From assembly GCA_023424095.1 (NCBI GenBank), contig JAFAEG010000030.1, forward strand, positions 6,674 to 70,673: a stretch of 64,000 bases of DNA. The letters run 5' to 3'. Below are positions 1 through 64,000 of the stretch, one piece after another. The notes under the pieces are model-generated. The model was not told where the DNA came from and did not search any database. It worked only from the letters and a program-made list of their open reading frames with translations. Each line of letters begins with the position of its first letter. The first letter of the stretch is position 1. The position numbers were made by a program, and so were the translations under genes. This DNA comes from Pseudomonadota bacterium (GTDB lineage: Bacteria; Pseudomonadota; Alphaproteobacteria; Sphingomonadales; Sphingomonadaceae).

Positions 1-742
1 GATCGGCATAGACGGTCGCCGCATCCGGCGTTTCGTCCATCAGCAGCGTTTCCATCAGCGCATCGTCATGATCCGCCAATTGCTCGAGCATGTGGAAGCG
101 CGCCGATTGCTCGCGAGCCTTCAGATCCTCGGGGATGTCGGTCTGCTCGGAAGCCTGGCCAGCGCGGTAATGAAAGGCTCGTTCCAGCGCCAGATCGACG
201 AAGCCGCTGATCTTGTCCCCGTCGCGGATGGGAATCTGCCGGGCGATCAGGGGGTTGGCGCTCATCGGCTGTAACGCTTCGAGCACGCCTTGGATCGAGC
301 CGCGGGCCTGGTCGATCTTGTTGACGAAGATCAGATGGGGGACACCCATCGCCTCCAGCCGCCGCAGCGCCGGCTCGGCGAGCTGCACCCGTTCCTGCTC
401 CGGATCGACCACCACGATCGCCAGGTCGCAGGCCGCGACCGCGCGGGTGCCGTCTGACTGGAAGCCTGCTGGCCCCGGACAATCGGCGATCGCATAATCG
501 TCGCCGCCATAGGAGAAACGCAGCAGATTGAGCTCAGTCGAGCCGCCGCGCGCCCGCGCCTCGGCACTGGCATCGCCGACGCTGGTCTTGGCGTCGACGC
601 CACCCTGCCGGTCGATGGCTCCAGCCGCAAAGAGAAGGGCCTCGGCCAGGCTGGTCTTGCCAGCCCCACCGGGGCCCACCAACGCGATCGCGCGCGTCCC
701 GCCGCCTCTGGCGCCGCCTGTAATGTCCGGTCTTTCGGGCAT
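1..742 (-). CDS. Elongation factor G-like translational GTPase (partial; 3' end lies beyond window start)
   Basis: My own minus-strand translation from the ATG at 742; it is absent from the ORF track because it runs off the edge. It reads MPERPDITGG..AIALVGPGGAGKTSLAEALL (P-loop), DCPGPAGF (G3) and FVNKIDQ (G4). Confidence 0.75.
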   Translation of the reverse strand, partial: MPERPDITGGARGGGTRAIALVGPGGAGKTSLAEALLFAAGAIDRQGGVDAKTSVGDASAEARARGGSTELNLLRFSYGGDDYAIADCPGPAGFQSDGTRAVAACDLAIVVVDPEQERVQLAEPALRRLEAMGVPHLIFVNKIDQARGSIQGVLEALQPMSANPLIARQIPIRDGDKISGFVDLALERAFHYRAGQASEQTDIPEDLKAREQSARFHMLEQLADHDDALMETLLMDETPDAATVYAD

Positions 743-906
743 GAGCTTCTCCCTCGTTCGCGCAAGCGAACCGCGAGAGCGACGCGGTGCTCGCGTCTGG
801 TGCCGAACGATCAGGCTGCGCCTCTTCGCCGCGAGTCGCAAGCGCAATTGCACATGGGATGAGACAGAGAGTTGTCGCTGGGGGACGGCTCGCCTAAGTC
901 AACCGA

Positions 907-3639
907 ATGACTTCAATGAACGATATTCGCCGGGCTTTTCTCGACCATTTCACCGCCGCGGGGCATCAGGCTGTGCCCTCGGCGCCGCTCGTGCCGCAGA
1001 ACGACCCGACCCTGATGTTCGTCAATGCGGGCATGGTGCCGTTCAAGAACGTCTTCACCGGCCTTGAGACGCGCCCCTACAAGACCGCCGTATCGTCCCA
1101 GAAATGCGTCCGCGCCGGCGGCAAGCATAATGATCTCGACAATGTCGGCTACACCGCCCGGCACCTGACCTTCTTCGAGATGCTCGGCAATTTCTCGTTT
1201 GGCGATTATTTCAAGGAACGGGCCATCAGTCTCGCCTGGGATCTGATGACCCGCGAGTTCGGCCTGCCGAAGGACAAGCTCACCGTCACCGTCTACCATA
1301 CGGACGACGAGGCCTGGGACCTGTGGAAGAAGATCGCCGGCCTGCCCGACGAGCGGATCATCCGCATCCCGACCAAGGACAATTTCTGGGCGATGGGCGA
1401 CAATGGCCCGTGCGGACCCTGTTCGGAAATCTTCTACGATCACGGACCCGAAGTGGCCGGCGGCCCGCCCGGCAGCCCGGACGAGGATGGCGACCGTTTC
1501 GTCGAGGTCTGGAACCTCGTGTTCATGCAATATGAGCAGGAAAACAATGAGATCGTCCGCGATCTTCCCAGGCCGTCGATCGACACCGGCATGGGGCTGG
1601 AGCGGATCGCGACCGTCCTGCAGGGCGTCCACAGCGTCTTCGAGACCGACACCTTCCAGGCCCTGATCAATGCGTCGGCCGAGCTCACGAAGTCCGACCC
1701 GGGCATCGCCAGCCACAAGGTGATCGCCGATCACCTCCGCTCATCCAGCTTCCTGATCGCCGACGGCGTTCTGCCGGGGCCGGAGGGCAGGGGTTATGTC
1801 CTGCGCCGGATCATGCGCCGCGCCATGCGCCACGCGCACCTGTTGGGCGCCAAGGACCCGCTGATGCACCGCCTGGTCGGCGAGCTCGTCTCCGAAATGG
1901 GCGGTGCCTATCCGGACCTCGTCCGCGCCCAGCCCTTGATCGTCGAGACTTTGCAGGGCGAGGAAACCCGCTTCCGCCAGACCCTCGCCAACGGCCTCAA
2001 GCTGCTGGACGTTGAGGTCTCGCAAATCGAGCGTCAGCAGAAAGATTACACAGACGTCTTCAATGACGGTTTCGATATGCCTGATGCGATAAAATTTCCG
2101 GGCAACAAACCGCCGAAACGCGAACTCGAAGGAAGCGTAGCTTTCAAGTTGTACGATACGTTTGGCTTTCCGTACGACCTGACTGAGGATGCGCTTAAGC
2201 CGCTTGGCATCACGGTCGACCGCGCCGGCTTCGACGCCGCCATGGCCGAGCAAAAGGCCGCCGCCCGCGCCGCCCACAAGGGCTCCGGCGACCGCGCCGA
2301 CGACGACATCTGGTTCGACATCGCCGAGGCCGACGGCAGCACCGAATTCACCGGCTATGCCGGCACGATCGGCGAAGGCGTCGTCACCGCCCTCGTCAAG
2401 GACGGCGCCCGCGTCGAGCAGGCGGGGGAGGGCGACAAGGTCACCATCCTCACCAACCAGACGCCCTTCTACGGCGAATCCGGAGGGCAGGCTGGCGACG
2501 CCGGAAAAATCACCAGCGACAATGGCTTCGCGGCCGATGTTGAGGATACGTCTAAACCGTTGGGCCGCCTGCACGCGCATCATGCCAGCATCACCGCCGG
2601 CACCATCAAGGTCGGCGACCCGGTCAAGCTCGTCGTCGATGCCGATCGCCGCGACCGCATCCGCGCCAATCACAGCGCCACCCACCTCGTCCACGCCGCG
2701 CTGCGCCACCGGCTCGGCGGTCACGTCACGCAGAAAGGCAGCCTGGTCGCCGCCGATCGCATGCGCTTCGATTTCTCCCATCCCAAGGCGCTGACGCCCG
2801 AGGATATCGACGCGGTCGAGGCCGAGGTGAACGCCCACATCCGCGCCAACCAGCCCGTCACCACGCGCCTGATGTCGCACACCGACGCGATCGAGGCCGG
2901 CGCCGTCGCTCTGTTCGGCGAGAAGTATGGCGACGAGGTCCGCGTCCTCTCCATGGGCCAGGCCGACGAGCAGAGCTATTCCGTCGAACTGTGTGGCGGC
3001 ACCCACGTCACCGCATTGGGCGACATCCAGCTCTTCAAGATCGTCAGCGAATCCGCCGTTTCCTCCGGCGTGCGCCGCATCGAGGTCGTCACCGGCGAAG
3101 CCGCCCGCCGCTGGCTGCTCGACCGTGACGCGCGCCTCCGCGAAACCGCCGCCGCGCTGAAGGCGTCACCGGAAGACGTTCCCGCCCGCGTCGCGACTTT
3201 GCTCGACGACCGCCGCCGCCTCGAACGCGAATTGGCCGACGCGAAGAAAGCGCTCGCCCTCGGCGGCGGTGCCTCGAAGGAAGCCGCCGGCCCCGAACAG
3301 ATCGCCGGCACGGCCTTCCTGGGTCAGGTGCTCGAAGGCATCGACCCCAAGCAGCTCCGCGGCCTGATCGACGAAGCCAAGCAGCGCCTCGGCTCCGGCG
3401 TCGCCGCGATCGTCGCGGTCAACGAAGGCCGCGCCACCGTCGCCGCCGGCGTCACCGACGATCTGACGTCGCGCCTCAACGCCGTCGATCTCGTCCGCGC
3501 CGCCGTCGCCGCTCTGGGCGGGCAGGGCGGCGGCGGCCGCCCCGACATGGCGCAGGGCGGTGGTCCGGATGGTGACAAGGCTGCGGACGCACTCAACGCG
3601 GTGCGCAATATGCTCGGCGCCGAGATCGTTTCAGCGTAA
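907..3639 (+). CDS. alaS: Alanine--tRNA ligase
   Basis: 910-aa ORF with AlaRS hallmarks: [33 protein letters not shown], editing-domain [11 protein letters not shown] and CGGTHV, and a C-terminal [13 protein letters not shown]. Confidence 0.97.
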
Positions 3640-3758
3640 CGCCAGCGCGCGATCGCTACGGCTTCCTGAATTGCTGAGCTAAAGCTCACGCTTCGCTCAT
3701 GACGGTCAGGCCTATGGCCGAGCACCACTCCCATCGTGATAACGGTGGGAGTGAGGCA

Positions 3759-4217
3759 ATGACGAGCGTGCAAGAAGCGGACATCGGGCCGAGCTATCTC
3801 CTGGCTGCAGGCGCATTTCTCCTCCCGATCGCGTGGTGCACCCTGAATTTCGTCTATTGGCCGGCGGTTCTCGAAGCCGGCTTGTTGCCGACCCATGCCG
3901 ACTCGATCCTTATCCCGATCGCCAACGACATCATTGCCGCGCCGTTCGTGATGATGCTCCTGCTTGTTTGGTCATGGCCCGCCTGGCGCGTCGCAAAAGG
4001 CCGGGTCAATCTGCTAGTTTGGGACCGGCAACGTCCCGTCACAAGCTGGCTCGCGACGCTCGCTTATGGCGGCGTGGCTGCAATCTGCGCTGTGGATGCC
4101 GTTCACCTATTCCTGTTTCTGCATCCGGTGGAACTGCTGAACCTGATCGTCACCATCCCCTTCGCGCTTTGGAACCTGTTCCTGCGCGCGGCGGCGGTTC
4201 AGCCCCCGAACGGCTGA
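3759..4217 (+). CDS. Hypothetical small membrane protein
   Basis: ORF 3699..4217. I prefer the in-frame ATG at 3759, which follows GGGAGTGAGG. It has several hydrophobic segments (LLAAGAFLLPIAW, APFVMMLLLVWSW, YGGVAAICAVDAV), lower GC than its neighbours, and no recognisable family. Confidence 0.45.
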   Translation: MTSVQEADIGPSYLLAAGAFLLPIAWCTLNFVYWPAVLEAGLLPTHADSILIPIANDIIAAPFVMMLLLVWSWPAWRVAKGRVNLLVWDRQRPVTSWLATLAYGGVAAICAVDAVHLFLFLHPVELLNLIVTIPFALWNLFLRAAAVQPPNG

Positions 4218-4231
4218 CCGGGCTCCTGAAC

Positions 4232-6028
4232 TCAACCCGGCTCAGCCCCAACCTCAGCGATCCGCGTCCGCCGGATATTCGGCTCCCGCTCAAGCTCGCC
4301 CATTTCCATGATCTGCTGGCGCATCTCCGCCCGCTTCTCGTGGATGCTCGCGATCACCGGCCCCATCGCCATGCCGAGGTCGACCAGCACCGCCTCGCTA
4401 AGCTGTAGCGAGCTTTCCAACGTCTCCGGCACTGCGTCGGTCACGCCGGCCTTGTACAGCTCCGCCGCATGCGCCGCGTCGCGGGCGCGGGCGACGATGC
4501 ACAGGTCGGGGCAATAGGCCCGCACCTTCTTCACCAGCCGCATCGACAGCACCGGATCGTCCATCGTCATGATCAGCGCGCTGGCATGGCCCAGATTGAG
4601 CTTGTCCACGAACTCGCCCCGCGCCGCGTCGCCGAAGGTGACGTTATAGCCGTCCTTGATCGCCTGATTCACGGAGTCGATATCGCTCTCCACCGCGACA
4701 TAGGGCTTGTTGTGGACGACCAGCATGTCGGCCACGAGCCGCCCGACGCGGCCGAAGCCGATGATCACCGCCCGCGGCTCGTCCCGGGACGGCAGCATGC
4801 CGCTCGCGGACCCCTCCATCCTGGTGACGCGCTTGCCCAGGTCGCGCCCGATCCGCGCCAGCAATGGCGTGATCGTCAGCCCCAGAGCGGTGACGATCTG
4901 CCAGAAGGCCGCCGTCTCGCTGGCGATCAGCCCGGCGGTCCCGGCCGCGCCGAGAACGATCAGGGTCGTCTCGGACGGCGAGGCCATCAATATGCTCGCC
5001 TCCGCCGCCACGCCCCGCGTCGCGCCGGAAATCCGCAGCAGGGTCGCCGTGACGATCATCTTCACTACCATCACGCCGAGCAGAGCGAGCAGCAGCAATT
5101 CCCAGTTCGCCGCGATCAGCACGACGTCGAGACTCATCCCGACCGTGATCAGGAACACGCCCAGCCCCAGCCCCCGGAAAGGCGCGGTCATCGCCTCCAC
5201 CTCGCCATGATATTCGGTCTCGGCGATCAATATGCCGGCCAGCAGCGCCCCGGCATATGGCGACAGGCCCGCGGCCGAGGTGATCAAAGCCGCGACGATC
5301 ACCACGATCAGGCTGGCCGACAGGAACAGTTCCGGACTCTTCGCCCGCGCCGCCTGCGCGAACAATTTGGGCAGCAGCAGCCGCCCGGCGATCAGGATGC
5401 CGATCACCGCGAGCGCGCCCTTCCAGACGATGTCCATGATCCCGGTCACGCCGGTATCCGCGCCATAGGGCCCGAGCACGCCCAGCACGAAGATGATCGG
5501 CACCAGCGCGACATCCTCGAACAGCAGCATCGCCAGCGCCGATTTGCCCACCGCGCTCGTCGTCCCGACCAGGGGCAGCACCACCGCGGTCGAAGACATG
5601 GCCAGCGCCAGCCCCAGCGCCAGCGCCCCGGTCCATGGATAGCCGGCAATCATCATCGCGAAGCCGATCAGCGCCGCGCCGATGATCAGTTCCGCCGCGC
5701 CCACCCCGAAGACGAGTTTTCGCATCGTCCATAATCGCGGAAAGCTCAGCTCCAGCCCGATCGAGAAGAGCAGGAGGATGATGCCGAACTCGGCGAACGG
5801 CGCGATCGCTTCGGGGTTCGAGATGGTGACGAAGTTGAGCCAGGGATAAGCGCCGGACAGCGCCCCGAGCCCCGCCGGCCCGACCAGCGCCCCGACCAGG
5901 ATGAAGCCGATCACCGGGCTGACCCGGAAGCGGGCGAAGGCCGGAATGACGATCCCGGCCGCGCCAAGGATCACGAGCGTGTCGCTGAGCCCCGACGCGT
6001 GAAGGCTGTGGGTGATGTCTGCTGCCAT
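4232..6028 (-). CDS. Monovalent cation:proton antiporter-2 (CPA2, KefB/KefC-like) with C-terminal RCK/TrkA-N domain
   Basis: About 600-aa polytopic membrane ORF followed by a Rossmann-type VIIGFGRVGRLVADML motif. I prefer the internal start MAADITHS at 6028. Confidence 0.85.
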   Translation of the reverse strand: MAADITHSLHASGLSDTLVILGAAGIVIPAFARFRVSPVIGFILVGALVGPAGLGALSGAYPWLNFVTISNPEAIAPFAEFGIILLLFSIGLELSFPRLWTMRKLVFGVGAAELIIGAALIGFAMMIAGYPWTGALALGLALAMSSTAVVLPLVGTTSAVGKSALAMLLFEDVALVPIIFVLGVLGPYGADTGVTGIMDIVWKGALAVIGILIAGRLLLPKLFAQAARAKSPELFLSASLIVVIVAALITSAAGLSPYAGALLAGILIAETEYHGEVEAMTAPFRGLGLGVFLITVGMSLDVVLIAANWELLLLALLGVMVVKMIVTATLLRISGATRGVAAEASILMASPSETTLIVLGAAGTAGLIASETAAFWQIVTALGLTITPLLARIGRDLGKRVTRMEGSASGMLPSRDEPRAVIIGFGRVGRLVADMLVVHNKPYVAVESDIDSVNQAIKDGYNVTFGDAARGEFVDKLNLGHASALIMTMDDPVLSMRLVKKVRAYCPDLCIVARARDAAHAAELYKAGVTDAVPETLESSLQLSEAVLVDLGMAMGPVIASIHEKRAEMRQQIMEMGELEREPNIRRTRIAEVGAEPG

Positions 6029-6153
6029 GCCCGGCCTTTTTTGCAGACGCGCGGGCACTTGTCAGCAGCGTGTTTGCCAAGCGGCAAGCGAGGCATTATC
6101 TCGCCCCTCAATCCCTTCCCGTACCCCCATATCTTTCGGAGCTAAGCGCCGCC

Positions 6154-7827
<1,674 letters not shown>

Positions 7828-7832
7828 CGCCG

Positions 7833-8288
7833 ATGGGCGGGCAGGGAGAGCCTGTTTTCGTCCGCTGGGAGGCCCCCATCATTGATGCGGGGCCTCGCCT
7901 GCTCAGCCTCTGCCACCGCGTCTTCGACGATTTCGACGATGCCTATCTGCTCGACCGGCTGCCAAATCTGGCCGAGCCGAGCCTCTGGCTGGCCGAAGCC
8001 GATGGCGAATGGGTCGCGTTCAAGCTCGGCTATAGGCGCGGCCAGACCCAGTTCTACTCGTGGCTCGGCGGGGTAGATCCTGCTCATCGCCGTCGCGGCC
8101 TCGCCGCCGAACTGACGCACCGCCAGCATGACGAAGCCGCCCGCAACGGCTTCACTCATGTCGAGACCCGCACCCGCGCCGCCAACAATGCGATGATCAT
8201 CGTCAATCTGCGCCAGGGCTTCCACGTCGCCGGCTTCGAGGTGGACGGTTCGGGACACCCGGTGGTGATCCAGCGAAAGGCGCTGTAG
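7833..8288 (+). CDS. GNAT family N-acetyltransferase
   Basis: 151-aa ORF with a GNAT motif-A-like segment (GVDPAHRRRGLAAELTHRQ) and a typical size. Confidence 0.65.
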   Translation: MGGQGEPVFVRWEAPIIDAGPRLLSLCHRVFDDFDDAYLLDRLPNLAEPSLWLAEADGEWVAFKLGYRRGQTQFYSWLGGVDPAHRRRGLAAELTHRQHDEAARNGFTHVETRTRAANNAMIIVNLRQGFHVAGFEVDGSGHPVVIQRKAL

Positions 8289-8322
8289 AAACCGCCGAGA
8301 CCACGCTCCGGGGAGTGCGCCC

Positions 8323-8880
8323 ATGCATATGACGTCGCGCAACATCATCCTGTTCGTTCTGGCGGCCTTCGTCGGCATCGCCGCCGGCCTCTATTACCCG
8401 ATCATCGGCCTGATCCTGCTGCCGCCGGTCCTCATCTTCCTCGTCTTCATCCTGCTGAGGAATCGCGGCGCGAAGGAGGCCGATCCGGCGGCGGCGGAAG
8501 CGGCGCGGCAATTCACCGCGCCGCCGGGCATGGCGGCGATCTACGTCATGCGTCACGGCTTCGTCGGCGGCCAGCAGGGCATGAACGTCTCCATTGGCGG
8601 ACTGAACAGCCAGTTTCGCACCGGCCGCTTCGTCCGCGCCGAGGTCGCCCCGGGCACGCACGAAGTCCGTGGCCGTCTGGCCGCCCAGATCGGCGGCACC
8701 GACAAGGTTCACCAGGTGACCCTCGCCCCCGGCGAATGCGTTCTGCTCGACGCCAAGCTCGACATGGGCGCGCTGCAATCGAAGCTCGTCTTCCTCGAAA
8801 CCCGCAATCCCGACGAAGCGCGCGAGAAGCTGGCGAGGCTCAAGCTGGTCGAATGGAAAGCGCCGCCGGGCGCCTCCTGA
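8323..8880 (+). CDS. Hypothetical membrane-anchored protein (DUF2846-like)
   Basis: N-terminal TM helices followed by a beta-rich domain (IYVMRHGF..APGTHEVRG) that resembles DUF2846. The assignment is from memory only. Confidence 0.45.
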   Translation: MHMTSRNIILFVLAAFVGIAAGLYYPIIGLILLPPVLIFLVFILLRNRGAKEADPAAAEAARQFTAPPGMAAIYVMRHGFVGGQQGMNVSIGGLNSQFRTGRFVRAEVAPGTHEVRGRLAAQIGGTDKVHQVTLAPGECVLLDAKLDMGALQSKLVFLETRNPDEAREKLARLKLVEWKAPPGAS

Positions 8881-8905
8881 GTCGGCCCGGCCGCGCGTTC
8901 CCGCC

Positions 8906-10408
8906 TCAGGCGCGCGCTGCCGCCAGCGCCCGCTCGCCCTCGTCATAGCGCTCCAGCGCCAGCGGCGACGGGCGGCTGGCCAGGCTGACGAGGATCGCCG
9001 CAGCGAAGCTCAGGAAGAAGCCCGGCACCATCGCATAGACGACCGCCACGCTGAACGACTGCCCGTCCGGCATCAGCGGCAGGATGCACAGCACCACTGT
9101 CACCGCGCCCACGATCACCCCCGCCAGCGCACCCGCGACGGTGAGCCGCCGCCAGGTCAGGCTCAGGATCACCAACGGCCCGAACGCCGCGCCGAAGCCG
9201 GCCCAGGCATCGGCGACCAGGCCCAGAATGGTGTTCTCGGGCGACCAGGCCAAAGCGATCGCCGCCAGCGATACGGCCAGCACCGACGCCCGGCCCACCG
9301 TCACCAATTCCTTGTCAGCCACCTCTCGGCGCAGGAAGACGCGGTAGAAATCCTCCACCAGCGAGCTGGATGACACCAGCAATTGCGAGCTGATTGTGCT
9401 CATGATCGCCGCCAGCAATGCCGCGTAGAGGAAGCCCGTGATCATCGGGTGGAACAGGATCTGGCCGAGCAGGATGAAAATCGTCTCCGCATCGTTCACG
9501 ACAATGCCGTTCGCATTGGCATAGGCCAGGCCGACAAAGCCGGTCGCCAGCGCGCCGATCAGCGACACCGCCATCCAGGTCATGCCGATATTGCGCATCG
9601 TCGGGATATCCTTGACCGAGCGCACCGCCATAAACCGCGTGATGATGTGCGGCTGGCCGAAATATCCCAGGCCCCAGGCGAGCGAGGAAATGATGCCAAG
9701 CGCCGTGGTGCCGGCAAACAGGTCCATCGCGGTCGGATTGATCGCGACTACCTGCGCGACGACATCGCCGTCGATCGCAAAAAAGGCGACGACCGGCACC
9801 ATCACCAGCGCCACGAACATGATGATGCCCTGGACGAAGTCGGTGAGGCTCACCGCAAGGAAGCCTCCGATCAAGGTGTAGATCAGCACCGCGCCGGCGG
9901 TGATCCAAAGCCCGAGCGTGTAATCCGCTCCGAACGCGGTTTCGAACAATTTGCCGCCCGCGACCATGCCGGCGGAGGTGTAGAGCGTGAAGAAGATGAC
10001 AATGACCAGCGCGCAGACGAGCCGCAGCACATGGCTGCGATCGTCCAGTCGCTGGGCGAAATAAGCCGGGATGGTGATTGCGTCGCCCGTTTCTTCGGTG
10101 TGGACGCGCAGCCGCGGCGCGACGATCAGATAATTGGCGAGCGCGCCCGCGAACAGGCCGATCGCGATCCAGCTGGCGGACAGGCCAGACAGGAAAGCGG
10201 CGCCGGGCAGGCCCATCATCAGCCAGCCGCTCATGTCGGCCGCGCCGGCGGAAAGGGCAGCCACTGAGGGGCTCAGCCGCCGCCCGCCGAGCAGATAGCC
10301 GCTGACGTCGGCCGTCGACTTGCGCCAGGCGTAGACGCCGATCCACAGCATGCCCGCGAAATAGATGGACAGGGAGATGACCGCCCCGGTTTCGACGCCC
10401 GCATCCAT
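8906..10408 (-). CDS. putP: Sodium:solute symporter family protein (PutP-like sodium/proline symporter)
   Basis: 500-aa polytopic ORF whose N-terminus (SIYFAGMLWIGVYAWRKSTADVSGYLLGGRRLSP) is typical of SSS/PutP transporters. Confidence 0.8.
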   Translation of the reverse strand: MDAGVETGAVISLSIYFAGMLWIGVYAWRKSTADVSGYLLGGRRLSPSVAALSAGAADMSGWLMMGLPGAAFLSGLSASWIAIGLFAGALANYLIVAPRLRVHTEETGDAITIPAYFAQRLDDRSHVLRLVCALVIVIFFTLYTSAGMVAGGKLFETAFGADYTLGLWITAGAVLIYTLIGGFLAVSLTDFVQGIIMFVALVMVPVVAFFAIDGDVVAQVVAINPTAMDLFAGTTALGIISSLAWGLGYFGQPHIITRFMAVRSVKDIPTMRNIGMTWMAVSLIGALATGFVGLAYANANGIVVNDAETIFILLGQILFHPMITGFLYAALLAAIMSTISSQLLVSSSSLVEDFYRVFLRREVADKELVTVGRASVLAVSLAAIALAWSPENTILGLVADAWAGFGAAFGPLVILSLTWRRLTVAGALAGVIVGAVTVVLCILPLMPDGQSFSVAVVYAMVPGFFLSFAAAILVSLASRPSPLALERYDEGERALAAARA

Positions 10409-10421
10409 CGCTCAGTCCCCC

Positions 10422-11057
10422 TCAGGCGGGCGCAAATTCCCCGCTGTCATTATCGAGCACATGAAGCACGCCGTCGGCAATGGCGAAATAGGCGCCGTGG
10501 AGCTTGAGCCGGCCGTCGGCGACGCGCTCGCGCACCCACGGGAAAGTCATGAGGTTCTTGAGCGACACGCGCACGCCCTCATGCTCCATCGCCCGGACGG
10601 CGTCGGGGCCGAGCTCGGGATAGTCGCGGCGCACCCGCTCGCGGGCCTCGTCGAGCATTTCCACCCAATGGGAGATGAAATGGCCGGCGCCGGAGGTCGC
10701 GCCGGCGAATTGCCCGGTCAGCGCCGCCGCACAGCCGCCGCAGGCGCCGTGCCCCATCACCACCAGTTCCTCGACCTGCAGCTGCGTCACCGCAAATTCC
10801 AGCGCCGCCGAGACGCCATGGTAATTCTGGTCCGGCTCGAACGGCGGCACGAGGTTTGCGACGTTGCGCACCACGAACATCTCGCCCGGCCGCGCGTCGA
10901 AAATCTGGCTGGGATCGACCCGGCTGTCGGAGCAGGCGATCACCATCACCGCCGGGCGCTGCCCCTCGGCCAGCTCCGCCCAGCGCGCGCGCTCCTCGCG
11001 CCACTCGCTGTCACGGAAGCGGCGATAGCCGTCGATCAGATTTGCAAAGCCGGTCAT
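10422..11057 (-). CDS. Beta-class carbonic anhydrase
   Basis: Zinc-ligand motifs CSDSRV and HGACGGC are present. I prefer the start MTGFANLIDGYRRF at 11057. Confidence 0.85.
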   Translation of the reverse strand: MTGFANLIDGYRRFRDSEWREERARWAELAEGQRPAVMVIACSDSRVDPSQIFDARPGEMFVVRNVANLVPPFEPDQNYHGVSAALEFAVTQLQVEELVVMGHGACGGCAAALTGQFAGATSGAGHFISHWVEMLDEARERVRRDYPELGPDAVRAMEHEGVRVSLKNLMTFPWVRERVADGRLKLHGAYFAIADGVLHVLDNDSGEFAPA

Positions 11058-11122
11058 GTCGCGTCCGCTAAGAGGGAAGGGCGGGGGTGGCAAGAGCGCG
11101 CGCCAATCGCTATCTCGCCGCC

Positions 11123-12058
11123 ATGAGCGAGGCCGATCCGATCATTTCCGTCCCGAAACAGCGCAAGCCCGACTGGATTCGGGTGAAGGCGCCGATCGGC
11201 ACAGCGTTCAGCGAAACCAAGCAGCTGATGCGCCGCCTGAACCTCGCCACCGTGTGCGAGGAAGCGGCCTGCCCGAACATCGGCGAGTGCTGGACCAAGA
11301 AGCACGCCACGGTGATGATCCTGGGCGACACCTGCACGCGGGCCTGCGCCTTCTGCAACGTGAAGACCGGCATGCCGCGCGCCGTCGATCCGCTCGAGCC
11401 CGAGCATGTCGCCGTCGCCGCCGCCGAACTCGGCCTCAGCCACATCGTCATCACCTCGGTCGATCGCGACGATCTGCCCGATGGCGGCGCCTCGCAATTC
11501 GTGAAGGTGATCCAGGCGCTGCGCCGCAACACGCCGAACACCACGATCGAAATCCTCACGCCGGATTTCAGGAACAAGGCGCAGGCCGCCGTCGAGTCGA
11601 TCGTCGAGGCGCGCCCCGACGTCTACAATCACAATCTGGAGACGGTGCCGCGGCTCTATCCCACGATTCGCCCCGGCGCGCGTTATTACGCCTCGCTGCG
11701 CCTGCTCGAGAGCGTGAAGCGGCACGATCCGACCATCTTCACCAAGTCCGGCATCATGACCGGCCTCGGCGAGCAGCGGCTGGAGGTTCATCAGGTGATG
11801 GACGACATGCGCTCGGCCGACATCGATTTCCTCACCATGGGCCAGTATCTGCAGCCCACCCCGCGCCTCGCCAAGGTCGAGGAATTCGTCAGCCCGCAGG
11901 CGTTCAAGGCCTATGGCGCCATCGCCCGCGCCAAGGGCTTCCTCTTGGTCGCGGCCAGCCCGCTGACCCGCTCGAGCTATCATGCCGGCGACGATTTCGA
12001 GAAGATGCGCGCCGCCCGCGAGGCGAGGCTCGGCAAGGCGGCAACGGCGGTCGCCTGA
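11123..12058 (+). CDS. lipA: Lipoyl synthase
   Basis: Contains [12 protein letters not shown] and the radical-SAM [10 protein letters not shown] motif. I prefer the start at 11123 (MSEADPII) because it avoids overlap with the divergent carbonic anhydrase gene. Confidence 0.93.
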
Positions 12059-12059
12059 T

Positions 12060-12533
12060 ATGCCGAAGCATAGCGAAAACCGGCATCTACCCTACACGCC
12101 GGAGCAATTGTTCGATCTCGTCGCGGACGTTCGCCGCTATCCCGATTTCCTGCCCTGGGTGGTCGCCGTGCGGGTGCGCTCGGACAGCGAGGCGGAGACG
12201 GTCGCCGACCTTGCCGTGGGCTTCCGCGCGCTGAAGGAAACCTTCACCAGCCGCGTCATCAAGCAGCGGCCGCACGAAATCGAGATCGATTATGTGGAAG
12301 GCCCGCTCAAATACCTCCACAACAATTGGAAATTCGAAAGCGACGGGCAGGGTGGGACGAACATCCACTTCGCCGTGGATTTCGCCTTCAAGAGCCGGAT
12401 GTTCGAAATGCTGGCCGGCCAGATGTTCGACCGCGCCTTACGCAAGATGATCGGCGCCTTCTGCGACCGCGCCCACGCGCTCTACAGCGTCGATCCCGGC
12501 ATCAGCAGTTCCAGCGCGCACAAGGCCGCCTGA
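12060..12533 (+). CDS. SRPBCC/START-fold protein (RatA / COQ10-like)
   Basis: MPKHSENRHLPYTPEQLFDLVADVRRYPDFLPW is a typical N-terminus for this family. The ATG at 12060 lies 1 nt after the lipA stop. Confidence 0.8.
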   Translation: MPKHSENRHLPYTPEQLFDLVADVRRYPDFLPWVVAVRVRSDSEAETVADLAVGFRALKETFTSRVIKQRPHEIEIDYVEGPLKYLHNNWKFESDGQGGTNIHFAVDFAFKSRMFEMLAGQMFDRALRKMIGAFCDRAHALYSVDPGISSSSAHKAA

Positions 12534-13030
12534 AGCCGCACCCCGCCGCGGCCCAGATCGCCGAAATCCTTGCGGTCGGCGACGATCTCGTCCGGATCCG
12601 CCCCGCGCCGCGCCCGCGCGAACACGACGGTGCCGACGGGTTTCTTCTCCGTCCCGCCGCCCGGTCCCGCTATCCCGGTGATCGCCACCGAGACATCGGC
12701 TTCGGCCTTGGCCAGCGCCTGCTGAGCCATGTTCCAGGCCGTCGCGACCGACACCGCGCCGAACGTCTCGAGCACGTCACTGCTGACCCCGAGCAGGGAC
12801 ATTTTCGCTTCGTTCGAATAGGTTACGAACCCGCCTTCGAACACATCCGAACTTCCCGGAATCTCGGTCAGGGCCGCTGCCACCAGTCCGCCGGTGCAGC
12901 TTTCCGCGACCGAAATCCTGCGCCCGGCCTCGCGATTGGCGTCCACCACCTTGCGCGCCAGCTCGACCAGTTCGGCCGGCAGCACGAAATCACGATGCTC
13001 GCTCTGGGGAGGCTCAATCCCGTCCGTCAC
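12482..13030 (-). CDS. CinA family protein (PncC-like nicotinamide-nucleotide amidohydrolase domain)
   Basis: Contains the CinA C-terminal domain signature [37 protein letters not shown]. Confidence 0.85.
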
Positions 13031-14202
13031 AAATTGTCCTCCACCCGCACCGTCGCGATCGCCTGCGCGGCAATGCCTTCGCCGCGACCGGTAAAGCCCA
13101 GCCGCTCCGTCGTCGTCGCCTTGACGCTAACCCTGTCCATTGGGAGCCGCAACAACTCCCCGATCCGCAGCCGCATCGCCTCCCGGTGCGGCCCGATCTT
13201 CGGCGCCTCGCAGATGATCGTGACATCGACATGTTCGATCGCGCCGCCGGCCTCCTCGACCAGTTTGCGCGCATGCTCCAGGAAGAGCGGGGAGGGCGCG
13301 CCCTTCCATTGCGGGTCGCTTGGCGGAAAATGATCGCCAATATCCCCCGCCGCGATCGCGCCCAGCAGGGCGTCGGTCAGCGCATGAAGGGCGACATCGG
13401 CGTCGCTATGGCCCTTCAGCGCACGGCCATGCGGGATTTGCACGCCGCCGATCCAGACATGATCGCCCGGCTCGAACGCGTGCACGTCGAAGCCTATGCC
13501 GACCCGCACCGACGTCCGCGCGGCAAGCATCGCCTCCGCCCGCGCCCAATCCGCGCCCGTCGTCAATTTCTCCAGCAATTGATCGCCTTCCACCGCCGCG
13601 ACCGTCATGCCGCGAGCCTGAAGATAGGCGCTTTCGTCGGTCGGCACGCCGCCCTCCCAGGCCGTGATCGCCGCGCGCAGGGCTTGCACGCCGAAAGCCT
13701 GGGGCGTCTGCACCCGCGCCACCTTGTCCCGGTCGAGCCGCTCCCCAAGCGCATCGCCGGCGAGCATCGCCAGCGTGTCCGCCACGGGCAGCGCGGGAAT
13801 CGCCGCATCATGATCTTGCAGCGCGGCCAGCAGCCGATCGATCACCGCGGGCGGGCAAAAGGGCCGGGCCGCGTCGTGGATGAGGACTTTGTGTGCGCTG
13901 GCGGGGAGGGCGTTCAGACCGTTCACGACCGACAGCGCTCGTTCCTCGGCGCCGATGATCAAATCCCCCACCGCGAGACCGTCCAGCGCCGCCTGGGCCA
14001 GCGCCTCCTGGCCGGCGCCAATCACCACCCGCACCGCGTCGATCCCCGGATGCGCCAGGAACGGCTCCACCGCCCGCCGCAGCACGGCTTTGCCCGCCAG
14101 GGGCCGATATTGTTTGGGCAGGTCTCCGCCCAAGCGCTCACCGCGACCGGCGGCAACGATCAGGGCGACGACGGCAGGAGCCTCTGGAACAGCCACGGAC
14201 AT
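13027..14202 (-). CDS. ispDF: Bifunctional IspD/IspF (MEP cytidylyltransferase / MEcPP synthase)
   Basis: N-terminal [10 protein letters not shown] (IspD) and C-terminal [20 protein letters not shown] (IspF) lie in one 391-aa ORF. Confidence 0.93.
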
Positions 14203-14254
14203 GGCCGCGCCTTATCGACGTCAGGCCAAAGGGGCCAGCGTCAGAACGAGTGGC

Positions 14255-15031
14255 TTAGGAGCGCGACCGGCGCGCCGCGCGTTCCCGCTGCCGCTCGGCG
14301 TCGCGCGCCTCGCGCATGGCCTGTGCGGCTTCCGCATGCTCCAGCGCCCGCATTTCGGAGGTCGGCGTATCGGCGATCACATGCACGGTCTCGCCCATCC
14401 GCGTCGCGCTGAACAGCAGGCGCGAAAACTCCATCGGCAGGCGGACACAGCCATGCGAGGCCGGATAGCCCGGAATCACCCCGGCATGGAGCGCGATCCC
14501 GTCCCAGGTCAGCCGCTGCATGTTCGGCATCGGCGCATTGTCATAGATGTTGGAAAAATGGTCCCGGTTCTTCTGCAGGATCGGGAAGGTGCCGGTGGGC
14601 GTGCGATGCGTGGCACGGCCGGTCGACACCGTCGACACGCCGATTAGCCGCCGGTCACGGAAGACATAAGCGCGCTGCGCCGAGAGGCTGACCACGATCG
14701 ACATGGGCCCGCTCTCAACATGATCCGCCTTCCACACGAAGCGGCCGGGGCGGAGCTTCGACGCATCCGCCTGGATCTGGCGGCCGATGCGGCGATCCTC
14801 CGCGGCGATGCGGTGGGTCTGGACGGCCTGGTCGACGAAGCTCTGGATCGCGCCCGGATCGGCGGTTTCGGCCACCGCCTGCAGGGTGGCGCGCGAGGCC
14901 GTGGGGGACGCGGCCGGATCGGCATCCGGAGTCGAGGCGCTGGCCCGTCCAATCGCGGAGGCTGCCGGTGCAAAGCCCACCACCAGAGCGATGAGCGAGA
15001 AGCGACCGACCTGACGCAAAGCATTGGACAT
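14255..15031 (-). CDS. L,D-transpeptidase (YkuD domain), paralogue 1
   Basis: Signal-like N-terminus and the catalytic motif ASHGCVRLP in a YkuD-type domain. Confidence 0.85.
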   Translation of the reverse strand: MSNALRQVGRFSLIALVVGFAPAASAIGRASASTPDADPAASPTASRATLQAVAETADPGAIQSFVDQAVQTHRIAAEDRRIGRQIQADASKLRPGRFVWKADHVESGPMSIVVSLSAQRAYVFRDRRLIGVSTVSTGRATHRTPTGTFPILQKNRDHFSNIYDNAPMPNMQRLTWDGIALHAGVIPGYPASHGCVRLPMEFSRLLFSATRMGETVHVIADTPTSEMRALEHAEAAQAMREARDAERQRERAARRSRS

Positions 15032-15320
15032 AACAGGACCCCTCCCCAGGTCGCATCAGCCTCTTCGAACGATCAGCTATTCCTCGCTGAACCTTCACAA
15101 AGTCTTGGCATCGCGACCAAATTCGTACGGGCTCGTTTCTCCCCGCCGCAAAAAGTGCGCGATTGACTGGCGCACTCTCCATGACGTGCGATGAACCGTA
15201 TCATAACAACGACGGTCTGAAACCGGCTTTTCGCCACTTGCCGCCATTCTCCGCCCCGCCGTTGCCCAAAAGCGACGGCCTGCCGGCTGTCCGCGCCCAG
15301 AAGCGGGCAAGTCCAGCCCA

Positions 15321-15359
15321 AGAAAAAGGGCGGCTCCGGTCTCCCCACCGGAGCCGCCC
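15321..15359 (-). terminator. Intrinsic terminator after L,D-transpeptidase paralogue 2
   Basis: On the minus strand the sequence reads GGGCGGCTCCGGT-GGGGAG-ACCGGAGCCGCCC followed by TTTTTCT, starting 6 nt after the stop at 15365. Confidence 0.65.
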
Positions 15360-15364
15360 AGCGG

Positions 15365-16054
15365 TCAGCGCGCGCTGGCCATCTGTGTGGCGCGCGCACC
15401 GCCCGTGGCGAAAGCGAGGGCATCGGCGGCGGACGGGGGCGTGTCCGCGACGATGTGCACGCTTCCGCCCATGCTCGTGGCGCCGAACAGCAGCCGCGAG
15501 AATTCCATCGGCAGCCGGATGCAGCCGTGGCTGGCCGGGTAACCGGGCAAAGCGCCGGCATGGAGCGCGATCCCGCCCCAGGTCAGCCGCTGCATGTTCG
15601 GCATCGGCGCATTGTTGTAGAGGTTGGAGAAGTGCCGGCGGTTCTTCTGCAGGATCGTGAAGCTGCCGGTCGGCGTGCGATGCCCGCGCATGCCCGTGGA
15701 GACCGTGGTCACGCCGATCAATTTGTCGGCGCGATAGACATAGGCCTTCTGCGCCGCGATGCTGACCACGACGACGACTTCGCCATTCTCCTGCCGCTCC
15801 GGCATCCACAGAAACTCGCCCGGCGTCAGCGCCTCGGCGCGCTGCTCCAGCTCGGCAGCCTCGCGCACCGCCGCCTGGTGGCGCTCGGCCGCCGCATGCA
15901 ATTCCTGCGCGACCGCCGTCGAGAAGGCGTCCTGCGCCTCATTCTGCTGAGTCACCGGCGCGGCGACATCCTGGCCGACCGCGGACGCGACCGGAGCGAT
16001 GGCGAGGAGCAGGCCGAAGGCGCTCGCTCCCAGGAATTTGCGTGACTTGGTCAT
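15365..16054 (-). CDS. L,D-transpeptidase (YkuD domain), paralogue 2
   Basis: ASHGCIRLP motif. I prefer the start MTKSRKFLGASAF at 16054, which lies 8 nt after GGGAGG. Confidence 0.85.
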   Translation of the reverse strand: MTKSRKFLGASAFGLLLAIAPVASAVGQDVAAPVTQQNEAQDAFSTAVAQELHAAAERHQAAVREAAELEQRAEALTPGEFLWMPERQENGEVVVVVSIAAQKAYVYRADKLIGVTTVSTGMRGHRTPTGSFTILQKNRRHFSNLYNNAPMPNMQRLTWGGIALHAGALPGYPASHGCIRLPMEFSRLLFGATSMGGSVHIVADTPPSAADALAFATGGARATQMASAR

Positions 16055-16262
16055 CTTTCTTGCCTCCCATTCTTGCCGGCTCGGTCCCGGCTTGCGAGAC
16101 CCATTTGCCATTGGCCGGGGAGGGGATTGAGCGTGCGGCGACCGGGGTGCCGCGCGGTTCGTCGGGCCGACCGGGAGGCGATTCCGCGCGACGAACGTGT
16201 CTAAACCATGCGTCTGGGGTGCAGCTTCGTCGTATCAGGCGCGACCTTGGCCGCCCGAGGGC

Positions 16263-17018
16263 TCAGCGCGAGGCGGATTCGCCGGCGACGCTGCGGACAT
16301 AAGCCAGCGCACCGGCCGCCGACGGCGGCGACTCGCCGATGATATGCACCCGCCCGCCCATCTGCGTCGCGGCGAACAGATGGTTGGAGAAAGCCATGGG
16401 CAGGCGGATGCAGCCATGGCTGGCCGGATGGCCGGGGATCGCCCCGGCGTGCAGCGCGATCCCGTCCCAGGTCAGCCGCTGCATGTTCGGCATCGGCGCA
16501 TTGTCATAGAGATTGGAGAAATGCGTCCGGCGCTTCTGCAGGATCGTGAAGCTGCCGGTCGGCGTCGGGTGGCTGTCCATGCCGGTCGACACGGTGCTCA
16601 CCCCGATCAGGTCGCCGCCGCGATAGACATAGGCCATCTGCTCGGCGAGGCTGACCACGATCACCACTTCACCATTGGCCTGCCGCTCCGGCATCCACAG
16701 GAAGCGGCCCGGCCGAAGTGCGGTCACCCGTTCCTCGAGCAACGCATCCTCGGTCGCCGCCGCGCCATTCTCGACGCTGGCGTTCGTCAGAGACGTGTCC
16801 TCTGATGCCAGCCGCGTCGGAACGAACGCCTCGCGGTTCCAATTGTCGTTCGACATGCTCTCGGGCTGGCGCGAAGGCCGGCCGTTGGCGGCGTCGTGAA
16901 TCTGCTGCTGGGCCGCGCTGCGCTGCGGCTCGGCGGCGTCCTGCGCGAAGGCGGACGAGGGGAGGGCAATCGCCCACACGGCCAGCGCCGCCCCGCTTAA
17001 TCTGTCCACCAACCGCAT
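16263..17018 (-). CDS. L,D-transpeptidase (YkuD domain), paralogue 3
   Basis: ASHGCIRLP motif. I prefer the start MRLVDRLSGAALAVWAIALPSSAFA at 17018, which follows AGGAG. Confidence 0.85.
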   Translation of the reverse strand: MRLVDRLSGAALAVWAIALPSSAFAQDAAEPQRSAAQQQIHDAANGRPSRQPESMSNDNWNREAFVPTRLASEDTSLTNASVENGAAATEDALLEERVTALRPGRFLWMPERQANGEVVIVVSLAEQMAYVYRGGDLIGVSTVSTGMDSHPTPTGSFTILQKRRTHFSNLYDNAPMPNMQRLTWDGIALHAGAIPGHPASHGCIRLPMAFSNHLFAATQMGGRVHIIGESPPSAAGALAYVRSVAGESASR

Positions 17019-17143
17019 CGAACCACTCCTGAAAACGCCACACAATTTGCCAATCAATGACCGCGTACGGGCGTCGGTTCCCAATATTATAGTGGCGCAA
17101 CAACCGAGTCACGCCGCCCCGCGGCTTCCGTCCGCGCCTGCCT

Positions 17144-17941
17144 ATGCCTATGTCGGAGCCCATGTTCGTCGACAGCCATTGCCACCTCAATTACAAGGGC
17201 CTCATCGAGGACCAGCCCGCCGTGCTGGCCCGCGCGCGCGCCGCCGGCGTCTCGGCGATGCTCAACATCTCCACCCGCTCCAGCGAATGGGACGCCGTCC
17301 TCGCCACCGCCGAGGGCAATGCTGACGTCATGGCGTCGGTCGGCATCCATCCGCACGAGGCGGATCTGCACCCCGATGTCGAGACCGAGACCCTGGTCGA
17401 GCGCGCCGCCCACCCGAAGGTGATCGGCATCGGCGAAACCGGCCTCGATTATTATTACGACAAGTCCGACCGCGACCGGCAGCGCCAGAGCTTCCGAAGC
17501 CACATCGCCGCCGCCCGCGAGACCGGCCTGCCTTTGATCGTCCACACCCGCGATGCCGAGGACGACACCTGGCAGATCTTGAGCGAGGAAATGGGGAAGG
17601 GCGCCTATCCGGCCCTGATCCACTGCTTCACCGCCAGCCAGGATTTCGCATCGAAGGTGCTCGAGCTCGGCCTGACCATCTCGATCTCCGGCATCGTCAC
17701 GTTCAAGAATGCGAAGGAGCTGCAGGAAGCGGCCAGGCAGATCCCCGCCGATCGCCTGCTGATCGAAACCGATTCCCCGTTCCTCGCCCCGGTTCCCCAC
17801 CGCGGCCGACCGTGCGAGCCGGCCTATGTCGCCGACACCGCCCGTTTCCTCGCCACTCTGCGGGAGGAGAGCGTCGAGCAGCTCGCCGAAACCACCACCG
17901 CGAATTTCTACCGCCTCTTCACCAAGGCGGAGCGGGCATGA
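17144..17941 (+). CDS. TatD family metal-dependent hydrolase
   Basis: MFVDSHCHLNY, GIHPHEA, IGETGLDYYY and ETDSPFLAP are TatD signatures. An alternative start lies at 17162. Confidence 0.9.
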   Translation: MPMSEPMFVDSHCHLNYKGLIEDQPAVLARARAAGVSAMLNISTRSSEWDAVLATAEGNADVMASVGIHPHEADLHPDVETETLVERAAHPKVIGIGETGLDYYYDKSDRDRQRQSFRSHIAAARETGLPLIVHTRDAEDDTWQILSEEMGKGAYPALIHCFTASQDFASKVLELGLTISISGIVTFKNAKELQEAARQIPADRLLIETDSPFLAPVPHRGRPCEPAYVADTARFLATLREESVEQLAETTTANFYRLFTKAERA

Positions 17942-17944
17942 AGG

Positions 17945-18210
17945 GGTGGGGCGCGGCAGGCCGCGCCAAGCCGCAAAGGCGCGAAGAAGCGAAGGGTGTT
18001 CACGCGGAGGCGCGGAGAAAGAGAAGAGGAGGCGCGGAGGGTATCCCTCTTTCGACGCCGACAGGCGTCCATCATCGTCGATCTGGTGTGAAGGGCGCTG
18101 CGCGCCAGGAAGCCACGCCTCCGCGCCTCTTTTTCTCCTCCGCGCCTCCGCGCGAACGAATCTTTCTTGTTCCCTTGGCGTCTTCGCGGCTTGGCGCGCA
18201 GCGCCCCGAA
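17945..18210. repeat. MITE/REP-like intergenic element with about 80-nt imperfect terminal inverted repeats
   Basis: The left arm (GCGCCAAGCCGCAAAGGCGCGAAG...GGAGGCGCGGAGG, about 17963-18040) is the reverse complement of the right arm (CCTCCGCGCC...CGTCTTCGCGGCTTGGCGC, about 18118-18197). It shares an 18-nt core with the element at 56542-56674. Confidence 0.6.
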
Positions 18211-18227
18211 ACCACTTCGTCTCCAGC

Positions 18228-18992
18228 ATGAAAGTCCGCATTCTCGGCTGCGGCACTTCGTCCGGCGTGCCCCGGATCGGCAATGACTGGGGCAGTTGCG
18301 ACCCAAATGAACCGAAAAATCGCCGCCGGCGGGTCTCCATCCTGGTGAGCGACGGCGACACGCGCATCCTCGTCGACACCGGCCCGGACCTGCGCGAGCA
18401 ATTGCTCGATGCGCGGGTCGGCGCGCTCGACGCGGTGATCTGGACGCACGAACATGCCGATCACGCCCATGGCCTCGACGATCTGCGCCAGCTCTTTCAC
18501 AATATGGGCGCGCCGGTCCCGGCCTTTGCCAGCGCCCGCTGCCTGCGCAGCCTCAGCGCCCGCTTCGATTATGTCTTCGAAGGGAAGTGGGGCTATCCGG
18601 CCACTGTCGCCGCGCAAATCCTGCCGGACGAGCTCACGGTCGGCAATATCTCGGTCGGCCATGTCGAGCAGCCGCACGGCAATATCACCAGCACCGGCCT
18701 GATCTTCGCACGAAATGGTAAACGAGTCGTTTATTCCACCGACTTCAACGACTTGACGGACGACATGGCCACAGCGTTCGAAGGCGCTGACCTGTGGGTC
18801 GTCGATGCGCTCCGGCTGCGGCCGCACCCCACCCACAATCATCTCGACCGCACTTTGGGCTATATTGACCGGCTCAAGCCGAAGCGCGCGGTGCTGACTC
18901 ACATGGACAACAGCATGGACTATGCCTCTTTGCGGCGGCAACTTCCTCCCCATATCGAGCCTGGATTCGATGGCATGGAGATCGCGCTGTGA
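18228..18992 (+). CDS. MBL-fold metallo-hydrolase (PhnP-like)
   Basis: Contains MKVRILGCGTSSGVPR and the THEHADHAHG metal-binding motif. The upstream part of ORF 17826..18992 is read-through of the repeat element. Confidence 0.85.
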   Translation: MKVRILGCGTSSGVPRIGNDWGSCDPNEPKNRRRRVSILVSDGDTRILVDTGPDLREQLLDARVGALDAVIWTHEHADHAHGLDDLRQLFHNMGAPVPAFASARCLRSLSARFDYVFEGKWGYPATVAAQILPDELTVGNISVGHVEQPHGNITSTGLIFARNGKRVVYSTDFNDLTDDMATAFEGADLWVVDALRLRPHPTHNHLDRTLGYIDRLKPKRAVLTHMDNSMDYASLRRQLPPHIEPGFDGMEIAL

Positions 18993-19591
18993 ATGAGGGA
19001 GGGGACCAGGCGATCCGCGTCATCTATTTGCTTGGCGTACTGGTGCTGGTGATCAGCGCCTTCGCCGTTCGCCGCGTCCGGCTCGGCACCGCGGTCAAGA
19101 TGTTCGCCTCCTGGGTGCTGATTTTCGCCGCGGCCTTCGTCATCTTCACCTTCAAGGACGATTTCGTGGCCTTGGGCGACCGCTTGCTGGTCTCCGTGCG
19201 CGGCGGCGAGACCGTTGCGACCGCGCCGGGCGAGACCCGTGTCCTCCTGGCGCCCGACGGCCATTTCTGGGTCGAAGCGGAAGTGAATGGTCAGCCGGTC
19301 CGCTTCCTCGTCGACAGCGGCGCCACGGTCACCAGCATCTCCACGGAAACTGCGCAGCGCGTCGGGATCCAGCCGCAGCCCGGTTTGCCGGTCGTGGTCA
19401 GCACCGCCAATGGCCTGGTCAACGCCCAGCGCGGCCGCGCCGAGCGCCTGCTGGTCGGCAACATCGAGCGGCAGAATGTCGCCGTCCACATCTCCGAAGC
19501 CTTTGGCGATCTCAACGTGATCGGCATGAACTTTCTGTCCTCGCTGCACAGCTGGAGCGTGGAAGGGCGGACGTTGATCCTGAGATCCTGA
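18989..19591 (+). CDS. Retropepsin-like (clan AA) aspartic protease, membrane-anchored
   Basis: N-terminal TM segments and FLVDSGATVTSIS (DSG catalytic motif), as in TIGR02281-type proteins. The GTG start overlaps the MBL stop (GTGA). Confidence 0.75.
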   Translation: MNEGGDQAIRVIYLLGVLVLVISAFAVRRVRLGTAVKMFASWVLIFAAAFVIFTFKDDFVALGDRLLVSVRGGETVATAPGETRVLLAPDGHFWVEAEVNGQPVRFLVDSGATVTSISTETAQRVGIQPQPGLPVVVSTANGLVNAQRGRAERLLVGNIERQNVAVHISEAFGDLNVIGMNFLSSLHSWSVEGRTLILRS

Positions 19592-19651
19592 CGCTTCCAC
19601 TCTGATCGGTATTTTACATAATGTATATTATCGCACTTATGGAGCGTACCG

Positions 19652-20425
19652 TTGAGCGCCCCTGAGCAATCCCCCCTCGACCGCCTGCTCGACATCATGG
19701 CCCGGCTCCGCGATCCGGCCACCGGCTGCGAATGGGACGTCGCCCAGAATTTCGCGACCATCGCCCCTTGCACGATCGAGGAAGCCTATGAGGTCGCCGA
19801 CGCGATCGAGCGAGACGACATGGCCGATCTGAAGGACGAGCTCGGCGATCTCCTGCTCCAGGTCGTCTTCCACGCCCGCATGGCCGAGGAAGACGATCAT
19901 TTCGCCTTCGCCGACGTCGCCAACGCGATCAGCGACAAGATGGAGCGCCGGCACCCGCACATCTTCCACGGCGCAGCCAATGGCGGCCATCACCTCTGGG
20001 AACAGGTCAAGGCCGAGGAACGCGCCGCCAAGGGCCATGCGAGCGTCCTCGATGGCGTCGCGCTCGGCCTGCCGGCATTGAAGCGCGCCGAGAAGATCCA
20101 GAACCGCGCCGCCCGCGAAGGCTTCGACTGGGCCGACGCCGCCGGCCCGCGCGACAAGATCGACGAGGAACTGGCCGAGATCGACGCCGCCGCGACCCCG
20201 GCCGAACGCGAAGCCGAAATCGGCGATCTGTTGTTCAGCGTCGTCAACCTGGCCCGCCACCACGGCCTGGACGCCGAAGCCGCGCTCACCGGCGCCACCC
20301 GCCGCTTCGAGCAACGCTATCGCCTGATCGAACAGACAGCGGAAAAGCCGCTGCGCGAGCTCAGCCTCGATGAGTATGAGGCGTTGTGGGCGCAGGCCAA
20401 GGCGAGCCTTGCCGCGACCGAATAG
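19652..20425 (+). CDS. mazG: Nucleoside triphosphate pyrophosphohydrolase MazG
   Basis: Tandem MazG domains (EEAYEVADAIE..ELGDLLLQVVFHA and EIGDLLFSVVNLARH). The TTG start lies 7 nt after GGAG. Confidence 0.9.
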   Translation: MSAPEQSPLDRLLDIMARLRDPATGCEWDVAQNFATIAPCTIEEAYEVADAIERDDMADLKDELGDLLLQVVFHARMAEEDDHFAFADVANAISDKMERRHPHIFHGAANGGHHLWEQVKAEERAAKGHASVLDGVALGLPALKRAEKIQNRAAREGFDWADAAGPRDKIDEELAEIDAAATPAEREAEIGDLLFSVVNLARHHGLDAEAALTGATRRFEQRYRLIEQTAEKPLRELSLDEYEALWAQAKASLAATE

Positions 20426-20447
20426 GCCCCTTTCCTACTCCATCAAT

Positions 20448-20462
20448 GTTCTGCTATTGTTC
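20448..20462 (+). promoter_or_regulatory. LexA-box-like direct repeat GTTC-N7-GTTC
   Basis: GTTCTGCTATTGTTC lies in the 211-bp lower-GC spacer upstream of the ABC-F gene and matches the alphaproteobacterial SOS-box pattern. It is a single occurrence and could arise by chance. Confidence 0.3.
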
Positions 20463-20636
20463 TGGTCCGCTCTTCGAAACCCATCTGTTCGAGCGCCATC
20501 TGCCGCGCACCTTATTGTGGCGCTGGCAACCCTGACATTTTCGCCCTGGGGGTGTGAACCTTCAGAACCTTTCGACCGCGGGATCGCTTTTTTCGGCCCC
20601 TCGCACCCCTAGTCGGAAGCTGCTAGAGGCGCCGCC

Positions 20637-22505
20637 ATGCTCAATCTTCGGGACATCACAGTCCGCCTCGGCGGGCGCGTCATCCTTGACGATGCGACCG
20701 CTTCCCTCCCCCCGCGCGGCCGCATCGGTCTGATCGGCCGCAATGGCGCCGGCAAGTCGACTCTGGTGCGCGTCATCGCCGGGCTGCTCGATCCCGACAC
20801 CGGCAGCGCCGAAATGCCCCGCGCGGCGAAGCTCGGCTATATCGCCCAGGAAGCCCCCGGCGGCAGCGCCACACCGTTCGAGACCGTGCTGGCCGCCGAT
20901 ACCGAGCGTGCGGCCCTCCTCGATGAAGCCGAACACAGCCACGATCCTGATCGCCTCGGCGAGATCCACGAGCGGCTGAACGCGATCGACGCCCATTCGG
21001 CCCCTGCCCGCGCCGCCCGCATCCTGGTGGGCCTCGGCTTCGACGAGGCAGCCCAGCATCGCGAACTGGAAAGCTTCTCCGGTGGCTGGCGGATGCGCGT
21101 GGCGCTCGCCTCCCTGCTCTTCTCGCAGCCGGACCTGCTGCTGCTCGACGAGCCGTCCAACCACCTCGATCTCGAAGCCGTGCTGTGGCTGGAGGATTTC
21201 CTGCAATCCTACCCCGCCACCATCGTCATCGTCAGCCACGAGCGCGACTTCCTCAACAATGTCGTCGACCACATCCTCCACCTCGATCGCGGCAAGCTGA
21301 CCCTCTACCCCGGCGGCTATGACGCCTTCGAGCGCCAGCGTGCCGAGCGCCAGGCCCAGCAGGCCGCGGCGCGCGAAAAGCAACTCGCCGAGCGCGCCAA
21401 GCTGCAGGATTATGTCGCCCGCAACAGCGCCCGCGCCTCTACCGCCAAGCAGGCCCAGTCGCGCGCCAAGGCACTGGCCAAGATGCAGCCCATCGCCGCG
21501 GTGGTGGACGATCCCAGCCTGTCCTTCGATTTCCCGAACCCGGACGAGCTTCGCCCGCCGTTGATCACCCTCGACATGGCCAGTGTCGGCTATGGCGACA
21601 CGCCGGTCCTCAGCCGCCTGAACCTGCGTCTCGATCCCGACGACCGGATCGCGCTCCTCGGCCGCAACGGCAACGGCAAGACCACACTCGCCCGCCTCCT
21701 GGCTGCCCAGCTGAAGCCGATGGACGGCGGCATGACGTCATCCGGCAAGATGCGCGTCGGCTATTTCACCCAATATCAGGTCGAGGAACTGAGCAGCGAC
21801 GACACGCCGCTCGAGCATATGACCCGGCTGATGAAGGGCGAAAAGCCGTCCGCGGTGCGCGGCCAGCTCGGCCGCTTCGGCTTCTCCGGCGACAAGGCGA
21901 CGACCAAGGTCGGCAAGCTCTCCGGCGGCGAGCGCGCCCGCCTGGCGCTGGCTCTGATCACCCGCGACGCGCCGCACATGCTAATCCTCGACGAGCCGAC
22001 CAACCACCTGGACGTCGATGCCCGCGAGGCCCTGATCCAGGCCCTGAACGCTTATTCGGGCGCCGTCCTGATCGTCAGCCACGACCGCCACATGCTGGAA
22101 ATGACCGCCGATCGGCTGGTGCTCGTCCACGACGGCACGGCGCAGGATTATGACGGCAGCATCGACGATTACATCGCCTTCGTCCTCGCCGGCGAAGCGA
22201 AGGAATCGTCCAAGGCCGCCCCGACCGTCAACAAGAAGGAAGCCCGCCGCCTCGCCGCCGAAGCGCGCGAGAAAGGCGCGGCTCTGCGCAAGCAGGCCAA
22301 GCAGTCCGAGGCGGAGCTGACTCGCCTGACCGATCTGCGCAGCGCGATCGAGCGGGCGATGTTCGACCCCTCCTCCGCCGACGCCTCGCTTGCCGGCCTG
22401 ACCATGACCGACCTGATGAAACGCCGCGCCGATACCGAGAGGAAGATCGAAGCGGCCGAAGGCGCCTGGCTGGAAGCGAGCGAGGCGCTGGAGACGATCG
22501 CCTAG
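20637..22505 (+). CDS. ABC-F family ATPase with C-terminal coiled-coil tail
   Basis: Two cassettes (GRNGAGKST / GRNGNGKTT, FSGGWRMR / LSGGERAR, LLLDEPSNHLD / LILDEPTNHLD) and no TM domain. The tail is Lys/Arg/Ala/Glu-rich. Confidence 0.9.
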   Translation: MLNLRDITVRLGGRVILDDATASLPPRGRIGLIGRNGAGKSTLVRVIAGLLDPDTGSAEMPRAAKLGYIAQEAPGGSATPFETVLAADTERAALLDEAEHSHDPDRLGEIHERLNAIDAHSAPARAARILVGLGFDEAAQHRELESFSGGWRMRVALASLLFSQPDLLLLDEPSNHLDLEAVLWLEDFLQSYPATIVIVSHERDFLNNVVDHILHLDRGKLTLYPGGYDAFERQRAERQAQQAAAREKQLAERAKLQDYVARNSARASTAKQAQSRAKALAKMQPIAAVVDDPSLSFDFPNPDELRPPLITLDMASVGYGDTPVLSRLNLRLDPDDRIALLGRNGNGKTTLARLLAAQLKPMDGGMTSSGKMRVGYFTQYQVEELSSDDTPLEHMTRLMKGEKPSAVRGQLGRFGFSGDKATTKVGKLSGGERARLALALITRDAPHMLILDEPTNHLDVDAREALIQALNAYSGAVLIVSHDRHMLEMTADRLVLVHDGTAQDYDGSIDDYIAFVLAGEAKESSKAAPTVNKKEARRLAAEAREKGAALRKQAKQSEAELTRLTDLRSAIERAMFDPSSADASLAGLTMTDLMKRRADTERKIEAAEGAWLEASEALETIA

Positions 22506-23722
22506 CGCCGGGCCTGGAACCGTTCCCATTCGGCCGGCCCCATCCGCACGGTCAGCCGGGTCTGCATCTCTTCGCTCTCCTGGCTCACCACTTCGCCATG
22601 CTGGTGCAGCCAGGCGATCGCCTCGCCGTCGCCGGCGCCGAGCACCACCTCGTGCAGCTGCGCGCCCTTGCTGAGATGTTCGGCCGTACAGGCGAGCAGG
22701 TCTTCAATCCCTTCCCCGCTGATTGCCGACAGGACGACGACATCCTCCCGCCGCGCCGCCTCAGCGCGCAGGCTCGCCGCGCCTTCGGCGTCGAGCCGGT
22801 CGATCTTGTTCCACGCCTCGATCACCGGCGCGCCCTCACCGATGCCAAGCTCTTTCAGCACCTGTTCGACATCCTGGCGCTGCGCGTGGCTGTCGGGATG
22901 CGAGATGTCGCGGACATGGATGATCAGGTCGGCGGCCAGCACCTCCTCAAGCGTCGCTCGGAAGGCCGCGACCAGCTGCGTCGGCAGGTCCGAGATGAAG
23001 CCGACCGTGTCGCTGAGGATCGCCTTTGCCACGCCCGGCATCGAGATTTCGCGCAAGGTCGGGTCGAGCGTCGCGAACAGCAGATCCTCCGCCATCACCT
23101 CCGCCCGGGTCAGCCGGTTGAACAGGGTCGACTTGCCGGCATTGGTATAGCCGACCAGCGCCACCACCGGCCACGGCGCCTTCTGCCGCCGCGCCCGATG
23201 CAAGCCGCGCGTGCGGGTCACCTGCTCCAACTCGCGCTTCAGCTTCGCCATCCGGTCGCGGATCAGCCGCCGGTCCGCCTCGATCTGGGTTTCGCCCGGA
23301 CCGCCGAGGAAGCCGAAGCCGCCGCGCTGCCGCTCGAGGTGGGTCCACGACCGCACCAGCCGCCCGGCCTGATAGTCCAGATGCGCCAGCTCGACCTGCA
23401 GGCGGCCTTCCGCCGTGGCGGCGCGCTCACCGAAAATCTCCAGGATCAGCCCGGTGCGGTCGATCACCTTGGCCTTTGTCTCGGTCTCGAGATTCTTCTG
23501 CTGGATCGGCGTGATCGACGCATCGACGATCAGCAATTCCGCCTCGGCCATGCGCACCGCCTCGGCGATGCCCTCGACCTGGCCCTTGCCGAACAAGGTC
23601 GCCGGGCGCGGCGCGCGGACGCGGAAATGCACCCGGTCCTGCACGTCGATGCCGATCGCCTCGGCCAGACCCGCCGCTTCTTCCAGCCGCGCCTCGACAT
23701 CGCGCCGGGCGCCGCTCCCCAT
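22502..23722 (-). CDS. hflX: GTPase HflX
   Basis: Contains GYTNAGKSTLFNRLT (G1), DTVGFI (G3) and WNKID (G4). The frame stays open upstream to the hfq stop, so the true start may be a non-ATG codon further 5'. Confidence 0.9.
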   Translation of the reverse strand: MGSGARRDVEARLEEAAGLAEAIGIDVQDRVHFRVRAPRPATLFGKGQVEGIAEAVRMAEAELLIVDASITPIQQKNLETETKAKVIDRTGLILEIFGERAATAEGRLQVELAHLDYQAGRLVRSWTHLERQRGGFGFLGGPGETQIEADRRLIRDRMAKLKRELEQVTRTRGLHRARRQKAPWPVVALVGYTNAGKSTLFNRLTRAEVMAEDLLFATLDPTLREISMPGVAKAILSDTVGFISDLPTQLVAAFRATLEEVLAADLIIHVRDISHPDSHAQRQDVEQVLKELGIGEGAPVIEAWNKIDRLDAEGAASLRAEAARREDVVVLSAISGEGIEDLLACTAEHLSKGAQLHEVVLGAGDGEAIAWLHQHGEVVSQESEEMQTRLTVRMGPAEWERFQARR

Positions 23723-23794
23723 CTCCGGGAGCGCGATGACGGCGCGGGCGCCGCGGGCAACGTCCGCATCGTCGCGGTTGAAAACGCTCAGACG

Positions 23795-24280
23795 TCAGTC
23801 CTCCGTCGGTTCGTGGAGGCTGACCGGATGCTCGGGCTGCACGGTGGAGATGGCGTGTTTGTAGACCAGCTGGCTCATCCCATCGCGCTTCAGCAGCATG
23901 CAGAACAGGTCGAAGGCCGCGATCTCGCCCTGCAGCATGACGCCGTTCACCAGGAACATCGTCACCGGCTCACCCGAGCGCCGCACCGCGGTCAGGAACA
24001 CTTCCTGCAACAGGCTCGGTTTCTTCTTCTCCAGCGCCTCGTCGAACGCGGCCTCGATCTCGGAAAGGTCGAGCGGCTGCGCCGGCATCACGGTGGAGAT
24101 GGCGTGCTTGTAGATCAGCTGCGCCTGGCCATCGCGGCGCAGCAGCACGGAGAAATTGTCAAACCAGGTGATGATGCCCTGCAGCTTCACCCCCTTGACG
24201 AGAAACATCGTCACCGGCGTCTTGCTGCGCCGGAGCGAATTCAGAAACATGTCCTGAAGATTGTTGACCTTATCGGCCAT
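23795..24280 (-). CDS. hfq: RNA chaperone Hfq, tandem two-Sm-domain form
   Basis: Start [14 protein letters not shown] at 24280. There are two Sm-like modules, each ending in YKHAISTV (..[12 protein letters not shown] and ..[12 protein letters not shown]), 83 codons apart. Confidence 0.9.
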
Positions 24281-24373
24281 GGTACGCGCTCCCTGATCGG
24301 TTCTTGTTCTGTGGCGGGGCGACGCCGTTCCCTTAGCTAGCGCACAGGACGGCGCATTCAATGGCGCCGGGGC

Positions 24374-25771
24374 CTATTCTTCGCTGTCCGAGCGAGAATC
24401 GCCCAGTCCGAGCGCCTTCAGCTTCCGGTGGAGCGCGGACCGCTCCATCCCGATGAAGGTCGCGGTGCGCGAGATATTGCCGGAAAAGCGCCGGATCTGG
24501 ACGCGCAGATATTCCCGCTCGAACGTCTCGCGGGCCTCGCGCAGCGGCGTGCCCATGATCGCCTTCACCGCCTCGCCGGGGTTCAATTGCGCCTGCTCGT
24601 TGAGGATTTCCGGCGGCAGCATGTCGATGTCGATGCTGCCGATCCGCTCGCCCGGGGCGAGGATGATCGTCCGCTCGATCACGTTGCGCAACTGCCGCAC
24701 GTTGCCGGGCCAGTCATAGGCCTGCAGCGCCGCCAGCGCGTCGGCGGAGATGCCCGGCGTCGGCACGCGCCGCTCGGCCGCGTAGCGCGCCGCGAAGCGG
24801 GTGACGAGCTCGGGAATATCCTCCCGCCGCTCGGACAGGGCCGGCAGGTGCACCGGCACCACGTTCAGCCGGTAATAGAGGTCCTCGCGGAAGCGGCCGT
24901 GCGTGATCTCCTCCTGCAGATCGCGCGCGGTGGACGAGACCACCCGCATGTCGACCTTGACCATCCTTTGCCCACCCACTCGGGTGAAGCTCTGGTCGGT
25001 CAGCACCCGCAGGATCTTGCCCTGGGTGGAGGGCGGCATGTCCGCCACTTCGTCGATGAACAGAGTGCCGCCATGCGCTTGCTCGAGCAGGCCCGGGCGG
25101 ACGAGTTCGCCCCCCTCCTCCACGCCGAACAATTCCTCTTCGACCCGTTCCGGCGTCATCCGCGCCGCGCCGACAACGATGAACGGTCCGCGATCGCGCG
25201 TGCTCCAGCCGTGCAGCAGCCGCGCCGCCACTTCCTTGCCGACGCCGGCAGGCCCGGAAATCAGCACCCGGCTGCCGGTCGCGGCAACCCGCTTCAGCGT
25301 CGCCCGGACGGTATTGATGCCGCTGGAAAGCCCGGTCAGCTCGGTTTCCTGACCGATCTGGGCGCGCAGGCTCTCATTCTCGCGCCGCAGCCGCTCAGTC
25401 TCCGTCGCGCGCTGGACCTGATGGATCAGATGCCCCGCCTCGAACGGCTTTTCGATAAAGTCCGCAGCGCCCTGCCGGATCGCCGCCACCGCCGTGTCGA
25501 GATTGCCGTGGCCGGAAATCATCAGCACCGGCAAGGTCGGGTCGCGGCGCTTGATTTCCTCCAGCAGCTGCAGCCCGTCCAGCTTCGAGCCCTGCAGCCA
25601 CACGTCGAGCAGCACCAGCGACGGCCGGCGCTCATCCAGTGCGGCAAGCGCCTGGCTGCTGCCGGCGGCGGTCCGGGCGCTGAACCCCTCGTCCTCCAGC
25701 ACGCCGGAAACGAGATCCCTGATGTCCTGCTCATCGTCGACGACGAGGATGTCGAGCGCCATAAAATTCAA
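24374..25771 (-). CDS. ntrX: Response regulator NtrX (receiver + AAA+ + HTH)
   Basis: ILVVDDEQDIRDL receiver, ISGPAGVGKEVAARLLH Walker A, and a C-terminal Fis-type HTH. It sits immediately downstream of ntrY. Confidence 0.9.
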   Translation of the reverse strand: MNFMALDILVVDDEQDIRDLVSGVLEDEGFSARTAAGSSQALAALDERRPSLVLLDVWLQGSKLDGLQLLEEIKRRDPTLPVLMISGHGNLDTAVAAIRQGAADFIEKPFEAGHLIHQVQRATETERLRRENESLRAQIGQETELTGLSSGINTVRATLKRVAATGSRVLISGPAGVGKEVAARLLHGWSTRDRGPFIVVGAARMTPERVEEELFGVEEGGELVRPGLLEQAHGGTLFIDEVADMPPSTQGKILRVLTDQSFTRVGGQRMVKVDMRVVSSTARDLQEEITHGRFREDLYYRLNVVPVHLPALSERREDIPELVTRFAARYAAERRVPTPGISADALAALQAYDWPGNVRQLRNVIERTIILAPGERIGSIDIDMLPPEILNEQAQLNPGEAVKAIMGTPLREARETFEREYLRVQIRRFSGNISRTATFIGMERSALHRKLKALGLGDSRSDSEE

Positions 25772-28092
25772 CTTTTCTCTTTGCTAAGGTCATCAACGCG
25801 CGGCTTGTCCACGCGGTTCTCATCGGCGCCACGGATGGGCTCGCCGGAGTTCAGCCGGGCGAGCGCGGCCAGGTCGAAGGTCAGGCGAACCCGGGTGCCG
25901 CCGCCGTCGGCATCCTCGAACATCACATGTCCGCAATGGTCTTCGACAATCTTCTTGACGATCGCGAGGCCCAGGCCCGTGCCCTTCGCCCGCGTCGTCA
26001 TATAAGGCTCGGTCAGCCGCTTGCGCTCGGTCGGCAGGCCGATGCCGGTGTCGCTGACGACGATCGCCAGCTCGTCCCGCTCGACCGCGATCCCCATCGC
26101 GACGCGGTCCTGGCTCGTGCCCTCCGCGTCCTCGCGGCGCTGCTCGATCGCCTCGACCGCATTCTTGACGATGTTGGTCAGCGCCTGCCCGATCAGCCGC
26201 CGGTCGCACAACATGGTCGGTGCCGGCTCCGGCAGATCGAGCGTGAACTTGATGTCGGGGTGCGCGACCTCGTGCAGGAACAGAGCCTGCCGTGCGATCT
26301 CGCCGATCGCCTCCTCGCGGAACACCGGCTTGGGCATTTGCGCGAAGGACGAGAATTCATCGACCATTCGCCGCAGGTCGCCGACCTGCCGGACGATCGT
26401 CCCGGTCAGTTTCTCGAACGTCGCCGGATCGCTCTCGATCTCCTTGCCATAGCGGCGCTGCAGCCGTTCGGCGGCGAGCTGGATCGGGGTGAGCGGGTTC
26501 TTGATCTCGTGCGCGATCCGCCGCGCGACGTCCGACCAGGCCGCCCGGCGCTGGTCGACCAATTGCTCGGTAATGTCGTCGAAGGTCAGGATATAGCCGG
26601 CATCGGTCTTCACCCGCTTGACCGCGAGCGTGTGGACCTCGCCGTCGCGGTTGATCTGGACGACGTCCTCGCCCTCCTCGACATCGAGATGCTGTTCCAG
26701 CTCCGGCGCAAGCTCGGCGAGCGGCTGACCGATCACGGCGCGCTCGTTGGTGCGCAGCAGGTCCTCGGCGGACGGATTGATCAACTGTACCCGCCGCTCC
26801 AGGTCGACCGAGACGATGCCGGCAGTGACCCCCGACACCACCGCCTCGATGAAAGCGCGGCGATTCTCGACCTGGGTGTTGGCCGCGACGAGTGCGCCGG
26901 TCTGCTCCTCGACGCGGGTCGTCATCCGATTGAAGGCCTGGCCCAGCGTGCCGAGCTCGTCCCGCGCCCGCGCCCCGGGCACACGGGCCGTCATGTCGCC
27001 CTCTGTCACGCGCCGCGCCGCTGCCACGAGCAGGCCGACCGGCCGCACCATTCGATCGGCCAATTGCAGCGCGATCCAGATCGCCACGGCCACGATCATC
27101 AGCGAGACGATGAAGAGTGCGGCGTTGAACTGGAACTGATACTGGCGCGAGCGATCGAGGACGGACTGGTATTCGGACGCCAGGCCTTCCGCCGACCGTG
27201 CCATGCTCGAGAGCTGCGTAGAGTCCCGCGCGCCATAAACGTAGAGCCGGACGGATGGATCATCCGTGTCGAGCCGGACAATGCTCTCAATCCGATCCTC
27301 AAGGTCGAATTTGACCTTCACTTGGCCAGGCGCAAGAGCGAGCAGCTCGTCCGCCCGGAAGCGACTTTCCAGCGGCCGATCATAGAGGTTCACGGCCCCC
27401 TGCACCTGGATGTCGCCATTCTGACTGACGGTCAGAATGGCCATTTCGTTCAGTTTCCGAAGTGCCGTCTGATAGACCATGTCGTTGTAAAAGCTGGCGT
27501 CGTCAAAGCTTCGCGTGTCTGCCGACACATCCTGCGCCATTGCGAGCAACTCCTCCTGCACCTGGGTGAGTTGCTCCTGGCGATATTGATCGACGAGGCT
27601 TCTCGCATTGGTGAAAACACCGCTCGCTTGATCGGAGAACCAGAAGTTGATCCCGCTTTGCAGCAGCAAGGAGGCGAAGATCACCACCAAGAGGGTCGGG
27701 ATACTCGCGATTAGCGAGAAGATCGCCACAAGTCGGACATGAAGCCGGCCTCTGCTCCCGATCTGCGTCCTCGCCGCGCGTCGGATCGCAAATCGCCTGG
27801 CGAGCAGGACCAGCATTGCCATCGCCGGGATGAGATTCGCGACAAGCAGTCCTGCAACGAGCGGCGGGCTGAGAAGTCCGTCGTCCTCCCCACGTGACGT
27901 CACGATAAAATAGGTCGCGGTTGCGACCCCAATCATCAGCAGGATCGTGGCCAGTTCCACGAGCGGCATCAGGCGGCCACGCTCACTGGCGACGGTCAAG
28001 CGGCGCAGCCAGCGCGGGCGCTTGCGGCGCGGCTCCACGGCCGCGGCCGCGCCCTCGCCATTGGTCTGAATCATGCCCGCTGCCGCATCCAC
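25768..28092 (-). CDS. ntrY: Sensor histidine kinase NtrY
   Basis: N-terminal TM/periplasmic region, HAMP and PAS domains, the H-box HEIKNPLTPIQL, and an ATPase domain (GTGLGLAIVKKIVEDH). It overlaps ntrX by 4 nt. The start is GTG at 28092 or ATG at 28074. Confidence 0.88.
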   Translation of the reverse strand: MDAAAGMIQTNGEGAAAAVEPRRKRPRWLRRLTVASERGRLMPLVELATILLMIGVATATYFIVTSRGEDDGLLSPPLVAGLLVANLIPAMAMLVLLARRFAIRRAARTQIGSRGRLHVRLVAIFSLIASIPTLLVVIFASLLLQSGINFWFSDQASGVFTNARSLVDQYRQEQLTQVQEELLAMAQDVSADTRSFDDASFYNDMVYQTALRKLNEMAILTVSQNGDIQVQGAVNLYDRPLESRFRADELLALAPGQVKVKFDLEDRIESIVRLDTDDPSVRLYVYGARDSTQLSSMARSAEGLASEYQSVLDRSRQYQFQFNAALFIVSLMIVAVAIWIALQLADRMVRPVGLLVAAARRVTEGDMTARVPGARARDELGTLGQAFNRMTTRVEEQTGALVAANTQVENRRAFIEAVVSGVTAGIVSVDLERRVQLINPSAEDLLRTNERAVIGQPLAELAPELEQHLDVEEGEDVVQINRDGEVHTLAVKRVKTDAGYILTFDDITEQLVDQRRAAWSDVARRIAHEIKNPLTPIQLAAERLQRRYGKEIESDPATFEKLTGTIVRQVGDLRRMVDEFSSFAQMPKPVFREEAIGEIARQALFLHEVAHPDIKFTLDLPEPAPTMLCDRRLIGQALTNIVKNAVEAIEQRREDAEGTSQDRVAMGIAVERDELAIVVSDTGIGLPTERKRLTEPYMTTRAKGTGLGLAIVKKIVEDHCGHVMFEDADGGGTRVRLTFDLAALARLNSGEPIRGADENRVDKPRVDDLSKEKS

Positions 28093-28179
28093 GCGGAGCG
28101 CCTAGCACAGGACTGTGGCCGAAAGAACACAGCTTTGGCCTTCGTTCGGCCCAATTTCAAAATTGGTCCCGGAAACGGG

Positions 28180-29217
28180 CTAGGCCGCCGCCTTTTCCAG
28201 CCAAGGATCGTAAAATTCCCGCAGCATTGACACGGCGCGCACCGGGTCGGCTTCCTTGTTGAAGGCGTTGCGGAACTCGGCCGAGCCATGGATGCCCTTG
28301 GTGTACCAGCCGATATGCTTGCGCGCGCAATTCGCGCCGATCACCGGGCCGTACAGCTCCTGCATCGCCTGATATTGCTCCAGGATCACATCGAGCTGCT
28401 CGCCCAGCGACGGATCCGGCAGCCGCTGTCCCGTCTTCAGCCAGTGCATCACCTGCTTGAGCAGCCACGGCCGGCCGTAAGCGCCGCGGCCGATCATGAC
28501 GCCATCCGCGCCCGATTGCTCCAGCGCCGCGTCGGCATCCTCTATCGAGCAGATATCGCCATTGACGATCACCGGCACCTTCACCGCATCCTTGACGGCG
28601 CGAACGAACCCCCAGTCGGCTTCGCCCTTGTACATCTGGTTGCGGGTGCGGCCGTGCACCGTGATCATCTGCGCGCCCAGATCCTCGGCGATATGGGCCA
28701 GTTCCGGGGCGTTCAGGCTGCCATGGTCCCAGCCCATGCGCATCTTCACGGTCACCGGCACCTTCACCGCCTTCACCGTCGCCTCGATCAAGGACGCGGC
28801 CAGCGGCAAATCGCGCATCAGCGCCGAACCCGCCTCGCCATTGACCACCTTCTTCACCGGGCAGCCCATATTGATGTCGATGATCGCCGCGCCGCGATCC
28901 TCATTGAGCTTCGCCGCCTCGCCCATCTCCTTGGGCGAGCAGCCGGCCAGCTGCATCGACACCGGATCCTCGCTCGGGCACCATGTCGCCTTCTGGATCG
29001 ACTGACGGGTCTCGCGGATCATCGCCTGGCTGGCGATCATCTCGCCCACCGTCAGCCCGCAACCATAACGCTTCACGATGCGGCGGAACGGCATGTCGGT
29101 GACGCCTGTCATCGGCGCCAGCACGACCGGCGTCTCGATCCGCACCGGACCGATCTGAATGGGTTTCACCTTTTCCATGGGCGGCCGCGACATAGTGGAA
29201 GCGCCCGATTTCGGCAA
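28180..29217 (-). CDS. dusB: tRNA dihydrouridine synthase DusB (NifR3 family)
   Basis: Contains [14 protein letters not shown] and [12 protein letters not shown]. The position upstream of the ntr genes is classic for nifR3. Confidence 0.9.
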
Positions 29218-29220
29218 GGT

Positions 29221-30771
29221 TCAGCCCTGTGCCGGCATTTCCATGCGCGGGAAGATCGGCTGCGGCGGCGCCAGGCGGAAATCCTGCGCCTGTAGCCGGC
29301 CATAGAGACCATCATCGCCGATATGCCGCCATTCCCGCTCGTCCGCCGGCACGCCAAGCTGATCGAGCAGTCGCCCGGCCGCGCCCGGCACCACCGGCTG
29401 GATCGCGATGCCGAGCATGCGGATTGCCTGCACCAAAGTGGCCAGCACCGCCTCCATCCGCTCCGGATCGGTCTTGCGCAGCGCCCAGGGCGCCTCGGCG
29501 TCGATATATTGGTTGCAGGCGAACACCGCGCGGATCCACGCCTCGACGCCCTGGCTCAACGCCAAAGTCCCGAAATGATCGCGCATTTCCACGGTCAGCG
29601 CCTCGCGCACCGTCGCGAGCAGCGTCACGTCCGCCTCGCCTCGCGGCAGGCGGCCATCGAGATTCTTGACGATGAAGGAGAGCGTGCGCTGGGCGAGATT
29701 GCCGAAGCTGTTCGCCAGGTCGGCATTCACCCGCGTGACGATCGCTTCCGGCGAATAGCTGCCATCCTGCCCGAAGCTGACGTCGCGGATCAGGAAATAG
29801 CGGACCGCATCGACTCCGAACGCGTCGACAAGCTCCTGGGGCGACACGACATTGCCGAGCGACTTGGACATCTTCTCGCCGCGCAGCAGGACGTGGCCGT
29901 GGCCGAACACCTGTTTCGGCAGCGGCAATTCCGCCGACATCAGGAAGGCCGGCCAATAGACCGCGTGGAAGCGCACCACGTCCTTGCCGATGATGTGCAG
30001 GTCGGCCGGCCAGAACTTGTTGTAACGCTCTGATTCCGTATCGGGAAAGCCGACGCCAGTGAGATAGTTGGTGAGCGCGTCGAGCCACACGTACATGACG
30101 TGCTCCTCGCTCTCCGGCACCTTCACGCCCCAGTCGAAACTGGTCCGCGAGATGGAAAGATCGCTCAAGCCGCCCTCGACGAAGCGCAGCACCTCGTTGC
30201 GCCGGCTCTCGGGCCGAATGAAGTCCGGATTCGCCTCGTAATGGGCGAGCAAGCGATCCTGATAGGCGGACAGGCGGAAGAACCAGCTTTCCTCGACGGT
30301 CCACTCAACAGGCGTGCCCTGCGGCGAGAATTTCTCTCCGGTATCGGCGACGACCAGTTCGTCCTCGTCATAATAAGCTTCGTCGCGGACCGAATACCAA
30401 CCTTCGTAGCGGCCGAGATAGATGTCGCCCTTGGCCGCCATCCGCCGCCACAATTCGCGGCTCGCCTCGTGATGCGCCGGCTCGCTGGTGCGGATGAAGC
30501 GATCGAACGAGATGTTAAGCTGCGCGTCCATCTCCCTGAAGTAGGACGACATTTCATCAGCCAGCGCGCGCGGCTCAATGCCCCGCTCGCGCGCCGCCTG
30601 GGCCATCTTCAGGCCATGCTCGTCCGTGCCCGTCAGGAAGAAGACGTCGCGTCCCTGCAGGCGCTGATAACGCGCAATCGCGTCGGTGCAGATCGCCTCA
30701 TAGGCGTGGCCGACATGCGGCGGCCCGTTCGGGTAATTGATCGCGGTGGTGATGTAGAAAGGCTCGGCCAT
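29221..30771 (-). CDS. metG: Methionine--tRNA ligase (short form)
   Basis: Contains PNGPPHVGHAYE (HIGH motif) and KMSKSLGN (KMSKS motif). Confidence 0.95.
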   Translation of the reverse strand: MAEPFYITTAINYPNGPPHVGHAYEAICTDAIARYQRLQGRDVFFLTGTDEHGLKMAQAARERGIEPRALADEMSSYFREMDAQLNISFDRFIRTSEPAHHEASRELWRRMAAKGDIYLGRYEGWYSVRDEAYYDEDELVVADTGEKFSPQGTPVEWTVEESWFFRLSAYQDRLLAHYEANPDFIRPESRRNEVLRFVEGGLSDLSISRTSFDWGVKVPESEEHVMYVWLDALTNYLTGVGFPDTESERYNKFWPADLHIIGKDVVRFHAVYWPAFLMSAELPLPKQVFGHGHVLLRGEKMSKSLGNVVSPQELVDAFGVDAVRYFLIRDVSFGQDGSYSPEAIVTRVNADLANSFGNLAQRTLSFIVKNLDGRLPRGEADVTLLATVREALTVEMRDHFGTLALSQGVEAWIRAVFACNQYIDAEAPWALRKTDPERMEAVLATLVQAIRMLGIAIQPVVPGAAGRLLDQLGVPADEREWRHIGDDGLYGRLQAQDFRLAPPQPIFPRMEMPAQG

Positions 30772-30801
30772 GCCCGGTCTTTAGGGCGGGGCGGCAGCGG
30801 A

Positions 30802-31794
30802 TCAAGCCTTGCGGCTTGTTCCAGCAGAGGACTTGGCCAGTCCCGCAATCAGTCCCGCCATCTCGAACGCGGTGGCCTGCGGCTCGAGCGACTGACGCTG
30901 TGCCACGCGAGACAAGGCCTCCGCCTCCTCCCACAGCCGGACCGCTCCGGCCAGCGCTGCGCCGCGCCGGTCCCGCGCCGCCGCGGCGATGAAGGAGGGC
31001 GCACGATCGAGAAAGGCCTCGTAACGCGGCTGCGCACTCTTGCCCGCCAGGCTCTGGGCCAGCGCCGCGCGTTGCTTGTTGGTCGGATCGCCATTGCTTG
31101 CGATCGCCCGCATCGCCTGATCAAGCCCCCCCACGTCCAGCCCGCGATAGGCGGCGGCGCGGCCGGGGGCGCCGCCACCCGATGCGGCCAGCGCCTCGAT
31201 CTCCGCCGGCGGCGCATCGGGAATCGCCTGGGCAAGCGCCCGCTTCATGTCGGCCTGCTCCAACGGCGCGAGCCGCAGCAGCCGGCAGCGTGACCGGATG
31301 GTCGGCAGCAGCCGCTCCGGCGCGTGGCTGACCAGCAAGAACACAGTGTTCGCCGGCGGCTCCTCGAGATTCTTCAGCAAGGCATTGGCCCCGCCTGTCT
31401 CCAAATCGTCCGCCGCGTCGACCACGACCACGCGCCACGGCGAATATGTCGGCGCGGTCGCGAACAGCCGCTGCAGGCCGCGCACCTGATCGATCTTGAT
31501 GCTGCGCGCCAGTTCGGTGCCACCATCTTTGGCCAGCCGTTCCAGCAGCATGAAGTCGGGATGGCTTCCCGCCGCCATCAGCCGCGCTGATTGATGCTCC
31601 TCCGGTACCTCGAAGCCCGGCCGGGCCACCGGCCCCTGCCCTTGTGCCAGCACCCGAAGCGCCGCCTTACGCGCGAACAGGCCCTTGCCGATGCCCTCGG
31701 CACCAGCGATCAGCCAGGCATGGTGCAGCCGCCCGCCGTCCAGCGCGGCACGGAACGCCGCCACCGCCGCTTCATGGCCATAGAGCGGGCTCAC
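30802..31794 (-). CDS. holB: DNA polymerase III subunit delta'
   Basis: HAWLIAGAEGIGK, NALLKNLEEPP and TIRSRC motifs. It overlaps tmk by 4 nt. Confidence 0.85.
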   Translation of the reverse strand: MSPLYGHEAAVAAFRAALDGGRLHHAWLIAGAEGIGKGLFARKAALRVLAQGQGPVARPGFEVPEEHQSARLMAAGSHPDFMLLERLAKDGGTELARSIKIDQVRGLQRLFATAPTYSPWRVVVVDAADDLETGGANALLKNLEEPPANTVFLLVSHAPERLLPTIRSRCRLLRLAPLEQADMKRALAQAIPDAPPAEIEALAASGGGAPGRAAAYRGLDVGGLDQAMRAIASNGDPTNKQRAALAQSLAGKSAQPRYEAFLDRAPSFIAAAARDRRGAALAGAVRLWEEAEALSRVAQRQSLEPQATAFEMAGLIAGLAKSSAGTSRKA

Positions 31795-32414
31795 AGCAGA
31801 TCCTCGAGCGCGTCCAGCAGCCGCTGGGTTACCGCCTCGACCGCGCCCGATGCATCGACCAGCCGGACGCGCTCGGGTTCGCTGGCCGCAATGGTGCGGA
31901 AGGCGGATTCAACGGCCTCATGATAAGCCGCCGACCTCCCGCCGATCCGGTCGCTCTCGTCGCCATCCCTGGCGCGGGCGCGCTCCGCACCCTCGGGGTG
32001 GAGAAGCATCAGGGTCCGGTCCGGAAACCATTCGCCGATCCCGAAGGCATTGATCGCCCGCACCCGCTCCAGACCAAGCCCGCCAGCGCCACCCTGATAA
32101 GCGAGCGAGCTGTCGATGAAGCGGTCTGACAGCACCCAGCGCCCGGCTTCGACCGCCGGGCGGATCACCTTGTCGACATGATCGGTACGCGCCGCCGCGA
32201 ACAGCAAGGCCTCGGCCTCGGCACCCCAGCGCTCTTCGCTCCCGCCGAGCAACAGGGCGCGGATCGCCTCGGCGCCTTCGCTGCCGCCCGGTTCACGGGT
32301 TTCGATGACGTCATGACCTCGCGCCCGCAGCGCCGCGGCCAGTGCGCGCACCTGGGTCGACTTGCCGACCCCTTCCCCGCCTTCGAGACTGATGAAGCGG
32401 CCGCGCCCGCTCAT
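31791..32414 (-). CDS. tmk: dTMP kinase
   Basis: MSGRGRFISLEGGEGVGKSTQ P-loop; 207 aa. The ATG at 32414 overlaps the stop of the upstream carboxypeptidase (ATGA). The rest of ORF 31791..33191 is a spurious extension. Confidence 0.92.
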   Translation of the reverse strand: MSGRGRFISLEGGEGVGKSTQVRALAAALRARGHDVIETREPGGSEGAEAIRALLLGGSEERWGAEAEALLFAAARTDHVDKVIRPAVEAGRWVLSDRFIDSSLAYQGGAGGLGLERVRAINAFGIGEWFPDRTLMLLHPEGAERARARDGDESDRIGGRSAAYHEAVESAFRTIAASEPERVRLVDASGAVEAVTQRLLDALEDLL

Positions 32415-33580
32415 CACATGCCGATGAGTGATTTGAGCCCGTTCCAGATGCGGCCAAAGAAGCCGGCTTCGGTCACTTCGCTCTCGGCGACCAGCGGCAT
32501 GGTCATCGCCGGAACGCCGTCCGCCTCGACCACCAGATCGGCGATATGCTGCCCCTGGGCGATCGGCGCCTTGATCGGGCCCTGATAGACGATCTTCGCG
32601 CGCAGCCGCGTGCCGGCACCGGCCGGGATCGTCGCCGCCAAATTGCGCGGCGCCACCAGGCCGACGCTGTTGGCGCTGCCCAGCTGCACTTCGGCCTCGC
32701 CGATCCGCGCATTCTGCTGGAACAAAGCCCGCGACTGCCAGGCGCGGAAGCCCCAATCCATGAACTTCACCGATTCCTCGATGCGGGCACCGGACGAACC
32801 AAGGCCGGCCACCACCATGATCAGCCGCCGGCCATTCTGCTCGGCCGAGCCGGTGAAGCCATAGCCAGCCTCCTCGGTATGACCGGTCTTCAGCCCGTCG
32901 GCACCCTGCACCCGGCCCAGGATCGGATTGCGATTCCCCTGGGTGATCGCCGCGCCGCTGCCCATCTGCCGGCCCGAGGTGAATTCGGTCTGGGCATAGA
33001 AGCGCCGATAGAGGTCGCCATGATCGCGGATGGTCGATTGCGCGAGTTTTCCGAGGTCGCGCGCGGTCGTGTAGGTCACGCCGCCGTCGGGCCAGCCGAC
33101 CGGATTGCCCCAATGCGAACTGGTCAGGCCCAATTCCTCGCTGTCGCGGTTCATCAGCTGCACGAAGGCCGCTTCCGTTCCCGAAATACACTCAGCCAAG
33201 ACGACGGTGGCGTCGTTGCCGGACTGCGTGACGACGCCGTGCAACAGATGCTCGACGCTATATTGGCCGTTCGCCTCCAGGAAGGAGGTCGAGCCCTGGC
33301 TATGCCATTGCCGCCAGGTTTCGGGCCGCATCGTGCATTGCTTGTCGAGCGCCACTTCCCCGCTCTCGATCAGGCGGAAGACGACGTGCGTGGTCATCAT
33401 CTTGGCCATCGACGCCGGCGGAATGCGGCGGTCGGCATCCTTCTCATATAGCACCGACCCGGAGGTCAGATCGATCATGAAGGCGATCGGCGCCGCGGTC
33501 TCGAAAGTGGGTGCCTGGGCGCTGGCGGGCAGCACGGTGAGACCGGCGAGGAGGGAGGCGGTGGCAAGGAGGCGCTTCAT
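32414..33580 (-). CDS. D-alanyl-D-alanine carboxypeptidase (PBP5/6 family)
   Basis: Signal peptide, active-site SMAKMMT (SxxK), SGND (SxN-like) and KTGHT (KTG). Confidence 0.88.
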   Translation of the reverse strand: MKRLLATASLLAGLTVLPASAQAPTFETAAPIAFMIDLTSGSVLYEKDADRRIPPASMAKMMTTHVVFRLIESGEVALDKQCTMRPETWRQWHSQGSTSFLEANGQYSVEHLLHGVVTQSGNDATVVLAECISGTEAAFVQLMNRDSEELGLTSSHWGNPVGWPDGGVTYTTARDLGKLAQSTIRDHGDLYRRFYAQTEFTSGRQMGSGAAITQGNRNPILGRVQGADGLKTGHTEEAGYGFTGSAEQNGRRLIMVVAGLGSSGARIEESVKFMDWGFRAWQSRALFQQNARIGEAEVQLGSANSVGLVAPRNLAATIPAGAGTRLRAKIVYQGPIKAPIAQGQHIADLVVEADGVPAMTMPLVAESEVTEAGFFGRIWNGLKSLIGM

Positions 33581-33650
33581 TGGAAACTCTGCACTGAAAC
33601 TGGGGGACCCGGCCTCACTGCCCCTCCGCCGCCGCGCCGTCCAGCCCGTT

Positions 33651-34784
33651 TCAGCCGTGAATGCCCTGCGACAGCAAGGACACGGTGAGGCCGTAGAAAT
33701 TCGAGCAATTATAATCGAGGATGACCCGGTAATTGTTGGTCAGCAGATAGGCCGGCGCGCCGGGGCCGTCGGGCTCCAGCAGGGTCGCCATCTCATCATC
33801 CGCGATCCGCTGCGCGCTGGCGATCGGCTGCACGCCCAGCGCCCGCCATTCCGCCATGGTCAGCCAGCGGCTGTGCCGTTCGAACACGCGGGCGCAGCGC
33901 GGCGCGCGCATATTGTTGGCGATCGCGGCGCGATCCAGCCCCGCTGGCACCCGCACCTCCGCGCCCCAAGGCACGTTCGGCTTCCAACCGGCATTGTTCA
34001 AATAATTGGCGATCGAAGCCAATGCGTCGACCGAACTGCCCCAGATGTCGGCGCGGCCGTCCCCGTCGCCATCCACTGCGAGGCGAATGTAGACGGACGG
34101 CAGGAATTGCGACTGGCCGGTCGCGCCGGCCCATGACCCTTGCAAGGTCGAGCGCGGGAAGCCGCGCTCCAGCATCTTGAGCGTCGCGACGAACTCGGTC
34201 GCGAACAATTCGCGGCGACGGCCTTCATAAGCCAGGCTCGCCAGCGAATTGAGCAGGTCGAAATTGCCCATGATCCGGCCGTAACCGGTTTCCTTGCCCC
34301 AGATCGCGACCAGCACCGACGGGTCGACGCCATAACGCTGCCCGATCTCCGCCAGTTGCGCCGCATGCCGGGCGAGCCGGTCGCGGCCCATATTGGCCAG
34401 CGCCGGGGTCACGTGCCGCGCCAGATAGGGCTGGAACGGCGGATTGGAGGTGCTACCCGGCGGGCCACCCGGCTGCTGCCGATCGAGCTGCACCGTGCGG
34501 GCGGAAAAGGTCAGGGTGGGAAAGATGCGATTGATCGTGGCCTGGCTCACGCCTTCCGCCAGCGCCCGCCGCTCAAGGTCCGGCAGATAGGCCCGGAAGC
34601 CAGCCTCGCTGAGGCCGCTTTCCTGGACCGCAACCTTCGCCTGCCGCTCGACCCGGGCCGGCGCGACCAGCTTACGCTCGGTGACCTCGGCCACGCCCTC
34701 GAAAAAGGCACCGGTCGACGGCAGCTCGGCCGTATGGCCCAGCCCGAAGCCGGAAAACAGGAATGACAAGGTCCTCAGCAGCAT
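33651..34784 (-). CDS. Lytic murein transglycosylase (MltB-like)
   Basis: IWGKETGYGR catalytic-Glu region and a GATGQSQFLPS motif. I prefer the start MLLRTLSFLFSGFG at 34784. Confidence 0.85.
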   Translation of the reverse strand: MLLRTLSFLFSGFGLGHTAELPSTGAFFEGVAEVTERKLVAPARVERQAKVAVQESGLSEAGFRAYLPDLERRALAEGVSQATINRIFPTLTFSARTVQLDRQQPGGPPGSTSNPPFQPYLARHVTPALANMGRDRLARHAAQLAEIGQRYGVDPSVLVAIWGKETGYGRIMGNFDLLNSLASLAYEGRRRELFATEFVATLKMLERGFPRSTLQGSWAGATGQSQFLPSVYIRLAVDGDGDGRADIWGSSVDALASIANYLNNAGWKPNVPWGAEVRVPAGLDRAAIANNMRAPRCARVFERHSRWLTMAEWRALGVQPIASAQRIADDEMATLLEPDGPGAPAYLLTNNYRVILDYNCSNFYGLTVSLLSQGIHG

Positions 34785-34934
34785 GTCGTCGCCTTCATCG
34801 AATCCACTATGTCGGCCCCGTCCGCAATATGAAAGGCTTGACATGGCGGAAGGCTGAATGCCGGGCTGAAACGTGCACGGCACTGGCCAAACGCATTGTC
34901 GCGGCCCCGCTCCATGTGGCAGGGCACGCGCACC

Positions 34935-35024
34935 GGATGGGTGGCCGAGTGGTTTAAGGCAGCGGTCTTGAAAACCGCCGTGGGTGCAAGCTCACCGTGG
35001 GTTCGAATCCCACCCCATCCGCCA
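34935..35024 (+). tRNA. tRNA-Ser (anticodon UGA)
   Basis: GGATGGG...CCCATCC acceptor stem plus G-CCA, anticodon arm GCGGT-CTTGAAA-ACCGC, a long variable arm, and T-arm GTGGG-TTCGAAT-CCCAC. Confidence 0.93.
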
Positions 35025-35170
35025 CACGCCCCGGCGAGCCTCCGATTAACCCGATGTAGAAGCTTCGGCACGAATGAGACGGGTCGGCTCCAGATCCTCC
35101 AGAATTGCGACGCATGACCGTGTCGACATTCGGCAGGGCAGCCGGGAAATGTCGGAGCAGCGCGGGGCAG

Positions 35171-36268
35171 ATGGGCATGAATGAACTCGAGGCGTCCAGC
35201 GATTCGTCCGCCTATGAAGTGCCTGCTGCCGTGGATGAATTCGGCAGGCTGACGGATCATTGCGTCCGGCAAGCGCTGGAGATGATAGACACGCACGGCC
35301 TGGTCATCCTGACCGGCCTGCTGTCGGACGAGGAAGCGGATTTCGGCCTGGAGCTGATGCGCCAAACCATCGACGATCCGGATCGCAGCCGCTGCTCCTT
35401 CGCCAGCGAGACCGACAATCGCTACGTGCGCCGCGATTTCTGCTCCCTTCCCTCGACGCCGCCTGTGAAGAGCTTTGCCGCCACCTTGTGCCAGCGTCTG
35501 GAGGGCGTCCTGTCGGAATATTGCGGCCGGTCGCGTCCGCTTCTCGAGATCATCACCCTGACCAGCTATCTCGGCTCATCGCATCAATATATTCACCGCG
35601 ATCCGGCCGGCGTGATCAGCCTTCTGGCCGCCGTGGAAGACGTCTCGGAGCAGCAGGGGGGAACGGCTTTCATCCCCGGGACGCACATGTACGGCGGCGC
35701 CGAATACAAACATGGCGGCGCGGCCCATGCGTTGGTGGAGCTGTTTCGCACCAAGTGTAATTACAGGATCTTTCGCCATAATCTGAAGAAATTATGGGCG
35801 ATGCGCGGGGACAAGCAGACCCCGCTTGCGCCTGGCGAGTTCAGGGACCGGGTGTTTTCAACCAAGTGGGATCAGCATCAGCCAAATCTGCTGCGCTTCG
35901 TGATGGGGAAGAATTCCCAATTCAGCATTCGCATGCTCGGCCCGCGGCGCTTGTGGAAACTCTATCGCCAGCGCAAGCGCCTCGGCAGCCTGTTCCAACT
36001 GGTCCAGACGGCACCTCGGAAGGGGAGCGTCATCCTCTATCGGAGCGATTTGCTCCATGGCGGCCCCGACAATAGGTCGCCCCATCCCCGGCGCTTCTTC
36101 GGCATGAGCATCGCGCGGGACATCATCGAACCCAAATATTGGCATGATGGCTATTCGCCGCACCCCACGCTGATTTCTCAGCCGATGTGTTTCGGCGACC
36201 TTCTGGACGCTCCCCCGCTTCCGGTGCCGTCCCGAGCGGCTCGCCGCCACCTGCGAGTCTCCGGATAA
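35171..36268 (+). CDS. Putative Fe(II)/2-oxoglutarate dioxygenase (PhyH-like)
   Basis: Contains YIHRDPAG (HxD), GGTAFIPGTH and a distal ILYRSDLLHGG. GC is lower than in the flanks. The start is uncertain (35105, 35171 or 35177). Confidence 0.5.
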   Translation: MGMNELEASSDSSAYEVPAAVDEFGRLTDHCVRQALEMIDTHGLVILTGLLSDEEADFGLELMRQTIDDPDRSRCSFASETDNRYVRRDFCSLPSTPPVKSFAATLCQRLEGVLSEYCGRSRPLLEIITLTSYLGSSHQYIHRDPAGVISLLAAVEDVSEQQGGTAFIPGTHMYGGAEYKHGGAAHALVELFRTKCNYRIFRHNLKKLWAMRGDKQTPLAPGEFRDRVFSTKWDQHQPNLLRFVMGKNSQFSIRMLGPRRLWKLYRQRKRLGSLFQLVQTAPRKGSVILYRSDLLHGGPDNRSPHPRRFFGMSIARDIIEPKYWHDGYSPHPTLISQPMCFGDLLDAPPLPVPSRAARRHLRVSG

Positions 36269-36380
36269 AGCGTCTGGTCCGGCCCGGATGAGCGGCTGCG
36301 GCGCGCCCGGAACCCCACTACCCCCTTCCCCCACAGGGCTCTTGCCCGCATGATGCCCCGAACAGCGGGAGCCGGGAATC

Positions 36381-37370
36381 ATGATCGAAACCATCCTCCT
36401 CGTCGTCGTCGCGACGGTGATCCTCTATCTGTTCGCCAGCGTGAAGCAGGTCCGGCAGGGCTATCAATATACGATCGAGCATTTCGGCCGTTTCACCCAG
36501 GCGGCGCGGCCCGGGCTGATCTTCGTCCCGGCCTTCTTCTACCGGGTCGGCCGGCGCATCAACATGATGGAGCAGGTGCTCGACATTCCGGGCCAGGAGA
36601 TCATCACCAAGGACAATGCCATGGTCTCGACCGATGGCGTGGTCTTCTTCCAGGTGCTGGACGCCGCCAAGGCAGCCTATGAGGTCTCCGATCTCTACAA
36701 CGCCATCCTGAACCTGGTGACGACGAACCTGCGCACCGTGATGGGCTCGATGGACCTCGACGAGACTTTGTCGAAGCGCGACGAGATCAACGCGCGGCTG
36801 CTGAACGTGATCGATCACGCCACGGAAGCGTGGGGCATCAAGATCACCCGCGTCGAGATCAAGGACATCCGCCCGCCCGCCGACATCGTCAACGCGATGG
36901 CCCGGCAGATGAAGGCGGAGCGCGAGAAGCGCGCCAACATTCTCGACGCCGAAGGCTTCCGGGCCGCCGCCATCCTGAAGGCGGAGGGCGAGAAGCAGTC
37001 GCAGATCCTTGAGGCCGAGGGCCGCCGCGAAGCCGCCTTCCGCGACGCCGAGGCGCGCGAGCGCGAGGCGGAGGCGGAAGCGAAGGCCACGCAGGTGGTC
37101 AGTGAGGCGATCGCCAACGGCAACGCCCAGGCACTCAATTACTTCATCGCCCAGAAATATACCGACGCGGTGAGCGGCTTCGCCAACTCGCCCAACGCCA
37201 AGACCATCCTGTTCCCGGTCGAGGCCACCCAACTGATCGGCACCTTGGGCGGGATCGGCGAGATCGCCCGCGAGGTGATGAGCAGCAAGGGTGGCGTCGG
37301 CCTGATGCCGGCCGCCTCGACCGGGGTTCCGAATACGCGGCGCGACCGCGATCCGGGCGCCGGCCAATGA
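36381..37370 (+). CDS. SPFH/band-7 (stomatin-like) protein
   Basis: N-terminal TM segment, an SPFH core (ITKDNAMVSTDGVVFFQV..NLRTVMGSM) and a Glu/Ala-rich coiled tail. Confidence 0.9.
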   Translation: MIETILLVVVATVILYLFASVKQVRQGYQYTIEHFGRFTQAARPGLIFVPAFFYRVGRRINMMEQVLDIPGQEIITKDNAMVSTDGVVFFQVLDAAKAAYEVSDLYNAILNLVTTNLRTVMGSMDLDETLSKRDEINARLLNVIDHATEAWGIKITRVEIKDIRPPADIVNAMARQMKAEREKRANILDAEGFRAAAILKAEGEKQSQILEAEGRREAAFRDAEAREREAEAEAKATQVVSEAIANGNAQALNYFIAQKYTDAVSGFANSPNAKTILFPVEATQLIGTLGGIGEIAREVMSSKGGVGLMPAASTGVPNTRRDRDPGAGQ

Positions 37371-37828
37371 ACTGGGGCGAAATCGACGCGGGCTGGTATT
37401 GGGTTGCGGCAGCGGCCCTGCTTGCGCTGACCGAATTGGCGATTCCGGGCATCTTTCTCGTCTGGATCGCCGCCGCGGCGGTGATCGCAGGCATCGTCGC
37501 TTTCGCCACCGGCGTTGGCCTGGAAACGCAGCTGATCGTCTTCGGCATCGCCTCGATCCTGATGGTGCTGATCGCCCGCCGCTCGCAGGCGAAGACGATC
37601 CTGACCAGCAGCGACCCGTTGCTGAACGACCGCGCCGCCCGCCTGATCGGCCAATCGGTGACGGTGCTGGACGCGATCGAGAATGGCCAGGGCCGGGTGA
37701 AGGTGGGCGACAGCGTCTGGTCGGCGCGCGGTGAGGATGCGGCGGCGGGCACGCGCGTCCAAGTGGTCGGCATCGAAGGCAGTTCGCTGCTCGTCGTCCC
37801 GGTCGCCGCGCCCCCGGCAATTTCCTGA
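37367..37828 (+). CDS. NfeD family membrane protein
   Basis: TM-rich N-terminus and a C-terminal OB-like GQGRVKVGDSVWSARG. It overlaps the SPFH gene by 4 nt, which is the classic SPFH-NfeD pair. Confidence 0.85.
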   Translation: MNWGEIDAGWYWVAAAALLALTELAIPGIFLVWIAAAAVIAGIVAFATGVGLETQLIVFGIASILMVLIARRSQAKTILTSSDPLLNDRAARLIGQSVTVLDAIENGQGRVKVGDSVWSARGEDAAAGTRVQVVGIEGSSLLVVPVAAPPAIS

Positions 37829-37851
37829 CTGTTCATACGGAGACGATTGCG

Positions 37852-39678
37852 ATGGCGTTCAACCGGCGTGAGATTATCGGCGGCGCGGGTGCGCTGGGGC
37901 TGGCGAGCGGCCTCCCCGCCCCGCTCGCCGCGCAATCGGGCCGCGACGCCCGCGCAAACATCCTGCTCGGCGAACTGGCCGAGGAGCATCTGCGCATGTT
38001 CCCGGAAACCGCCACCACGCTGGGCATCGACAAGCGGAGCCGCGCCGATCTGCGCGCCAGGATCGGCGACAAGTCGCGCGCCGGCCAGCAGGCCGAGCTG
38101 GCCTGGCTGCAATCGGCGGTCCGGCGGCTGAGTGCCCTTCCCGCCTCCGGCCTCTCGCCGCAGACCCAGTCGAACGTCGACACCGTCCGCGCGTCCTACG
38201 AGACCGGCATCCTTGGCTACGCCTTTCCCTATGGCGACGTCGGCGTCTCGAGCTGGCGCAACGGCCCGTATCCGGTCGCCCAGAATATGGGCTCGTACAT
38301 CGATCTGCCGAAATTCCTCGACGCCGATCACACGGTCGAAAATGCCGAAGATGCCGAGACTTATCTCGCCCGCCTGTCACAACATGCCAAGCAATTGGAC
38401 GATGAGACGGATCGCCTGCGGGCCCAGCGCGAACAGGGCGTGATCGCGCCCGATGCGGTGCTCGACAAGACGCTCGCCGCGCTCCGCCGCACCCGCGAAG
38501 GCGATCCCGGCGAATGGATGATCGTCACCTCGCTCGCCAACCGCACCGCCTCGATTCCCGGCAATTGGCGTGCCCGGGCCGAGCAGATCGCCCGTCGCGA
38601 CGTCAATCCGGCGCTGGGCCGGCAGATCGAGGAAATCGAGCAACATCGACGCCGCGCCACGGCCGACTTCGGCGCCTGGAAGCTGCCGCGCGGCGACGAA
38701 TATTACGCCTGGACCCTCGCCGCCGCGACCACGACCCGCCGAACGCCCGATCAGGTCCACGAACAGGGTCTCGAGGAATTGCGCCATTATACCGGCGAGA
38801 TGGACCGGCTGATGCGCAGCCTGGGTTTCACCTCGGGGACCGTCAGCGACCGCTACCGCGCGATGCTCCGCGACCGGCGCTACGCCTTCGCCGAAGGGGA
38901 TGCCGGCCGGGCCGAGATCATCGCCTTCATCCAGGCCCAGCTCGCAGAGCTGCGCCCGCGCCTCTCACAAGCCTTTGGCACGCTCGTCGCCGGCAATGTC
39001 GAAGTGCGCCGCATCGCCCCGGCCGAGGAAATGGGCGCGCCCGGCGCTTATGGCGGGGCCGGCTCGATCGACGGCTCCGTCCCCGGCCGCTTCTGGATCA
39101 ACCTTCGAAGCACCGACATGCACAGCCGCATCGACCTTCCGAGCCTGACCTATCATGAGGCGATCCCGGGTCACGTCTGGGCCGGCGAATATGCCAACCG
39201 GCTGCCGCTCGCCCGCGCCGTCACGGTGTACGGCTTCAGCGCATTTTCGGAAGGCTGGGCGCTCTATGGCGAGCAATTGGCCGGCGAGCTCGGCGTTTAT
39301 GAGGACAATCCCGAAGGCCAGCTCGGCTATTATCAGTCCATGGCCTTTCGCGCCGCGCGGCTGGTGGTCGACACCGGCATCCACTCCAAGCGCTGGACCC
39401 GCGACCATGCCCTGCGCTGGTTCGCCGAGGCGACCGGCGGCACGGTGGACAGCGTTGCCAACGAGATCGACCGCTATGCCGTCTGGCCCGGCCAAGCCTG
39501 CGGCTACAAGGTCGGCCACACCGAGATCAACCGCCAGCGCGAACGTGCGCGCAGCGCGCTCGGCCGACGCTTCGACCTCAAGGCGTTCAACGATCTGGTG
39601 GTCGGTGGCGGCTCGCGGCCGCTCACCATCGTGGAGCGCGAAGTCGACCGGATGATCGCCGCGCGCCGGCGGGGCTGA
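37852..39678 (+). CDS. DUF885 family protein with Tat-type signal
   Basis: MAFNRREIIGGAGALGLA twin-Arg leader and a YHEAIPGHVW motif typical of DUF885. Confidence 0.8.
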   Translation: MAFNRREIIGGAGALGLASGLPAPLAAQSGRDARANILLGELAEEHLRMFPETATTLGIDKRSRADLRARIGDKSRAGQQAELAWLQSAVRRLSALPASGLSPQTQSNVDTVRASYETGILGYAFPYGDVGVSSWRNGPYPVAQNMGSYIDLPKFLDADHTVENAEDAETYLARLSQHAKQLDDETDRLRAQREQGVIAPDAVLDKTLAALRRTREGDPGEWMIVTSLANRTASIPGNWRARAEQIARRDVNPALGRQIEEIEQHRRRATADFGAWKLPRGDEYYAWTLAAATTTRRTPDQVHEQGLEELRHYTGEMDRLMRSLGFTSGTVSDRYRAMLRDRRYAFAEGDAGRAEIIAFIQAQLAELRPRLSQAFGTLVAGNVEVRRIAPAEEMGAPGAYGGAGSIDGSVPGRFWINLRSTDMHSRIDLPSLTYHEAIPGHVWAGEYANRLPLARAVTVYGFSAFSEGWALYGEQLAGELGVYEDNPEGQLGYYQSMAFRAARLVVDTGIHSKRWTRDHALRWFAEATGGTVDSVANEIDRYAVWPGQACGYKVGHTEINRQRERARSALGRRFDLKAFNDLVVGGGSRPLTIVEREVDRMIAARRRG

Positions 39679-39681
39679 GTG

Positions 39682-39708
39682 TCTCCCCTCCCTGCAAGGG
39701 AGGGGAGA
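39682..39708. terminator. Perfect 12-bp GC-rich hairpin between convergent genes
   Basis: TCTCCCCTCCCT-GCA-AGGGAGGGGAGA lies between the DUF885 stop and the stop of the 39714 gene. There is no clear U-tract. Confidence 0.45.
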
Positions 39709-39713
39709 TCGCT

Positions 39714-40076
39714 TCAGCTACGTCCGCCGAACAGGCCCTTGGCCATGTCGGTCAGATCGTCCATCACCGCGCCATCGCCGTCACGGTCGAGACCGGACAG
39801 CAGAGCCGAAGGGTTGCTCAGCAGGCTCTGCACGTCGATCTGCGACAGCAGGCCGCCCAGCATCGGCGCCAGCGCCTGCAGTTTGCCGAGCGGCAGGCCG
39901 GTCTCGGCAGCAGCGCCCTCCGCTGCCTGCTCCGGCGACTCACCGTTGCCGGTGATCCGGCCGATGATCGATTCCGCACCGCTGCGCAGTTGATCGCCGT
40001 CCAGGCCGACCTTCGTGGCAAGCCCGTTCAGATCGATATTGCCGGCCTGCGCGAGCAGCGAATCAAGCATGGACAT
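39714..40076 (-). CDS. Hypothetical protein (DUF937-like, DxDGDG motif)
   Basis: Start MSMLDSLL at 40076 follows GGAAGGAAG. The C-terminal LDRDGDGAVMDDLTDMAKGLFGG resembles DUF937. The assignment is from memory. Confidence 0.5.
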   Translation of the reverse strand: MSMLDSLLAQAGNIDLNGLATKVGLDGDQLRSGAESIIGRITGNGESPEQAAEGAAAETGLPLGKLQALAPMLGGLLSQIDVQSLLSNPSALLSGLDRDGDGAVMDDLTDMAKGLFGGRS

Positions 40077-40094
40077 GGCTTCACTTCCTTCCTC

Positions 40095-40133
40095 AAACAC
40101 CAAGGCCCGCCGCTAGCATGGCAGCGGCGGGCC
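40095..40133 (-). terminator. Intrinsic terminator after the DUF2171 gene
   Basis: On the minus strand the sequence reads GGCCCGCCGCT-GCCATGCT-AGCGGCGGGCC followed by TTGGTGTTT. Confidence 0.55.
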
Positions 40134-40158
40134 TCAAAGCGCCGGAAGTGCAGAAAGG

Positions 40159-40539
40159 TCAGGCGGTCGTCTCGGCCGCTTCCTTTTCGCCTTTGCCCTT
40201 CACCTTGTTGTAGATGACGGCGCCCGCAGCAGCGACCGCGCCGGCCGCCGCAACGCCGATCGCGACCTTCTTCAGCGTCCCGCCGCCATCGGCGATCGCG
40301 CTGCCGTCGGCCTCTTCTTCCAGCAGCACGGCATTGCCGGCATTGGCCGACAGGCGGACCTTCTCGCCCTCGACCGTCGCGACCAGGCCGCCCGAAATAT
40401 AATGGTGATGGCCATGCGAACCGCTGTCCTTCTTGGTCAGCTTGATGCGGTTGCCGTCGACCTTGTCGACCGTGCCGACATGGACGCCGTCGGCGCCGAT
40501 CACTTCCATATGTTCCTTCACGCGACTCAGGTCTGCCAT
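40159..40539 (-). CDS. DUF2171 (PRC-barrel-like) protein with C-terminal hydrophobic tail
   Basis: MADLSRVKEHMEVIGADGVHVGTVDKVDGNRIKLTK is a typical DUF2171 N-terminus. The ATG at 40539 follows GGAGAA. Confidence 0.6.
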   Translation of the reverse strand: MADLSRVKEHMEVIGADGVHVGTVDKVDGNRIKLTKKDSGSHGHHHYISGGLVATVEGEKVRLSANAGNAVLLEEEADGSAIADGGGTLKKVAIGVAAAGAVAAAGAVIYNKVKGKGEKEAAETTA

Positions 40540-40634
40540 GGGGATTCTCCTCGATTGGAATGCCCCGCTGAAACGTGCCGGATATGGAATGGATGCACGG
40601 CCGATCCGCGCCGCCGATCTTTTCGTCGCGACCA

Positions 40635-41723
40635 TCAGCGAAAGATGCGCCGCACCTTTGCCGGGGTCCTGAGCCACGCGCCGATGCTTGCAGGATCATG
40701 GCGCAGGTCCCGCGCCGCATCGCCGATCCGCCAGGTCGCCTTGCGGATTCTCCCTTCGAACCTGCCCCTGGCGGCAGCGCTCACGAAGCGTCGCCGCGCC
40801 GCCTCCGGATCCGCGCCGGAGCCGGCTGGAATCGGCTCGCCCAGCAAGACCGCGGCGAGGCCCAGATTGTCGCGCAGCACCGCGACGAAACCGAAGCGGG
40901 TGAAGTGCCGGCTCTGCCAGTCCCAGTCGATTTGCGTGCCATGTCGTCGCCGCAGGACGGCGAGGTCGAGCAATTGCCGCAGGCTCGGCCGTGCCGCGCG
41001 ATAGCGCCGGTCGACGATCTGGGCATGGACGATGTTGTGAGCGACGCGCCAATCCACCCCGGGGATCAGGGCGACACCCTCCCCCACCGGCACCTCCGTC
41101 GCTTGCGCCAGCGCATTTTCCCGATCGACCATGCGCACAAAGTTGGGACGGGCCGCCGCATGATGGATTTCGACCGAGACCGCCGTCTCCTTATCGCGCT
41201 GCATGGGCAGATGATGGTGGCCCGGAGAGGCTTGTGTGTGCGCTTCGAAACCGGCGGCCGCCAACGCTTCGAACGCGCCCGGCGCTGAGTCGGGCGGCAC
41301 CATCAGATCGCAATCGAGCATCACCCGCAGGCCCGGCGCCGGATAATCCCCGGCCGCGAGCATCGCCGCCCCCTTCAGCAGCAACGGCTGGATGCCGATC
41401 GCATTGAGGGCTCGGGTCGCGCGTTCCAGCGTCGACAGCACGCGCCGGTTCCGCTCGCCATTCATTTGGAGCAGGGCCGCAAACACCTGGGCGACCGGCG
41501 GCGGAATGCCGTCCGCGCGATGGATGCACCAGCCCAGCGCCGGTGCGACCATCTGCTCGCTCGCCAGCGCGACGATCCGCTCCCAATCGGGCGGCGTTTC
41601 CGCAAAGCCCCGGCGCTCTCCCCCCGTGCAGCCGCTCAGCGATCCGCCGATCAAGATCAGGTCGCGCCAGTCCGCCAGAGCGTCGGCGCGCCGGGCCGCG
41701 AGATTGCGACCGGTGGCGGTCAT
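40635..41723 (-). CDS. Nucleotidyltransferase family protein (PF14907-like)
   Basis: 362-aa ORF with LLLKGAAML...VMLDCDLMV...H-rich segments resembling the uncharacterised nucleotidyltransferase family. Its ATG overlaps the stop of the upstream kinase (ATGA). Confidence 0.7.
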   Translation of the reverse strand: MTATGRNLAARRADALADWRDLILIGGSLSGCTGGERRGFAETPPDWERIVALASEQMVAPALGWCIHRADGIPPPVAQVFAALLQMNGERNRRVLSTLERATRALNAIGIQPLLLKGAAMLAAGDYPAPGLRVMLDCDLMVPPDSAPGAFEALAAAGFEAHTQASPGHHHLPMQRDKETAVSVEIHHAAARPNFVRMVDRENALAQATEVPVGEGVALIPGVDWRVAHNIVHAQIVDRRYRAARPSLRQLLDLAVLRRRHGTQIDWDWQSRHFTRFGFVAVLRDNLGLAAVLLGEPIPAGSGADPEAARRRFVSAAARGRFEGRIRKATWRIGDAARDLRHDPASIGAWLRTPAKVRRIFR

Positions 41724-42820
41724 CTTGCTGCCAGGGTCAGCGCGTTGACGCGCTCGACCGCCGCCGCGACGTCGCCATACGGCAAGGTGAAGGCCGGCGT
41801 TCGCTCGATCCAGCCGATCAGGGCCTCGATCCGCGCGTCCGTGACGGGAGCCTCGACGCTGAGGCCCGCCTCGATCAGGCGCTGCAACGCGTTCAACGCC
41901 GATACCGGCTCGGACTCCGGCGTGTCCCCGGGGCGGAAATGCGGAAAGATCAGCGCGCCGACCGGCTGAGGCTCCGGCCAGACCGGCGCGCCGAGTTCGA
42001 CCATCCGCGCCCTTGTATTCTTCACCTTGTAGGTCGTCGCCGTCCGAAGCGCCGGAAAGCGCTCGGCAAAGAGCGGCCAGCTTGCCTCCTTCACGCTCAG
42101 CGGCAGCGGCCAGGGCAATGCCTTGCCGGCCATCGTCAAAGGCACGGCGTCGTCTGAGCGATAGTCATAGCCGGCCCTGACCAGCGCCCCAATCAGGGTG
42201 CTCTTGCCGCTGCCCGACACGCCGGCGATGCACAGGCCGCCCTGCGGACCGGCCACCGCGCCGGCGTGGAGCATGGCCACCACCTCATGTTCCGGCCATG
42301 CCAGGCCGATCATCGCGCGGATCGCCTGCTGCAGGCCGTAGCCGCGGCCGCGCACCACGCCGTCGACGGTCGTGACGGTCAGTTCGTCCGCTTCAACGCG
42401 GACCTCGATGCGCGTTTCGCTCGCGCGGTCGCTTGCGGGAAAGCGCTCGATCCACCGCGCTAGGACGCCGGCATGACGGGGATGTTCGACCGCGATCTCG
42501 AACACGGCGCCGCGCAATCGGCAGCGCCATTCACCCGCCCAGGCGGCCGGGCCTGCAGGCAACAAGGTTTCGGGATCCGATTGGCCGCGGCCCGGATCAG
42601 CATCCGCGGCGATCGTCCATGCTGCGATCAGCGCCGAAACATCCTGTTCGACGCGGGCCACCGTCTCAGGCTGCCCCCTGCTGATCGCCGCGACGATCTC
42701 CGAGGCTGGGATCCCGGCATCGAAGGCGCGCCAGATGTTCGCGGCGTGGGCATCGAGCACGAGCAGGCGTTCCCGCTCCGCCGGCAAGACCAGCCCATCG
42801 CCGCACGGGAACGCGCGCAT
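41720..42820 (-). CDS. PqqD-like (RRE) domain fused to HprK-related kinase
   Basis: The first ~75 aa (LLVLDAHAANIWRAFDAGIPASEIVAAISRG..VEQDVSALIAAW) are PqqD-like. The C-terminal part has CIAGVSGSGKSTLIGALVRAGYDYRSDDAVPL, which parallels GPSGAGKSDLAIRLIDRGAMLVSDDYTQL of the genuine HprK at 50678. Confidence 0.75.
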   Translation of the reverse strand: MRAFPCGDGLVLPAERERLLVLDAHAANIWRAFDAGIPASEIVAAISRGQPETVARVEQDVSALIAAWTIAADADPGRGQSDPETLLPAGPAAWAGEWRCRLRGAVFEIAVEHPRHAGVLARWIERFPASDRASETRIEVRVEADELTVTTVDGVVRGRGYGLQQAIRAMIGLAWPEHEVVAMLHAGAVAGPQGGLCIAGVSGSGKSTLIGALVRAGYDYRSDDAVPLTMAGKALPWPLPLSVKEASWPLFAERFPALRTATTYKVKNTRARMVELGAPVWPEPQPVGALIFPHFRPGDTPESEPVSALNALQRLIEAGLSVEAPVTDARIEALIGWIERTPAFTLPYGDVAAAVERVNALTLAAR

Positions 42821-42842
42821 TCCCGTGGCATTCGCTAAGAGG

Positions 42843-43025
42843 TCAGACGACGCTTCCGCTGGAGACGAACTGGGCGGTCGCCTTGCTGCTCATCAGCACG
42901 GTCATGGACGGCGCGACATAGGCGCCCATCACGCCAAGCCGCTCGAGCACATCCTGCCGGGCCGCTTCCGCTTCTTCCTGCTGCGCGATGCTGAGATCGC
43001 CGTCGGAGCGCTTGTCGATAGTCAT
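42843..43025 (-). CDS. Candidate RiPP precursor peptide (60 aa)
   Basis: AAGAGGGGGG lies 8 nt before the ATG, third codon positions are G/C-rich like host genes, and it is the first gene of the kinase operon. An acidic, helix-prone N-terminal half is followed by a Ser/Thr-rich C-terminal half (..GVMGAYVAPSMTVLMSSKATAQFVSSGSVV). Confidence 0.55.
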   Translation of the reverse strand: MTIDKRSDGDLSIAQQEEAEAARQDVLERLGVMGAYVAPSMTVLMSSKATAQFVSSGSVV

Positions 43026-43131
43026 GGGAATTGTCCCCCCTCTTTACCATGTCCAGATTCCTCCAGAATGGCGGATTTTGCAACAATTTTTCATAAGGAT
43101 GTGTATGATTTCGGCTCCGTAAGGGGAACCA
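43026..43131. promoter_or_regulatory. AT-rich divergent promoter region of the peptide/kinase and radical-SAM operons
   Basis: 106-bp spacer; my hand count gives 13 G/C in the 40 nt at 43071-43110. It contains TTGCAA and TATGAT hexamers, but their spacing (20 nt) does not allow a confident promoter call. Confidence 0.35.
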
Positions 43132-44310
43132 ATGCGCGACCGGGTCAAACTCGTCTTCGTCCTCAGCCACGCCTGTCCGCTGAAGTGCAATTTCTGCTGC
43201 AGCACACGCGAGGTCGTCGGCCGCGGACGCATCCAGCGCGACACCATCCGCGACTCGATGCTGAACTTCGCTTGCGAGCCATCCGTTTCCGCTTTCGGCT
43301 TCACCGGCGGCGATCCCTTTCTCTATCTCGAAGACATCAAGGCCGCGGTGCGCGAGGCGCGCGATTATGGCGTCACCCAGCCCATCCAGATGACGACCTC
43401 CGCTTATTGGGCGGAGAGCCGCGAGCAGGTGACGGCGCTCCTGGCCGAACTGCAGGCACTTGGCCTCGACCAGCTCATGCTCAGCTATGATCATGAACAT
43501 GCCCGCTGGGTGACGCCGGACCAGATCCGCATGGTCTGCGAAGCTGCGGCCAAGCTTGGCATTCGCATCGTCATTTCCGCTACCTTCTGGAACGAAGGCG
43601 AGCAGCTCGCGGACCTCCTGCCGGACGTTGCGGCGGCGCCGGGCATCACCACGATCAACCACGTCGTCACGCCAATGGGGCGGGCGAAGACCTCGTCGGC
43701 ATGGCCCCGGCGCTACAATGTGCCGGTTCAGGCCAAAATGTCCTGCTTCATGCCGGGGGAATATCTGTTCTCCGTCTATCCCGACGGGGAAGTCTATCCC
43801 TGCTGTGGCGGCGGCTTCCAGATCGAGGCCGGGCTGTCCTGCGGCAACATCAACCGCGACCCGCCCGCGCGCATCCTCTACGCCGGGCTCGCCAATTTCC
43901 ACGTCCGCCTCGCCAAGGAATTTGGCTGGGGCGTGCTCTACGCCCTGATCGAGCGCGAAGCGCCGGAGCTGGCGGCCCAATTGCCGTCGATCGAGAATGC
44001 GGACTCGGTGTGCGAAATCTGCCGCGACCTGCACCTAAAGCTCGCCGAGCAACTCGCGCCTTACCAGCAGGTGATCGAACGCGAATATGCCCGCGCCCGC
44101 GCGACCCGCGAGTGGCAACGCGCGGGCGGTCCCGAGCGGCGGGCGATCCCGGGCGGTGAAGTCACGCTGGACGAACTGCTGGCGCGGATGGATTGTGATC
44201 GGGCGCTGCGGCTCGATTATCTCGCCGGCATCTTCCAACTCGGCGATGATTTCCCGGCCGAGCCGCCCCGCGAAGAGCCGAGCAACATCCGCACCGCCAG
44301 CTTCGCATGA
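43132..44310 (+). CDS. Radical SAM enzyme with C-terminal Cys-rich (SPASM/twitch-like) region
   Basis: CPLKCNFC (CxxxCxxC) at residues 15-22. Later come YPDGEVYPCCGGG, LSCGNI and CEIC cysteines. AAGGGG lies 6 nt before the ATG. Confidence 0.8.
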   Translation: MRDRVKLVFVLSHACPLKCNFCCSTREVVGRGRIQRDTIRDSMLNFACEPSVSAFGFTGGDPFLYLEDIKAAVREARDYGVTQPIQMTTSAYWAESREQVTALLAELQALGLDQLMLSYDHEHARWVTPDQIRMVCEAAAKLGIRIVISATFWNEGEQLADLLPDVAAAPGITTINHVVTPMGRAKTSSAWPRRYNVPVQAKMSCFMPGEYLFSVYPDGEVYPCCGGGFQIEAGLSCGNINRDPPARILYAGLANFHVRLAKEFGWGVLYALIEREAPELAAQLPSIENADSVCEICRDLHLKLAEQLAPYQQVIEREYARARATREWQRAGGPERRAIPGGEVTLDELLARMDCDRALRLDYLAGIFQLGDDFPAEPPREEPSNIRTASFA

Positions 44311-45785
44311 CGCAGCCCTCGACCGGCCCGGATGCCGCCGAGCTGGATCGAAAGGTGGCGGAAGCCCGCCAACTGCTCGACCAAGGCGACACCCATGCGG
44401 CGATCACCCTGCTGGGCGAATCCCTGCGCACCGACCATCGCCATGTCCCGACCCTGATCGCCTTCGCCCGCGCCCAATTCCGCTGGGGCAATCCGGCACA
44501 AGCGGAAGCCGCCTGCCACGCCGCTTTGGCCGAAGCGCCCGACAATGCGGAGGCGATTGCTCAACTCGGCGCCATCCTGATCCACGCCAACAAGGCCGAC
44601 GCCGCCCTCGAGCTCGCCGAGCGATCCCTGCGTGAACAGCCAGGTCACCGGCCCATCCGGCTCGTCCGCGCAAACGCCCTCAAAGTGCTTGGCCAGATCG
44701 ATCAAGCGCGAGAGGCTCTGCGCGACCTGATCGAAAGTGACCCCGACGACCCCTCGCCTCTCGCCAGCTATGCCGAGATCGTCACAGCGGACGACCGCGC
44801 CGGGTTGATCGTCCTTCTGCGTGCGGCCGTTGCCGAAGCAAATCCCGACCAATCGACCCGCCCGAGCCTGCATTATGCGCTCGGGCGGCTGCTCGACCAA
44901 AGCGGCGAGCATGACGAAGCCTTTGCCGAATTCGCCGCCGGCGCGCGACTGATGAAGGCGCGCATCGCCTATGACGAGCCATTCACGCTCAGCCTGTTCG
45001 ATCGCACGCGCGCCACATTCGCCACGCCAGCTGCACCCGTCCCCGGGGCGCCACATGCAGGGCCCACCCCGATCTTCATCGTCGGCATGCCGCGCTCCGG
45101 CAGTACCCTGATCGAGCAGATCATCTCCCGCCACCCCGACGCCTTTTGCGCGGGCGAGATCATGGCCTTCGCCGATGCTCTGGCCGCAGAGCGTCGCGCC
45201 GATCCTTCGCTCCCCCTCTTTCCGGAACTGGCGACCGGACTGGACGGAGCCGCATGGCAACGGGTCGGCGCGGCCTACCGCGGCGCAATGCCCAACGAAG
45301 CGTCAGGCAAGCGCATCCACGTCAACAAATTGCTCGGCAATCACCTCTTCATCGGCGCGATCCTGCAGGCGCTGCCGGATGCGCGCTTCATCATCGCCAG
45401 GCGCGATCCGCGCGATACCTGCCTGTCGATCTTCTCGCTGAATTTCGAACAGCACATTCCGTTCGGCTACGATCTGGGCGAACTGGGCCGCTATCACCGC
45501 GGCTGCGACGCCATCCTGGCGCACTGGCTGTCGATCCTGCCGGAGGCTCGCATCCTGGAGGTCGCCTATGAGAATCTGGTCACCGATTTCGAGGCCGAAG
45601 CGCGCCGGCTGATCGCTTTTCTCGACCTGGCCTGGACGCCCGAATGTCTCGACTTCCACAAGTCGGATCGTCCAGTTCTGACCGCGAGTTTGAACCAGGT
45701 GCGCCAGCCACTCTACGCCAGCTCGATCGGCCGCTGGCGCGCTTATGAGCGCCATCTGGAGCCGCTGTTCGAGGCGCTGGGCTAG
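44307..45785 (+). CDS. TPR-repeat sulfotransferase (TPST/Sulfotransfer_3-like)
   Basis: The N-terminal ~230 aa are TPR-like. The C-terminal part has the 5'-PSB motif IVGMPRSGSTLIEQ and RRDPRDTCLS (3'-PB-like). Its ATG overlaps the radical-SAM stop (ATGA). Confidence 0.8.
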   Translation: MTQPSTGPDAAELDRKVAEARQLLDQGDTHAAITLLGESLRTDHRHVPTLIAFARAQFRWGNPAQAEAACHAALAEAPDNAEAIAQLGAILIHANKADAALELAERSLREQPGHRPIRLVRANALKVLGQIDQAREALRDLIESDPDDPSPLASYAEIVTADDRAGLIVLLRAAVAEANPDQSTRPSLHYALGRLLDQSGEHDEAFAEFAAGARLMKARIAYDEPFTLSLFDRTRATFATPAAPVPGAPHAGPTPIFIVGMPRSGSTLIEQIISRHPDAFCAGEIMAFADALAAERRADPSLPLFPELATGLDGAAWQRVGAAYRGAMPNEASGKRIHVNKLLGNHLFIGAILQALPDARFIIARRDPRDTCLSIFSLNFEQHIPFGYDLGELGRYHRGCDAILAHWLSILPEARILEVAYENLVTDFEAEARRLIAFLDLAWTPECLDFHKSDRPVLTASLNQVRQPLYASSIGRWRAYERHLEPLFEALG

Positions 45786-45789
45786 GACC

Positions 45790-46101
45790 TCACTCGGGAC
45801 GCCGCACGACGACCAGCTTCTGATCCCGCAATTGCGCGACGAAACTGGACACGTCCGCCTGCACCGTCGCGACCTCGACACCGTAAAGGGCGGCGATCTC
45901 GACCGCGAGCGAGGCGATGGTGCGCTCTTCGGCGATCCGCTCCCAGATCTGCACGCCGATTGCGTTCAGTTCGACATAATCGCCTTGCTCGACGCCGATC
46001 AGCACCCAGCGCCCGTCGATCTCGACCGCATTTTCTTCGGGCCGGCGGGCAACGAGATCGTCAGGGTGAAGCGGAGCGGCTGGCATGATGCGGTGGGTCA
46101 T
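45790..46101 (-). CDS. PqqD family peptide chaperone (stand-alone RRE)
   Basis: VEIDGRWVLIGVEQGDYVELNAIGVQIWERIAEERTIASLAVEIAALYGVEVATVQADVSSFVAQL is typical of PqqD. The start is at 46101 or 46086. Confidence 0.7.
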   Translation of the reverse strand: MTHRIMPAAPLHPDDLVARRPEENAVEIDGRWVLIGVEQGDYVELNAIGVQIWERIAEERTIASLAVEIAALYGVEVATVQADVSSFVAQLRDQKLVVVRRPE

Positions 46102-46127
46102 GCCGGGTCGGGCGCGGGCGTGCAACG

Positions 46128-46565
46128 CTACGTCAGGTCCGGCTCGACCCAGCCCAACCGGGCCTCGCGCGAGAACAGCTTTTCCTTCGAATAGAACCGG
46201 AGCGGCCAATCGCGCCGCCCCTCCTCCGCCTGCAGCAAGGCGTTGACCCGTTCGCAAAGCCCCTTCCCCGTGCTTCCGGCGAGCGCTGCGCGGGCGGCGC
46301 GGATCGACACCTGGGTGATGGTTTCGTGATAGCCCTCGCTGTCGCTGTTCACGCCGCCGACGCTCTCATTGTAGCGGCGAATGAGGTCCGGCAGGTCGCG
46401 TTCCGGCACGATGTCGGGGCGCTCCAGGATGAGCCAGGCGCAGGCGACGAGATGGGCTTCGTGCGTCCATTCGGCGCGCGGCAGGCTGCGCGCGAGCATG
46501 CCCTCGCCGACGTGGCGCACGGCCGCGTCGTCGGCGAACAGGCGGACGGGATGATCGGTCATCAT
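46128..46565 (-). CDS. Hypothetical protein
   Basis: 145-aa ORF (MMTDHPVRLFADD..GYHETITQV..) following AAGGA, 26 nt upstream of and co-oriented with the PqqD gene. I recognise no family. Confidence 0.5.
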   Translation of the reverse strand: MMTDHPVRLFADDAAVRHVGEGMLARSLPRAEWTHEAHLVACAWLILERPDIVPERDLPDLIRRYNESVGGVNSDSEGYHETITQVSIRAARAALAGSTGKGLCERVNALLQAEEGRRDWPLRFYSKEKLFSREARLGWVEPDLT

Positions 46566-46581
46566 CGGATATCCTTCGGGC

Positions 46582-46619
46582 AAAAGAAAAGGGGCGCGCC
46601 GGTCGCCCGGCACACCCCT
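46582..46619 (-). terminator. Intrinsic terminator after pckA
   Basis: On the minus strand the sequence reads GGGGTGTGCCGG-GCGA-CCGGCGCGCCCC followed by TTTTCTTTT, about 20 nt after the pckA stop. Confidence 0.55.
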
Positions 46620-46641
46620 GTTTCAGGCAGAATGACAGGCG

Positions 46642-48288
46642 TCAGGCGGCCGGCATTACCGGCCGATTTTCGGCTTGCGCTTGTTGGCCGGCCGCCGGGG
46701 CGGAATCGCGGACGCTCTGATCGACATGCGCCAGGAACTTGGCGAAATTGTCGTTGAACAGTCCAACGAGCTTCTCGGCGGTCGCGTCATATTCGCCCTT
46801 GTCGGCCCAGGTGTCGCGCGGGTTCAGGATCGCGCTGTCGACCCCCGCCACCGCCTGCGGCACTTCGAAACCGAAATAGGGATCCTTGACGAATTCGGCC
46901 TGGTTCAGGCTGCCGTCGAGCGCGGCGTTCAAGAGCGCACGGGTCGCCTTGATCGGCATGCGGCTGCCGACGCCATATTTGCCGCCGGTCCAGCCGGTGT
47001 TGACCAGCCAGCAGGTGACATTGCCCTTGGCGATCCGCTCCTTGAGGAGGTTGCCGTAGACCGACGGGTGACGCGGCATGAAGGCAGCGCCGAAGCAGGT
47101 CGAGAAGGTCGCTTCCGGCTCGGTCACGCCGATCTCCGTGCCCGCGACCTTGGCGGTGTAGCCCGACAGGAAGTGGTACATGGCCTGATCGGCGGTCAGC
47201 CGCGCGATCGGCGGCATCACGCCGAAGGCGTCGGCGGTCAGGAAGATGATGTTCTTCGGGACGGGCCCAAGATTCTTCTCGCTCGAATTAGGGATGAATT
47301 CGATCGGGTAAGCGCCACGGCTATTCTCCGCGAGCGTCGCATCGTCGAGGTCGAGCTCACGCGTGACCGGATCGATCACGACATTCTCGAGCACGGTGCC
47401 GAAGCGCTTGGTGGTCGCGTAGATTTCCGGCTCGCTGTCCGCGCTCAGGCGGATCATCTTGGCGTAGCAGCCGCCTTCGAAATTGAAGACCGCGGTGTCC
47501 GACCAGCCATGCTCGTCGTCGCCGATCAGGGTGCGGCTCGCATCGGCGGAGAGCGTCGTCTTGCCGGTGCCCGACAGTCCAAAGAAGACGGCGGTGTCGC
47601 CATTCGGGCCGATATTGGCCGAGCAGTGCATCGGCATGATGCCGTCGACCGGGAGCAGATAGTTGAGCAGGCCAAAGACCGACTTCTTCATCTCGCCGGC
47701 ATACATGGTGCCGCCGATCAGGATCAGCTTCTCGGTCAGATTGACCGCGATCACCGTCTCCGAACGGGTGCCGTGGCGCGCGGGATCGGCGCGGAAGCTC
47801 GGCAGGTCGATGATGGTGAATTCGGGCGTGAAGCCGGCCAGCTCGCTCGCTTCCGGGCGAACCAGCAGGGTGCGGATGAAGAGGTTGTGCCAGGCCAGCT
47901 CGTTGATCACGCGGACGCGGACGCGATGCTCGGGCTGCGACCCGCCATAAAGATCGGCGGCATACAGCTCCGGCTTTTCGCCGAGCGCGGCCACGAAGTC
48001 GGCCTTCAGCGCGGCGAAATGCTCCGGCGACATGCTGGCATTATTGTCCCACCAGACATTGTCCTCGGTGGTCGCGTCGCGGACGATGAACTTGTCCTTC
48101 GCCGAACGGCCGGTGTGTTTGCCGGTCTTCACCACCAGCGGACCGTCCTTGGCGAGAATTCCCTCGCCCCGGCTCACCGCCTGCTCGACCAGCTGGGCGG
48201 TGCCCAGATTCCAGTTGAGCTTCGCACCGGTCGAGATGCCCTGATCGGAAAGGCCGAAGGCCGGCTCGCGAGTCGCCACCACAATCAT
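46642..48288 (-). CDS. pckA: Phosphoenolpyruvate carboxykinase (ATP)
   Basis: Contains [29 protein letters not shown] (kinase-1a) and IGDDEHGW. The start is about 48288; nearby GTG codons are also possible. Confidence 0.93.
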
Positions 48289-48439
48289 TCTCCAATAAGA
48301 AATGAGGCGCGGGGCGTCCCCGCCCGCGCCCCGATACCGCGACCGCATATAAGGAGCAGTCCGGCGCGGTCAAAGGGTAGCTTAAAACCGGGCGCTTGGC
48401 TACATCCCGACCCGAAACAAGAGGGTGAAGAGCGCGCGA

Positions 48440-49147
48440 ATGGCGATCACGATTGCGCTGGTTGACGATGACCGCAACATCCTGACGTCGCTGTCGGTGG
48501 CTCTGCAGTCGGAGGGTTTTGCGACCCGCGTCTATACGGACGGCGAAACGGCGCTGAAGGCGCTGACCGAAAATCCAGCGGATCTGGCCGTGCTGGATGT
48601 GAAGATGCCGCGCATGGACGGGATGGAATTGCTGCGCCGGCTGCGCGAACGCAGCGCGCTCCCGGTGATCTTTCTCACCTCCAAAGATGACGAGCTGGAC
48701 GAGGCGCTCGGCCTCGCCATGGGCGCCGACGATTATATCGCCAAGCCATTCTCCCAGCGCCTGTTGATCGCCCGCATCCGCGCCGTGCTTCGGCGGGCGG
48801 AGATGCGCGCCATTCCGGTCGGCGAGGAAGCGGCGGGCGAAGCGGAGGAACTGGTCCGCGGCCGCCTGTCGATGGATCCCGCCCGCCACCGGGTGCGCTG
48901 GGACGGCAAGGAAGTGGCGCTCACCGTCACCGAATTCATGATCCTGGAAGCGCTCGCGCAGCGCCCGGGCATGGTGAAGAATCGCAACCAATTGATGGAT
49001 GTCGCTTATTCCGACGACATCTATGTCGACGACCGCACGATCGACAGCCACATCAAGCGGATGCGCCGCAAGTTCCGCGTGGCCGACCCGGAGTTCAAGG
49101 GGATCGAGACGCTCTACGGCATCGGGTACCGCTTTGGCGAAGAGTGA
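48440..49147 (+). CDS. chvI: OmpR-family response regulator ChvI
   Basis: [17 protein letters not shown] receiver and a winged-helix C-terminus ([13 protein letters not shown]). It is divergent from pckA and upstream of chvG, as in other alphaproteobacteria. Confidence 0.88.
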
Positions 49148-50681
49148 CGAGCGCGACTTTTCCCTGGGCTGGACGCGCCGCGTCGCGATCCGGCACCGCA
49201 TTCTCGCGGTCAATATCTTCGCCCTGCTGATCCTCGCCGGGCTGATCTTCTATCTCGACGGCTTTCGCACCCGCCTGACCGAGGCGCAGCTGCTGCAGGC
49301 GCGGACCGAGGCGACGATGGTCGCCCGCGCGCTCGATGCGGCCGCGCCGGAGAACCGCGCCGCCTTGCTGCTGCGCATGGGCCAGGATGCGGGCGCACGG
49401 CTGCGCGTCTACCAGGCGGACGGCACAAGGCTGGCCGACAGTTGGGACGGCGCGCCTCCGACCTACGAAATGCGCGATCCCGAGGAGGAGCCGCTGCTGC
49501 GGCAAGTCGGGCTGGTGATCGACAATATCTTCGACACCGTGGTCGGCGCGTCGCAGCCGCCGCCGCTCGACCCGACGGCGGAAGACCGGCTCGCCACCTG
49601 GCCCGAGGCGCAGGCGGCGCTCACCCGCGGCGAGACGGTCACGGAATTGCGCCGCGCCCCGGAAGGCACCGCCTTCGTTTCCGCGGCGGCGCGGATCGAA
49701 GGCTCGGGCGACGTCCTGCTGCTGACCGTCAACGCGCGGGAGATCCGGCGCGTGGTGCGTTCGGAGCGGCTGGCTTTGGCCATCATCTTCCTGGTGACCC
49801 TGATCCTCTCGGTACTCGTGTCGCGCTATCTGGCCCGCACCATCGCCCGCCCGCTGCGCCGCCTGGCGATGGCAGCGCACCGGGTCAGGCTCGGCCGCGC
49901 CCGCGAAGTCGATGTGCCGCGCTTGCCGGGAAGACGCGACGAAATCGGCCTGCTTGCGCGCGCGCTGCACGACATGACCCATTCGCTGCGCGGCCGAATC
50001 GACGCGACCGAGGCCTTCGCCGCGGACGTGACGCACGAACTGAAGAACCCCCTCGCCTCGCTGCGCTCGGCCGTCGACAGCCTGGAGCGGACCAAGGACC
50101 CGGCCACCCAGAAACAATTGCTCGATATCGTCCGTCATGACGTCAACCGACTGGACCGGCTGGTGGTGGAGATTGCCGAAACCTCGCGGGTCGATGCCGA
50201 ACTCTCCCGCGCCCGCTTCGAACCGGTCGATATCGGCGCGCTGATCGCCTCCATGGTTCCCGCCTGGCAGGACCAGGGCGTGGTCCCCGTGCGGATCGAT
50301 TATGCACCGCCACGCGAAGCCGTGGTCGCGGCGGGCGAGGAATCCCGGCTGGCGCGGATGATCGGCAATCTGGTCGACAATGCTATCTCCTTCTCCCCGG
50401 CCGGCGGCACGGTCCGCATTCGCGTCCTGCGCGAGGAGCGCGAGGTCGTCGTGACGGTGGAGGACGAAGGCCCCGGCGTGCCCGAGGAGATGCGCGCCGC
50501 CATCTTCAATCGCTTCCACAGCGACCGGCCAGAAGAGGAGTTCGGGCGCCATTCCGGCCTGGGCCTCGCCATCGCCCGGGCGATCGCCGAAGGACATGGC
50601 GGCGGCATCAGCGTCGGCGACCGGCCGGACGGGCTGGCCGGCGCCTGGTTCGAGGCGCGCATTCCGCTGGTCCAGTCGTGA
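49134..50681 (+). CDS. chvG: Sensor histidine kinase ChvG
   Basis: TM segment, HAMP domain, H-box [12 protein letters not shown], and an ATPase domain ([16 protein letters not shown]). I infer the start at an in-frame TTG at 49134, because the ORF portion upstream overlaps chvI. Confidence 0.8.
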
Positions 50682-51115
50682 GTGACGATGGCCCGATCCA
50701 CGCCGGCTGCGTCGCGATCGGCGGACGCGGCATCCTGATCCTCGGCCCGTCGGGCGCCGGCAAATCCGACCTCGCCATTCGCCTCATCGATCGCGGCGCC
50801 ATGCTGGTGAGCGACGATTACACGCAGCTGCGAGTGGACGACGGCCAGCTCATCGCTTCGCCTCCCACGACCATAAAGGGAAAGATCGAGCTGCGCGGCG
50901 TGGGGATCGTCGAGCGGGAGAATCTGGCCGAGGCGCCGGTCGCGCTGGCGATCGACCTTGGCTCGCAGCCGCAGCGCCTGCCCGAACCGGCAAGCGGGAC
51001 ATGGCTGGGACAGACTGTCCCGCTCGTCGCCCTCAACGGCCTTGAGCCGTCAGCGCCGATCAAGGTAGAAGCGGCGCTCGCCTTGCATGGACTGATCCTG
51101 CCTTGCCGAATGTAG
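50678..51115 (+). CDS. hprK: HPr kinase/phosphorylase, short alphaproteobacterial form
   Basis: GILILGPSGAGKSDLAIRLIDRGAMLVSDDYT and ELRGVGIV are present. At 145 aa it lacks the N-terminal domain of long HprK. Confidence 0.85.
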   Translation: MSDDGPIHAGCVAIGGRGILILGPSGAGKSDLAIRLIDRGAMLVSDDYTQLRVDDGQLIASPPTTIKGKIELRGVGIVERENLAEAPVALAIDLGSQPQRLPEPASGTWLGQTVPLVALNGLEPSAPIKVEAALALHGLILPCRM

Positions 51116-52053
51116 CGGAACCCAAACGCGTGCTCCTCGTCACCGGCCTGTCCGGGGCCGGCAAGTCGACGGCGCTGAACACGCTCGAGGATATCGGCTG
51201 GGAGGTAATCGAAAACATCCCATTGTCGCTGCTCAGCCGTCTGCTGGCGACCCCTGCCCCGGCTGGCAGTACCGAAGACCGGCCGATCGCCATCGGTCTG
51301 GACAGCCGCACCCGCGGCTTCGACGCGCAGAAGATCGTTGGCCAGACAAAGGCGCTCACCGAAGAGCGGGGCTATCAGATCGAAACGCTCTTTCTGGAAT
51401 GCTCCGGCGCCGAATTGCAGCGCCGTTACTCGGAAACCCGCCGCCGCCATCCTCTGGCCACCGATCGTCCGGCCATGGACGGGATCTCCGCCGAGCGCGA
51501 GATGATGGCGACGTTGCGGCGTTGGGCCGACCATGTCATCGACACGACCGACACCGACACGAACGGCTTGCGCCAGCAGATTCGCCGGCGGTTCGGGGAA
51601 GCGCATGCGCCGACGCTGAGCATCCAGTCGTTCGGCTTCGCGCGCGGTTTGCCCCGCAATGCCGACCTCGTGTTCGACATGCGCTTCCTTCAGAACCCGC
51701 ATTGGCAGGTCGATCTGCGGCCGCTGACTGGTCTCGACGAGCCGGTCGCGCGGCACGTCGCGGCCGATCCCGCTTATGCCGACGCGGTCGGCAAGATCGA
51801 GGATCTGCTGATCACCCTGCTCCCGCGTTATCGGGCCGAGGGGAAATCCTATGTCACCGTGGCGTTCGGCTGCACCGGCGGACGGCATCGTTCGGTCCAC
51901 GTCGCTCAACGCGTCGCGGCACGGTTGCGCGACGCCGGATTTTCGCCCACGGTCGAACATCGCGATCTCGCCCTGCCGTCACGTGACGATGTGGAGGGCG
52001 GGTCTGGGCGGCCGACAGGGGAAACGGCCAGGGCGGCAATCCAAGGTGTTTGA
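51103..52053 (+). CDS. rapZ: RNase adapter protein RapZ (YhbJ family P-loop ATPase)
   Basis: Contains LLVTGLSGAGKSTALNTLEDIGWEVIENIP and a C-terminal GCTGGRHRSV motif. Confidence 0.88.
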   Translation: MPNVAEPKRVLLVTGLSGAGKSTALNTLEDIGWEVIENIPLSLLSRLLATPAPAGSTEDRPIAIGLDSRTRGFDAQKIVGQTKALTEERGYQIETLFLECSGAELQRRYSETRRRHPLATDRPAMDGISAEREMMATLRRWADHVIDTTDTDTNGLRQQIRRRFGEAHAPTLSIQSFGFARGLPRNADLVFDMRFLQNPHWQVDLRPLTGLDEPVARHVAADPAYADAVGKIEDLLITLLPRYRAEGKSYVTVAFGCTGGRHRSVHVAQRVAARLRDAGFSPTVEHRDLALPSRDDVEGGSGRPTGETARAAIQGV

Positions 52054-52461
52054 ATGATCGGGTTGGTGTTGGTGACGCACGGCGCGCTTGCGCGTGAATT
52101 CATCGTTGCGATGGAACATGTGGTGGGGCCGCAGGATCGGATCGTGCCGGTCTGCATCGGCCCCGACGACGACATGGAAGAGAAACGCGAGGATATCGCC
52201 AAGGCGATCGCCGAGGTCGATGACGGCAATGGCGTCATCATCCTGACCGATCTGTTCGGCGGCACGCCGTCGAACCTCGCCATCAGCCTGATGAAGAGCG
52301 AGGATATCGAGGTGATTGCCGGCATCAACCTGCCGATGCTGATCCGACTGGAAGGCGCGCGCAAGACGATGGACGTCCGCGCCGCCGTCGCCGCGGCGCG
52401 GGAGGCCGGACGGAAATATATCTCCGTCGCCTCCGAAGTGCTCGGGGAGTCAGCCGTTTGA
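52054..52461 (+). CDS. PTS EIIA component, mannose family
   Basis: MIGLVLVTHGALAREF (phospho-His region) and LTDLFGGTPSN. Confidence 0.85.
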   Translation: MIGLVLVTHGALAREFIVAMEHVVGPQDRIVPVCIGPDDDMEEKREDIAKAIAEVDDGNGVIILTDLFGGTPSNLAISLMKSEDIEVIAGINLPMLIRLEGARKTMDVRAAVAAAREAGRKYISVASEVLGESAV

Positions 52462-52730
52462 GCGGGGTCAGCCGCACCGTCGCGGTGACCAACAAGCGCG
52501 GCCTGCATGCGCGGGCCAGCGCGAAGTTCGTCACCCTGGCTGCCTCGCTGCCGGCGACGGTCGAGGTGGAGAAGGACGGCGCCAAGGTGGTCGGCACCTC
52601 GATCATGGGCCTGATGATGCTGGGCGCGGCAATGGGCGACACGATCACGATCAGCGCCTCGGGCGAAGGCGCCGACGCGGCCGTGGCGGCGCTGAGCGAG
52701 CTGGTCGAAGCCCGCTTCCACGAGGAATAG
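52458..52730 (+). CDS. ptsH: HPr-family phosphocarrier protein
   Basis: 90 aa, with NKRGLHARASAKF (His-15 region) and GTSIMGLMMLG (Ser-46 region). Confidence 0.88.
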   Translation: MSGVSRTVAVTNKRGLHARASAKFVTLAASLPATVEVEKDGAKVVGTSIMGLMMLGAAMGDTITISASGEGADAAVAALSELVEARFHEE

Positions 52731-52737
52731 AGCCGCC

Positions 52738-53541
52738 GTGCCGCGGCAGATCACCGCTTTTTCCAACCCGCTGGTCAAGCAGGTCCGGGGCCTTCGCGAG
52801 AAGAAGAACCGGCGCGCGGACGGGCAGTTCGTCGCCGAGGGGCTGCGCATCCTGACCGAGGCGCGGGAGATGGGCCGGCTGCCGCAGATCCTGTTCTTTG
52901 CCGAAGGCACGCGCCATCCCCTGCTCGACGCCCTGATCGCGGCGACCGAAGCCGCCGGCGGCGACGTGGTCGAGACCAATGCCGACATCCTCGGCAAGCT
53001 GACGTCGAAGGACAATCCGCAGACTGCGGTGGGCGTCTATCCCCTGCCCGCCACCGATCTGGCCGGGATCGACCGCGCCGCCGCGCCATTGTGGATCGTC
53101 GCCCAGGCCCTGCGCGATCCGGGCAATATCGGCACGATCCTGCGTACCGGCGATGCGGTCGGCGCGGGCGGGCTGATCCTGATCGACGATTGCGCCGATC
53201 CCTTCTCCCTGGAGTCGGTCCGCGCCTCGATGGGGGCGATCTTTACGCAAGCGATTGCAGCGGCGCGTTGGGACGACTTCCTGCTCTGGCTTCGGTCGGG
53301 TCCCGCCCAATTGCTCGGCACCAGCCTCCAGACCGAGATCGACTATCAGGCGCCGGCTTATGCCAAGCCCTGTTTCATCCTGGTCGGCAACGAGCAGGCC
53401 GGATTGCCGGAGGCTTACGAAGCCGAGTGCGATCTGCTGGTGAAGATGCCGATGGCCGGCAAGGCCGACAGCCTCAACGCGGCGGTGGCGACGGCGGTGA
53501 TGGCCTATGAGGTCATCAATCAATGGCGGCGTGCGGCCTAG
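52738..53541 (+). CDS. TrmH/SpoU family RNA 2'-O-methyltransferase
   Basis: Contains DPGNIGTILRTGDAVGA, LVGNEQAGL and SLNAAVATAV motifs. Confidence 0.85.
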   Translation: MPRQITAFSNPLVKQVRGLREKKNRRADGQFVAEGLRILTEAREMGRLPQILFFAEGTRHPLLDALIAATEAAGGDVVETNADILGKLTSKDNPQTAVGVYPLPATDLAGIDRAAAPLWIVAQALRDPGNIGTILRTGDAVGAGGLILIDDCADPFSLESVRASMGAIFTQAIAAARWDDFLLWLRSGPAQLLGTSLQTEIDYQAPAYAKPCFILVGNEQAGLPEAYEAECDLLVKMPMAGKADSLNAAVATAVMAYEVINQWRRAA

Positions 53542-53604
53542 GCCGGAATAGCACTGGCTGGAACGGCGAGCGCTTGCCGTGCATTGTCGCCAGGGAGGTG
53601 AGCC

Positions 53605-54336
53605 ATGAATGCATTTGTCCGATCGCGTGCCATTGCGGGCGCAGCGACATCCCTTCTGCTGCTGTCGATTCCCGGCTGCGCCTACCCACCCAATGGAGGC
53701 CCGACGCCGCCGGCGGCCGAGTCCGGGCCCAGCCATTATCGCGCGCTCGGCACCGAGCCGTTCTGGGCGGTGGCGATCCGGGACGGGCGGATGGTCTACC
53801 AGGATCCGGAAATGCAGCCGCTGACGGTGACGGATTTCCGCTATCGGAGGACGGCGACCGGCCATCGCTATGAGAGCGCGCGGCTTACGCTGGACATTGC
53901 GCGGGGAGAGTGCAGCGACGGCATGAGCGAGAACACCTATCCCGATACGGTCCGGGTCACGATCGACGGGCGCGCGATGGAGGGCTGCGGCGGCGCCCTG
54001 ACCCCGCCCGAGGCGCTGGCCGGAAGCCAATGGCGGATCGTCGACATCAATGGCGAGGACGTGTCGGGCCAGGAGAATTACAGCCTCTCCTTCGATGGCG
54101 CGCGGCTGAGCGGCCGGGCCGGCTGCAACAGCCTGAGCGGACCGTATCAGGCGCAAGACATGCGGCTCGCCGCAGGGGCGATTGCCGCAACGCGGATGGC
54201 CTGCCCGGGGCCGCGCATGCAGCATGAGCGCTTCGTGCTCGACCTGCTGCGCAACCCGGTGAGCGTGTGGATGGACGGCGACGCGCTGACCCTGTCGGGC
54301 GAGACCGGCTTCATCCGGCTGCGGCGGACCAGCTGA
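53605..54336 (+). CDS. Lipoprotein with C-terminal META (HslJ-like) domain
   Basis: Lipobox LLLLSIPGCA and a C-terminal WRIVDINGEDV..LSGRAGCNSLSGPY typical of the META domain. Confidence 0.7.
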   Translation: MNAFVRSRAIAGAATSLLLLSIPGCAYPPNGGPTPPAAESGPSHYRALGTEPFWAVAIRDGRMVYQDPEMQPLTVTDFRYRRTATGHRYESARLTLDIARGECSDGMSENTYPDTVRVTIDGRAMEGCGGALTPPEALAGSQWRIVDINGEDVSGQENYSLSFDGARLSGRAGCNSLSGPYQAQDMRLAAGAIAATRMACPGPRMQHERFVLDLLRNPVSVWMDGDALTLSGETGFIRLRRTS

Positions 54337-54342
54337 GGCGAC

Positions 54343-55854
54343 TTATTCGGCAGCGTCCGCCAGATCATCGGCGGCGCTGCCGGCCAGCTTGGTCAGGATC
54401 CGCGGCGACGCCTCCACCACCGGCAACGGCTCGATCTCCTTCGATCCGCTCGCCACCTCCAGCGCCTCGAAGCGCTTGGCCTGGGTCATCACCTGCGTCT
54501 CCAGGCTCCCGACGAAGGCATTATAGGCATTGGTCGCCTGGCCGAGATTGCGCCCGACCCGCTCGACATGCGCACCCATGGTGGCAATGCGCGAGTGCAA
54601 CTCCTTGCCAAGCTTGGCGATTTCGGCGGCCTGCTCAGCCAGATTCTCCTTGCGCCATTCCATCGCCACGGTGCGGGCCAAGCCGATCAGATTGATCGGG
54701 CTCGCCAGCAGCACACGGCGCTCGAACGCCCAGCTCCACAGGTCCGCATCGTCATTCTCCAGCGCGGCGTGGAGGAAATGCTCGCCCGGAATGTACATAA
54801 CGACGAAATCGGCGGCGTCGCCGAACCGCTCCCAATAGCTTTTCGCGCCGAGCTGCTGGACGTGGTTGCGGACGGAGGCGGCGTGGCGCTTCAAATGCGC
54901 GCGGCGCGTATCCTCGTCCTCTGCCTCGTTGGCGTCGAGATAGGCGTTCAGCGAGCATTTCGCGTCGATCACCAGCCGCCGCCCGCCCGGCAGGCGGATG
55001 ATCACGTCGGGGCGCAGCCGGCCATCTTCCGTGTCCACCGACACTTCGGTCTGGAAATCGGCAAAGGGCGAAAGGCCCGCTTGCTCCAACACATTTTTCA
55101 GGCTGCGTTCGCCCCAGTTGCCGCGCGACTTTGAGCTGCCGCGCAGCACGTTGATCAGATTGCGAGCCTCGTCGCGGACCTGGGTGTGGCCTTGGTGAAG
55201 CAATTGCACCGCCGCCTGCAGCTCGCCGTAGCTGGAATTGCGCGCCTTCTCGATCTGGTCGAGCTTTTCGTCATAGCGTTTCAGCGTGCTTTCAACCGGT
55301 TGCAGGAGAGACTTCAATTTCTCTTCGGACTGCTTCTCGGCATGGCCGAAGCGTTCGGCGGCCTGCTTCAGGAATTTGTCGTGCGCTCCATCGACCGCTT
55401 TCGACGCCAATTCGGCGAAGCGGGACTCGACCTTGGTCTCCAGTTCGCGAAGCTGGCCAAGTTGCGCCTCATGCGCCTGCTGCCGCTCCGCCTCGCCGCG
55501 CTCATAGGCGGCCTTGGCCTGGGCCAGCGCTTCCTTTTCCGCGCGCAGCTCCTGAAGCTCCCGGTCCAGCGCAATCGCGCGGTCGGCGACCGGGCGCAGG
55601 CCGGCGGCCTCGCGATCAAGCCGGTCGCGCTCCTCGCGCACGCCGTCCAGGGTGATGCGCAGGGCGTCCGCGACTTCCGCGGCCTTCGCCGACACCGCCT
55701 GCGCCATCTCCGCCTCACCGCAGCGGGTGCGTAGCGTCTCGGCCTCGCTCTTCAGGCCCGCTGTCTGGCGCGACGCCACGACCCAGCCGAAAATGAGGCC
55801 GAGCACGAGTGCGCCGATGGCGAGAATCACGACGACGATCGGGTCCATGCCCAC
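54343..55854 (-). CDS. rmuC: DNA recombination protein RmuC
   Basis: N-terminal TM segment, a long coiled coil and a C-terminal nuclease-like domain (RPDVIIRLPGGRRLVIDAKCSL..). Confidence 0.88.
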   Translation of the reverse strand: MGMDPIVVVILAIGALVLGLIFGWVVASRQTAGLKSEAETLRTRCGEAEMAQAVSAKAAEVADALRITLDGVREERDRLDREAAGLRPVADRAIALDRELQELRAEKEALAQAKAAYERGEAERQQAHEAQLGQLRELETKVESRFAELASKAVDGAHDKFLKQAAERFGHAEKQSEEKLKSLLQPVESTLKRYDEKLDQIEKARNSSYGELQAAVQLLHQGHTQVRDEARNLINVLRGSSKSRGNWGERSLKNVLEQAGLSPFADFQTEVSVDTEDGRLRPDVIIRLPGGRRLVIDAKCSLNAYLDANEAEDEDTRRAHLKRHAASVRNHVQQLGAKSYWERFGDAADFVVMYIPGEHFLHAALENDDADLWSWAFERRVLLASPINLIGLARTVAMEWRKENLAEQAAEIAKLGKELHSRIATMGAHVERVGRNLGQATNAYNAFVGSLETQVMTQAKRFEALEVASGSKEIEPLPVVEASPRILTKLAGSAADDLADAAE

Positions 55855-55921
55855 TCCCTATGGAACGAAGCGGGAACCTACGGCAATTTGACCCGGTAGG
55901 AAAGCTGAATCCCTCGGCCGC

Positions 55922-56461
55922 TCAGGCCGCGCGCTTGCCCTGTTCGCGGCGCTGCTTGGTCAGCTTCTTCAGCAGCATCTCGCGCTTCAGGCGAGAGAGG
56001 TGGTCGATGAAGAGGATGCCGTTGAGATGGTCCATCTCGTGCTGCAGGCAGACGGCGAGCAGGCCGTCAATCTCCTCGTCATGCGCCACGCCGTCGCGGT
56101 CGAGCCAGCGGGCGCGGATGCGGTCGGGACGGTCGACCTCGGCATATTGGTCCGGCACCGACAGGCAGCCCTCATTATAGGGGACTTCATTCTCGGATTC
56201 GGCGATGATTTCCGGATTCACGAAGACGCGCGGGTCGCGGACGGGATCACCGCCCTCTTCCTCAGGCTCCTGCAGGTCGATCACCAGCACGCGCTTGGGC
56301 ACGCCAACCTGGATCGCAGCCAGGCCGATGCCGGGGGCGGCGTACATCGTCTCGAACATGTCATCGATCAGCTTGCGCAGATCGTCATCGACCGTTTCCA
56401 CGGGCTGGGAAATCTGCCGCAGACGTGGGTCCGGCACTTCGACGATGGGGAGAATGGCCAT
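55922..56461 (-). CDS. def: Peptide deformylase
   Basis: Contains [17 protein letters not shown] and QHEMDHL motifs. Confidence 0.95.
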
Positions 56462-56541
56462 GGGGGCAATTTAGGCGCTGGCGGGCGCTGTCGCAAGACG
56501 ACCTTGGGTGGGGGTGCCCGAAGGCAGGAAGAAGAATGGGC

Positions 56542-56674
56542 TCACGCCAAGCCGCAAAGGCGCCAAGGGATCGAGATTCGTTCAGCGCGGAGCGCCGTTA
56601 CCACACTGCTTGAACCATAGAGCGCTTCGCGCGGAGCTTGCTCAGACCTTTGGCGTCTTTGCGGCTTGGCGTGA
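56542..56674. repeat. Second MITE/REP-like inverted-repeat element
   Basis: TCACGCCAAGCCGCAAAGGCGCC... pairs with ...GGCGTCTTTGCGGCTTGGCGTGA. The 18-nt core GCCAAGCCGCAAAGGCGC is identical to 17965-17982. Confidence 0.55.
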
Positions 56675-56684
56675 AACGCCCTTT

Positions 56685-57281
56685 CTAACTCACTGGTCTT
56701 CTGGCTCTGAGCGCCTGGGCAAGTGTGCCCTCGTCGAGATAGTCGAGCTCGCCGCCGACCGGAAGGCCGTGAGCGAGCTGGGTGAGGCGGACCGGGAATT
56801 GCTCCAGCCGGTCGGTGAGATAGTGGGCGGTGGTCTGGCCCTCCAGCGTGGCATTCATCGCCAGCACGACCTCGTCGATGCCGCCGGCGGCGATGCGGTT
56901 GACGAGCCGGTCGATGGACAAATCTTCGGGCCGCACGCCCTCCAGCGCGGAGAGCCGCCCGCCGAGCACGTGGAAACGGCCGGGGAAGAGCCGCGAGCGG
57001 TCGAGTGCCCACAGGTCCGAAACCTCCTCAACCACGCAAAGCAATTTGTCGTCGCGGCGGGGATCAGCGCAGACGCCGCAGGGGTCGCGCGTGTCGACAT
57101 TGCCGCAGATGCCGCAGACGGACAGCCGCTCCGTCACCGCCTGCAGCGCGGCCACCAGCGGGCGCAGCGCCGTCTCGCGCTTCTTGATCAGGTGCAGCAC
57201 CGCCCGGCGGGCCGAACGCGGGCCGAGGCCGGGGAGGCGAGACAAAGCCTGGGTGAGCGCGTCGAGTTCGGCAGAGGACAT
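56685..57281 (-). CDS. recR: Recombination protein RecR
   Basis: Contains [11 protein letters not shown] (HhH), a CGICGNV..CGVC zinc finger and a Toprim region. Confidence 0.95.
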
Positions 57282-57472
57282 GGTGGCGATCCGGCCCCGC
57301 TACCGCGCCGATTCGAGGCGCGAGGCCAGCGAAAGGTGCTGAAGGTTCACACCCCCAGGGACAAAAATCGGGCTGGGCTTTTCGGACCGGGTCATGCGCC
57401 CTTTTGACATAGTGAACCTCTGTAGGACAGCAATGGATGACAGGCTCGCCGCGGCTCCGCTACAGCCCACAC

Positions 57473-58405
57473 ATGCGCATTGCCTTCATGGGAACGCCGG
57501 ACTTCGCGGTGCCGACGCTCGATGCCCTGCTGGAAGCGGGGCACGAGGTCGTGGCCGTCTATACGCAGCCGCCGCGGCCGGGCGGGCGGCGCGGCAAGGA
57601 ATTGACCCCCTCCCCCGTGCACAAGCGCGCCGAGGCGATGGGGATCGAGGTGCGGGCACCGGTGCGGCTGCGCGGTGAGGAGGAGCAAGCGGCGTTCGCG
57701 GCGCTGGACCTCGATGTGGCGGTGGTCGCCGCTTATGGCCTGATCCTGCCGGAGCCGATACTGAACGCGCCGCGACATGGCTGTTTGAACGTGCATGGCT
57801 CGCTCCTGCCGCGCTGGCGGGGGGCGGCGCCGGTGCAGCGGGCGATCCTGGCCGGGGACGAGAAGACCGGTGTCTGCATCATGCAGATGGAGAAAGGGCT
57901 GGATACCGGGCCGGTCTTTGCCTGCCGCGAGACGGCGATCGGGAAGAAGACCGCCGGGGAACTCACCGCCGAGCTGGCCGCAATCGGCGCGGCGCTGATG
58001 GTCGAGGTGCTGGATCAGTTTGACGTCATGACGGCGGAGCCGCAGCCTGAAGACGGTGTCACCTACGCGCACAAGATCGAGAAAGCAGAGGCGCGGCTGG
58101 ACTTTGCCCAGAGCGCGAAGGGCGCAGAGCGGCAGGTCCGCGCCTTCGCTCCGGCGCCGGGGGCTTTCTTCGAATTCGCAGGGGAGCGCGTGAAGGTTTT
58201 CGAAGCGCTCGCCTTTCCCGATGGCGGGCTATCGGCAGGCGCAGACCAGCCGCCGCCGGGAACCGTCGTCAATGACGATCTGTGGATCGCCTGCGGACGG
58301 CAATTCCTCGTCCCGCAAACCGTTCAGCGCGCCGGCAAAGGCGTCGTGAAGACGGCGGAAATGCTGCGCGGCTTCCCCATCCCCGCCGGGACAATGCTCG
58401 CGTGA
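57473..58405 (+). CDS. fmt: Methionyl-tRNA formyltransferase
   Basis: Contains [16 protein letters not shown] and [20 protein letters not shown] (SLLP motif). Confidence 0.93.
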
Positions 58406-59160
58406 CCCGTTTTCGCCTCACCATCGAATATGACGGCCGCGATTATATGGGCTGGCAGCGGCAGGATCATGGCCCGTCGATCCAGCAGGCGATCGAGACG
58501 GCGATTGCGGAGATCGTGCGCCATCCGGTGACGCTGCATGCGGCCGGGCGCACCGATGCGGGCGTCCATGCCTATGCGATGACGGCGCATGTGGACGTAG
58601 AGCGGCCGATCAGCGCGCACCGACTGATGGAGGGCACCAACGCCAAATTGCGGCCGCAGACGATTGCGATCCTGGGCTCTGAGGAGGTGGACGAGGAGTT
58701 TCACGCGCGCTTTTCCTGCATCGGCCGGCGCTACATTTACCGCATCGCCAATCGGCGCGCGCCGCTGGCGCTGGACCAGGGGCGGGCCTGGCGGGTGCCG
58801 GTCACGCTCTACGCAGACGATATGAACAAGGCCGCGCAATATCTTGTCGGGCAACATGATTTCACCACGTTCCGCTCCGTCCACTGCCAGGCGCAGAGCC
58901 CGGTGAAGACGATCGACATGATGGTGGTGCGGCGAGTCGGCGCGATGATCGAGGTGGAGGTCGCGGCGCGCAGCTTCCTGCACCATCAGGTGCGCTCGAT
59001 GGTCGGCTGCCTGGAACTGGTCGGGCGCGGCAAGTGGAGCGCGAAGGATATGAAACGCGCGTTGGAAGCGCGGGATCGCGCCGCCCTTGGCTTCAATGCG
59101 CCGCCAGACGGACTTTATTTTGTCGAGGCGCGCTATTCGGAGCGGCCGAGGAACCTGTGA
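58402..59160 (+). CDS. truA: tRNA pseudouridine(38-40) synthase TruA
   Basis: The GTG at 58402 overlaps the fmt stop. Contains [20 protein letters not shown] and [11 protein letters not shown] (catalytic Asp). Confidence 0.9.
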
Positions 59161-61039
59161 GCCGACGGAGCGAGCGCTCCAGCATCAGCAATTGCCAGAG
59201 CAGGCGGCCATGATCGCTTCGGCCGCGACGGTGATCCTCCGCCAGGCGGGCGATGGCGGCCGGATCGAACCAGCCGAGCGTCGAAAGCGCCGAACCTTGT
59301 GCGATGCCGGCCGCCTCCCCAGCCAGAGGGCCGCGGAACCAGGCGCTGACCGGCGTCACGAAGCCCATCTTCTTGCGATAGAGGATGTCGTCGGGGAGCC
59401 GGCCTTCCAGCGACTTTTTGAGCAGATATTTGCCCTCCCCCCGGCGCAGTCGGAGGTTGGCCGGGAGCGAGGCGGCGAACTGGACGAGGCGATGGTCGAG
59501 CAAAGGCTCGCGCGCCTCCAGGCTGACCGCCATGCTGGTGCGATCGACCTTGGTCAGGATGTCGCCGGGCAGCCAGATCTTCAGGTCCGCATATTGGGCG
59601 CGGCTGAGCGCGTCGGTCGCCGGGGCCTCATCCATCGCCTTGACGTAGCGATCCTCGGCGCGGTGGCCGCTCAGCAGGCGTTTGAAGTCCGCATTGTAAA
59701 TACCTGATCTGACATGGGGCGCACACGCGCCGACCGCTTCGGCATAGGCTTCACCGCTCGATTTGCCGAGCGCCTGCAAGGTCGTCTTGGCGCGCAGCGG
59801 CTGGGGCGCCCAGTCGAGCTTGGGGTAGAGATCGCCGGCCTTGCCCAGTCCCCGCCGAACGAAGCGCGGCAGGCGCGAGCGAGCGCGCTCCTCGGCCATG
59901 AACAGGCGGTAGCGGCGGTAGCCGGCGAACGCCTCGTCCGCGCCGTCGCCGGAAAGCGCGACGGTGACCTGCTCGCGGGCCAAAGCGCAGACCTGATAGG
60001 TGGCGAGGGCTGAGGCGTCGGCGAAAGGCTCGTCGAAGGCGTCGGCGAGCGTGTCGATCAGCGGGAAATCGTCGGAGGCGACGATGCGGGTGCGGTGATC
60101 GGTGTGAAAGCGGTCGGCGACCATCTGCGCATAGCGTGTCTCGTCATGGTCGGCCTCGTCGAAGCCGATCGAGCAGGTGCGCACGGCCTGCTTGCTGGCG
60201 TCGGCCATGAAGGCGACCACGGCCGAGCTGTCCACACCGCCGGAGAGAAAGGCGCCCAGCGGCACGTCGGCGACCATGCGCGAGCGGACGGCGTCGCGGA
60301 GGCGATCGATCAGTTCTTCGCGCAGGCCCGCTTCGGAACGCGCCTCGCCGGGGGTGAAATCTACGTCCCACCATTGCACCGGCCGCGGCATCGGCTTGCC
60401 GCGCTCGAGCATGAGGAAATGACCGGCAGGGAGCTTCTTCACGCCATCGAAGATCGAGGTGTCGTCGGGGACGTAGCCGTAAGCCAGATAATCCTCGACC
60501 GCCTGCGGGCTGATGTCGGCGCGGAAGCGCGGATGGGCGCGCAGGGCCTTCAGTTCCGATGCGAAGAGCAAGGCGCCGTCGCCCAGCTCGCAATAGAAAA
60601 GCGGCTTCACGCCCAACCGGTCGCGGGCGAGGAACAAGGCGTCGCGGGCGGCATCGTAGATCGCGAAGGCGAACATGCCGTTCAGCCGGTCGAGACAGGC
60701 TGGGCCCCATTCGCGATAGGCGGCCAGGATCGTCTCGGTATCGCCCGCGGTCTGGAAGACATGGCCCTTGGCGGCCAGCTCGTCGCGAACGTCCTGATAA
60801 TTATAGACTTCGCCATTGTAGGTGATGACGACGCGGCGGTCCGCGCTCGCCATCGGCTGGGCGCCGCCTTCCAGATCGATGATCGAGAGGCGCCGATGGC
60901 CGAGGCCGACGCCCGGCGCGGTCCACACGCCGCTGCCGTCCGGACCGCGATGCGCGAGCGTGTCCGCCATCGCCGCGACCCGATCTGGATCGACGGGCTT
61001 GGGGACGTCGAGGTGAAAGATACCGGCAATGCCGCACAT
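59093..61039 (-). CDS. Asparagine synthase (glutamine-hydrolysing), exosortase-A-locus type
   Basis: MCGIAGIF Ntn-Cys and a SGGVDSS PP-loop. It is directly downstream of exosortase A, as in PEP-CTERM loci. Confidence 0.88.
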
Positions 61040-61042
61040 GGC

Positions 61043-62581
61043 TCAGCCGCCCAGACGATCGACGAAGGCGTCGACCGGGCCGATTGCGGCCAGGAAGCCG
61101 TCAATCGCCTCACGAGGGCTCGCGCCGCCCGGCTGCGGGCCGGCAGACACCAGAACCGCCACCGCGCGCTGCGGTCCGCCGATCAGCCTCACCTTCATCG
61201 TTTCCAGTTTCACCCGTGCCGCGCTCCCGGTGAGGATATCGCCGACCCGGTAGAAGCTGACAACCTCGCGGGACTCGCCGTGGCTCGCCAGCCGCTCGGC
61301 CCGTCCGTCCGGCGGCGCGGTCGCATCGGCGGTCCAGGCCCAGTCCGAGCCCGGCCCGACCGCGCCCTGGCCGAAGCCGGTCAGCTTGCGGCTCTCGTCC
61401 TGCGCCGCGAACCAGGCGATGACGAGGGTGATTTCGCGGCCCTGCGCATCGCGATAATGCGCGGTCTCGAGCCGGTCGGCGCCGGCAAAATGGGGGGCCC
61501 AGGGGCGGCCCAAGCTGCTCGGGGCGCGTTCCCAGCCCTGCACGGCAGGCATGGCGAGCGCCGCGGGGGCCTCCGCGTGACCGGTTGCGGCGATCGCGCT
61601 GGCCCAGAGCAATGGCGCGGCGGCGACCGCCACGGCCAGCCCTGCCCCACGCCAGACGCGCGGCTCCGGATCGGCGTCGACCCCGGCCGGCTGCAGCGCG
61701 CGCGGATCGAACCAGGGGTCGTTCACCTTGCGATCGAAGAAGCGCCAGGCGACGCCCATGATCAGGGCGATGACGACCGCGAAGAAGGCGCCGCCATAGA
61801 TGACATGATCCATGCCGCTGGCGAATTCGACGCCGCTGCCCTCGGCGATGTAGATCGTCCCGAAGGCACGGATGCCGTTGGCCAACACTGGCACGATCGC
61901 GCAGGCGGCGAGGAAAAGGATGCGCCTTTGCCACGAGCGGAAGCAGACATTGGCGACCAGAGCGCCGAGCGCCGCCATCGCCACCAGGAATTTCACCCCG
62001 GCACAGGCCTCCGCCACTTCGAAATAACCGACCGGCGTGGTGATGAAGACGCCCTCGAGATGGGCCGGCACGCCGAACAGGTTCAGCAGGGCCATGGCGA
62101 GCTCGGCCGTCACGGTCTGCATGAAGGGCACGAATTCGTCGCCGAACGGGATGGCGAACAGCGCGAAGAAAATCGGGAAGGTGAGGCCCCGCGAAACGGC
62201 CTTGCCGAGCAGGGTGATCGCTGCGCCCTGCAGCATCAGCACGAGGCCGGCGTGGCGGGCGAGCGAAATGCCGCCGGCATAGCCGAGCAGCCAGCCGAAC
62301 GCCCCGGCCGCGACGAGCAGGAGACCCGGAAGCCAGATTCTGGGCGTCATCAGCGCCAGTTCGGCGCGACGTTGCCAGGCAAGCCAGCCGACCAGCGGCG
62401 GGATCAGGATGCAATGATTGTAGGTGGAACTGTTCCACCAGATGCCGACCATGTCCGCCGCATCGCGCCAGAACAAAGCCAGGATCGCGGCCGCGGCGAC
62501 GCCGAGGGCAATCAGCTGGCGCTGCCACACGGTGGCGGCGAGCGCGGGCGGATCGACGGTCACGGCGGCGCTAGTGCTCAT
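61043..62581 (-). CDS. xrtA: Exosortase A (XrtA) fused to an EpsI-like domain
   Basis: Polytopic ORF with WNSSTYNHCILIP, FEVAEACAGVKFL (catalytic Cys), ANGIRA and DHVIYGG motifs. The soluble C-terminal ~200 aa resemble EpsI. Confidence 0.8.
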   Translation of the reverse strand: MSTSAAVTVDPPALAATVWQRQLIALGVAAAAILALFWRDAADMVGIWWNSSTYNHCILIPPLVGWLAWQRRAELALMTPRIWLPGLLLVAAGAFGWLLGYAGGISLARHAGLVLMLQGAAITLLGKAVSRGLTFPIFFALFAIPFGDEFVPFMQTVTAELAMALLNLFGVPAHLEGVFITTPVGYFEVAEACAGVKFLVAMAALGALVANVCFRSWQRRILFLAACAIVPVLANGIRAFGTIYIAEGSGVEFASGMDHVIYGGAFFAVVIALIMGVAWRFFDRKVNDPWFDPRALQPAGVDADPEPRVWRGAGLAVAVAAAPLLWASAIAATGHAEAPAALAMPAVQGWERAPSSLGRPWAPHFAGADRLETAHYRDAQGREITLVIAWFAAQDESRKLTGFGQGAVGPGSDWAWTADATAPPDGRAERLASHGESREVVSFYRVGDILTGSAARVKLETMKVRLIGGPQRAVAVLVSAGPQPGGASPREAIDGFLAAIGPVDAFVDRLGG

Positions 62582-63783
62582 GCCGCTTTCGCCTCGGTCG
62601 AGGGGAAAAGAAGATCCGCCAGAGGCGCCAGTCGGGCCTCCCAGCGATAGTGTGCGGTCACCAGCGCCCGGGCGTCGGCGCCGAGACGGGCGGAGCGATC
62701 CCGGTCTTCCAGGAGGTCGCGAATGGCGGCGGCGAAGGCTTCGGCGCTGTCCGCGACGATCAGGTCGCGGCCGGGCTCGGCTTCGATCCCTTCGAAGGCG
62801 GCGGGTGTGGCGACGACCGGCTTGGCCATGGCCATCGCCTCCAGCACCTTGTTCTGCACGCCGCGCGCGATGCGGAGCGGGGCGACAATGACGTCAGCCG
62901 CCGCGAGCCAACTGCGCATGTCGGCGACGCCGCCGGTGACGGTGACGTGCGGGCCGGCCAGCGTCTGCACCTCGGCGTCGGGATTGCGGCCGGCGATGAC
63001 GAAATGCGCGCTTGGAAGCTGCGGCAGCACCTCGCGTGCGAACCAGGCGACGGCGTCGATATTGGGGCGATAGTCCATCTGGCCGGTGAACAGCAGGAGC
63101 GACCCCTGCCCGCGCTCAGCCGCGCCCAATGGGGCGAAGCCAGCCGAAGGGTCGAAGAAATCGCTGTCGATGCCGTTGCCGAGCGCGTGGATGCGCGGAA
63201 GGCCGGTGCGCGCGCGGAACAGGGCTGCCTCCGCCTCGCTGACGAACAGGCTGGCACCGGCGCGCGCCGCGACCTCGCGTTCATAGGCGAACAGCTTGTT
63301 CGCCTCACGCGCATAGACGGCGCGCATCGGCCCGCGCCCCTCGGCGGCGTAGGAGGCGAATTTCTCCGAATCCATGTCGACAAAGTCCATCACGACGCGC
63401 GCCTGCGCTTCGGCGGGGACGAACTGCGCCATCTGGCTGGAGAAGATGTAGACCGCGTCCACGCCCGGCAGCCTGGCCGAAACGAAGCGGCGCATTTCCG
63501 CGCTGTCGAACAGGGTCAGCGAGAGCGGCTTGCCCGAGGACAAGGCCGCGAGCCCCGCCTTCGCCTTGCCGATGCGCCGGACCTCGACATAAGCCTCGCC
63601 AAGCTCGGGCAGCGCGTCGCGCAAGGCGGCCAGATGCGCCGCATCCGCCGCGTCATCGGCAAAGCAGGCGAGATGGACTTTGCCGAGCTTGGTGAGCGCC
63701 TTCAGCACTTGCCACGAGCGGATCTTGTCGCCGCGGTCCGGCGGAAACGGGATGCGGTGGGCGAGGAAAAGAATGTCCGGCAT
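62578..63783 (-). CDS. GT-B glycosyltransferase, PEP-CTERM/exosortase A-associated
   Basis: The N-terminus MPDILFLAHRIPFPPDRGDKIRSW is typical of this locus-specific sugar transferase. It overlaps both neighbours by 4 nt or less. Confidence 0.8.
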   Translation of the reverse strand: MPDILFLAHRIPFPPDRGDKIRSWQVLKALTKLGKVHLACFADDAADAAHLAALRDALPELGEAYVEVRRIGKAKAGLAALSSGKPLSLTLFDSAEMRRFVSARLPGVDAVYIFSSQMAQFVPAEAQARVVMDFVDMDSEKFASYAAEGRGPMRAVYAREANKLFAYEREVAARAGASLFVSEAEAALFRARTGLPRIHALGNGIDSDFFDPSAGFAPLGAAERGQGSLLLFTGQMDYRPNIDAVAWFAREVLPQLPSAHFVIAGRNPDAEVQTLAGPHVTVTGGVADMRSWLAAADVIVAPLRIARGVQNKVLEAMAMAKPVVATPAAFEGIEAEPGRDLIVADSAEAFAAAIRDLLEDRDRSARLGADARALVTAHYRWEARLAPLADLLFPSTEAKAA

Positions 63784-64000
63784 CAGCCGAGTCCGCGCGA
63801 CAGGATCGGGCCGATGCGGTTGGCGGCCCAGAGGGGCAATTTCTTCCAGGCCGCGACCTGCAGCCGGTATTTCGGGCTCAACGGGTTGATCTCGCGATGC
63901 GCGCCCCAGCTGGCATAGACCAGAGGCTGCGGCTCGAAGCCCCAATTCTTCTTGAAGGCGAAGGCGCCGGTGCCGAGCTTGGAGCGGCCGAAATCGAAGC
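63783..64000 (-). CDS. FemAB-like acyltransferase, PEP-CTERM locus type (partial C-terminus)
   Basis: My own translation of the minus strand gives ..FDFGRSKLGTGAFAFKKNWGFEPQPLVYASWG..ILSRGLG*. The stop overlaps the next start (ATGA). The 5' part lies outside the window. Confidence 0.55.
   Translation of the reverse strand, partial: FDFGRSKLGTGAFAFKKNWGFEPQPLVYASWGAHREINPLSPKYRLQVAAWKKLPLWAANRIGPILSRGLG

Follow-up and report, generated by a model that had tools for sequence, protein, structure and literature searches.

A recurrent gene cluster in a sphingomonad that probably encodes an undescribed RiPP-type peptide-maturation pathway

Gene content of the locus

The genes at 40635-46565 raise the question of whether they constitute a peptide-modification pathway and, if so, what their enzymes would do to the small protein encoded among them. 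All genes listed by the original prediction are present in the window (the whole 64,000-nucleotide stretch of DNA that was analysed), gene for gene (Table 1), and the HMM searches for which it had called, together with structure searches, back the PqqD, HprK-type kinase, PF14907, radical-SAM and PF13469 assignments. The AT-rich spacer that it placed between two divergent units is confirmed, as is the absence of a lasso cyclase and a B2 protease from the locus; the window's sole Asn-synthase gene encodes a PEP-CTERM amidotransferase. One ATGA overlap joins the kinase gene to the transferase gene, by which the latter appears translationally coupled to the former, and a second joins the radical-SAM gene to the sulfotransferase gene. 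Searches of the literature and of curated families turned up no product, family or paper with this architecture. Protease, exporter, immunity and regulator genes are all absent from the cluster, which speaks against a RiPP reading.

Table 1. Features of the locus in window coordinates
Feature	Coordinates	Strand	Properties
PF14907 nucleotidyltransferase	40635-41723	-	362 aa; Pfam E 9e-38, 130.7 bits
PqqD + HprK-related kinase fusion	41720-42820	-	366 aa; PF05402 + TIGR04352
Precursor peptide ORF (putative)	42843-43025	-	60 aa; GC3 0.84; RBS GAGGGGGG
Divergent intergenic spacer	43026-43131	.	106 bp; GC 0.46 vs ~0.67 around
EpeE/YydG-like radical SAM	43132-44310	+	392 aa; PF04055, TIGR04078
TPR-sulfotransferase	44307-45785	+	492 aa; PF13469 E 9e-41 + TPR families
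Stand-alone PqqD-type RRE	45790-46101	-	103 aa from ATG; PF05402 E 7e-17
Hypothetical gene, upstream of PqqD gene	46128-46565	-	probably not in the system

Recurrence of the cluster in other genomes

The label "orphan" given to the cluster does not hold, as at least 14 other loci share its architecture at 40-90% identity. The peptide, RRE-kinase, transferase and radical-SAM genes occur together, as had been anticipated, at many loci (L001, L004, L040/L048, L041, L043, L049-L055 and two JGI contigs), joined by the sulfotransferase gene where the contig extends far enough. Short metagenomic contigs make up most of the supporting loci, which counts against the RiPP reading. The arrangement is nevertheless far beyond chance, given how many independent contigs repeat this gene order. 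The strict order peptide, RRE-kinase, PF14907 is found in the window and in L001, L002/3, L004, L040, L041/42, L044/45, L046, L048 and L056, with looser versions of this trio in L005, L007, L009 and L021, and the PF14907 gene lies directly downstream of the HprK-like kinase gene in nearly all of the ~40 loci examined. A divergent peptide and kinase unit adjoins the radical-SAM gene in eight of nine metagenomic relatives of the latter. L001, L004 and L043 keep the sulfotransferase gene behind the radical-SAM gene; in L047 a transferase gene, not a sulfotransferase gene, takes this place. The radical-SAM/sulfotransferase module accompanies only peptides with Ser-Gly tails (QFVSSGSVV, ATVTSGSTN, QTITSGTTG, QALPESGVTN and others), Ser-Gly being invariant in the clade that carries the radical-SAM enzyme, and is absent at loci with HAVS, AVAS, GFSG or ATSLAL tails. 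The cluster is real, recurrent, conserved and never studied, and its core trio of peptide, kinase and PF14907 enzyme belongs to a large unrecognised family across bacteria, of which the window cluster is one clade.

The peptide family

The 60-aa product, MTIDKRSDGDLSIAQQEEAEAARQDVLERLGVMGAYVAPSMTVLMSSKATA followed by the tail QFVSSGSVV, has an N-region that is acidic and a leader that is conserved, and the nine residues of its tail are rich in Ser and include the invariant Ser-Gly. Conserved leader positions are R23, L27, G31, Y36, A38, P39, L44 and K-A-x-A, and the family consensus reads RR-E-A-L-K-K-L-G-x3-A-Y-T-A-P-A-M-x-x-L-L-x-S-x-K-A-x-A. Homologous small ORFs hold the same position in all related loci. 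A family profile search retrieved at least 1,074 representative sequence clusters at E<=1e-3 (76 at E<=1e-10), with members almost all 48-110 aa in length, and wherever context was available the peptide gene adjoins genes for an HprK-like kinase and a PF14907 transferase. The peptides match no Pfam or NCBIfam model, and no paper on the family was found in the literature; one member weakly matches lasso_leader_L3.

The tails are hypervariable across the family (Gly-rich, Cys-rich, Pro-rich or basic, from 1 to 80 residues), some members having merely one or two residues beyond the A-x-A site; a conserved leader joined to a hypervariable tail is a hallmark of RiPPs. Of 170 peptides, 63 have an [AVST]-x-[AGS]↓Q junction (the arrow marks the boundary) at a fixed distance from Y-x-A-P; the background frequency of Q is 3.1%. 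At a single locus, L004, the transferase gene is followed at 10 nt by a gene for a lipoprotein glutaminyl cyclase. The leader resembles a twin-arginine signal, and this may be why the cluster has no protease or exporter gene.

Candidate modification enzymes

The kinase begins with a PqqD-like RRE (residues ~1-73; PF05402 match over residues 11-68 at 23.6 bits, barely above the gathering score) and continues as a P-loop domain of the HprK/PEPCK fold (residues ~95-366), with a GVSGSGKS Walker A motif at 200-207 and a metal-site DD at 223-224. Residues H185, A186, G205, K206, T208 and D223 are invariant (A1). In the AF2 model (pLDDT 83.7) the N-domain has three strands and three helices, and Foldseek pairs the model with ATP-PEPCK at E 2e-7 and with HprK/P at E 1e-3 and TMt 0.5. 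TIGR04352 is the best NCBIfam match (62 bits at E 5e-17, short of the cutoff, 200), and TIGR04355 was also matched. The PF14907 (NTP_transf_5) enzyme has a nucleotidyltransferase fold with a DCD motif, the putative catalytic D137-x-D139.

The radical-SAM enzyme carries the cluster motif C15-x3-C19-x2-C22 and auxiliary-cluster cysteines C205, C224/C225, C294 and C297, these cysteines being invariant, and its SPASM match is marginal (21.4 vs 21.5 bits). It matches TIGR04078 (E 1e-24, 87 bits, cutoff 300), and its only PDB relatives are the YydG structures 8ai1-8ai6 (E 8e-18 over residues 11-300). Its DGEVYPCC motif aligns with YydG C222/C223, so that the invariant CC of the window enzyme is placed against Cys223, the H-atom donor of EpeE (PMC13012085). 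The enzyme is EpeE/YydG-like and hence a probable epimerase. Since the scores of the kinase (62 against 200) and of the radical-SAM enzyme (87 against 300) lie far below the curated cutoffs of the closest NCBIfam models, function is transferred to both by analogy only, a point against the RiPP reading.

The sulfotransferase fuses a TPR domain (~20-210), which resembles the PEP-CTERM TPR protein PrsT, to a TPST-like catalytic domain (~250-480) with the PAPS motifs PRSGST at 262 and RDPRD at 366. Among solved structures, the catalytic domain is closest to protein-tyrosine sulfotransferases (TPST1/2), which sulfate tyrosine, but the tail has none and the sole Tyr of the peptide (Y36) is in the leader; this argues against the RiPP reading. 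Neither this enzyme nor the radical-SAM enzyme has an RRE domain, and the stand-alone PqqD is probably the peptide-binding partner of one or both. Among NCBIfam models this PqqD scores highest against NF033536, the PqqD chaperone of lasso systems (52 bits, cutoff 80), with a weak match to PQQ_PqqD TIGR03859, and in L001 its counterpart lies tail-to-tail with the sulfotransferase gene.

Relationship to known systems

The lasso-peptide tailoring systems share several parts with the window. PadeK of paeninodin and PsmK of pseudomycoidin are HprK-homologous kinases acting on linear leader-bearing precursors, a PF14907-type uncharacterised nucleotidyltransferase of the PsmN type is paired with the kinase, and Firmicutes lasso clusters include a (putative) sulfotransferase and a PqqD-type RRE. 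A Tyr-x-x-Pro-x-Leu/Met leader motif, the kinase DD and the transferase DxD are also held in common. Unlike these systems, the window cluster has no lasso cyclase, B2 protease or ABC exporter, its RRE is fused to the kinase, its 9-residue tail lacks an Asp/Glu that could form a ring, it includes a radical-SAM enzyme, its leader resembles a twin-arginine signal, and the peptide family is separate and much larger.

The HPr-rel-A system (TIGR04352 kinase A, TIGR04353 PqqD chaperone and nucleotidyltransferase), defined by genome context and uncharacterised, shares with the window its three protein types and their order (PqqD, kinase, PF14907), as in Sphingopyxis terrae (L014) and ~25 other loci. 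However, the window kinase aligns with TIGR04352 in its C-terminal half alone, at the sub-cutoff score given above, its PqqD is fused rather than separate, the radical-SAM/sulfotransferase module is extra, and a precursor gene is evident, whereas no such peptide was detected in the canonical loci of Sphingopyxis/Sphingobium, which tells against the RiPP reading.

The epipeptide pathway (EpeX/YydF and EpeE/YydG) supplies the sole solved relative of the window radical-SAM enzyme, with CxxxCxxC, a single auxiliary-cluster Cys set and a DGE-[IV]-YPCC loop in common and no RRE domain of its own in either enzyme. Epipeptides are described as restricted to Bacillota (PMC13012085), whereas the window host is alphaproteobacterial, the TIGR04078 score is low, the substrate is unrelated, and the partners are a free PqqD, a kinase, a transferase and a sulfotransferase; moreover, EpeE Asp210 has no aligned counterpart, an invariant Glu lying one residue away. 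RaxX/RaxST and the eukaryotic TPSTs resemble the window in the PF13469 catalytic domain, PAPS motifs and peptide-linked context, but the window enzyme has a fused N-terminal TPR, the tail is free of tyrosine and there is no RaxA/B-type secretion system. The uncharacterised SynChlorMet cassette (ScmC/ScmD/ScmE/ScmF; TIGR04248-04251, PF27840) combines an HprK-like ScmC, a PqqD relative and radical-SAM enzymes, and PF27840 is matched by P0009 and the L056 kinase, both distantly related to the kinase of the window. The window proteins themselves miss its models (ScmD 23 bits vs 100), and its radical-SAM enzymes are SPASM maturases. Neither PF14907 nor a sulfotransferase is known to belong to the definition of this cassette.

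Proposed pathway and alternative explanations

We consider it probable, with some reserve, that 40635-46101 encodes a RiPP-type maturation pathway of an undescribed family with the 60-aa product as substrate, and the findings support the undescribed peptide class that had been suggested. If this is right, lasso-style tailoring enzymes would give phosphorylation, phospho-glycosylation, epimerisation and sulfation. The identities of the genes, their catalytic motifs, the conserved gene order, the leader with its variable tail and the tie of the radical-SAM/sulfotransferase module to Ser-Gly tails are observed; we infer each chemical step, the step order, which residues are modified, what becomes of the product and what it does. 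The leader would be bound by the two PqqD-type domains, one kinase-fused and one free-standing. The C-terminal Ser of linear lasso precursors is the residue on which PadeK and PsmK place a phosphate, to which PsmN adds hexose (PMC6993621; PMC8498205), although the chemistry of PsmN itself is not established in vitro. Similarly, the HprK/PEPCK-fold kinase would use ATP to place a phosphate on a Ser/Thr hydroxyl in the short C-terminal tail, candidate sites being the invariant Ser of Ser-Gly or a Ser/Thr next to the C-terminus, and the PF14907 enzyme, as PsmN, may attach a hexose or nucleotide-derived group to it. The radical-SAM enzyme would abstract a C-alpha hydrogen and a Cys of the YPCC motif would return one, inverting the residue to its D-form; the likely target is a hydrophobic residue two or three positions before Ser-Gly. 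The TPR/TPST-like enzyme may transfer sulfate from PAPS to a hydroxyl on the peptide or on its sugar. With no protease or exporter encoded in the cluster, cutting off the leader at the conserved A-x-A↓Q would fall to a housekeeping enzyme, which probably acts once the peptide has been exported.

The absence of an exporter would also follow if the product stayed in the cell, the peptide being the precursor of a small metabolite or cofactor with a few C-terminal residues around Ser-Gly modified and excised. PQQ and mycofactocin loci are built in this manner, with a radical-SAM enzyme, a PqqD-type chaperone and a small peptide and no exporter or immunity gene, and the PQQ_PqqD match of the free PqqD, the Ser-Gly invariance and the members with one or two residues past A-x-A point the same way. 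We nevertheless regard this as unlikely, as hypervariable tails of 1 to 80 residues are unexpected in a cofactor, the leader resembles an export signal, a periplasmic glutaminyl cyclase is linked in L004, and a co-located oxidoreductase to use the cofactor is absent. We also doubt that the enzymes act on a cell-envelope glycan, the kinase and transferase activating sugars and the TPR-sulfotransferase sulfating exopolysaccharide. The small ORF, not being the substrate, would then be a membrane or exported mini-protein, structural or regulatory. Two PqqD-type peptide-binding domains, a radical-SAM enzyme whose only relative is a peptide epimerase, a sulfotransferase with protein-directed nearest relatives, and a module that tracks the peptide tail type all argue otherwise, and no glycan genes lie near the unit in the window, L044, L046 or L056. 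However, polysaccharide genes, which count against the RiPP reading, flank L001 (GT2-methyltransferase, DegT, GT1, AsnB) and L005 (WecG, GT4-PilZ), the TPR part is PrsT-like with a PEP-CTERM/XrtA locus 13 kb away in the window, and PsmN may act just indirectly on sugars (PMC6993621).

That the divergently transcribed units are unrelated neighbours, with the radical-SAM enzyme, sulfotransferase and PqqD serving another substrate, would agree with the trio standing alone in many genomes and with the exchanged gene in L047. We give it little credence: the units are head-to-head at the peptide gene in eight of nine independent radical-SAM relatives and in all full-length loci, the spacer block is conserved, a second small ORF is absent, and the module occurs solely with Ser-Gly tails. 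Most improbable is a decayed lasso cluster, now without a product after the loss of its cyclase and B2 protease, given that every gene is intact, GC3 is high and the catalytic residues are conserved, that the cyclase-less architecture is kept at 40-90% identity in many genomes, that most of the 9-residue tails have no Asp/Glu from which a macrolactam could form, and that the Asn-synthase homologues are a true PEP-CTERM amidotransferase and AsnB, nothing else. Lasso leaders do carry a Y-x-x-P-x-[LM] motif like that of this leader, one family member weakly matches lasso_leader_L3, and it is the lasso B1 model that gives the free PqqD its highest score. The kinase, PF14907, sulfotransferase and PqqD are, moreover, exactly the accessory set of Firmicutes lasso clusters (PMC8498205).

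Spacer and flanking gene

Within the spacer, the block 43061-43107 (CTCCAGAATGGCGGATTTTGCAACAATTTTTCATAAGGATGTGTATG) is nearly invariant among close relatives, and the spacer presumably serves as a shared promoter/operator; a search of it for a sigma-70 consensus match, an Rfam hit and an inverted repeat found none of these. The hypothetical gene, which had been counted as a cluster member, has no Pfam or NCBIfam match and no homologue in any related locus, and since it is not conserved with the cluster elsewhere, it probably lies outside it. Its AF2 single-sequence model, with a pLDDT of 43, is unusable, and the hairpin of the pckA terminator (46590-46619) extends across its GTG start at 46613.

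Gene content and limits of the cluster

Listing the ORFs, computing GC by codon position and scanning with HMMs placed every gene where the original prediction had put it, and both of its ATGA overlaps are present (see the table). Housekeeping genes lie on either side (SPFH/NfeD, DUF885 and DUF2171 on one, pckA and then chvI-chvG-hprK-rapZ on the other), and the limits of the unit are therefore set at about 40635 and 46101. A further hypothetical gene had been proposed to close the cluster, a role that it loses because it belongs to no family and has no counterpart in related loci. Its 145-aa product matches no Pfam or NCBIfam model, and with neither family match nor conservation it was also rejected as the missing protease; a fold search was skipped because the single-sequence AF2 model reached a pLDDT of 43. 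The gene is probably not part of the system. Its annotated GTG start, which is mechanical and yields a 161-aa ORF, overlaps a strong terminator-like hairpin just past pckA, so that the true start is probably the ATG at 46565.

Within the spacer between the two divergent units, one block is almost invariant among the window and two related loci (L040 and L048), and the flanking codons are variable. Scans of the spacer for a sigma-70 promoter consensus, for Rfam families and for inverted repeats were all negative, and a sigma-54-like TGGC...TTGCA was dismissed by eye for its wrong spacing.

Features of the window and of four related loci (positions are those of the window unless a locus is named)
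Feature	Position	Strand	Remarks
NtrY/NtrX pair	24374-28092	-	sensor kinase and sigma-54 activator
PhyH-like dioxygenase ORF	35105-36268	+	387 aa; GC 0.62, GC3 0.76; TTG start
PF14907 nucleotidyltransferase	40635-41723	-	E 9e-38, 130.7 bits vs 31.2, full-length match
PqqD-fused HprK-related kinase	41720-42820	-	366 aa; PF05402 at residues 11-68; TIGR04352 over C-terminal half
Precursor-like 60-aa ORF	42843-43025	-	GC3 0.84; strong GAGGGGGG ribosome-binding site
Spacer			106 bp; 46% GC within ~67% GC region
Conserved spacer block	43061-43107		47 bp
Radical-SAM gene	43132-44310	+	C15-x3-C19-x2-C22 plus additional cysteines
TPR-sulfotransferase	44307-45785	+	PF13469 E 9e-41, 140.9 bits vs 27
Stand-alone PqqD	45790-46101	-	PF05402 E 7e-17
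Hypothetical gene	46128-46565		probably not part of the system
Terminator-like hairpin	46590-46619	-	13 pairs plus T-run
pckA, chvI, chvG, hprK, rapZ	46642-52053		housekeeping
Short HprK	50678-51115		PF07475
XrtA/PEP-CTERM exopolysaccharide locus (start)	59093-63945	-	continues past window end
PEP-CTERM amidotransferase	59093-61039	-	TIGR03108, 936 bits (cutoff 817)
Exosortase A with EpsI domain	61043-62581	-	
PEP-CTERM-system glycosyltransferase	62578-63945	-	TIGR03087
Free PqqD and GT2 fusion genes	L001 1002-3124		597-aa glycosyltransferase-methyltransferase fusion
Glutaminyl cyclase	L004 4748-5515		PF05096; lipoprotein signal (LFAGC)
Tandem precursor-like genes	L046 7803-8162		58 and 53 aa
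Radical-SAM relative and PF14907 gene	L047 26-2310		short contig

Recurrence of the architecture

Only about ten relatives of the kinase were detectable by word-indexed protein search. In the related locus L001, a free PqqD gene, a TPR-sulfotransferase and a radical-SAM gene stand on one side of a divergent arrangement, with a 55-aa ORF, a PqqD-kinase and a PF14907 gene following one another on the other side, and the encoded proteins are 36-67% identical to their counterparts in the window. The same head-to-head layout is found in L004, L040, L041/42, L043 (frameshifted) and two JGI contigs. A metagenome search with the radical-SAM alignment added nine loci, eight of which carry the divergent peptide and kinase unit. 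The co-occurrence in other genomes for which the original prediction had called is evident from these loci.

The trio of peptide, kinase and PF14907 transferase also occurs in unrelated surroundings, namely in L002, L044, L046 and L056, whose peptide tails are HAVS, GFSG, AVAS and ATSLAL, respectively. In all four further readable peptide types, an HprK-like kinase gene and a PF14907 gene come straight after the peptide gene. Likewise, farther peptides with RRxFL-type leaders adjoin kinase/PF14907 pairs on contigs of Campylobacterota, Bacteroidota, Anaerolineales and Hyphomicrobiales. The persistence of this pair beside a peptide across unrelated contexts indicates that the core of the system is the trio of peptide, recognition-domain kinase and transferase. 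The radical-SAM, sulfotransferase and free PqqD genes form an accessory module, which was only ever seen beside tails matching x-x-[VIL..]-x-S-G-x-[TSV]-x.

L046 holds tandem precursor-like genes (tails KAMAAS and KAAVAS) upstream of one PqqD-kinase/PF14907 pair, and in L047 a PF14907 gene, convergent with the radical-SAM relative that it follows, takes the place of the TPR-sulfotransferase gene. L001 has an overlap between its free PqqD gene and the end of the GT2 fusion gene, and DegT, GT1 and AsnB genes lie downstream of the transferase, suggesting that some relatives may perform extra sugar chemistry.

The kinase and the transferase

The N-terminal PqqD domain of the kinase scores marginally above the PF05402 threshold (23.6 bits), and, as modelled with AF2 from the alignment of the kinase family (pLDDT 83.7), it has the three strands and three helices of the RRE topology. 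Foldseek matched the rest of the protein, with modest TM-scores, to ATP-dependent PEPCK (E 2e-7) and to HprK/P (E 1e-3, TMt ~0.5), two enzymes that are structural relatives of each other. The Walker A motif GVSGSGKS (200-207) does not vary, nor does D223, one residue of a DD pair. The predicted fold, the Walker A motif and the downstream acidic metal site are those of a P-loop kinase of the HprK/PEPCK type. In PsmK the corresponding DD is essential (PMC6993621), and lasso kinases modify the linear precursor and not the folded lasso (PMC8498205). The transferase has a putative catalytic D137-C-D139. PsmN, which is of the same type and likewise uncharacterised, requires D134/D136 for its activity, the extension of the phosphate that PsmK sets on the C-terminal Ser by one or two hexoses (PMC6993621).

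The peptide family

Used alone in a word-indexed search, the 60-mer of the window retrieved only three near-identical peptides. The small ORFs of related loci align well, and with this alignment as the query 34 small proteins were found. A profile run exhaustively against 1.84 billion representatives then gave 1,074 proteins at E<=1e-3, of which 76 reached E<=1e-10; almost all are 48-110 aa long. Two large repeat proteins (P0112 and P0122) and a few matches of 220-250 aa were judged not to belong to the family, being chance repeats or the result of read-through in gene calling. The family is matched by no Pfam or NCBIfam model. Its members share the consensus RR-E-A-L-K-K-L-G-K-Y-A-A-Y-T-A-P-A-M-L-x-L-L-x-S-x-K-A-x-A, preceded by an acidic N-region, and end in hypervariable tails that may be Ser/Thr-rich, Gly-rich ending in GFSG, Cys-containing, Pro-rich or basic.

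The general definition of a RiPP pathway describes a precursor encoded by its own gene, conserved in the leader and variable in the core, beside a modifying enzyme that bears an RRE, and this combination is present. We consider it fairly probable that the window peptide is the substrate of the cluster enzymes, and have much lower confidence in any particular modification site; all of the chemistry discussed for this cluster is what we infer. The original interpretation holds: the cluster is conserved and of RiPP type, and its combination of enzymes has no described product. It fits best among ribosomal peptide pathways, as one assembled from lasso-style tailoring enzymes and an EpeE-like radical SAM, and is not something categorically new.

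Lasso-like features and a possible export signal

The family leader carries Tyr-x-x-Pro-x-Leu/Met (Y36-x-x-P39-x-M41 in the window peptide), as leaders of lasso peptides do, and a lasso-leader model weakly matches one family member (14 vs 19 bits). A Pontixanthobacter genome study describes a lasso-type cluster with B2, a nucleotidyltransferase, sulfotransferases, PqqD and an Asn-synthase relative, so that the same tailoring set also exists with a cyclase in related bacteria. Domain searches of the neighbouring ORFs confirmed that no lasso cyclase or B2 protease is adjacent here, as had been noticed from the sequence, and no transglutaminase-like B2 domain was found in any ORF adjoining the cluster. 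Across the whole 64 kb window, the one homologue of Asn synthase is the PEP-CTERM amidotransferase, which was rejected as a lasso cyclase on its score with the lasso model (275 of 525) and its position beside exosortase A and the PEP-CTERM glycosyltransferase. The Asn synthase of L001 was rejected in the same role, being an ordinary AsnB (TIGR01536, 389 bits, above cutoff, vs 206 of 525 with the lasso model). A lasso ring requires Asp or Glu at core positions 7-9; the window tail QFVSSGSVV has neither, and most of the 9-residue tails have no acidic residue with which a ring could be closed. The cluster is not a lasso cluster.

The leader also resembles a twin-arginine signal. Of 166 family peptides, 158 have RR, a simple rule (RR-x-hydrophobic-hydrophobic, then at least 13 uncharged residues) is passed by 161 of 170, and a basic residue stands ahead of the A-x-A site. 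Immediately after this site, 63 of 170 peptides have Gln (background 3.1%), which marks a defined junction between A-x-A and Q. The net acidic N-region (-4 in the window peptide, -3.3 as the family mean), the low hydrophobicity and the R-Q that the window peptide and its own clade have where the family has R-R argue against a plain signal peptide. With an N-region of net charge -4 and a maximum 11-residue hydropathy of 1.38, the window peptide was ruled out as a Sec-type signal or membrane peptide. A Tat-type leader read by an RRE is attractive and unproven; Tat proofreading chaperones do read Tat signals. In its full form, this reading would make the trio a large, pan-bacterial and unrecognised peptide class, with a twin-arginine-type export signal as leader, read by the kinase PqqD domain, and a product that is modified and then exported by Tat; we regard it as unlikely as a whole. 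The PqqD domain would bind the export signal and keep the peptide in the cytoplasm, where it would be phosphorylated and phospho-glycosylated and, in the window clade, also sulfated and epimerised by what would be the first EpeE-type enzyme outside Bacillota. The finished peptide would leave by the general Tat route, and signal peptidase would cut between A-x-A and Q. No protease or exporter gene is encoded in these clusters, and export by Tat with cleavage by signal peptidase would account for this.

In L004, a glutaminyl cyclase gene lies 10 nt downstream of the PF14907 gene, and the peptide of this locus reads KASA up to the junction and QTITSGTTG after it. This single case fits export, a cut before Gln and pyroglutamate formation. 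The enzyme was found in no other related locus and was rejected as a regular cluster member.

The accessory module

Among solved structures, the radical SAM has relatives only in EpeE/YydG (8ai1-8ai6, matched over residues 11-300 at E 8e-18). The alignment to YydG spans the DGE-[IV]-YPCC loop. Five residues that do not vary among the aligned radical-SAM relatives (C205, C224, C225, C294 and C297) coincide with cysteines of YydG, C222/C223 among them. Besides the CxxxCxxC motif, the enzyme has the cysteine set of one auxiliary [4Fe-4S] cluster and a counterpart of the H-donor Cys223. In EpeE, Cys223 of that loop supplies the H atom with which the C-alpha radical is inverted, and a T-SPASM domain contains the only auxiliary cluster (PMC13012085). 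EpeE Asp210 has no aligned counterpart, an invariant Glu210 lying one residue off. Since the YydG/EpeE model TIGR04078 gives 87.3 bits, below its cutoff of 300, the enzyme is EpeE-like and not an EpeE orthologue.

The sulfotransferase has both PAPS motifs, PRSGST at 262 (5'-PSB) and RDPRD at 366 (3'-PB), and its catalytic domain is nearest, among solved structures, to the protein-tyrosine sulfotransferases TPST1/2; the tail of the window peptide contains no tyrosine. The best model for the free PqqD is the lasso B1 chaperone (52 bits, below the cutoff of 80), and the protein is homologous to the kinase-fused PqqD domain of relatives. As neither the radical SAM nor the sulfotransferase has its own RRE, the free PqqD is the natural candidate partner of both.

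Relationship to HPr-rel-A and wider meaning

The nearest named relative of the trio is HPr-rel-A, itself uncharacterised, whose canonical form (TIGR04353 PqqD, TIGR04352 kinase and PF14907) occurs in Sphingopyxis and Sphingobium loci. Like HPr-rel-A, the window has a PqqD partner, here fused at the kinase N-terminus, and an adjacent PF14907 gene with an ATGA overlap. Unlike the kinase of the Sphingopyxis terrae locus L014, which scores 222 bits with TIGR04352, the window kinase falls under the cutoff of 200 (61.9 bits, E 5e-17, profile positions 94-280 only). The peptide profile found no precursor in the canonical Sphingopyxis/Sphingobium loci. A genome scan with the kinase alignment, which has a generic Walker A pattern, gave only distant HPr-rel-A loci among the matches listed. 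A literature search returned no mention of HPr-rel-A, TIGR04352 or HprK-related kinases, found PF14907 only in an unrelated phosphonate paper, and yielded nothing relevant on RRE with HPr kinase or on twin-arginine with RiPP; kinases are not mentioned in the two RRE surveys.

To our knowledge, the kinase/transferase pair is known only as an optional decoration of lasso peptides. If our reading is correct, the pair is an autonomous and widespread maturation system, and the family is a new RiPP class with a precursor family of more than 1,000 sequence clusters recognised by no current database model. It would also give a function to uncharacterised gene pairs of the HPr-rel-A type and to PF14907, carry EpeE-type radical epimerisation beyond Bacillota, and combine phosphate, sugar, a D-residue and sulfate on one peptide, for which we found no natural product so described. 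The signal-like leader would suggest a way for such pathways to rely on export and processing systems that the cell has for general use. Since genome-mining tools look for a protease and a transporter, this would alter how clusters of the kind are sought.

Neighbouring genes

The pckA-to-rapZ genes directly adjoin the cluster, so that two structural relatives of the cluster kinase, PEPCK and HprK, are encoded next door, and the kinase weakly matches hprK and rapZ in tblastn (E 8e-3 and 9e-4, respectively). This adjacency is probably a coincidence of position. The NtrY/NtrX pair, with HflX downstream, shows ordinary alphaproteobacterial synteny. The PhyH-like ORF, whose GC is below that of its neighbours, may be a foreign insertion, and is kept apart from the cluster by housekeeping genes.

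Follow-up and report, generated by a model that had tools for sequence, protein, structure and literature searches.

A 60-codon open reading frame that begins a kinase operon in a Sphingomonadaceae genome raises two questions: whether so short a frame is a gene at all, and what the enzymes encoded beside it would do with its product. The frame lies in a 64,000-nucleotide contig segment (hereafter the window), where a sequence-only reading had taken it for a precursor peptide with an acidic leader and a Ser/Thr-rich core, encoded next to a kinase and a radical-SAM enzyme. The features that bear on the first question are as follows.

40635..41723, minus strand: NTP_transf_5 nucleotidyltransferase-family protein, 362 aa (PF14907, E=8.7e-38), whose start overlaps the kinase stop codon
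41720..42820, minus strand: PqqD/RRE domain (about residues 1-70) fused to an HprK-like P-loop kinase (GVSGSGKST), 366 aa
42843..43025, minus strand: candidate precursor-type peptide gene, 60 aa, from the ATG at 43025 to the stop codon at 42845..42843 (included)
43035..43044, minus strand: Shine-Dalgarno-like run AAGAGGGGGG, 9 nt from the peptide ATG
43026..43131, no strand: intergenic region that separates the divergent peptide and radical-SAM genes and includes a conserved block

The peptide gene and its place in the operon

The frame translates exactly as MTIDKRSDGDLSIAQQEEAEAARQDVLERLGVMGAYVAPSMTVLMSSKATAQFVSSGSVV. Several properties that had been read from the letters hold: third codon positions are host-like (G+C of 0.84, against 0.83 in the kinase gene); the peptide gene heads three co-directional genes, with 22 nt between its stop codon and the kinase ATG; and residues 31-60 comprise eight Ser/Thr, one Tyr, one Lys, one Phe and no Cys. 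Open frames of such a size are common in this GC-rich DNA, however, where 131 ORFs of 40 aa or more overlap the surrounding 16 kb and two long shadow ORFs overlap the peptide frame, so that the reality of the gene rests on three other results, which together lift it above chance: close homologues, frame-specific selection and a conserved place beside the kinase gene.

Homologues of the peptide were found at 87-88% identity (E-values of 1e-23 to 1e-25), and profile matches to its family reach E-values as low as 1e-30. When the frame is compared with its orthologue at locus L007, third codon positions hold 14 of the 23 differences, and pN/pS is 0.28 in the coding frame, 0.54 in the antisense in-phase frame and 1.67-2.03 in the other four frames. 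Purifying selection is confined to the peptide frame. The orthologue also retains a purine/G-rich run at the Shine-Dalgarno position.

The neighbourhood is equally consistent. A census of 13 independent contexts among roughly 1,000 family clusters at 50% identity (the window, L001, L002, L003/4, L005/6, L007, L042, L043/44, L045, L046, L047, L048 and L049) revealed, in 13 of 13, a kinase of the PqqD-HprK-like or ScmC-like type immediately preceded by a family peptide, with NTP_transf_5 alongside the pair wherever the contig extends far enough; NTP_transf_5 and the kinase were likewise paired at all loci long enough to tell. The sequence-only reading had staked the gene on a small ORF being conserved at this position in homologous clusters. 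A homologue was found in every cluster that could be inspected, and the frame therefore stands as a real, if small, gene that is conserved as the first of a kinase operon. That it is instead a chance ORF, with the kinase cassette serving some other substrate, is very improbable: frames of 60 aa are abundant in the window, but the frame-specific selection, the place conserved in 13 contexts and the profile E-values down to 1e-30 contradict it.

Across the homologous loci inspected, no conserved protease or exporter/transporter was found in the cassette. Glycosyltransferase and sugar-modification genes surround some of the cassettes (L001, L003 and L008). Wider sequence collections were searched as well: a GTDB genome scan with a single kinase sequence as query found nothing, the same scan with an alignment found distant kinases only (25-32% identity), which served as HPr-rel-A comparators, and a metagenome scan with the peptide alignment confirmed three loci.

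Upstream of the peptide gene, the intergenic region is near-identical to that of L007 across CCATACACATCCTTATGAAAAnTTnTTGCAAAATCCGCCATTCTGGAG, while synonymous sites of the adjacent ORF differ by about 29%. No sigma-70 consensus site was found around the peptide gene or in the intergenic region, nor any convincing terminator around the peptide gene, and an Rfam search of the intergenic region returned no family (the sole match, to Hammerhead_II, has a chance-level E-value of 0.29). A likeness to a sigma-54 site, seen by eye in the intergenic block, was rejected since its GG-GC spacing is 2 nt too short. Base composition gives no sign of a foreign island.

Architecture of the peptide family

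A profile of the peptides gathers about 1,090 proteins, mostly small, among 1.84 billion representatives (1,088 at E<=1e-3, 77 at E<=1e-10). No Pfam or NCBIfam model covers the family, and the window peptide itself matches no curated model. The peptide family is both large and undescribed. Alignments divide its members, including the window peptide, into three parts.

42960..43025, minus strand: acidic N-terminal region, residues 1-22, variable in sequence and length
42873..42959, minus strand: conserved block R23-A51, RQDVLERLGVMGAYVAPSMTVLMSSKATA, the proposed leader and RRE-recognition sequence
42846..42872, minus strand: variable tail Q52-V60, QFVSSGSVV, with three Ser, the proposed core peptide

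The N-terminal region, at the median 24 aa long, carries a net negative charge in 92% of members and has an information content near background. The acidity of the leader, as first proposed, is therefore a family-wide property of the N-terminus, while the part that is conserved is R23-A51 and not the variable residues 1-22. This block spans 29-30 residues with the family consensus RREALKKLGKYAAYTAPAMLxLLxSxKAxA; relative to its Tyr, positions R(-13) to A(+16) carry high information content, which drops to background past them. The Tyr is retained in at least 144 of 170 members of up to 130 aa, and of the 144 with the Tyr motif, 137 have RR and 141 an AxA-like site. In the window peptide the block opens with R23-Q24, that is, RQ in place of RR, as it does (with RQ or RL) in several other peptides of the radical-SAM subfamily, including near-identical relatives of RR-bearing peptides. 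The uncharged stretch L29-S47 leads into K-A-T-A, and the motif Y36-V-A-P39-S-M41 takes the form YxxPxM, with T50-A51 preceding Q52.

Beyond the block, the tails are hypervariable, from 1 to 60 aa (median 9) and of very different compositions, including long ones rich in Cys, Gly, Pro or Lys. Many members have a tail of just one to three residues (VS, AS, SS), and a C-terminal Ser ends 22 of the 144 Tyr-motif members. Since conservation drops to background after K-A-x-A, the variable core would be about nine residues long, Q52-V60. The leader/core division proposed earlier was consequently misplaced, as Y36, S40, T42, S46, S47, K48 and T50, all counted with the C-terminal half, lie within the conserved R23-A51. 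Sulfation of Tyr36, also suggested at the outset, is unlikely, because this Tyr is kept in three-gene cassettes that lack a sulfotransferase and belongs to a YxxPx[M/L] motif that resembles the RRE-binding motif of lasso leaders. Two general hallmarks of RiPP precursors are nevertheless present, namely an adjoining enzyme that bears an RRE/PqqD domain and a conserved leader joined to a hypervariable core.

Enzymes of the cassette and the predicted pathway

The kinase encoded downstream carries the PqqD/RRE peptide-binding domain expected of an enzyme that acts on a precursor peptide. PF05402 matches its residues 11-68, and in an AlphaFold2 model (pLDDT 82.6) the N-terminal domain has the beta3-alpha3 layout typical of RREs. 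A PDB sequence search with the kinase gave P-loop noise only, and a fold search was needed to reveal the kinase fold: Foldseek retrieved PEP carboxykinase and L. casei HprK/P. Against TIGR04352 the protein scores 61.9 bits (cutoff 200), aligning to the C-terminal two thirds of the model only; against ScmC (TIGR04249 / PF27840) it has no match at E<=0.01, ScmC matches being confined to distant relatives (P0012 and, faintly, the L049 kinase). Lasso PqqD chaperone models give the best matches to the PqqD domains of the family kinases, and the fused PqqD domain has no match to TIGR04353. Three further genes lie on the other side of the peptide gene.

43132..44310, plus strand: radical SAM/SPASM enzyme, 392 aa, divergently transcribed (PF04055, PF13353, PF13186)
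44307..45785, plus strand: TPR and sulfotransferase protein, 492 aa (PF13469, E=9e-41, and TPR families), whose start overlaps the radical-SAM stop codon
45790..46101, minus strand: stand-alone PqqD-family protein, about 103 aa from a putative internal start, ATG at 46101 (PF05402, E=7e-17)

PDB sequence matches to the radical-SAM protein are limited to the YydG/EpeE entries 8AI1-8AI6 (E=8e-18 over 290 residues). A YPCC stretch aligns with the YPCC of YydG, which, assuming a 25-residue tag offset, may contain the catalytic H-donor Cys223. Epimerisation, one of the reactions entertained in the sequence-only reading, gains weight from this, the epimerase YydG/EpeE being the closest characterised relative. 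The protein scores 87.3 bits against TIGR04078 (cutoff 300; model positions 3-292 of 309). As the scores of both the kinase and the radical-SAM protein fall well under the curated cutoffs, their activities may differ from those of the nearest NCBIfam families. Wherever the radical-SAM gene was observed (nine loci), the tail has the form x-[F/T]-[V/I]-[S/T]-S-G-[S/T/A]-[T/V]-x. The TPR-sulfotransferase gene also occurs in L001, L002, L042 and L047, and the stand-alone PqqD protein, whose best NCBIfam match is lasso_PqqD_Bac (54 bits, cutoff 80), has a counterpart in L001 at 2792-3124.

We consider it likely that the peptide is the precursor substrate of a RiPP-like cassette composed of the peptide, the PqqD(RRE)-HprK-like kinase and NTP_transf_5. 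Judging from homology and synteny, the kinase-fused RRE would bind R23-A51, centred on Y36-x-x-P39-x-M41; the kinase domain would place a phosphate on a Ser/Thr hydroxyl of the tail (S55, S56 or S58); and NTP_transf_5 may add a glycosyl or nucleotidyl group to that phosphate. In the subfamily to which the window belongs, the YydG/EpeE-like radical-SAM enzyme, possibly together with the stand-alone PqqD, is predicted to modify the tail, most likely by epimerising the conserved Val/Ile at core position 3, and the TPR-sulfotransferase could sulfate a hydroxyl of a tail Ser/Thr or of the added sugar. Because the cassette has no conserved protease or transporter, leader removal and export would probably be left to general machinery acting at the signal-peptide-like block, with a cut near A51|Q52.

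Several of these steps have precedents in the literature. HprK homologues phosphorylate Ser in lasso precursors, and a nucleotidyltransferase puts hexoses on that phosphate, the phosphate-extending enzyme being known from the lasso peptide pseudomycoidin (PMC8498205). Phosphorylation by BsfK is sped up by the RRE protein BsfB1, and the leader concerned carries YxxPxL at -17..-12 (PMC10368454). EpeE epimerises Val and Ile (PMC8326336).

Among the nearest relatives are the lasso-peptide systems with phosphorylated or phosphoglycosylated products (paeninodin PadeK; pseudomycoidin PsmK/PsmN; BsfA/BsfK/BsfB1), which share an HprK-like kinase acting on a precursor Ser, a PqqD-family B1 RRE that helps the kinase, a nucleotidyltransferase that extends the phosphate, a sulfotransferase in some clusters and a leader YxxPxL about 16-17 residues ahead of the core. 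The window cluster differs in having no cyclase, B2 leader protease, ABC exporter or acidic core residue, in the fusion of its RRE to the kinase, and in a leader framed like a signal (RR..AxA) behind a long acidic N-terminus. With the epipeptide system (YydF/EpeX, YydG/EpeE) it shares the 290-residue radical-SAM alignment and the Val/Ile conserved in the core, but its precursor is unrelated to YydF, there is no EpeP protease or EpeAB transporter, and whereas EpeE is leader-independent, the window cluster has two PqqD/RRE modules.

In gene order the cassette resembles NCBI's uncharacterised HPr-rel-A system (HprK-related kinase A, TIGR04352, with PqqD_rel_X, TIGR04353), which likewise runs small protein, PqqD, HprK-like kinase, NTP_transf_5. 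A Sphingomonadales example of it (L025) scores 240 bits against TIGR04352 and 64 bits against TIGR04353, as against a kinase below the TIGR04352 cutoff and a fused PqqD here. The HPr-rel-A substrate is a Tat-signal protein of about 130 aa, in contrast to the 50-70-aa peptides of this family, and HPr-rel-A lacks a radical-SAM or sulfotransferase gene, unlike the window cluster. The SynChlorMet system (Haft), to go by model names, presumably combines an HprK-like ScmC, a PqqD-like ScmD and a radical SAM/SPASM enzyme with small target peptides; some family kinases match ScmC, although the window kinase has no TIGR04249 match at E<=0.01, and two leader-family members match Syntroph_Cxxx (TIGR04117) weakly (P0069 at E=0.0025, the L009 peptide at E=0.18). 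Literature searches on ScmC, PF14907, NTP_transf_5, HPr-rel-A and SynChlorMet found nothing relevant, the RRE-Finder paper and a 2025 paper on RRE definition make no mention of kinase fusions, and publications joining 'HPr kinase' with 'RiPP' in peptide modification concern lasso peptides throughout.

Role of the conserved block

If the peptide is a precursor, the block might act mainly as an export signal (twin-arginine or Sec) rather than as an enzyme-recognition leader only. Modification would then take place in the cytoplasm, general machinery would carry the peptide out, and signal peptidase I, cutting behind K-A-x-A, would release a very short product, here Q/pGlu-FVSSGSVV. This reading, which partly overlaps the pathway proposed above and differs from it in the role of the block, is possible, though we think it the less probable account. 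Its layout of R-R-x-A-L-K-K-L-G, uncharged stretch and A-x-A, with the RR and AxA-like sites counted above, resembles that of a signal; more distant cassette peptides (L009, L010) carry the canonical RRRFLAK or RRRFMEK; and in bona fide Sphingomonadales HPr-rel-A systems the preceding protein, about 130 aa long, shows a clear RR...ALA signal. The lack of a conserved dedicated protease or transporter points the same way. At L002, the gene after NTP_transf_5 encodes a glutaminyl cyclase that bears a lipoprotein signal (LFAGC), and AxA cleavage of the L002 peptide would expose Gln, but such a cyclase was found at this locus only.

RiPP precursors with general secretory signals are known, among them the bufferins (PMC11626156) and RiPPs of the lipoprotein pathway (PMC13056109), and Sec signals have been reported on DUF2282 precursors. 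On the export reading, these would share with the present family an export signal in place of a dedicated protease and transporter; their signals are of the Sec or lipoprotein type and their enzymes MNIO or others, whereas the predicted signal-like block here resembles a twin-arginine signal, is highly conserved and follows an acidic extension. That extension makes for an n-region unusually long and acidic for a signal peptide, and the conservation of YTAPAM far exceeds what a signal peptide needs. Of the twin-arginine features, the window peptide has the uncharged h-region and AxA but lacks consecutive arginines, like the other RQ/RL peptides of the radical-SAM subfamily. The models TIGR01409 and PF10518 match no family member at E<=10, a test of low power given that the controls were marginal (TorA at 17.0 bits for a cutoff of 16.7, and a DUF885 protein of the window at 14.4 bits for a cutoff of 22.7). 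Cleavage ahead of tails of one to three residues would also leave scarcely any product. More tentatively still, the block may serve two purposes, docking the RRE-kinase and acting as an export signal of the twin-arginine type, with K-A-x-A as the site of cleavage by signal peptidase I.

Those very short tails, for which a classical leader/core product would amount to nearly nothing, also count in favour of a different and improbable reading, in which modification falls on the conserved block, or the block forms the functional body of the peptide. The peptide could then be a cofactor-type precursor like PqqA or MftA, with the conserved residues modified, or a small membrane-associated peptide or scaffold that stays uncleaved and bears, on its C-terminal Ser, a phosphate plus a sugar or nucleotide. 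Many members do stop one to three residues past the block, often at Ser (the 22 of 144 given above), a C-terminal Ser is the target of lasso-type HprK kinases (PMC8498205), the block includes a moderately hydrophobic stretch of 17-20 residues, and the sugar-related surroundings of L001, L003 and L008 would fit. Hypervariable and often long tails are, however, the usual mark of a shared leader with diverse cores, and the radical-SAM and sulfotransferase genes follow the tail motif, while the block occurs without them too.

A lasso-peptide precursor is refuted by gene content and by a tail that lacks an acidic residue: although the leader shows YxxPx[M/L] with Thr at -2 (one residue off the lasso register of YxxPxL at about -17..-12, as Tyr lies at -16 for a boundary at A51|Q52), the PqqD proteins are lasso-like and Firmicutes lasso clusters contain the kinase/nucleotidyltransferase/sulfotransferase trio (PMC8498205), neither the window cluster nor the homologous loci encode a cyclase (Asn-synthetase-like C protein) or B2 cysteine protease, the sole nearby Asn-synthase-like gene (in L001) begins MCGI, the mark of a true glutamine amidotransferase, and QFVSSGSVV offers no Asp/Glu at positions 7-9 for a macrolactam.

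We therefore return to the peptide as the probable precursor of the kinase cassette. If this holds, a large set of peptide substrates (about 1,000 clusters at 50% identity) emerges that lies beyond the reach of Pfam and NCBIfam models, and the PqqD/HprK-like/NTP_transf_5 cassette of the HPr-rel-A type gains a substrate. A Ser kinase, a phosphate-extending nucleotidyltransferase and a sulfotransferase, known until now from lasso peptides only, would then form a stand-alone pathway, and the signal-peptide-like leader suggests a substitute for a dedicated protease and exporter. The conserved block provides a simple handle for genome mining, and the three-gene core is small enough for reconstitution in E. 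coli. Should the block also prove dual-purpose, the family would represent a widespread class of RiPPs that does without a dedicated protease or transporter, with products of 1-10 residues bearing phospho-glycosyl or nucleotidyl groups and, here, a D-amino acid and a sulfate as well, the product of the window being a derivative of (pyro)Glu-FVSSGSVV.

The peptide gene and its neighbours

The 60-aa ORF singled out by the sequence-only reading as a candidate precursor was recovered with exactly the same coordinates and translation, running from an ATG at 43025 to a stop codon at 42845..42843 on the minus strand. The strong ribosome-binding site claimed for it is present as a Shine-Dalgarno-like run, AAGAGGGGGG, at 43044..43035 (spacing to the ATG, 9 nt), and its third codon positions are indeed host-like, with a G+C fraction of 0.84 versus 0.83 in the downstream kinase gene. 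The residue counts reported for its C-terminal half were likewise right, as was its place ahead of the kinase, as the first of three co-directional minus-strand genes.

Genes of the window cluster
42843..43025, minus strand: peptide gene, first gene
Second gene, minus strand: 366-aa protein with an N-terminal PqqD/RRE domain (PF05402, residues 11-68) and an HprK-related P-loop kinase
Third gene, minus strand: 362-aa NTP_transf_5 protein (PF14907, E=9e-38)
Divergent from the peptide gene: radical SAM/SPASM enzyme (YydG epimerase family, 87 bits)
Directly after the radical-SAM gene: TPR-sulfotransferase
45790..46101, minus strand: stand-alone PqqD gene, just past the sulfotransferase

The kinase carries the P-loop motif GVSGSGKST and scores 61.9 bits against TIGR04352, which is below cutoff. 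In an AlphaFold2 model (pLDDT 82.6), its N-terminal domain has the RRE layout of three strands and then three helices, and Foldseek matched the kinase body to PEP carboxykinase and to L. casei HprK/P. For the radical-SAM enzyme, all NCBIfam families other than the YydG epimerase score ≤27 bits. No protease or transporter gene was found within the window cluster, and base composition is even throughout the region. Downstream of NTP_transf_5, DUF2171 and other genes are apparently unrelated to the cluster, as are pckA and a two-component system past the stand-alone PqqD gene; between that PqqD gene and pckA lies a 161-aa ORF with no Pfam match (46128..46613, minus strand). A DUF885 protein and a nearby PhyH-like dioxygenase (37852..39678 and 35105..36268) are not conserved with the cassette. 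A plausible twin-arginine signal on the DUF885 protein (MAFNRREIIGGAGALGLASGLPAPLAAQ; the PF10518 match is weak) makes it probable that the host employs Tat export.

Conservation of the peptide with the kinase

Because 131 ORFs of ≥40 aa overlap the 16 kb around the peptide, with long shadow ORFs crossing the same spot, ORF size alone carries no evidential weight. It is conservation that identifies the ORF as a gene and rules out a chance reading frame. Metagenome proteins share 87-88% identity with the window peptide, and in a comparison with its orthologue at locus L007, third codon positions account for 14 of the 23 nucleotide differences, and pN/pS is 0.28 in the peptide frame against 0.54 for the in-phase antisense frame and 1.67-2.03 for the remaining four. 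Between the peptide and radical-SAM genes (43045..43110), there is a block of ~50 nt (CCATACACATCCTTATGAAAAnTTnTTGCAAAATCCGCCATTCTGGAG on the minus strand) that the L007 orthologue retains almost unchanged, although nearby synonymous sites differ by ~29%; the block matched neither a sigma-70 consensus nor an Rfam family, and is probably a regulatory site common to both divergent operons.

Close relatives of the kinase are few (10 matches). The check proposed with the sequence-only reading, whether homologous clusters keep the small ORF, came out positive: on every readable contig, a homologous peptide gene lies directly upstream of the kinase, and gene annotation places small genes of 66 and 78 aa at the same position on two more contigs.

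Peptides encoded directly upstream of the kinase, by locus
L001: 55 aa
L002: 47 aa
L003/L004: 59 aa
L005/L006: 59 aa
L007: 60 aa

A profile of these kinase-adjacent peptides retrieved 34 small proteins from a clustered database. The arrangement is unchanged in each divergent member that was looked up (L042, L043/L044, L045 and L049), and a metagenome scan added L046-L048. Peptide is followed by kinase in 13/13 independent contexts, and NTP_transf_5 is present in every one of the 13 with a long enough contig. Four contexts (L003, L043, L045 and L049) are bare three-gene cassettes, and the core system therefore consists of peptide, kinase and NTP_transf_5. A radical-SAM gene occurs in 9 loci, accompanied by a sulfotransferase in all five whose contig extends to its position.

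Individual loci show further variation. L045 has a tandem precursor pair (8803-8979 and 9001-9162) upstream of a single kinase, both ending in Ala-Ser straight after the conserved block (...KAMAAS, ...KAAVAS). L042 (7600-10400) has a window-like architecture in which the radical-SAM and kinase genes are broken into several frames, a sign of either cluster decay or faulty assembly. At L001 (1002-2795 and 8406-15212) the cassette sits among glycosyltransferases, a DegT-type aminotransferase, AsnB and methyltransferases, surroundings that hint at a tie to sugar chemistry.

A conserved block followed by variable tails

Searched with a profile, a set of 1.84 billion representatives yielded 1,088 proteins at E<=1e-3, of which 77 reached E<=1e-10; nearly all are 48-100 aa long. 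The family is covered by no model in Pfam or NCBIfam, and the sole hints from these collections are weak matches of two members to the 'radical SAM target' family TIGR04117. When 144 members were aligned on an invariant Tyr, information content was near maximum from R(-13) to A(+16) (consensus RREALKKLGKYAAYTAPAMLxLLxSxKAxA) and fell to background directly after. Ahead of the block, neither sequence nor length is fixed (median 24 aa), and 92% of members are acidic there; the tails that follow are hypervariable, spanning 1-60 residues (median 9), and may be Gly-rich (...GFSG), Cys-rich, Pro-rich, Lys/Arg-rich or very short (VS, AS, SS). Because RiPP precursors usually pair a common leader with diverse cores, the leader/core boundary, previously drawn to make the C-terminal half the core, moves well rightward, leaving a block of R23-A51 and a variable core of Q52-V60 (QFVSSGSVV). 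At least 144 of 170 short family members retain Tyr36, among them peptides of cassettes that lack a sulfotransferase; the residue therefore belongs to the putative recognition block, and its sulfation, suggested earlier, becomes unlikely. Tails of the radical-SAM subfamily follow x-[F/T]-[V/I]-[S/T]-S-G-[S/T/A]-[T/V]-x, so that the accessory enzymes go with the tail and not with the block. Three longer family proteins could be genuine fusions or products of read-through in gene calling: P0068 (223 aa) joins the leader block to a Hint/intein-like domain, and in P0178 and P0183 (~245 aa) a Gly-rich tail runs into a segment that is PqqD-like by eye.

The layout of the block (R-R-x-A-L-K-K-L-G, an uncharged stretch, then K-A-x-A) resembles a twin-arginine signal peptide, and it is possible, if doubtful, that the block serves mainly in export. 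RR is found in 137/144 members and an AxA-like site in 141/144, and the peptides of two distant cassettes (L009 and L010) carry a textbook RRRFLAK or RRRFMEK. However, the window peptide and several close relatives have RQ in place of RR, the n-region is acidic, conservation is far above what a signal peptide needs, and curated TAT_signal models match 0 members, although the same models barely detected positive controls. A parallel comes from genuine Sphingomonadales HPr-rel-A systems (TIGR04352, 240 bits; TIGR04353, 64 bits), which are preceded by a conserved ~130-aa protein with an acidic N-terminus, a clear RR...ALA|Q twin-arginine signal and a C-terminus ...SGFTCYASLQMPR (L016, L018, L022, L023, L025, L027, L028, L029 and L035; e.g. 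L025 5118-5606). It matched no NCBIfam family and is likely the substrate of the HPr-rel-A system, itself uncharacterised. At L002, a glutaminyl cyclase gene (4748-5515; PF05096, lipoprotein signal LFAGC) begins 11 nt past NTP_transf_5; AxA cleavage of the L002 peptide would leave an N-terminal Gln, fitting an exported product, but this is a single case, the cyclase being absent from all other compared loci. Less likely still, and in our view improbable, is that the block is itself the functional or modified body, decorated only on its C-terminal Ser, which would account for tails of one to three residues that are awkward for a classical leader and core.

Relation to lasso tailoring and a proposed route

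Among characterised systems, phosphorylated lasso peptides come closest: HprK homologues phosphorylate Ser of the linear precursor, a nucleotidyltransferase then puts hexoses on the Ser phosphate in pseudomycoidin, and some clusters contain sulfotransferase genes (PMC8498205). BsfB1, the RRE protein of the Bradymonas system, speeds phosphorylation by BsfK, and lasso leaders offer Y-x-x-P-x-[M/L] at positions -17 to -12 to a PqqD-type RRE, with Thr at -2 (PMC10368454). With the boundary taken as A51|Q52, the window peptide has its Tyr at -16 and T50 at -2, and the PqqD modules here match lasso PqqD chaperone models best, below cutoffs. A lasso peptide as such is ruled out by the lack of a cyclase, a B2 protease and an acidic core residue; the sole nearby Asn synthase (L001) starts MCGI and is a true amidotransferase.

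The window system thus looks like a lasso tailoring module without lasso machinery, its RRE fused to the kinase, and from this resemblance we infer an order of events in which translation of the peptide and every chemical step are predicted. The RRE would dock on R23-A51, the kinase would phosphorylate Ser/Thr of the tail, NTP_transf_5 would extend the phosphate, and the radical-SAM enzyme and sulfotransferase, in the subfamily that has them, would act on the tail. Epimerisation is the favoured guess for the radical-SAM reaction, because the sole PDB relative of the enzyme, YydG/EpeE (aligned over 290 residues including YPCC, E=8e-18), epimerises Val and Ile (PMC8326336), and core position 3 is conserved as Val/Ile. 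The weakest part of the scheme is that general machinery would remove the leader and export the peptide.

Neither the enzyme families nor the RiPP logic is new. In the searchable literature, HprK-type kinases appear in peptide maturation for lasso peptides only, and there is no mention of the HPr-rel-A system, of PF14907 in such a role or of twin-arginine-like RiPP leaders; the use of Sec or lipoprotein signals by RiPP precursors is a recent precedent. What appears new is a widespread, uncurated precursor family with a non-lasso architecture and a signal-like leader, an earlier description in subscription journals being possible. Distant cassettes with small ORFs occur in a Hyphomicrobiales MAG (L009, 4840-5226, minus strand) and a Campylobacterota MAG (L010, 5164-5394, plus strand), one with a His/Gly-rich tail and the other with an Asp/Thr-rich tail; the theme of peptide, kinase and NTP_transf_5 spans phyla.
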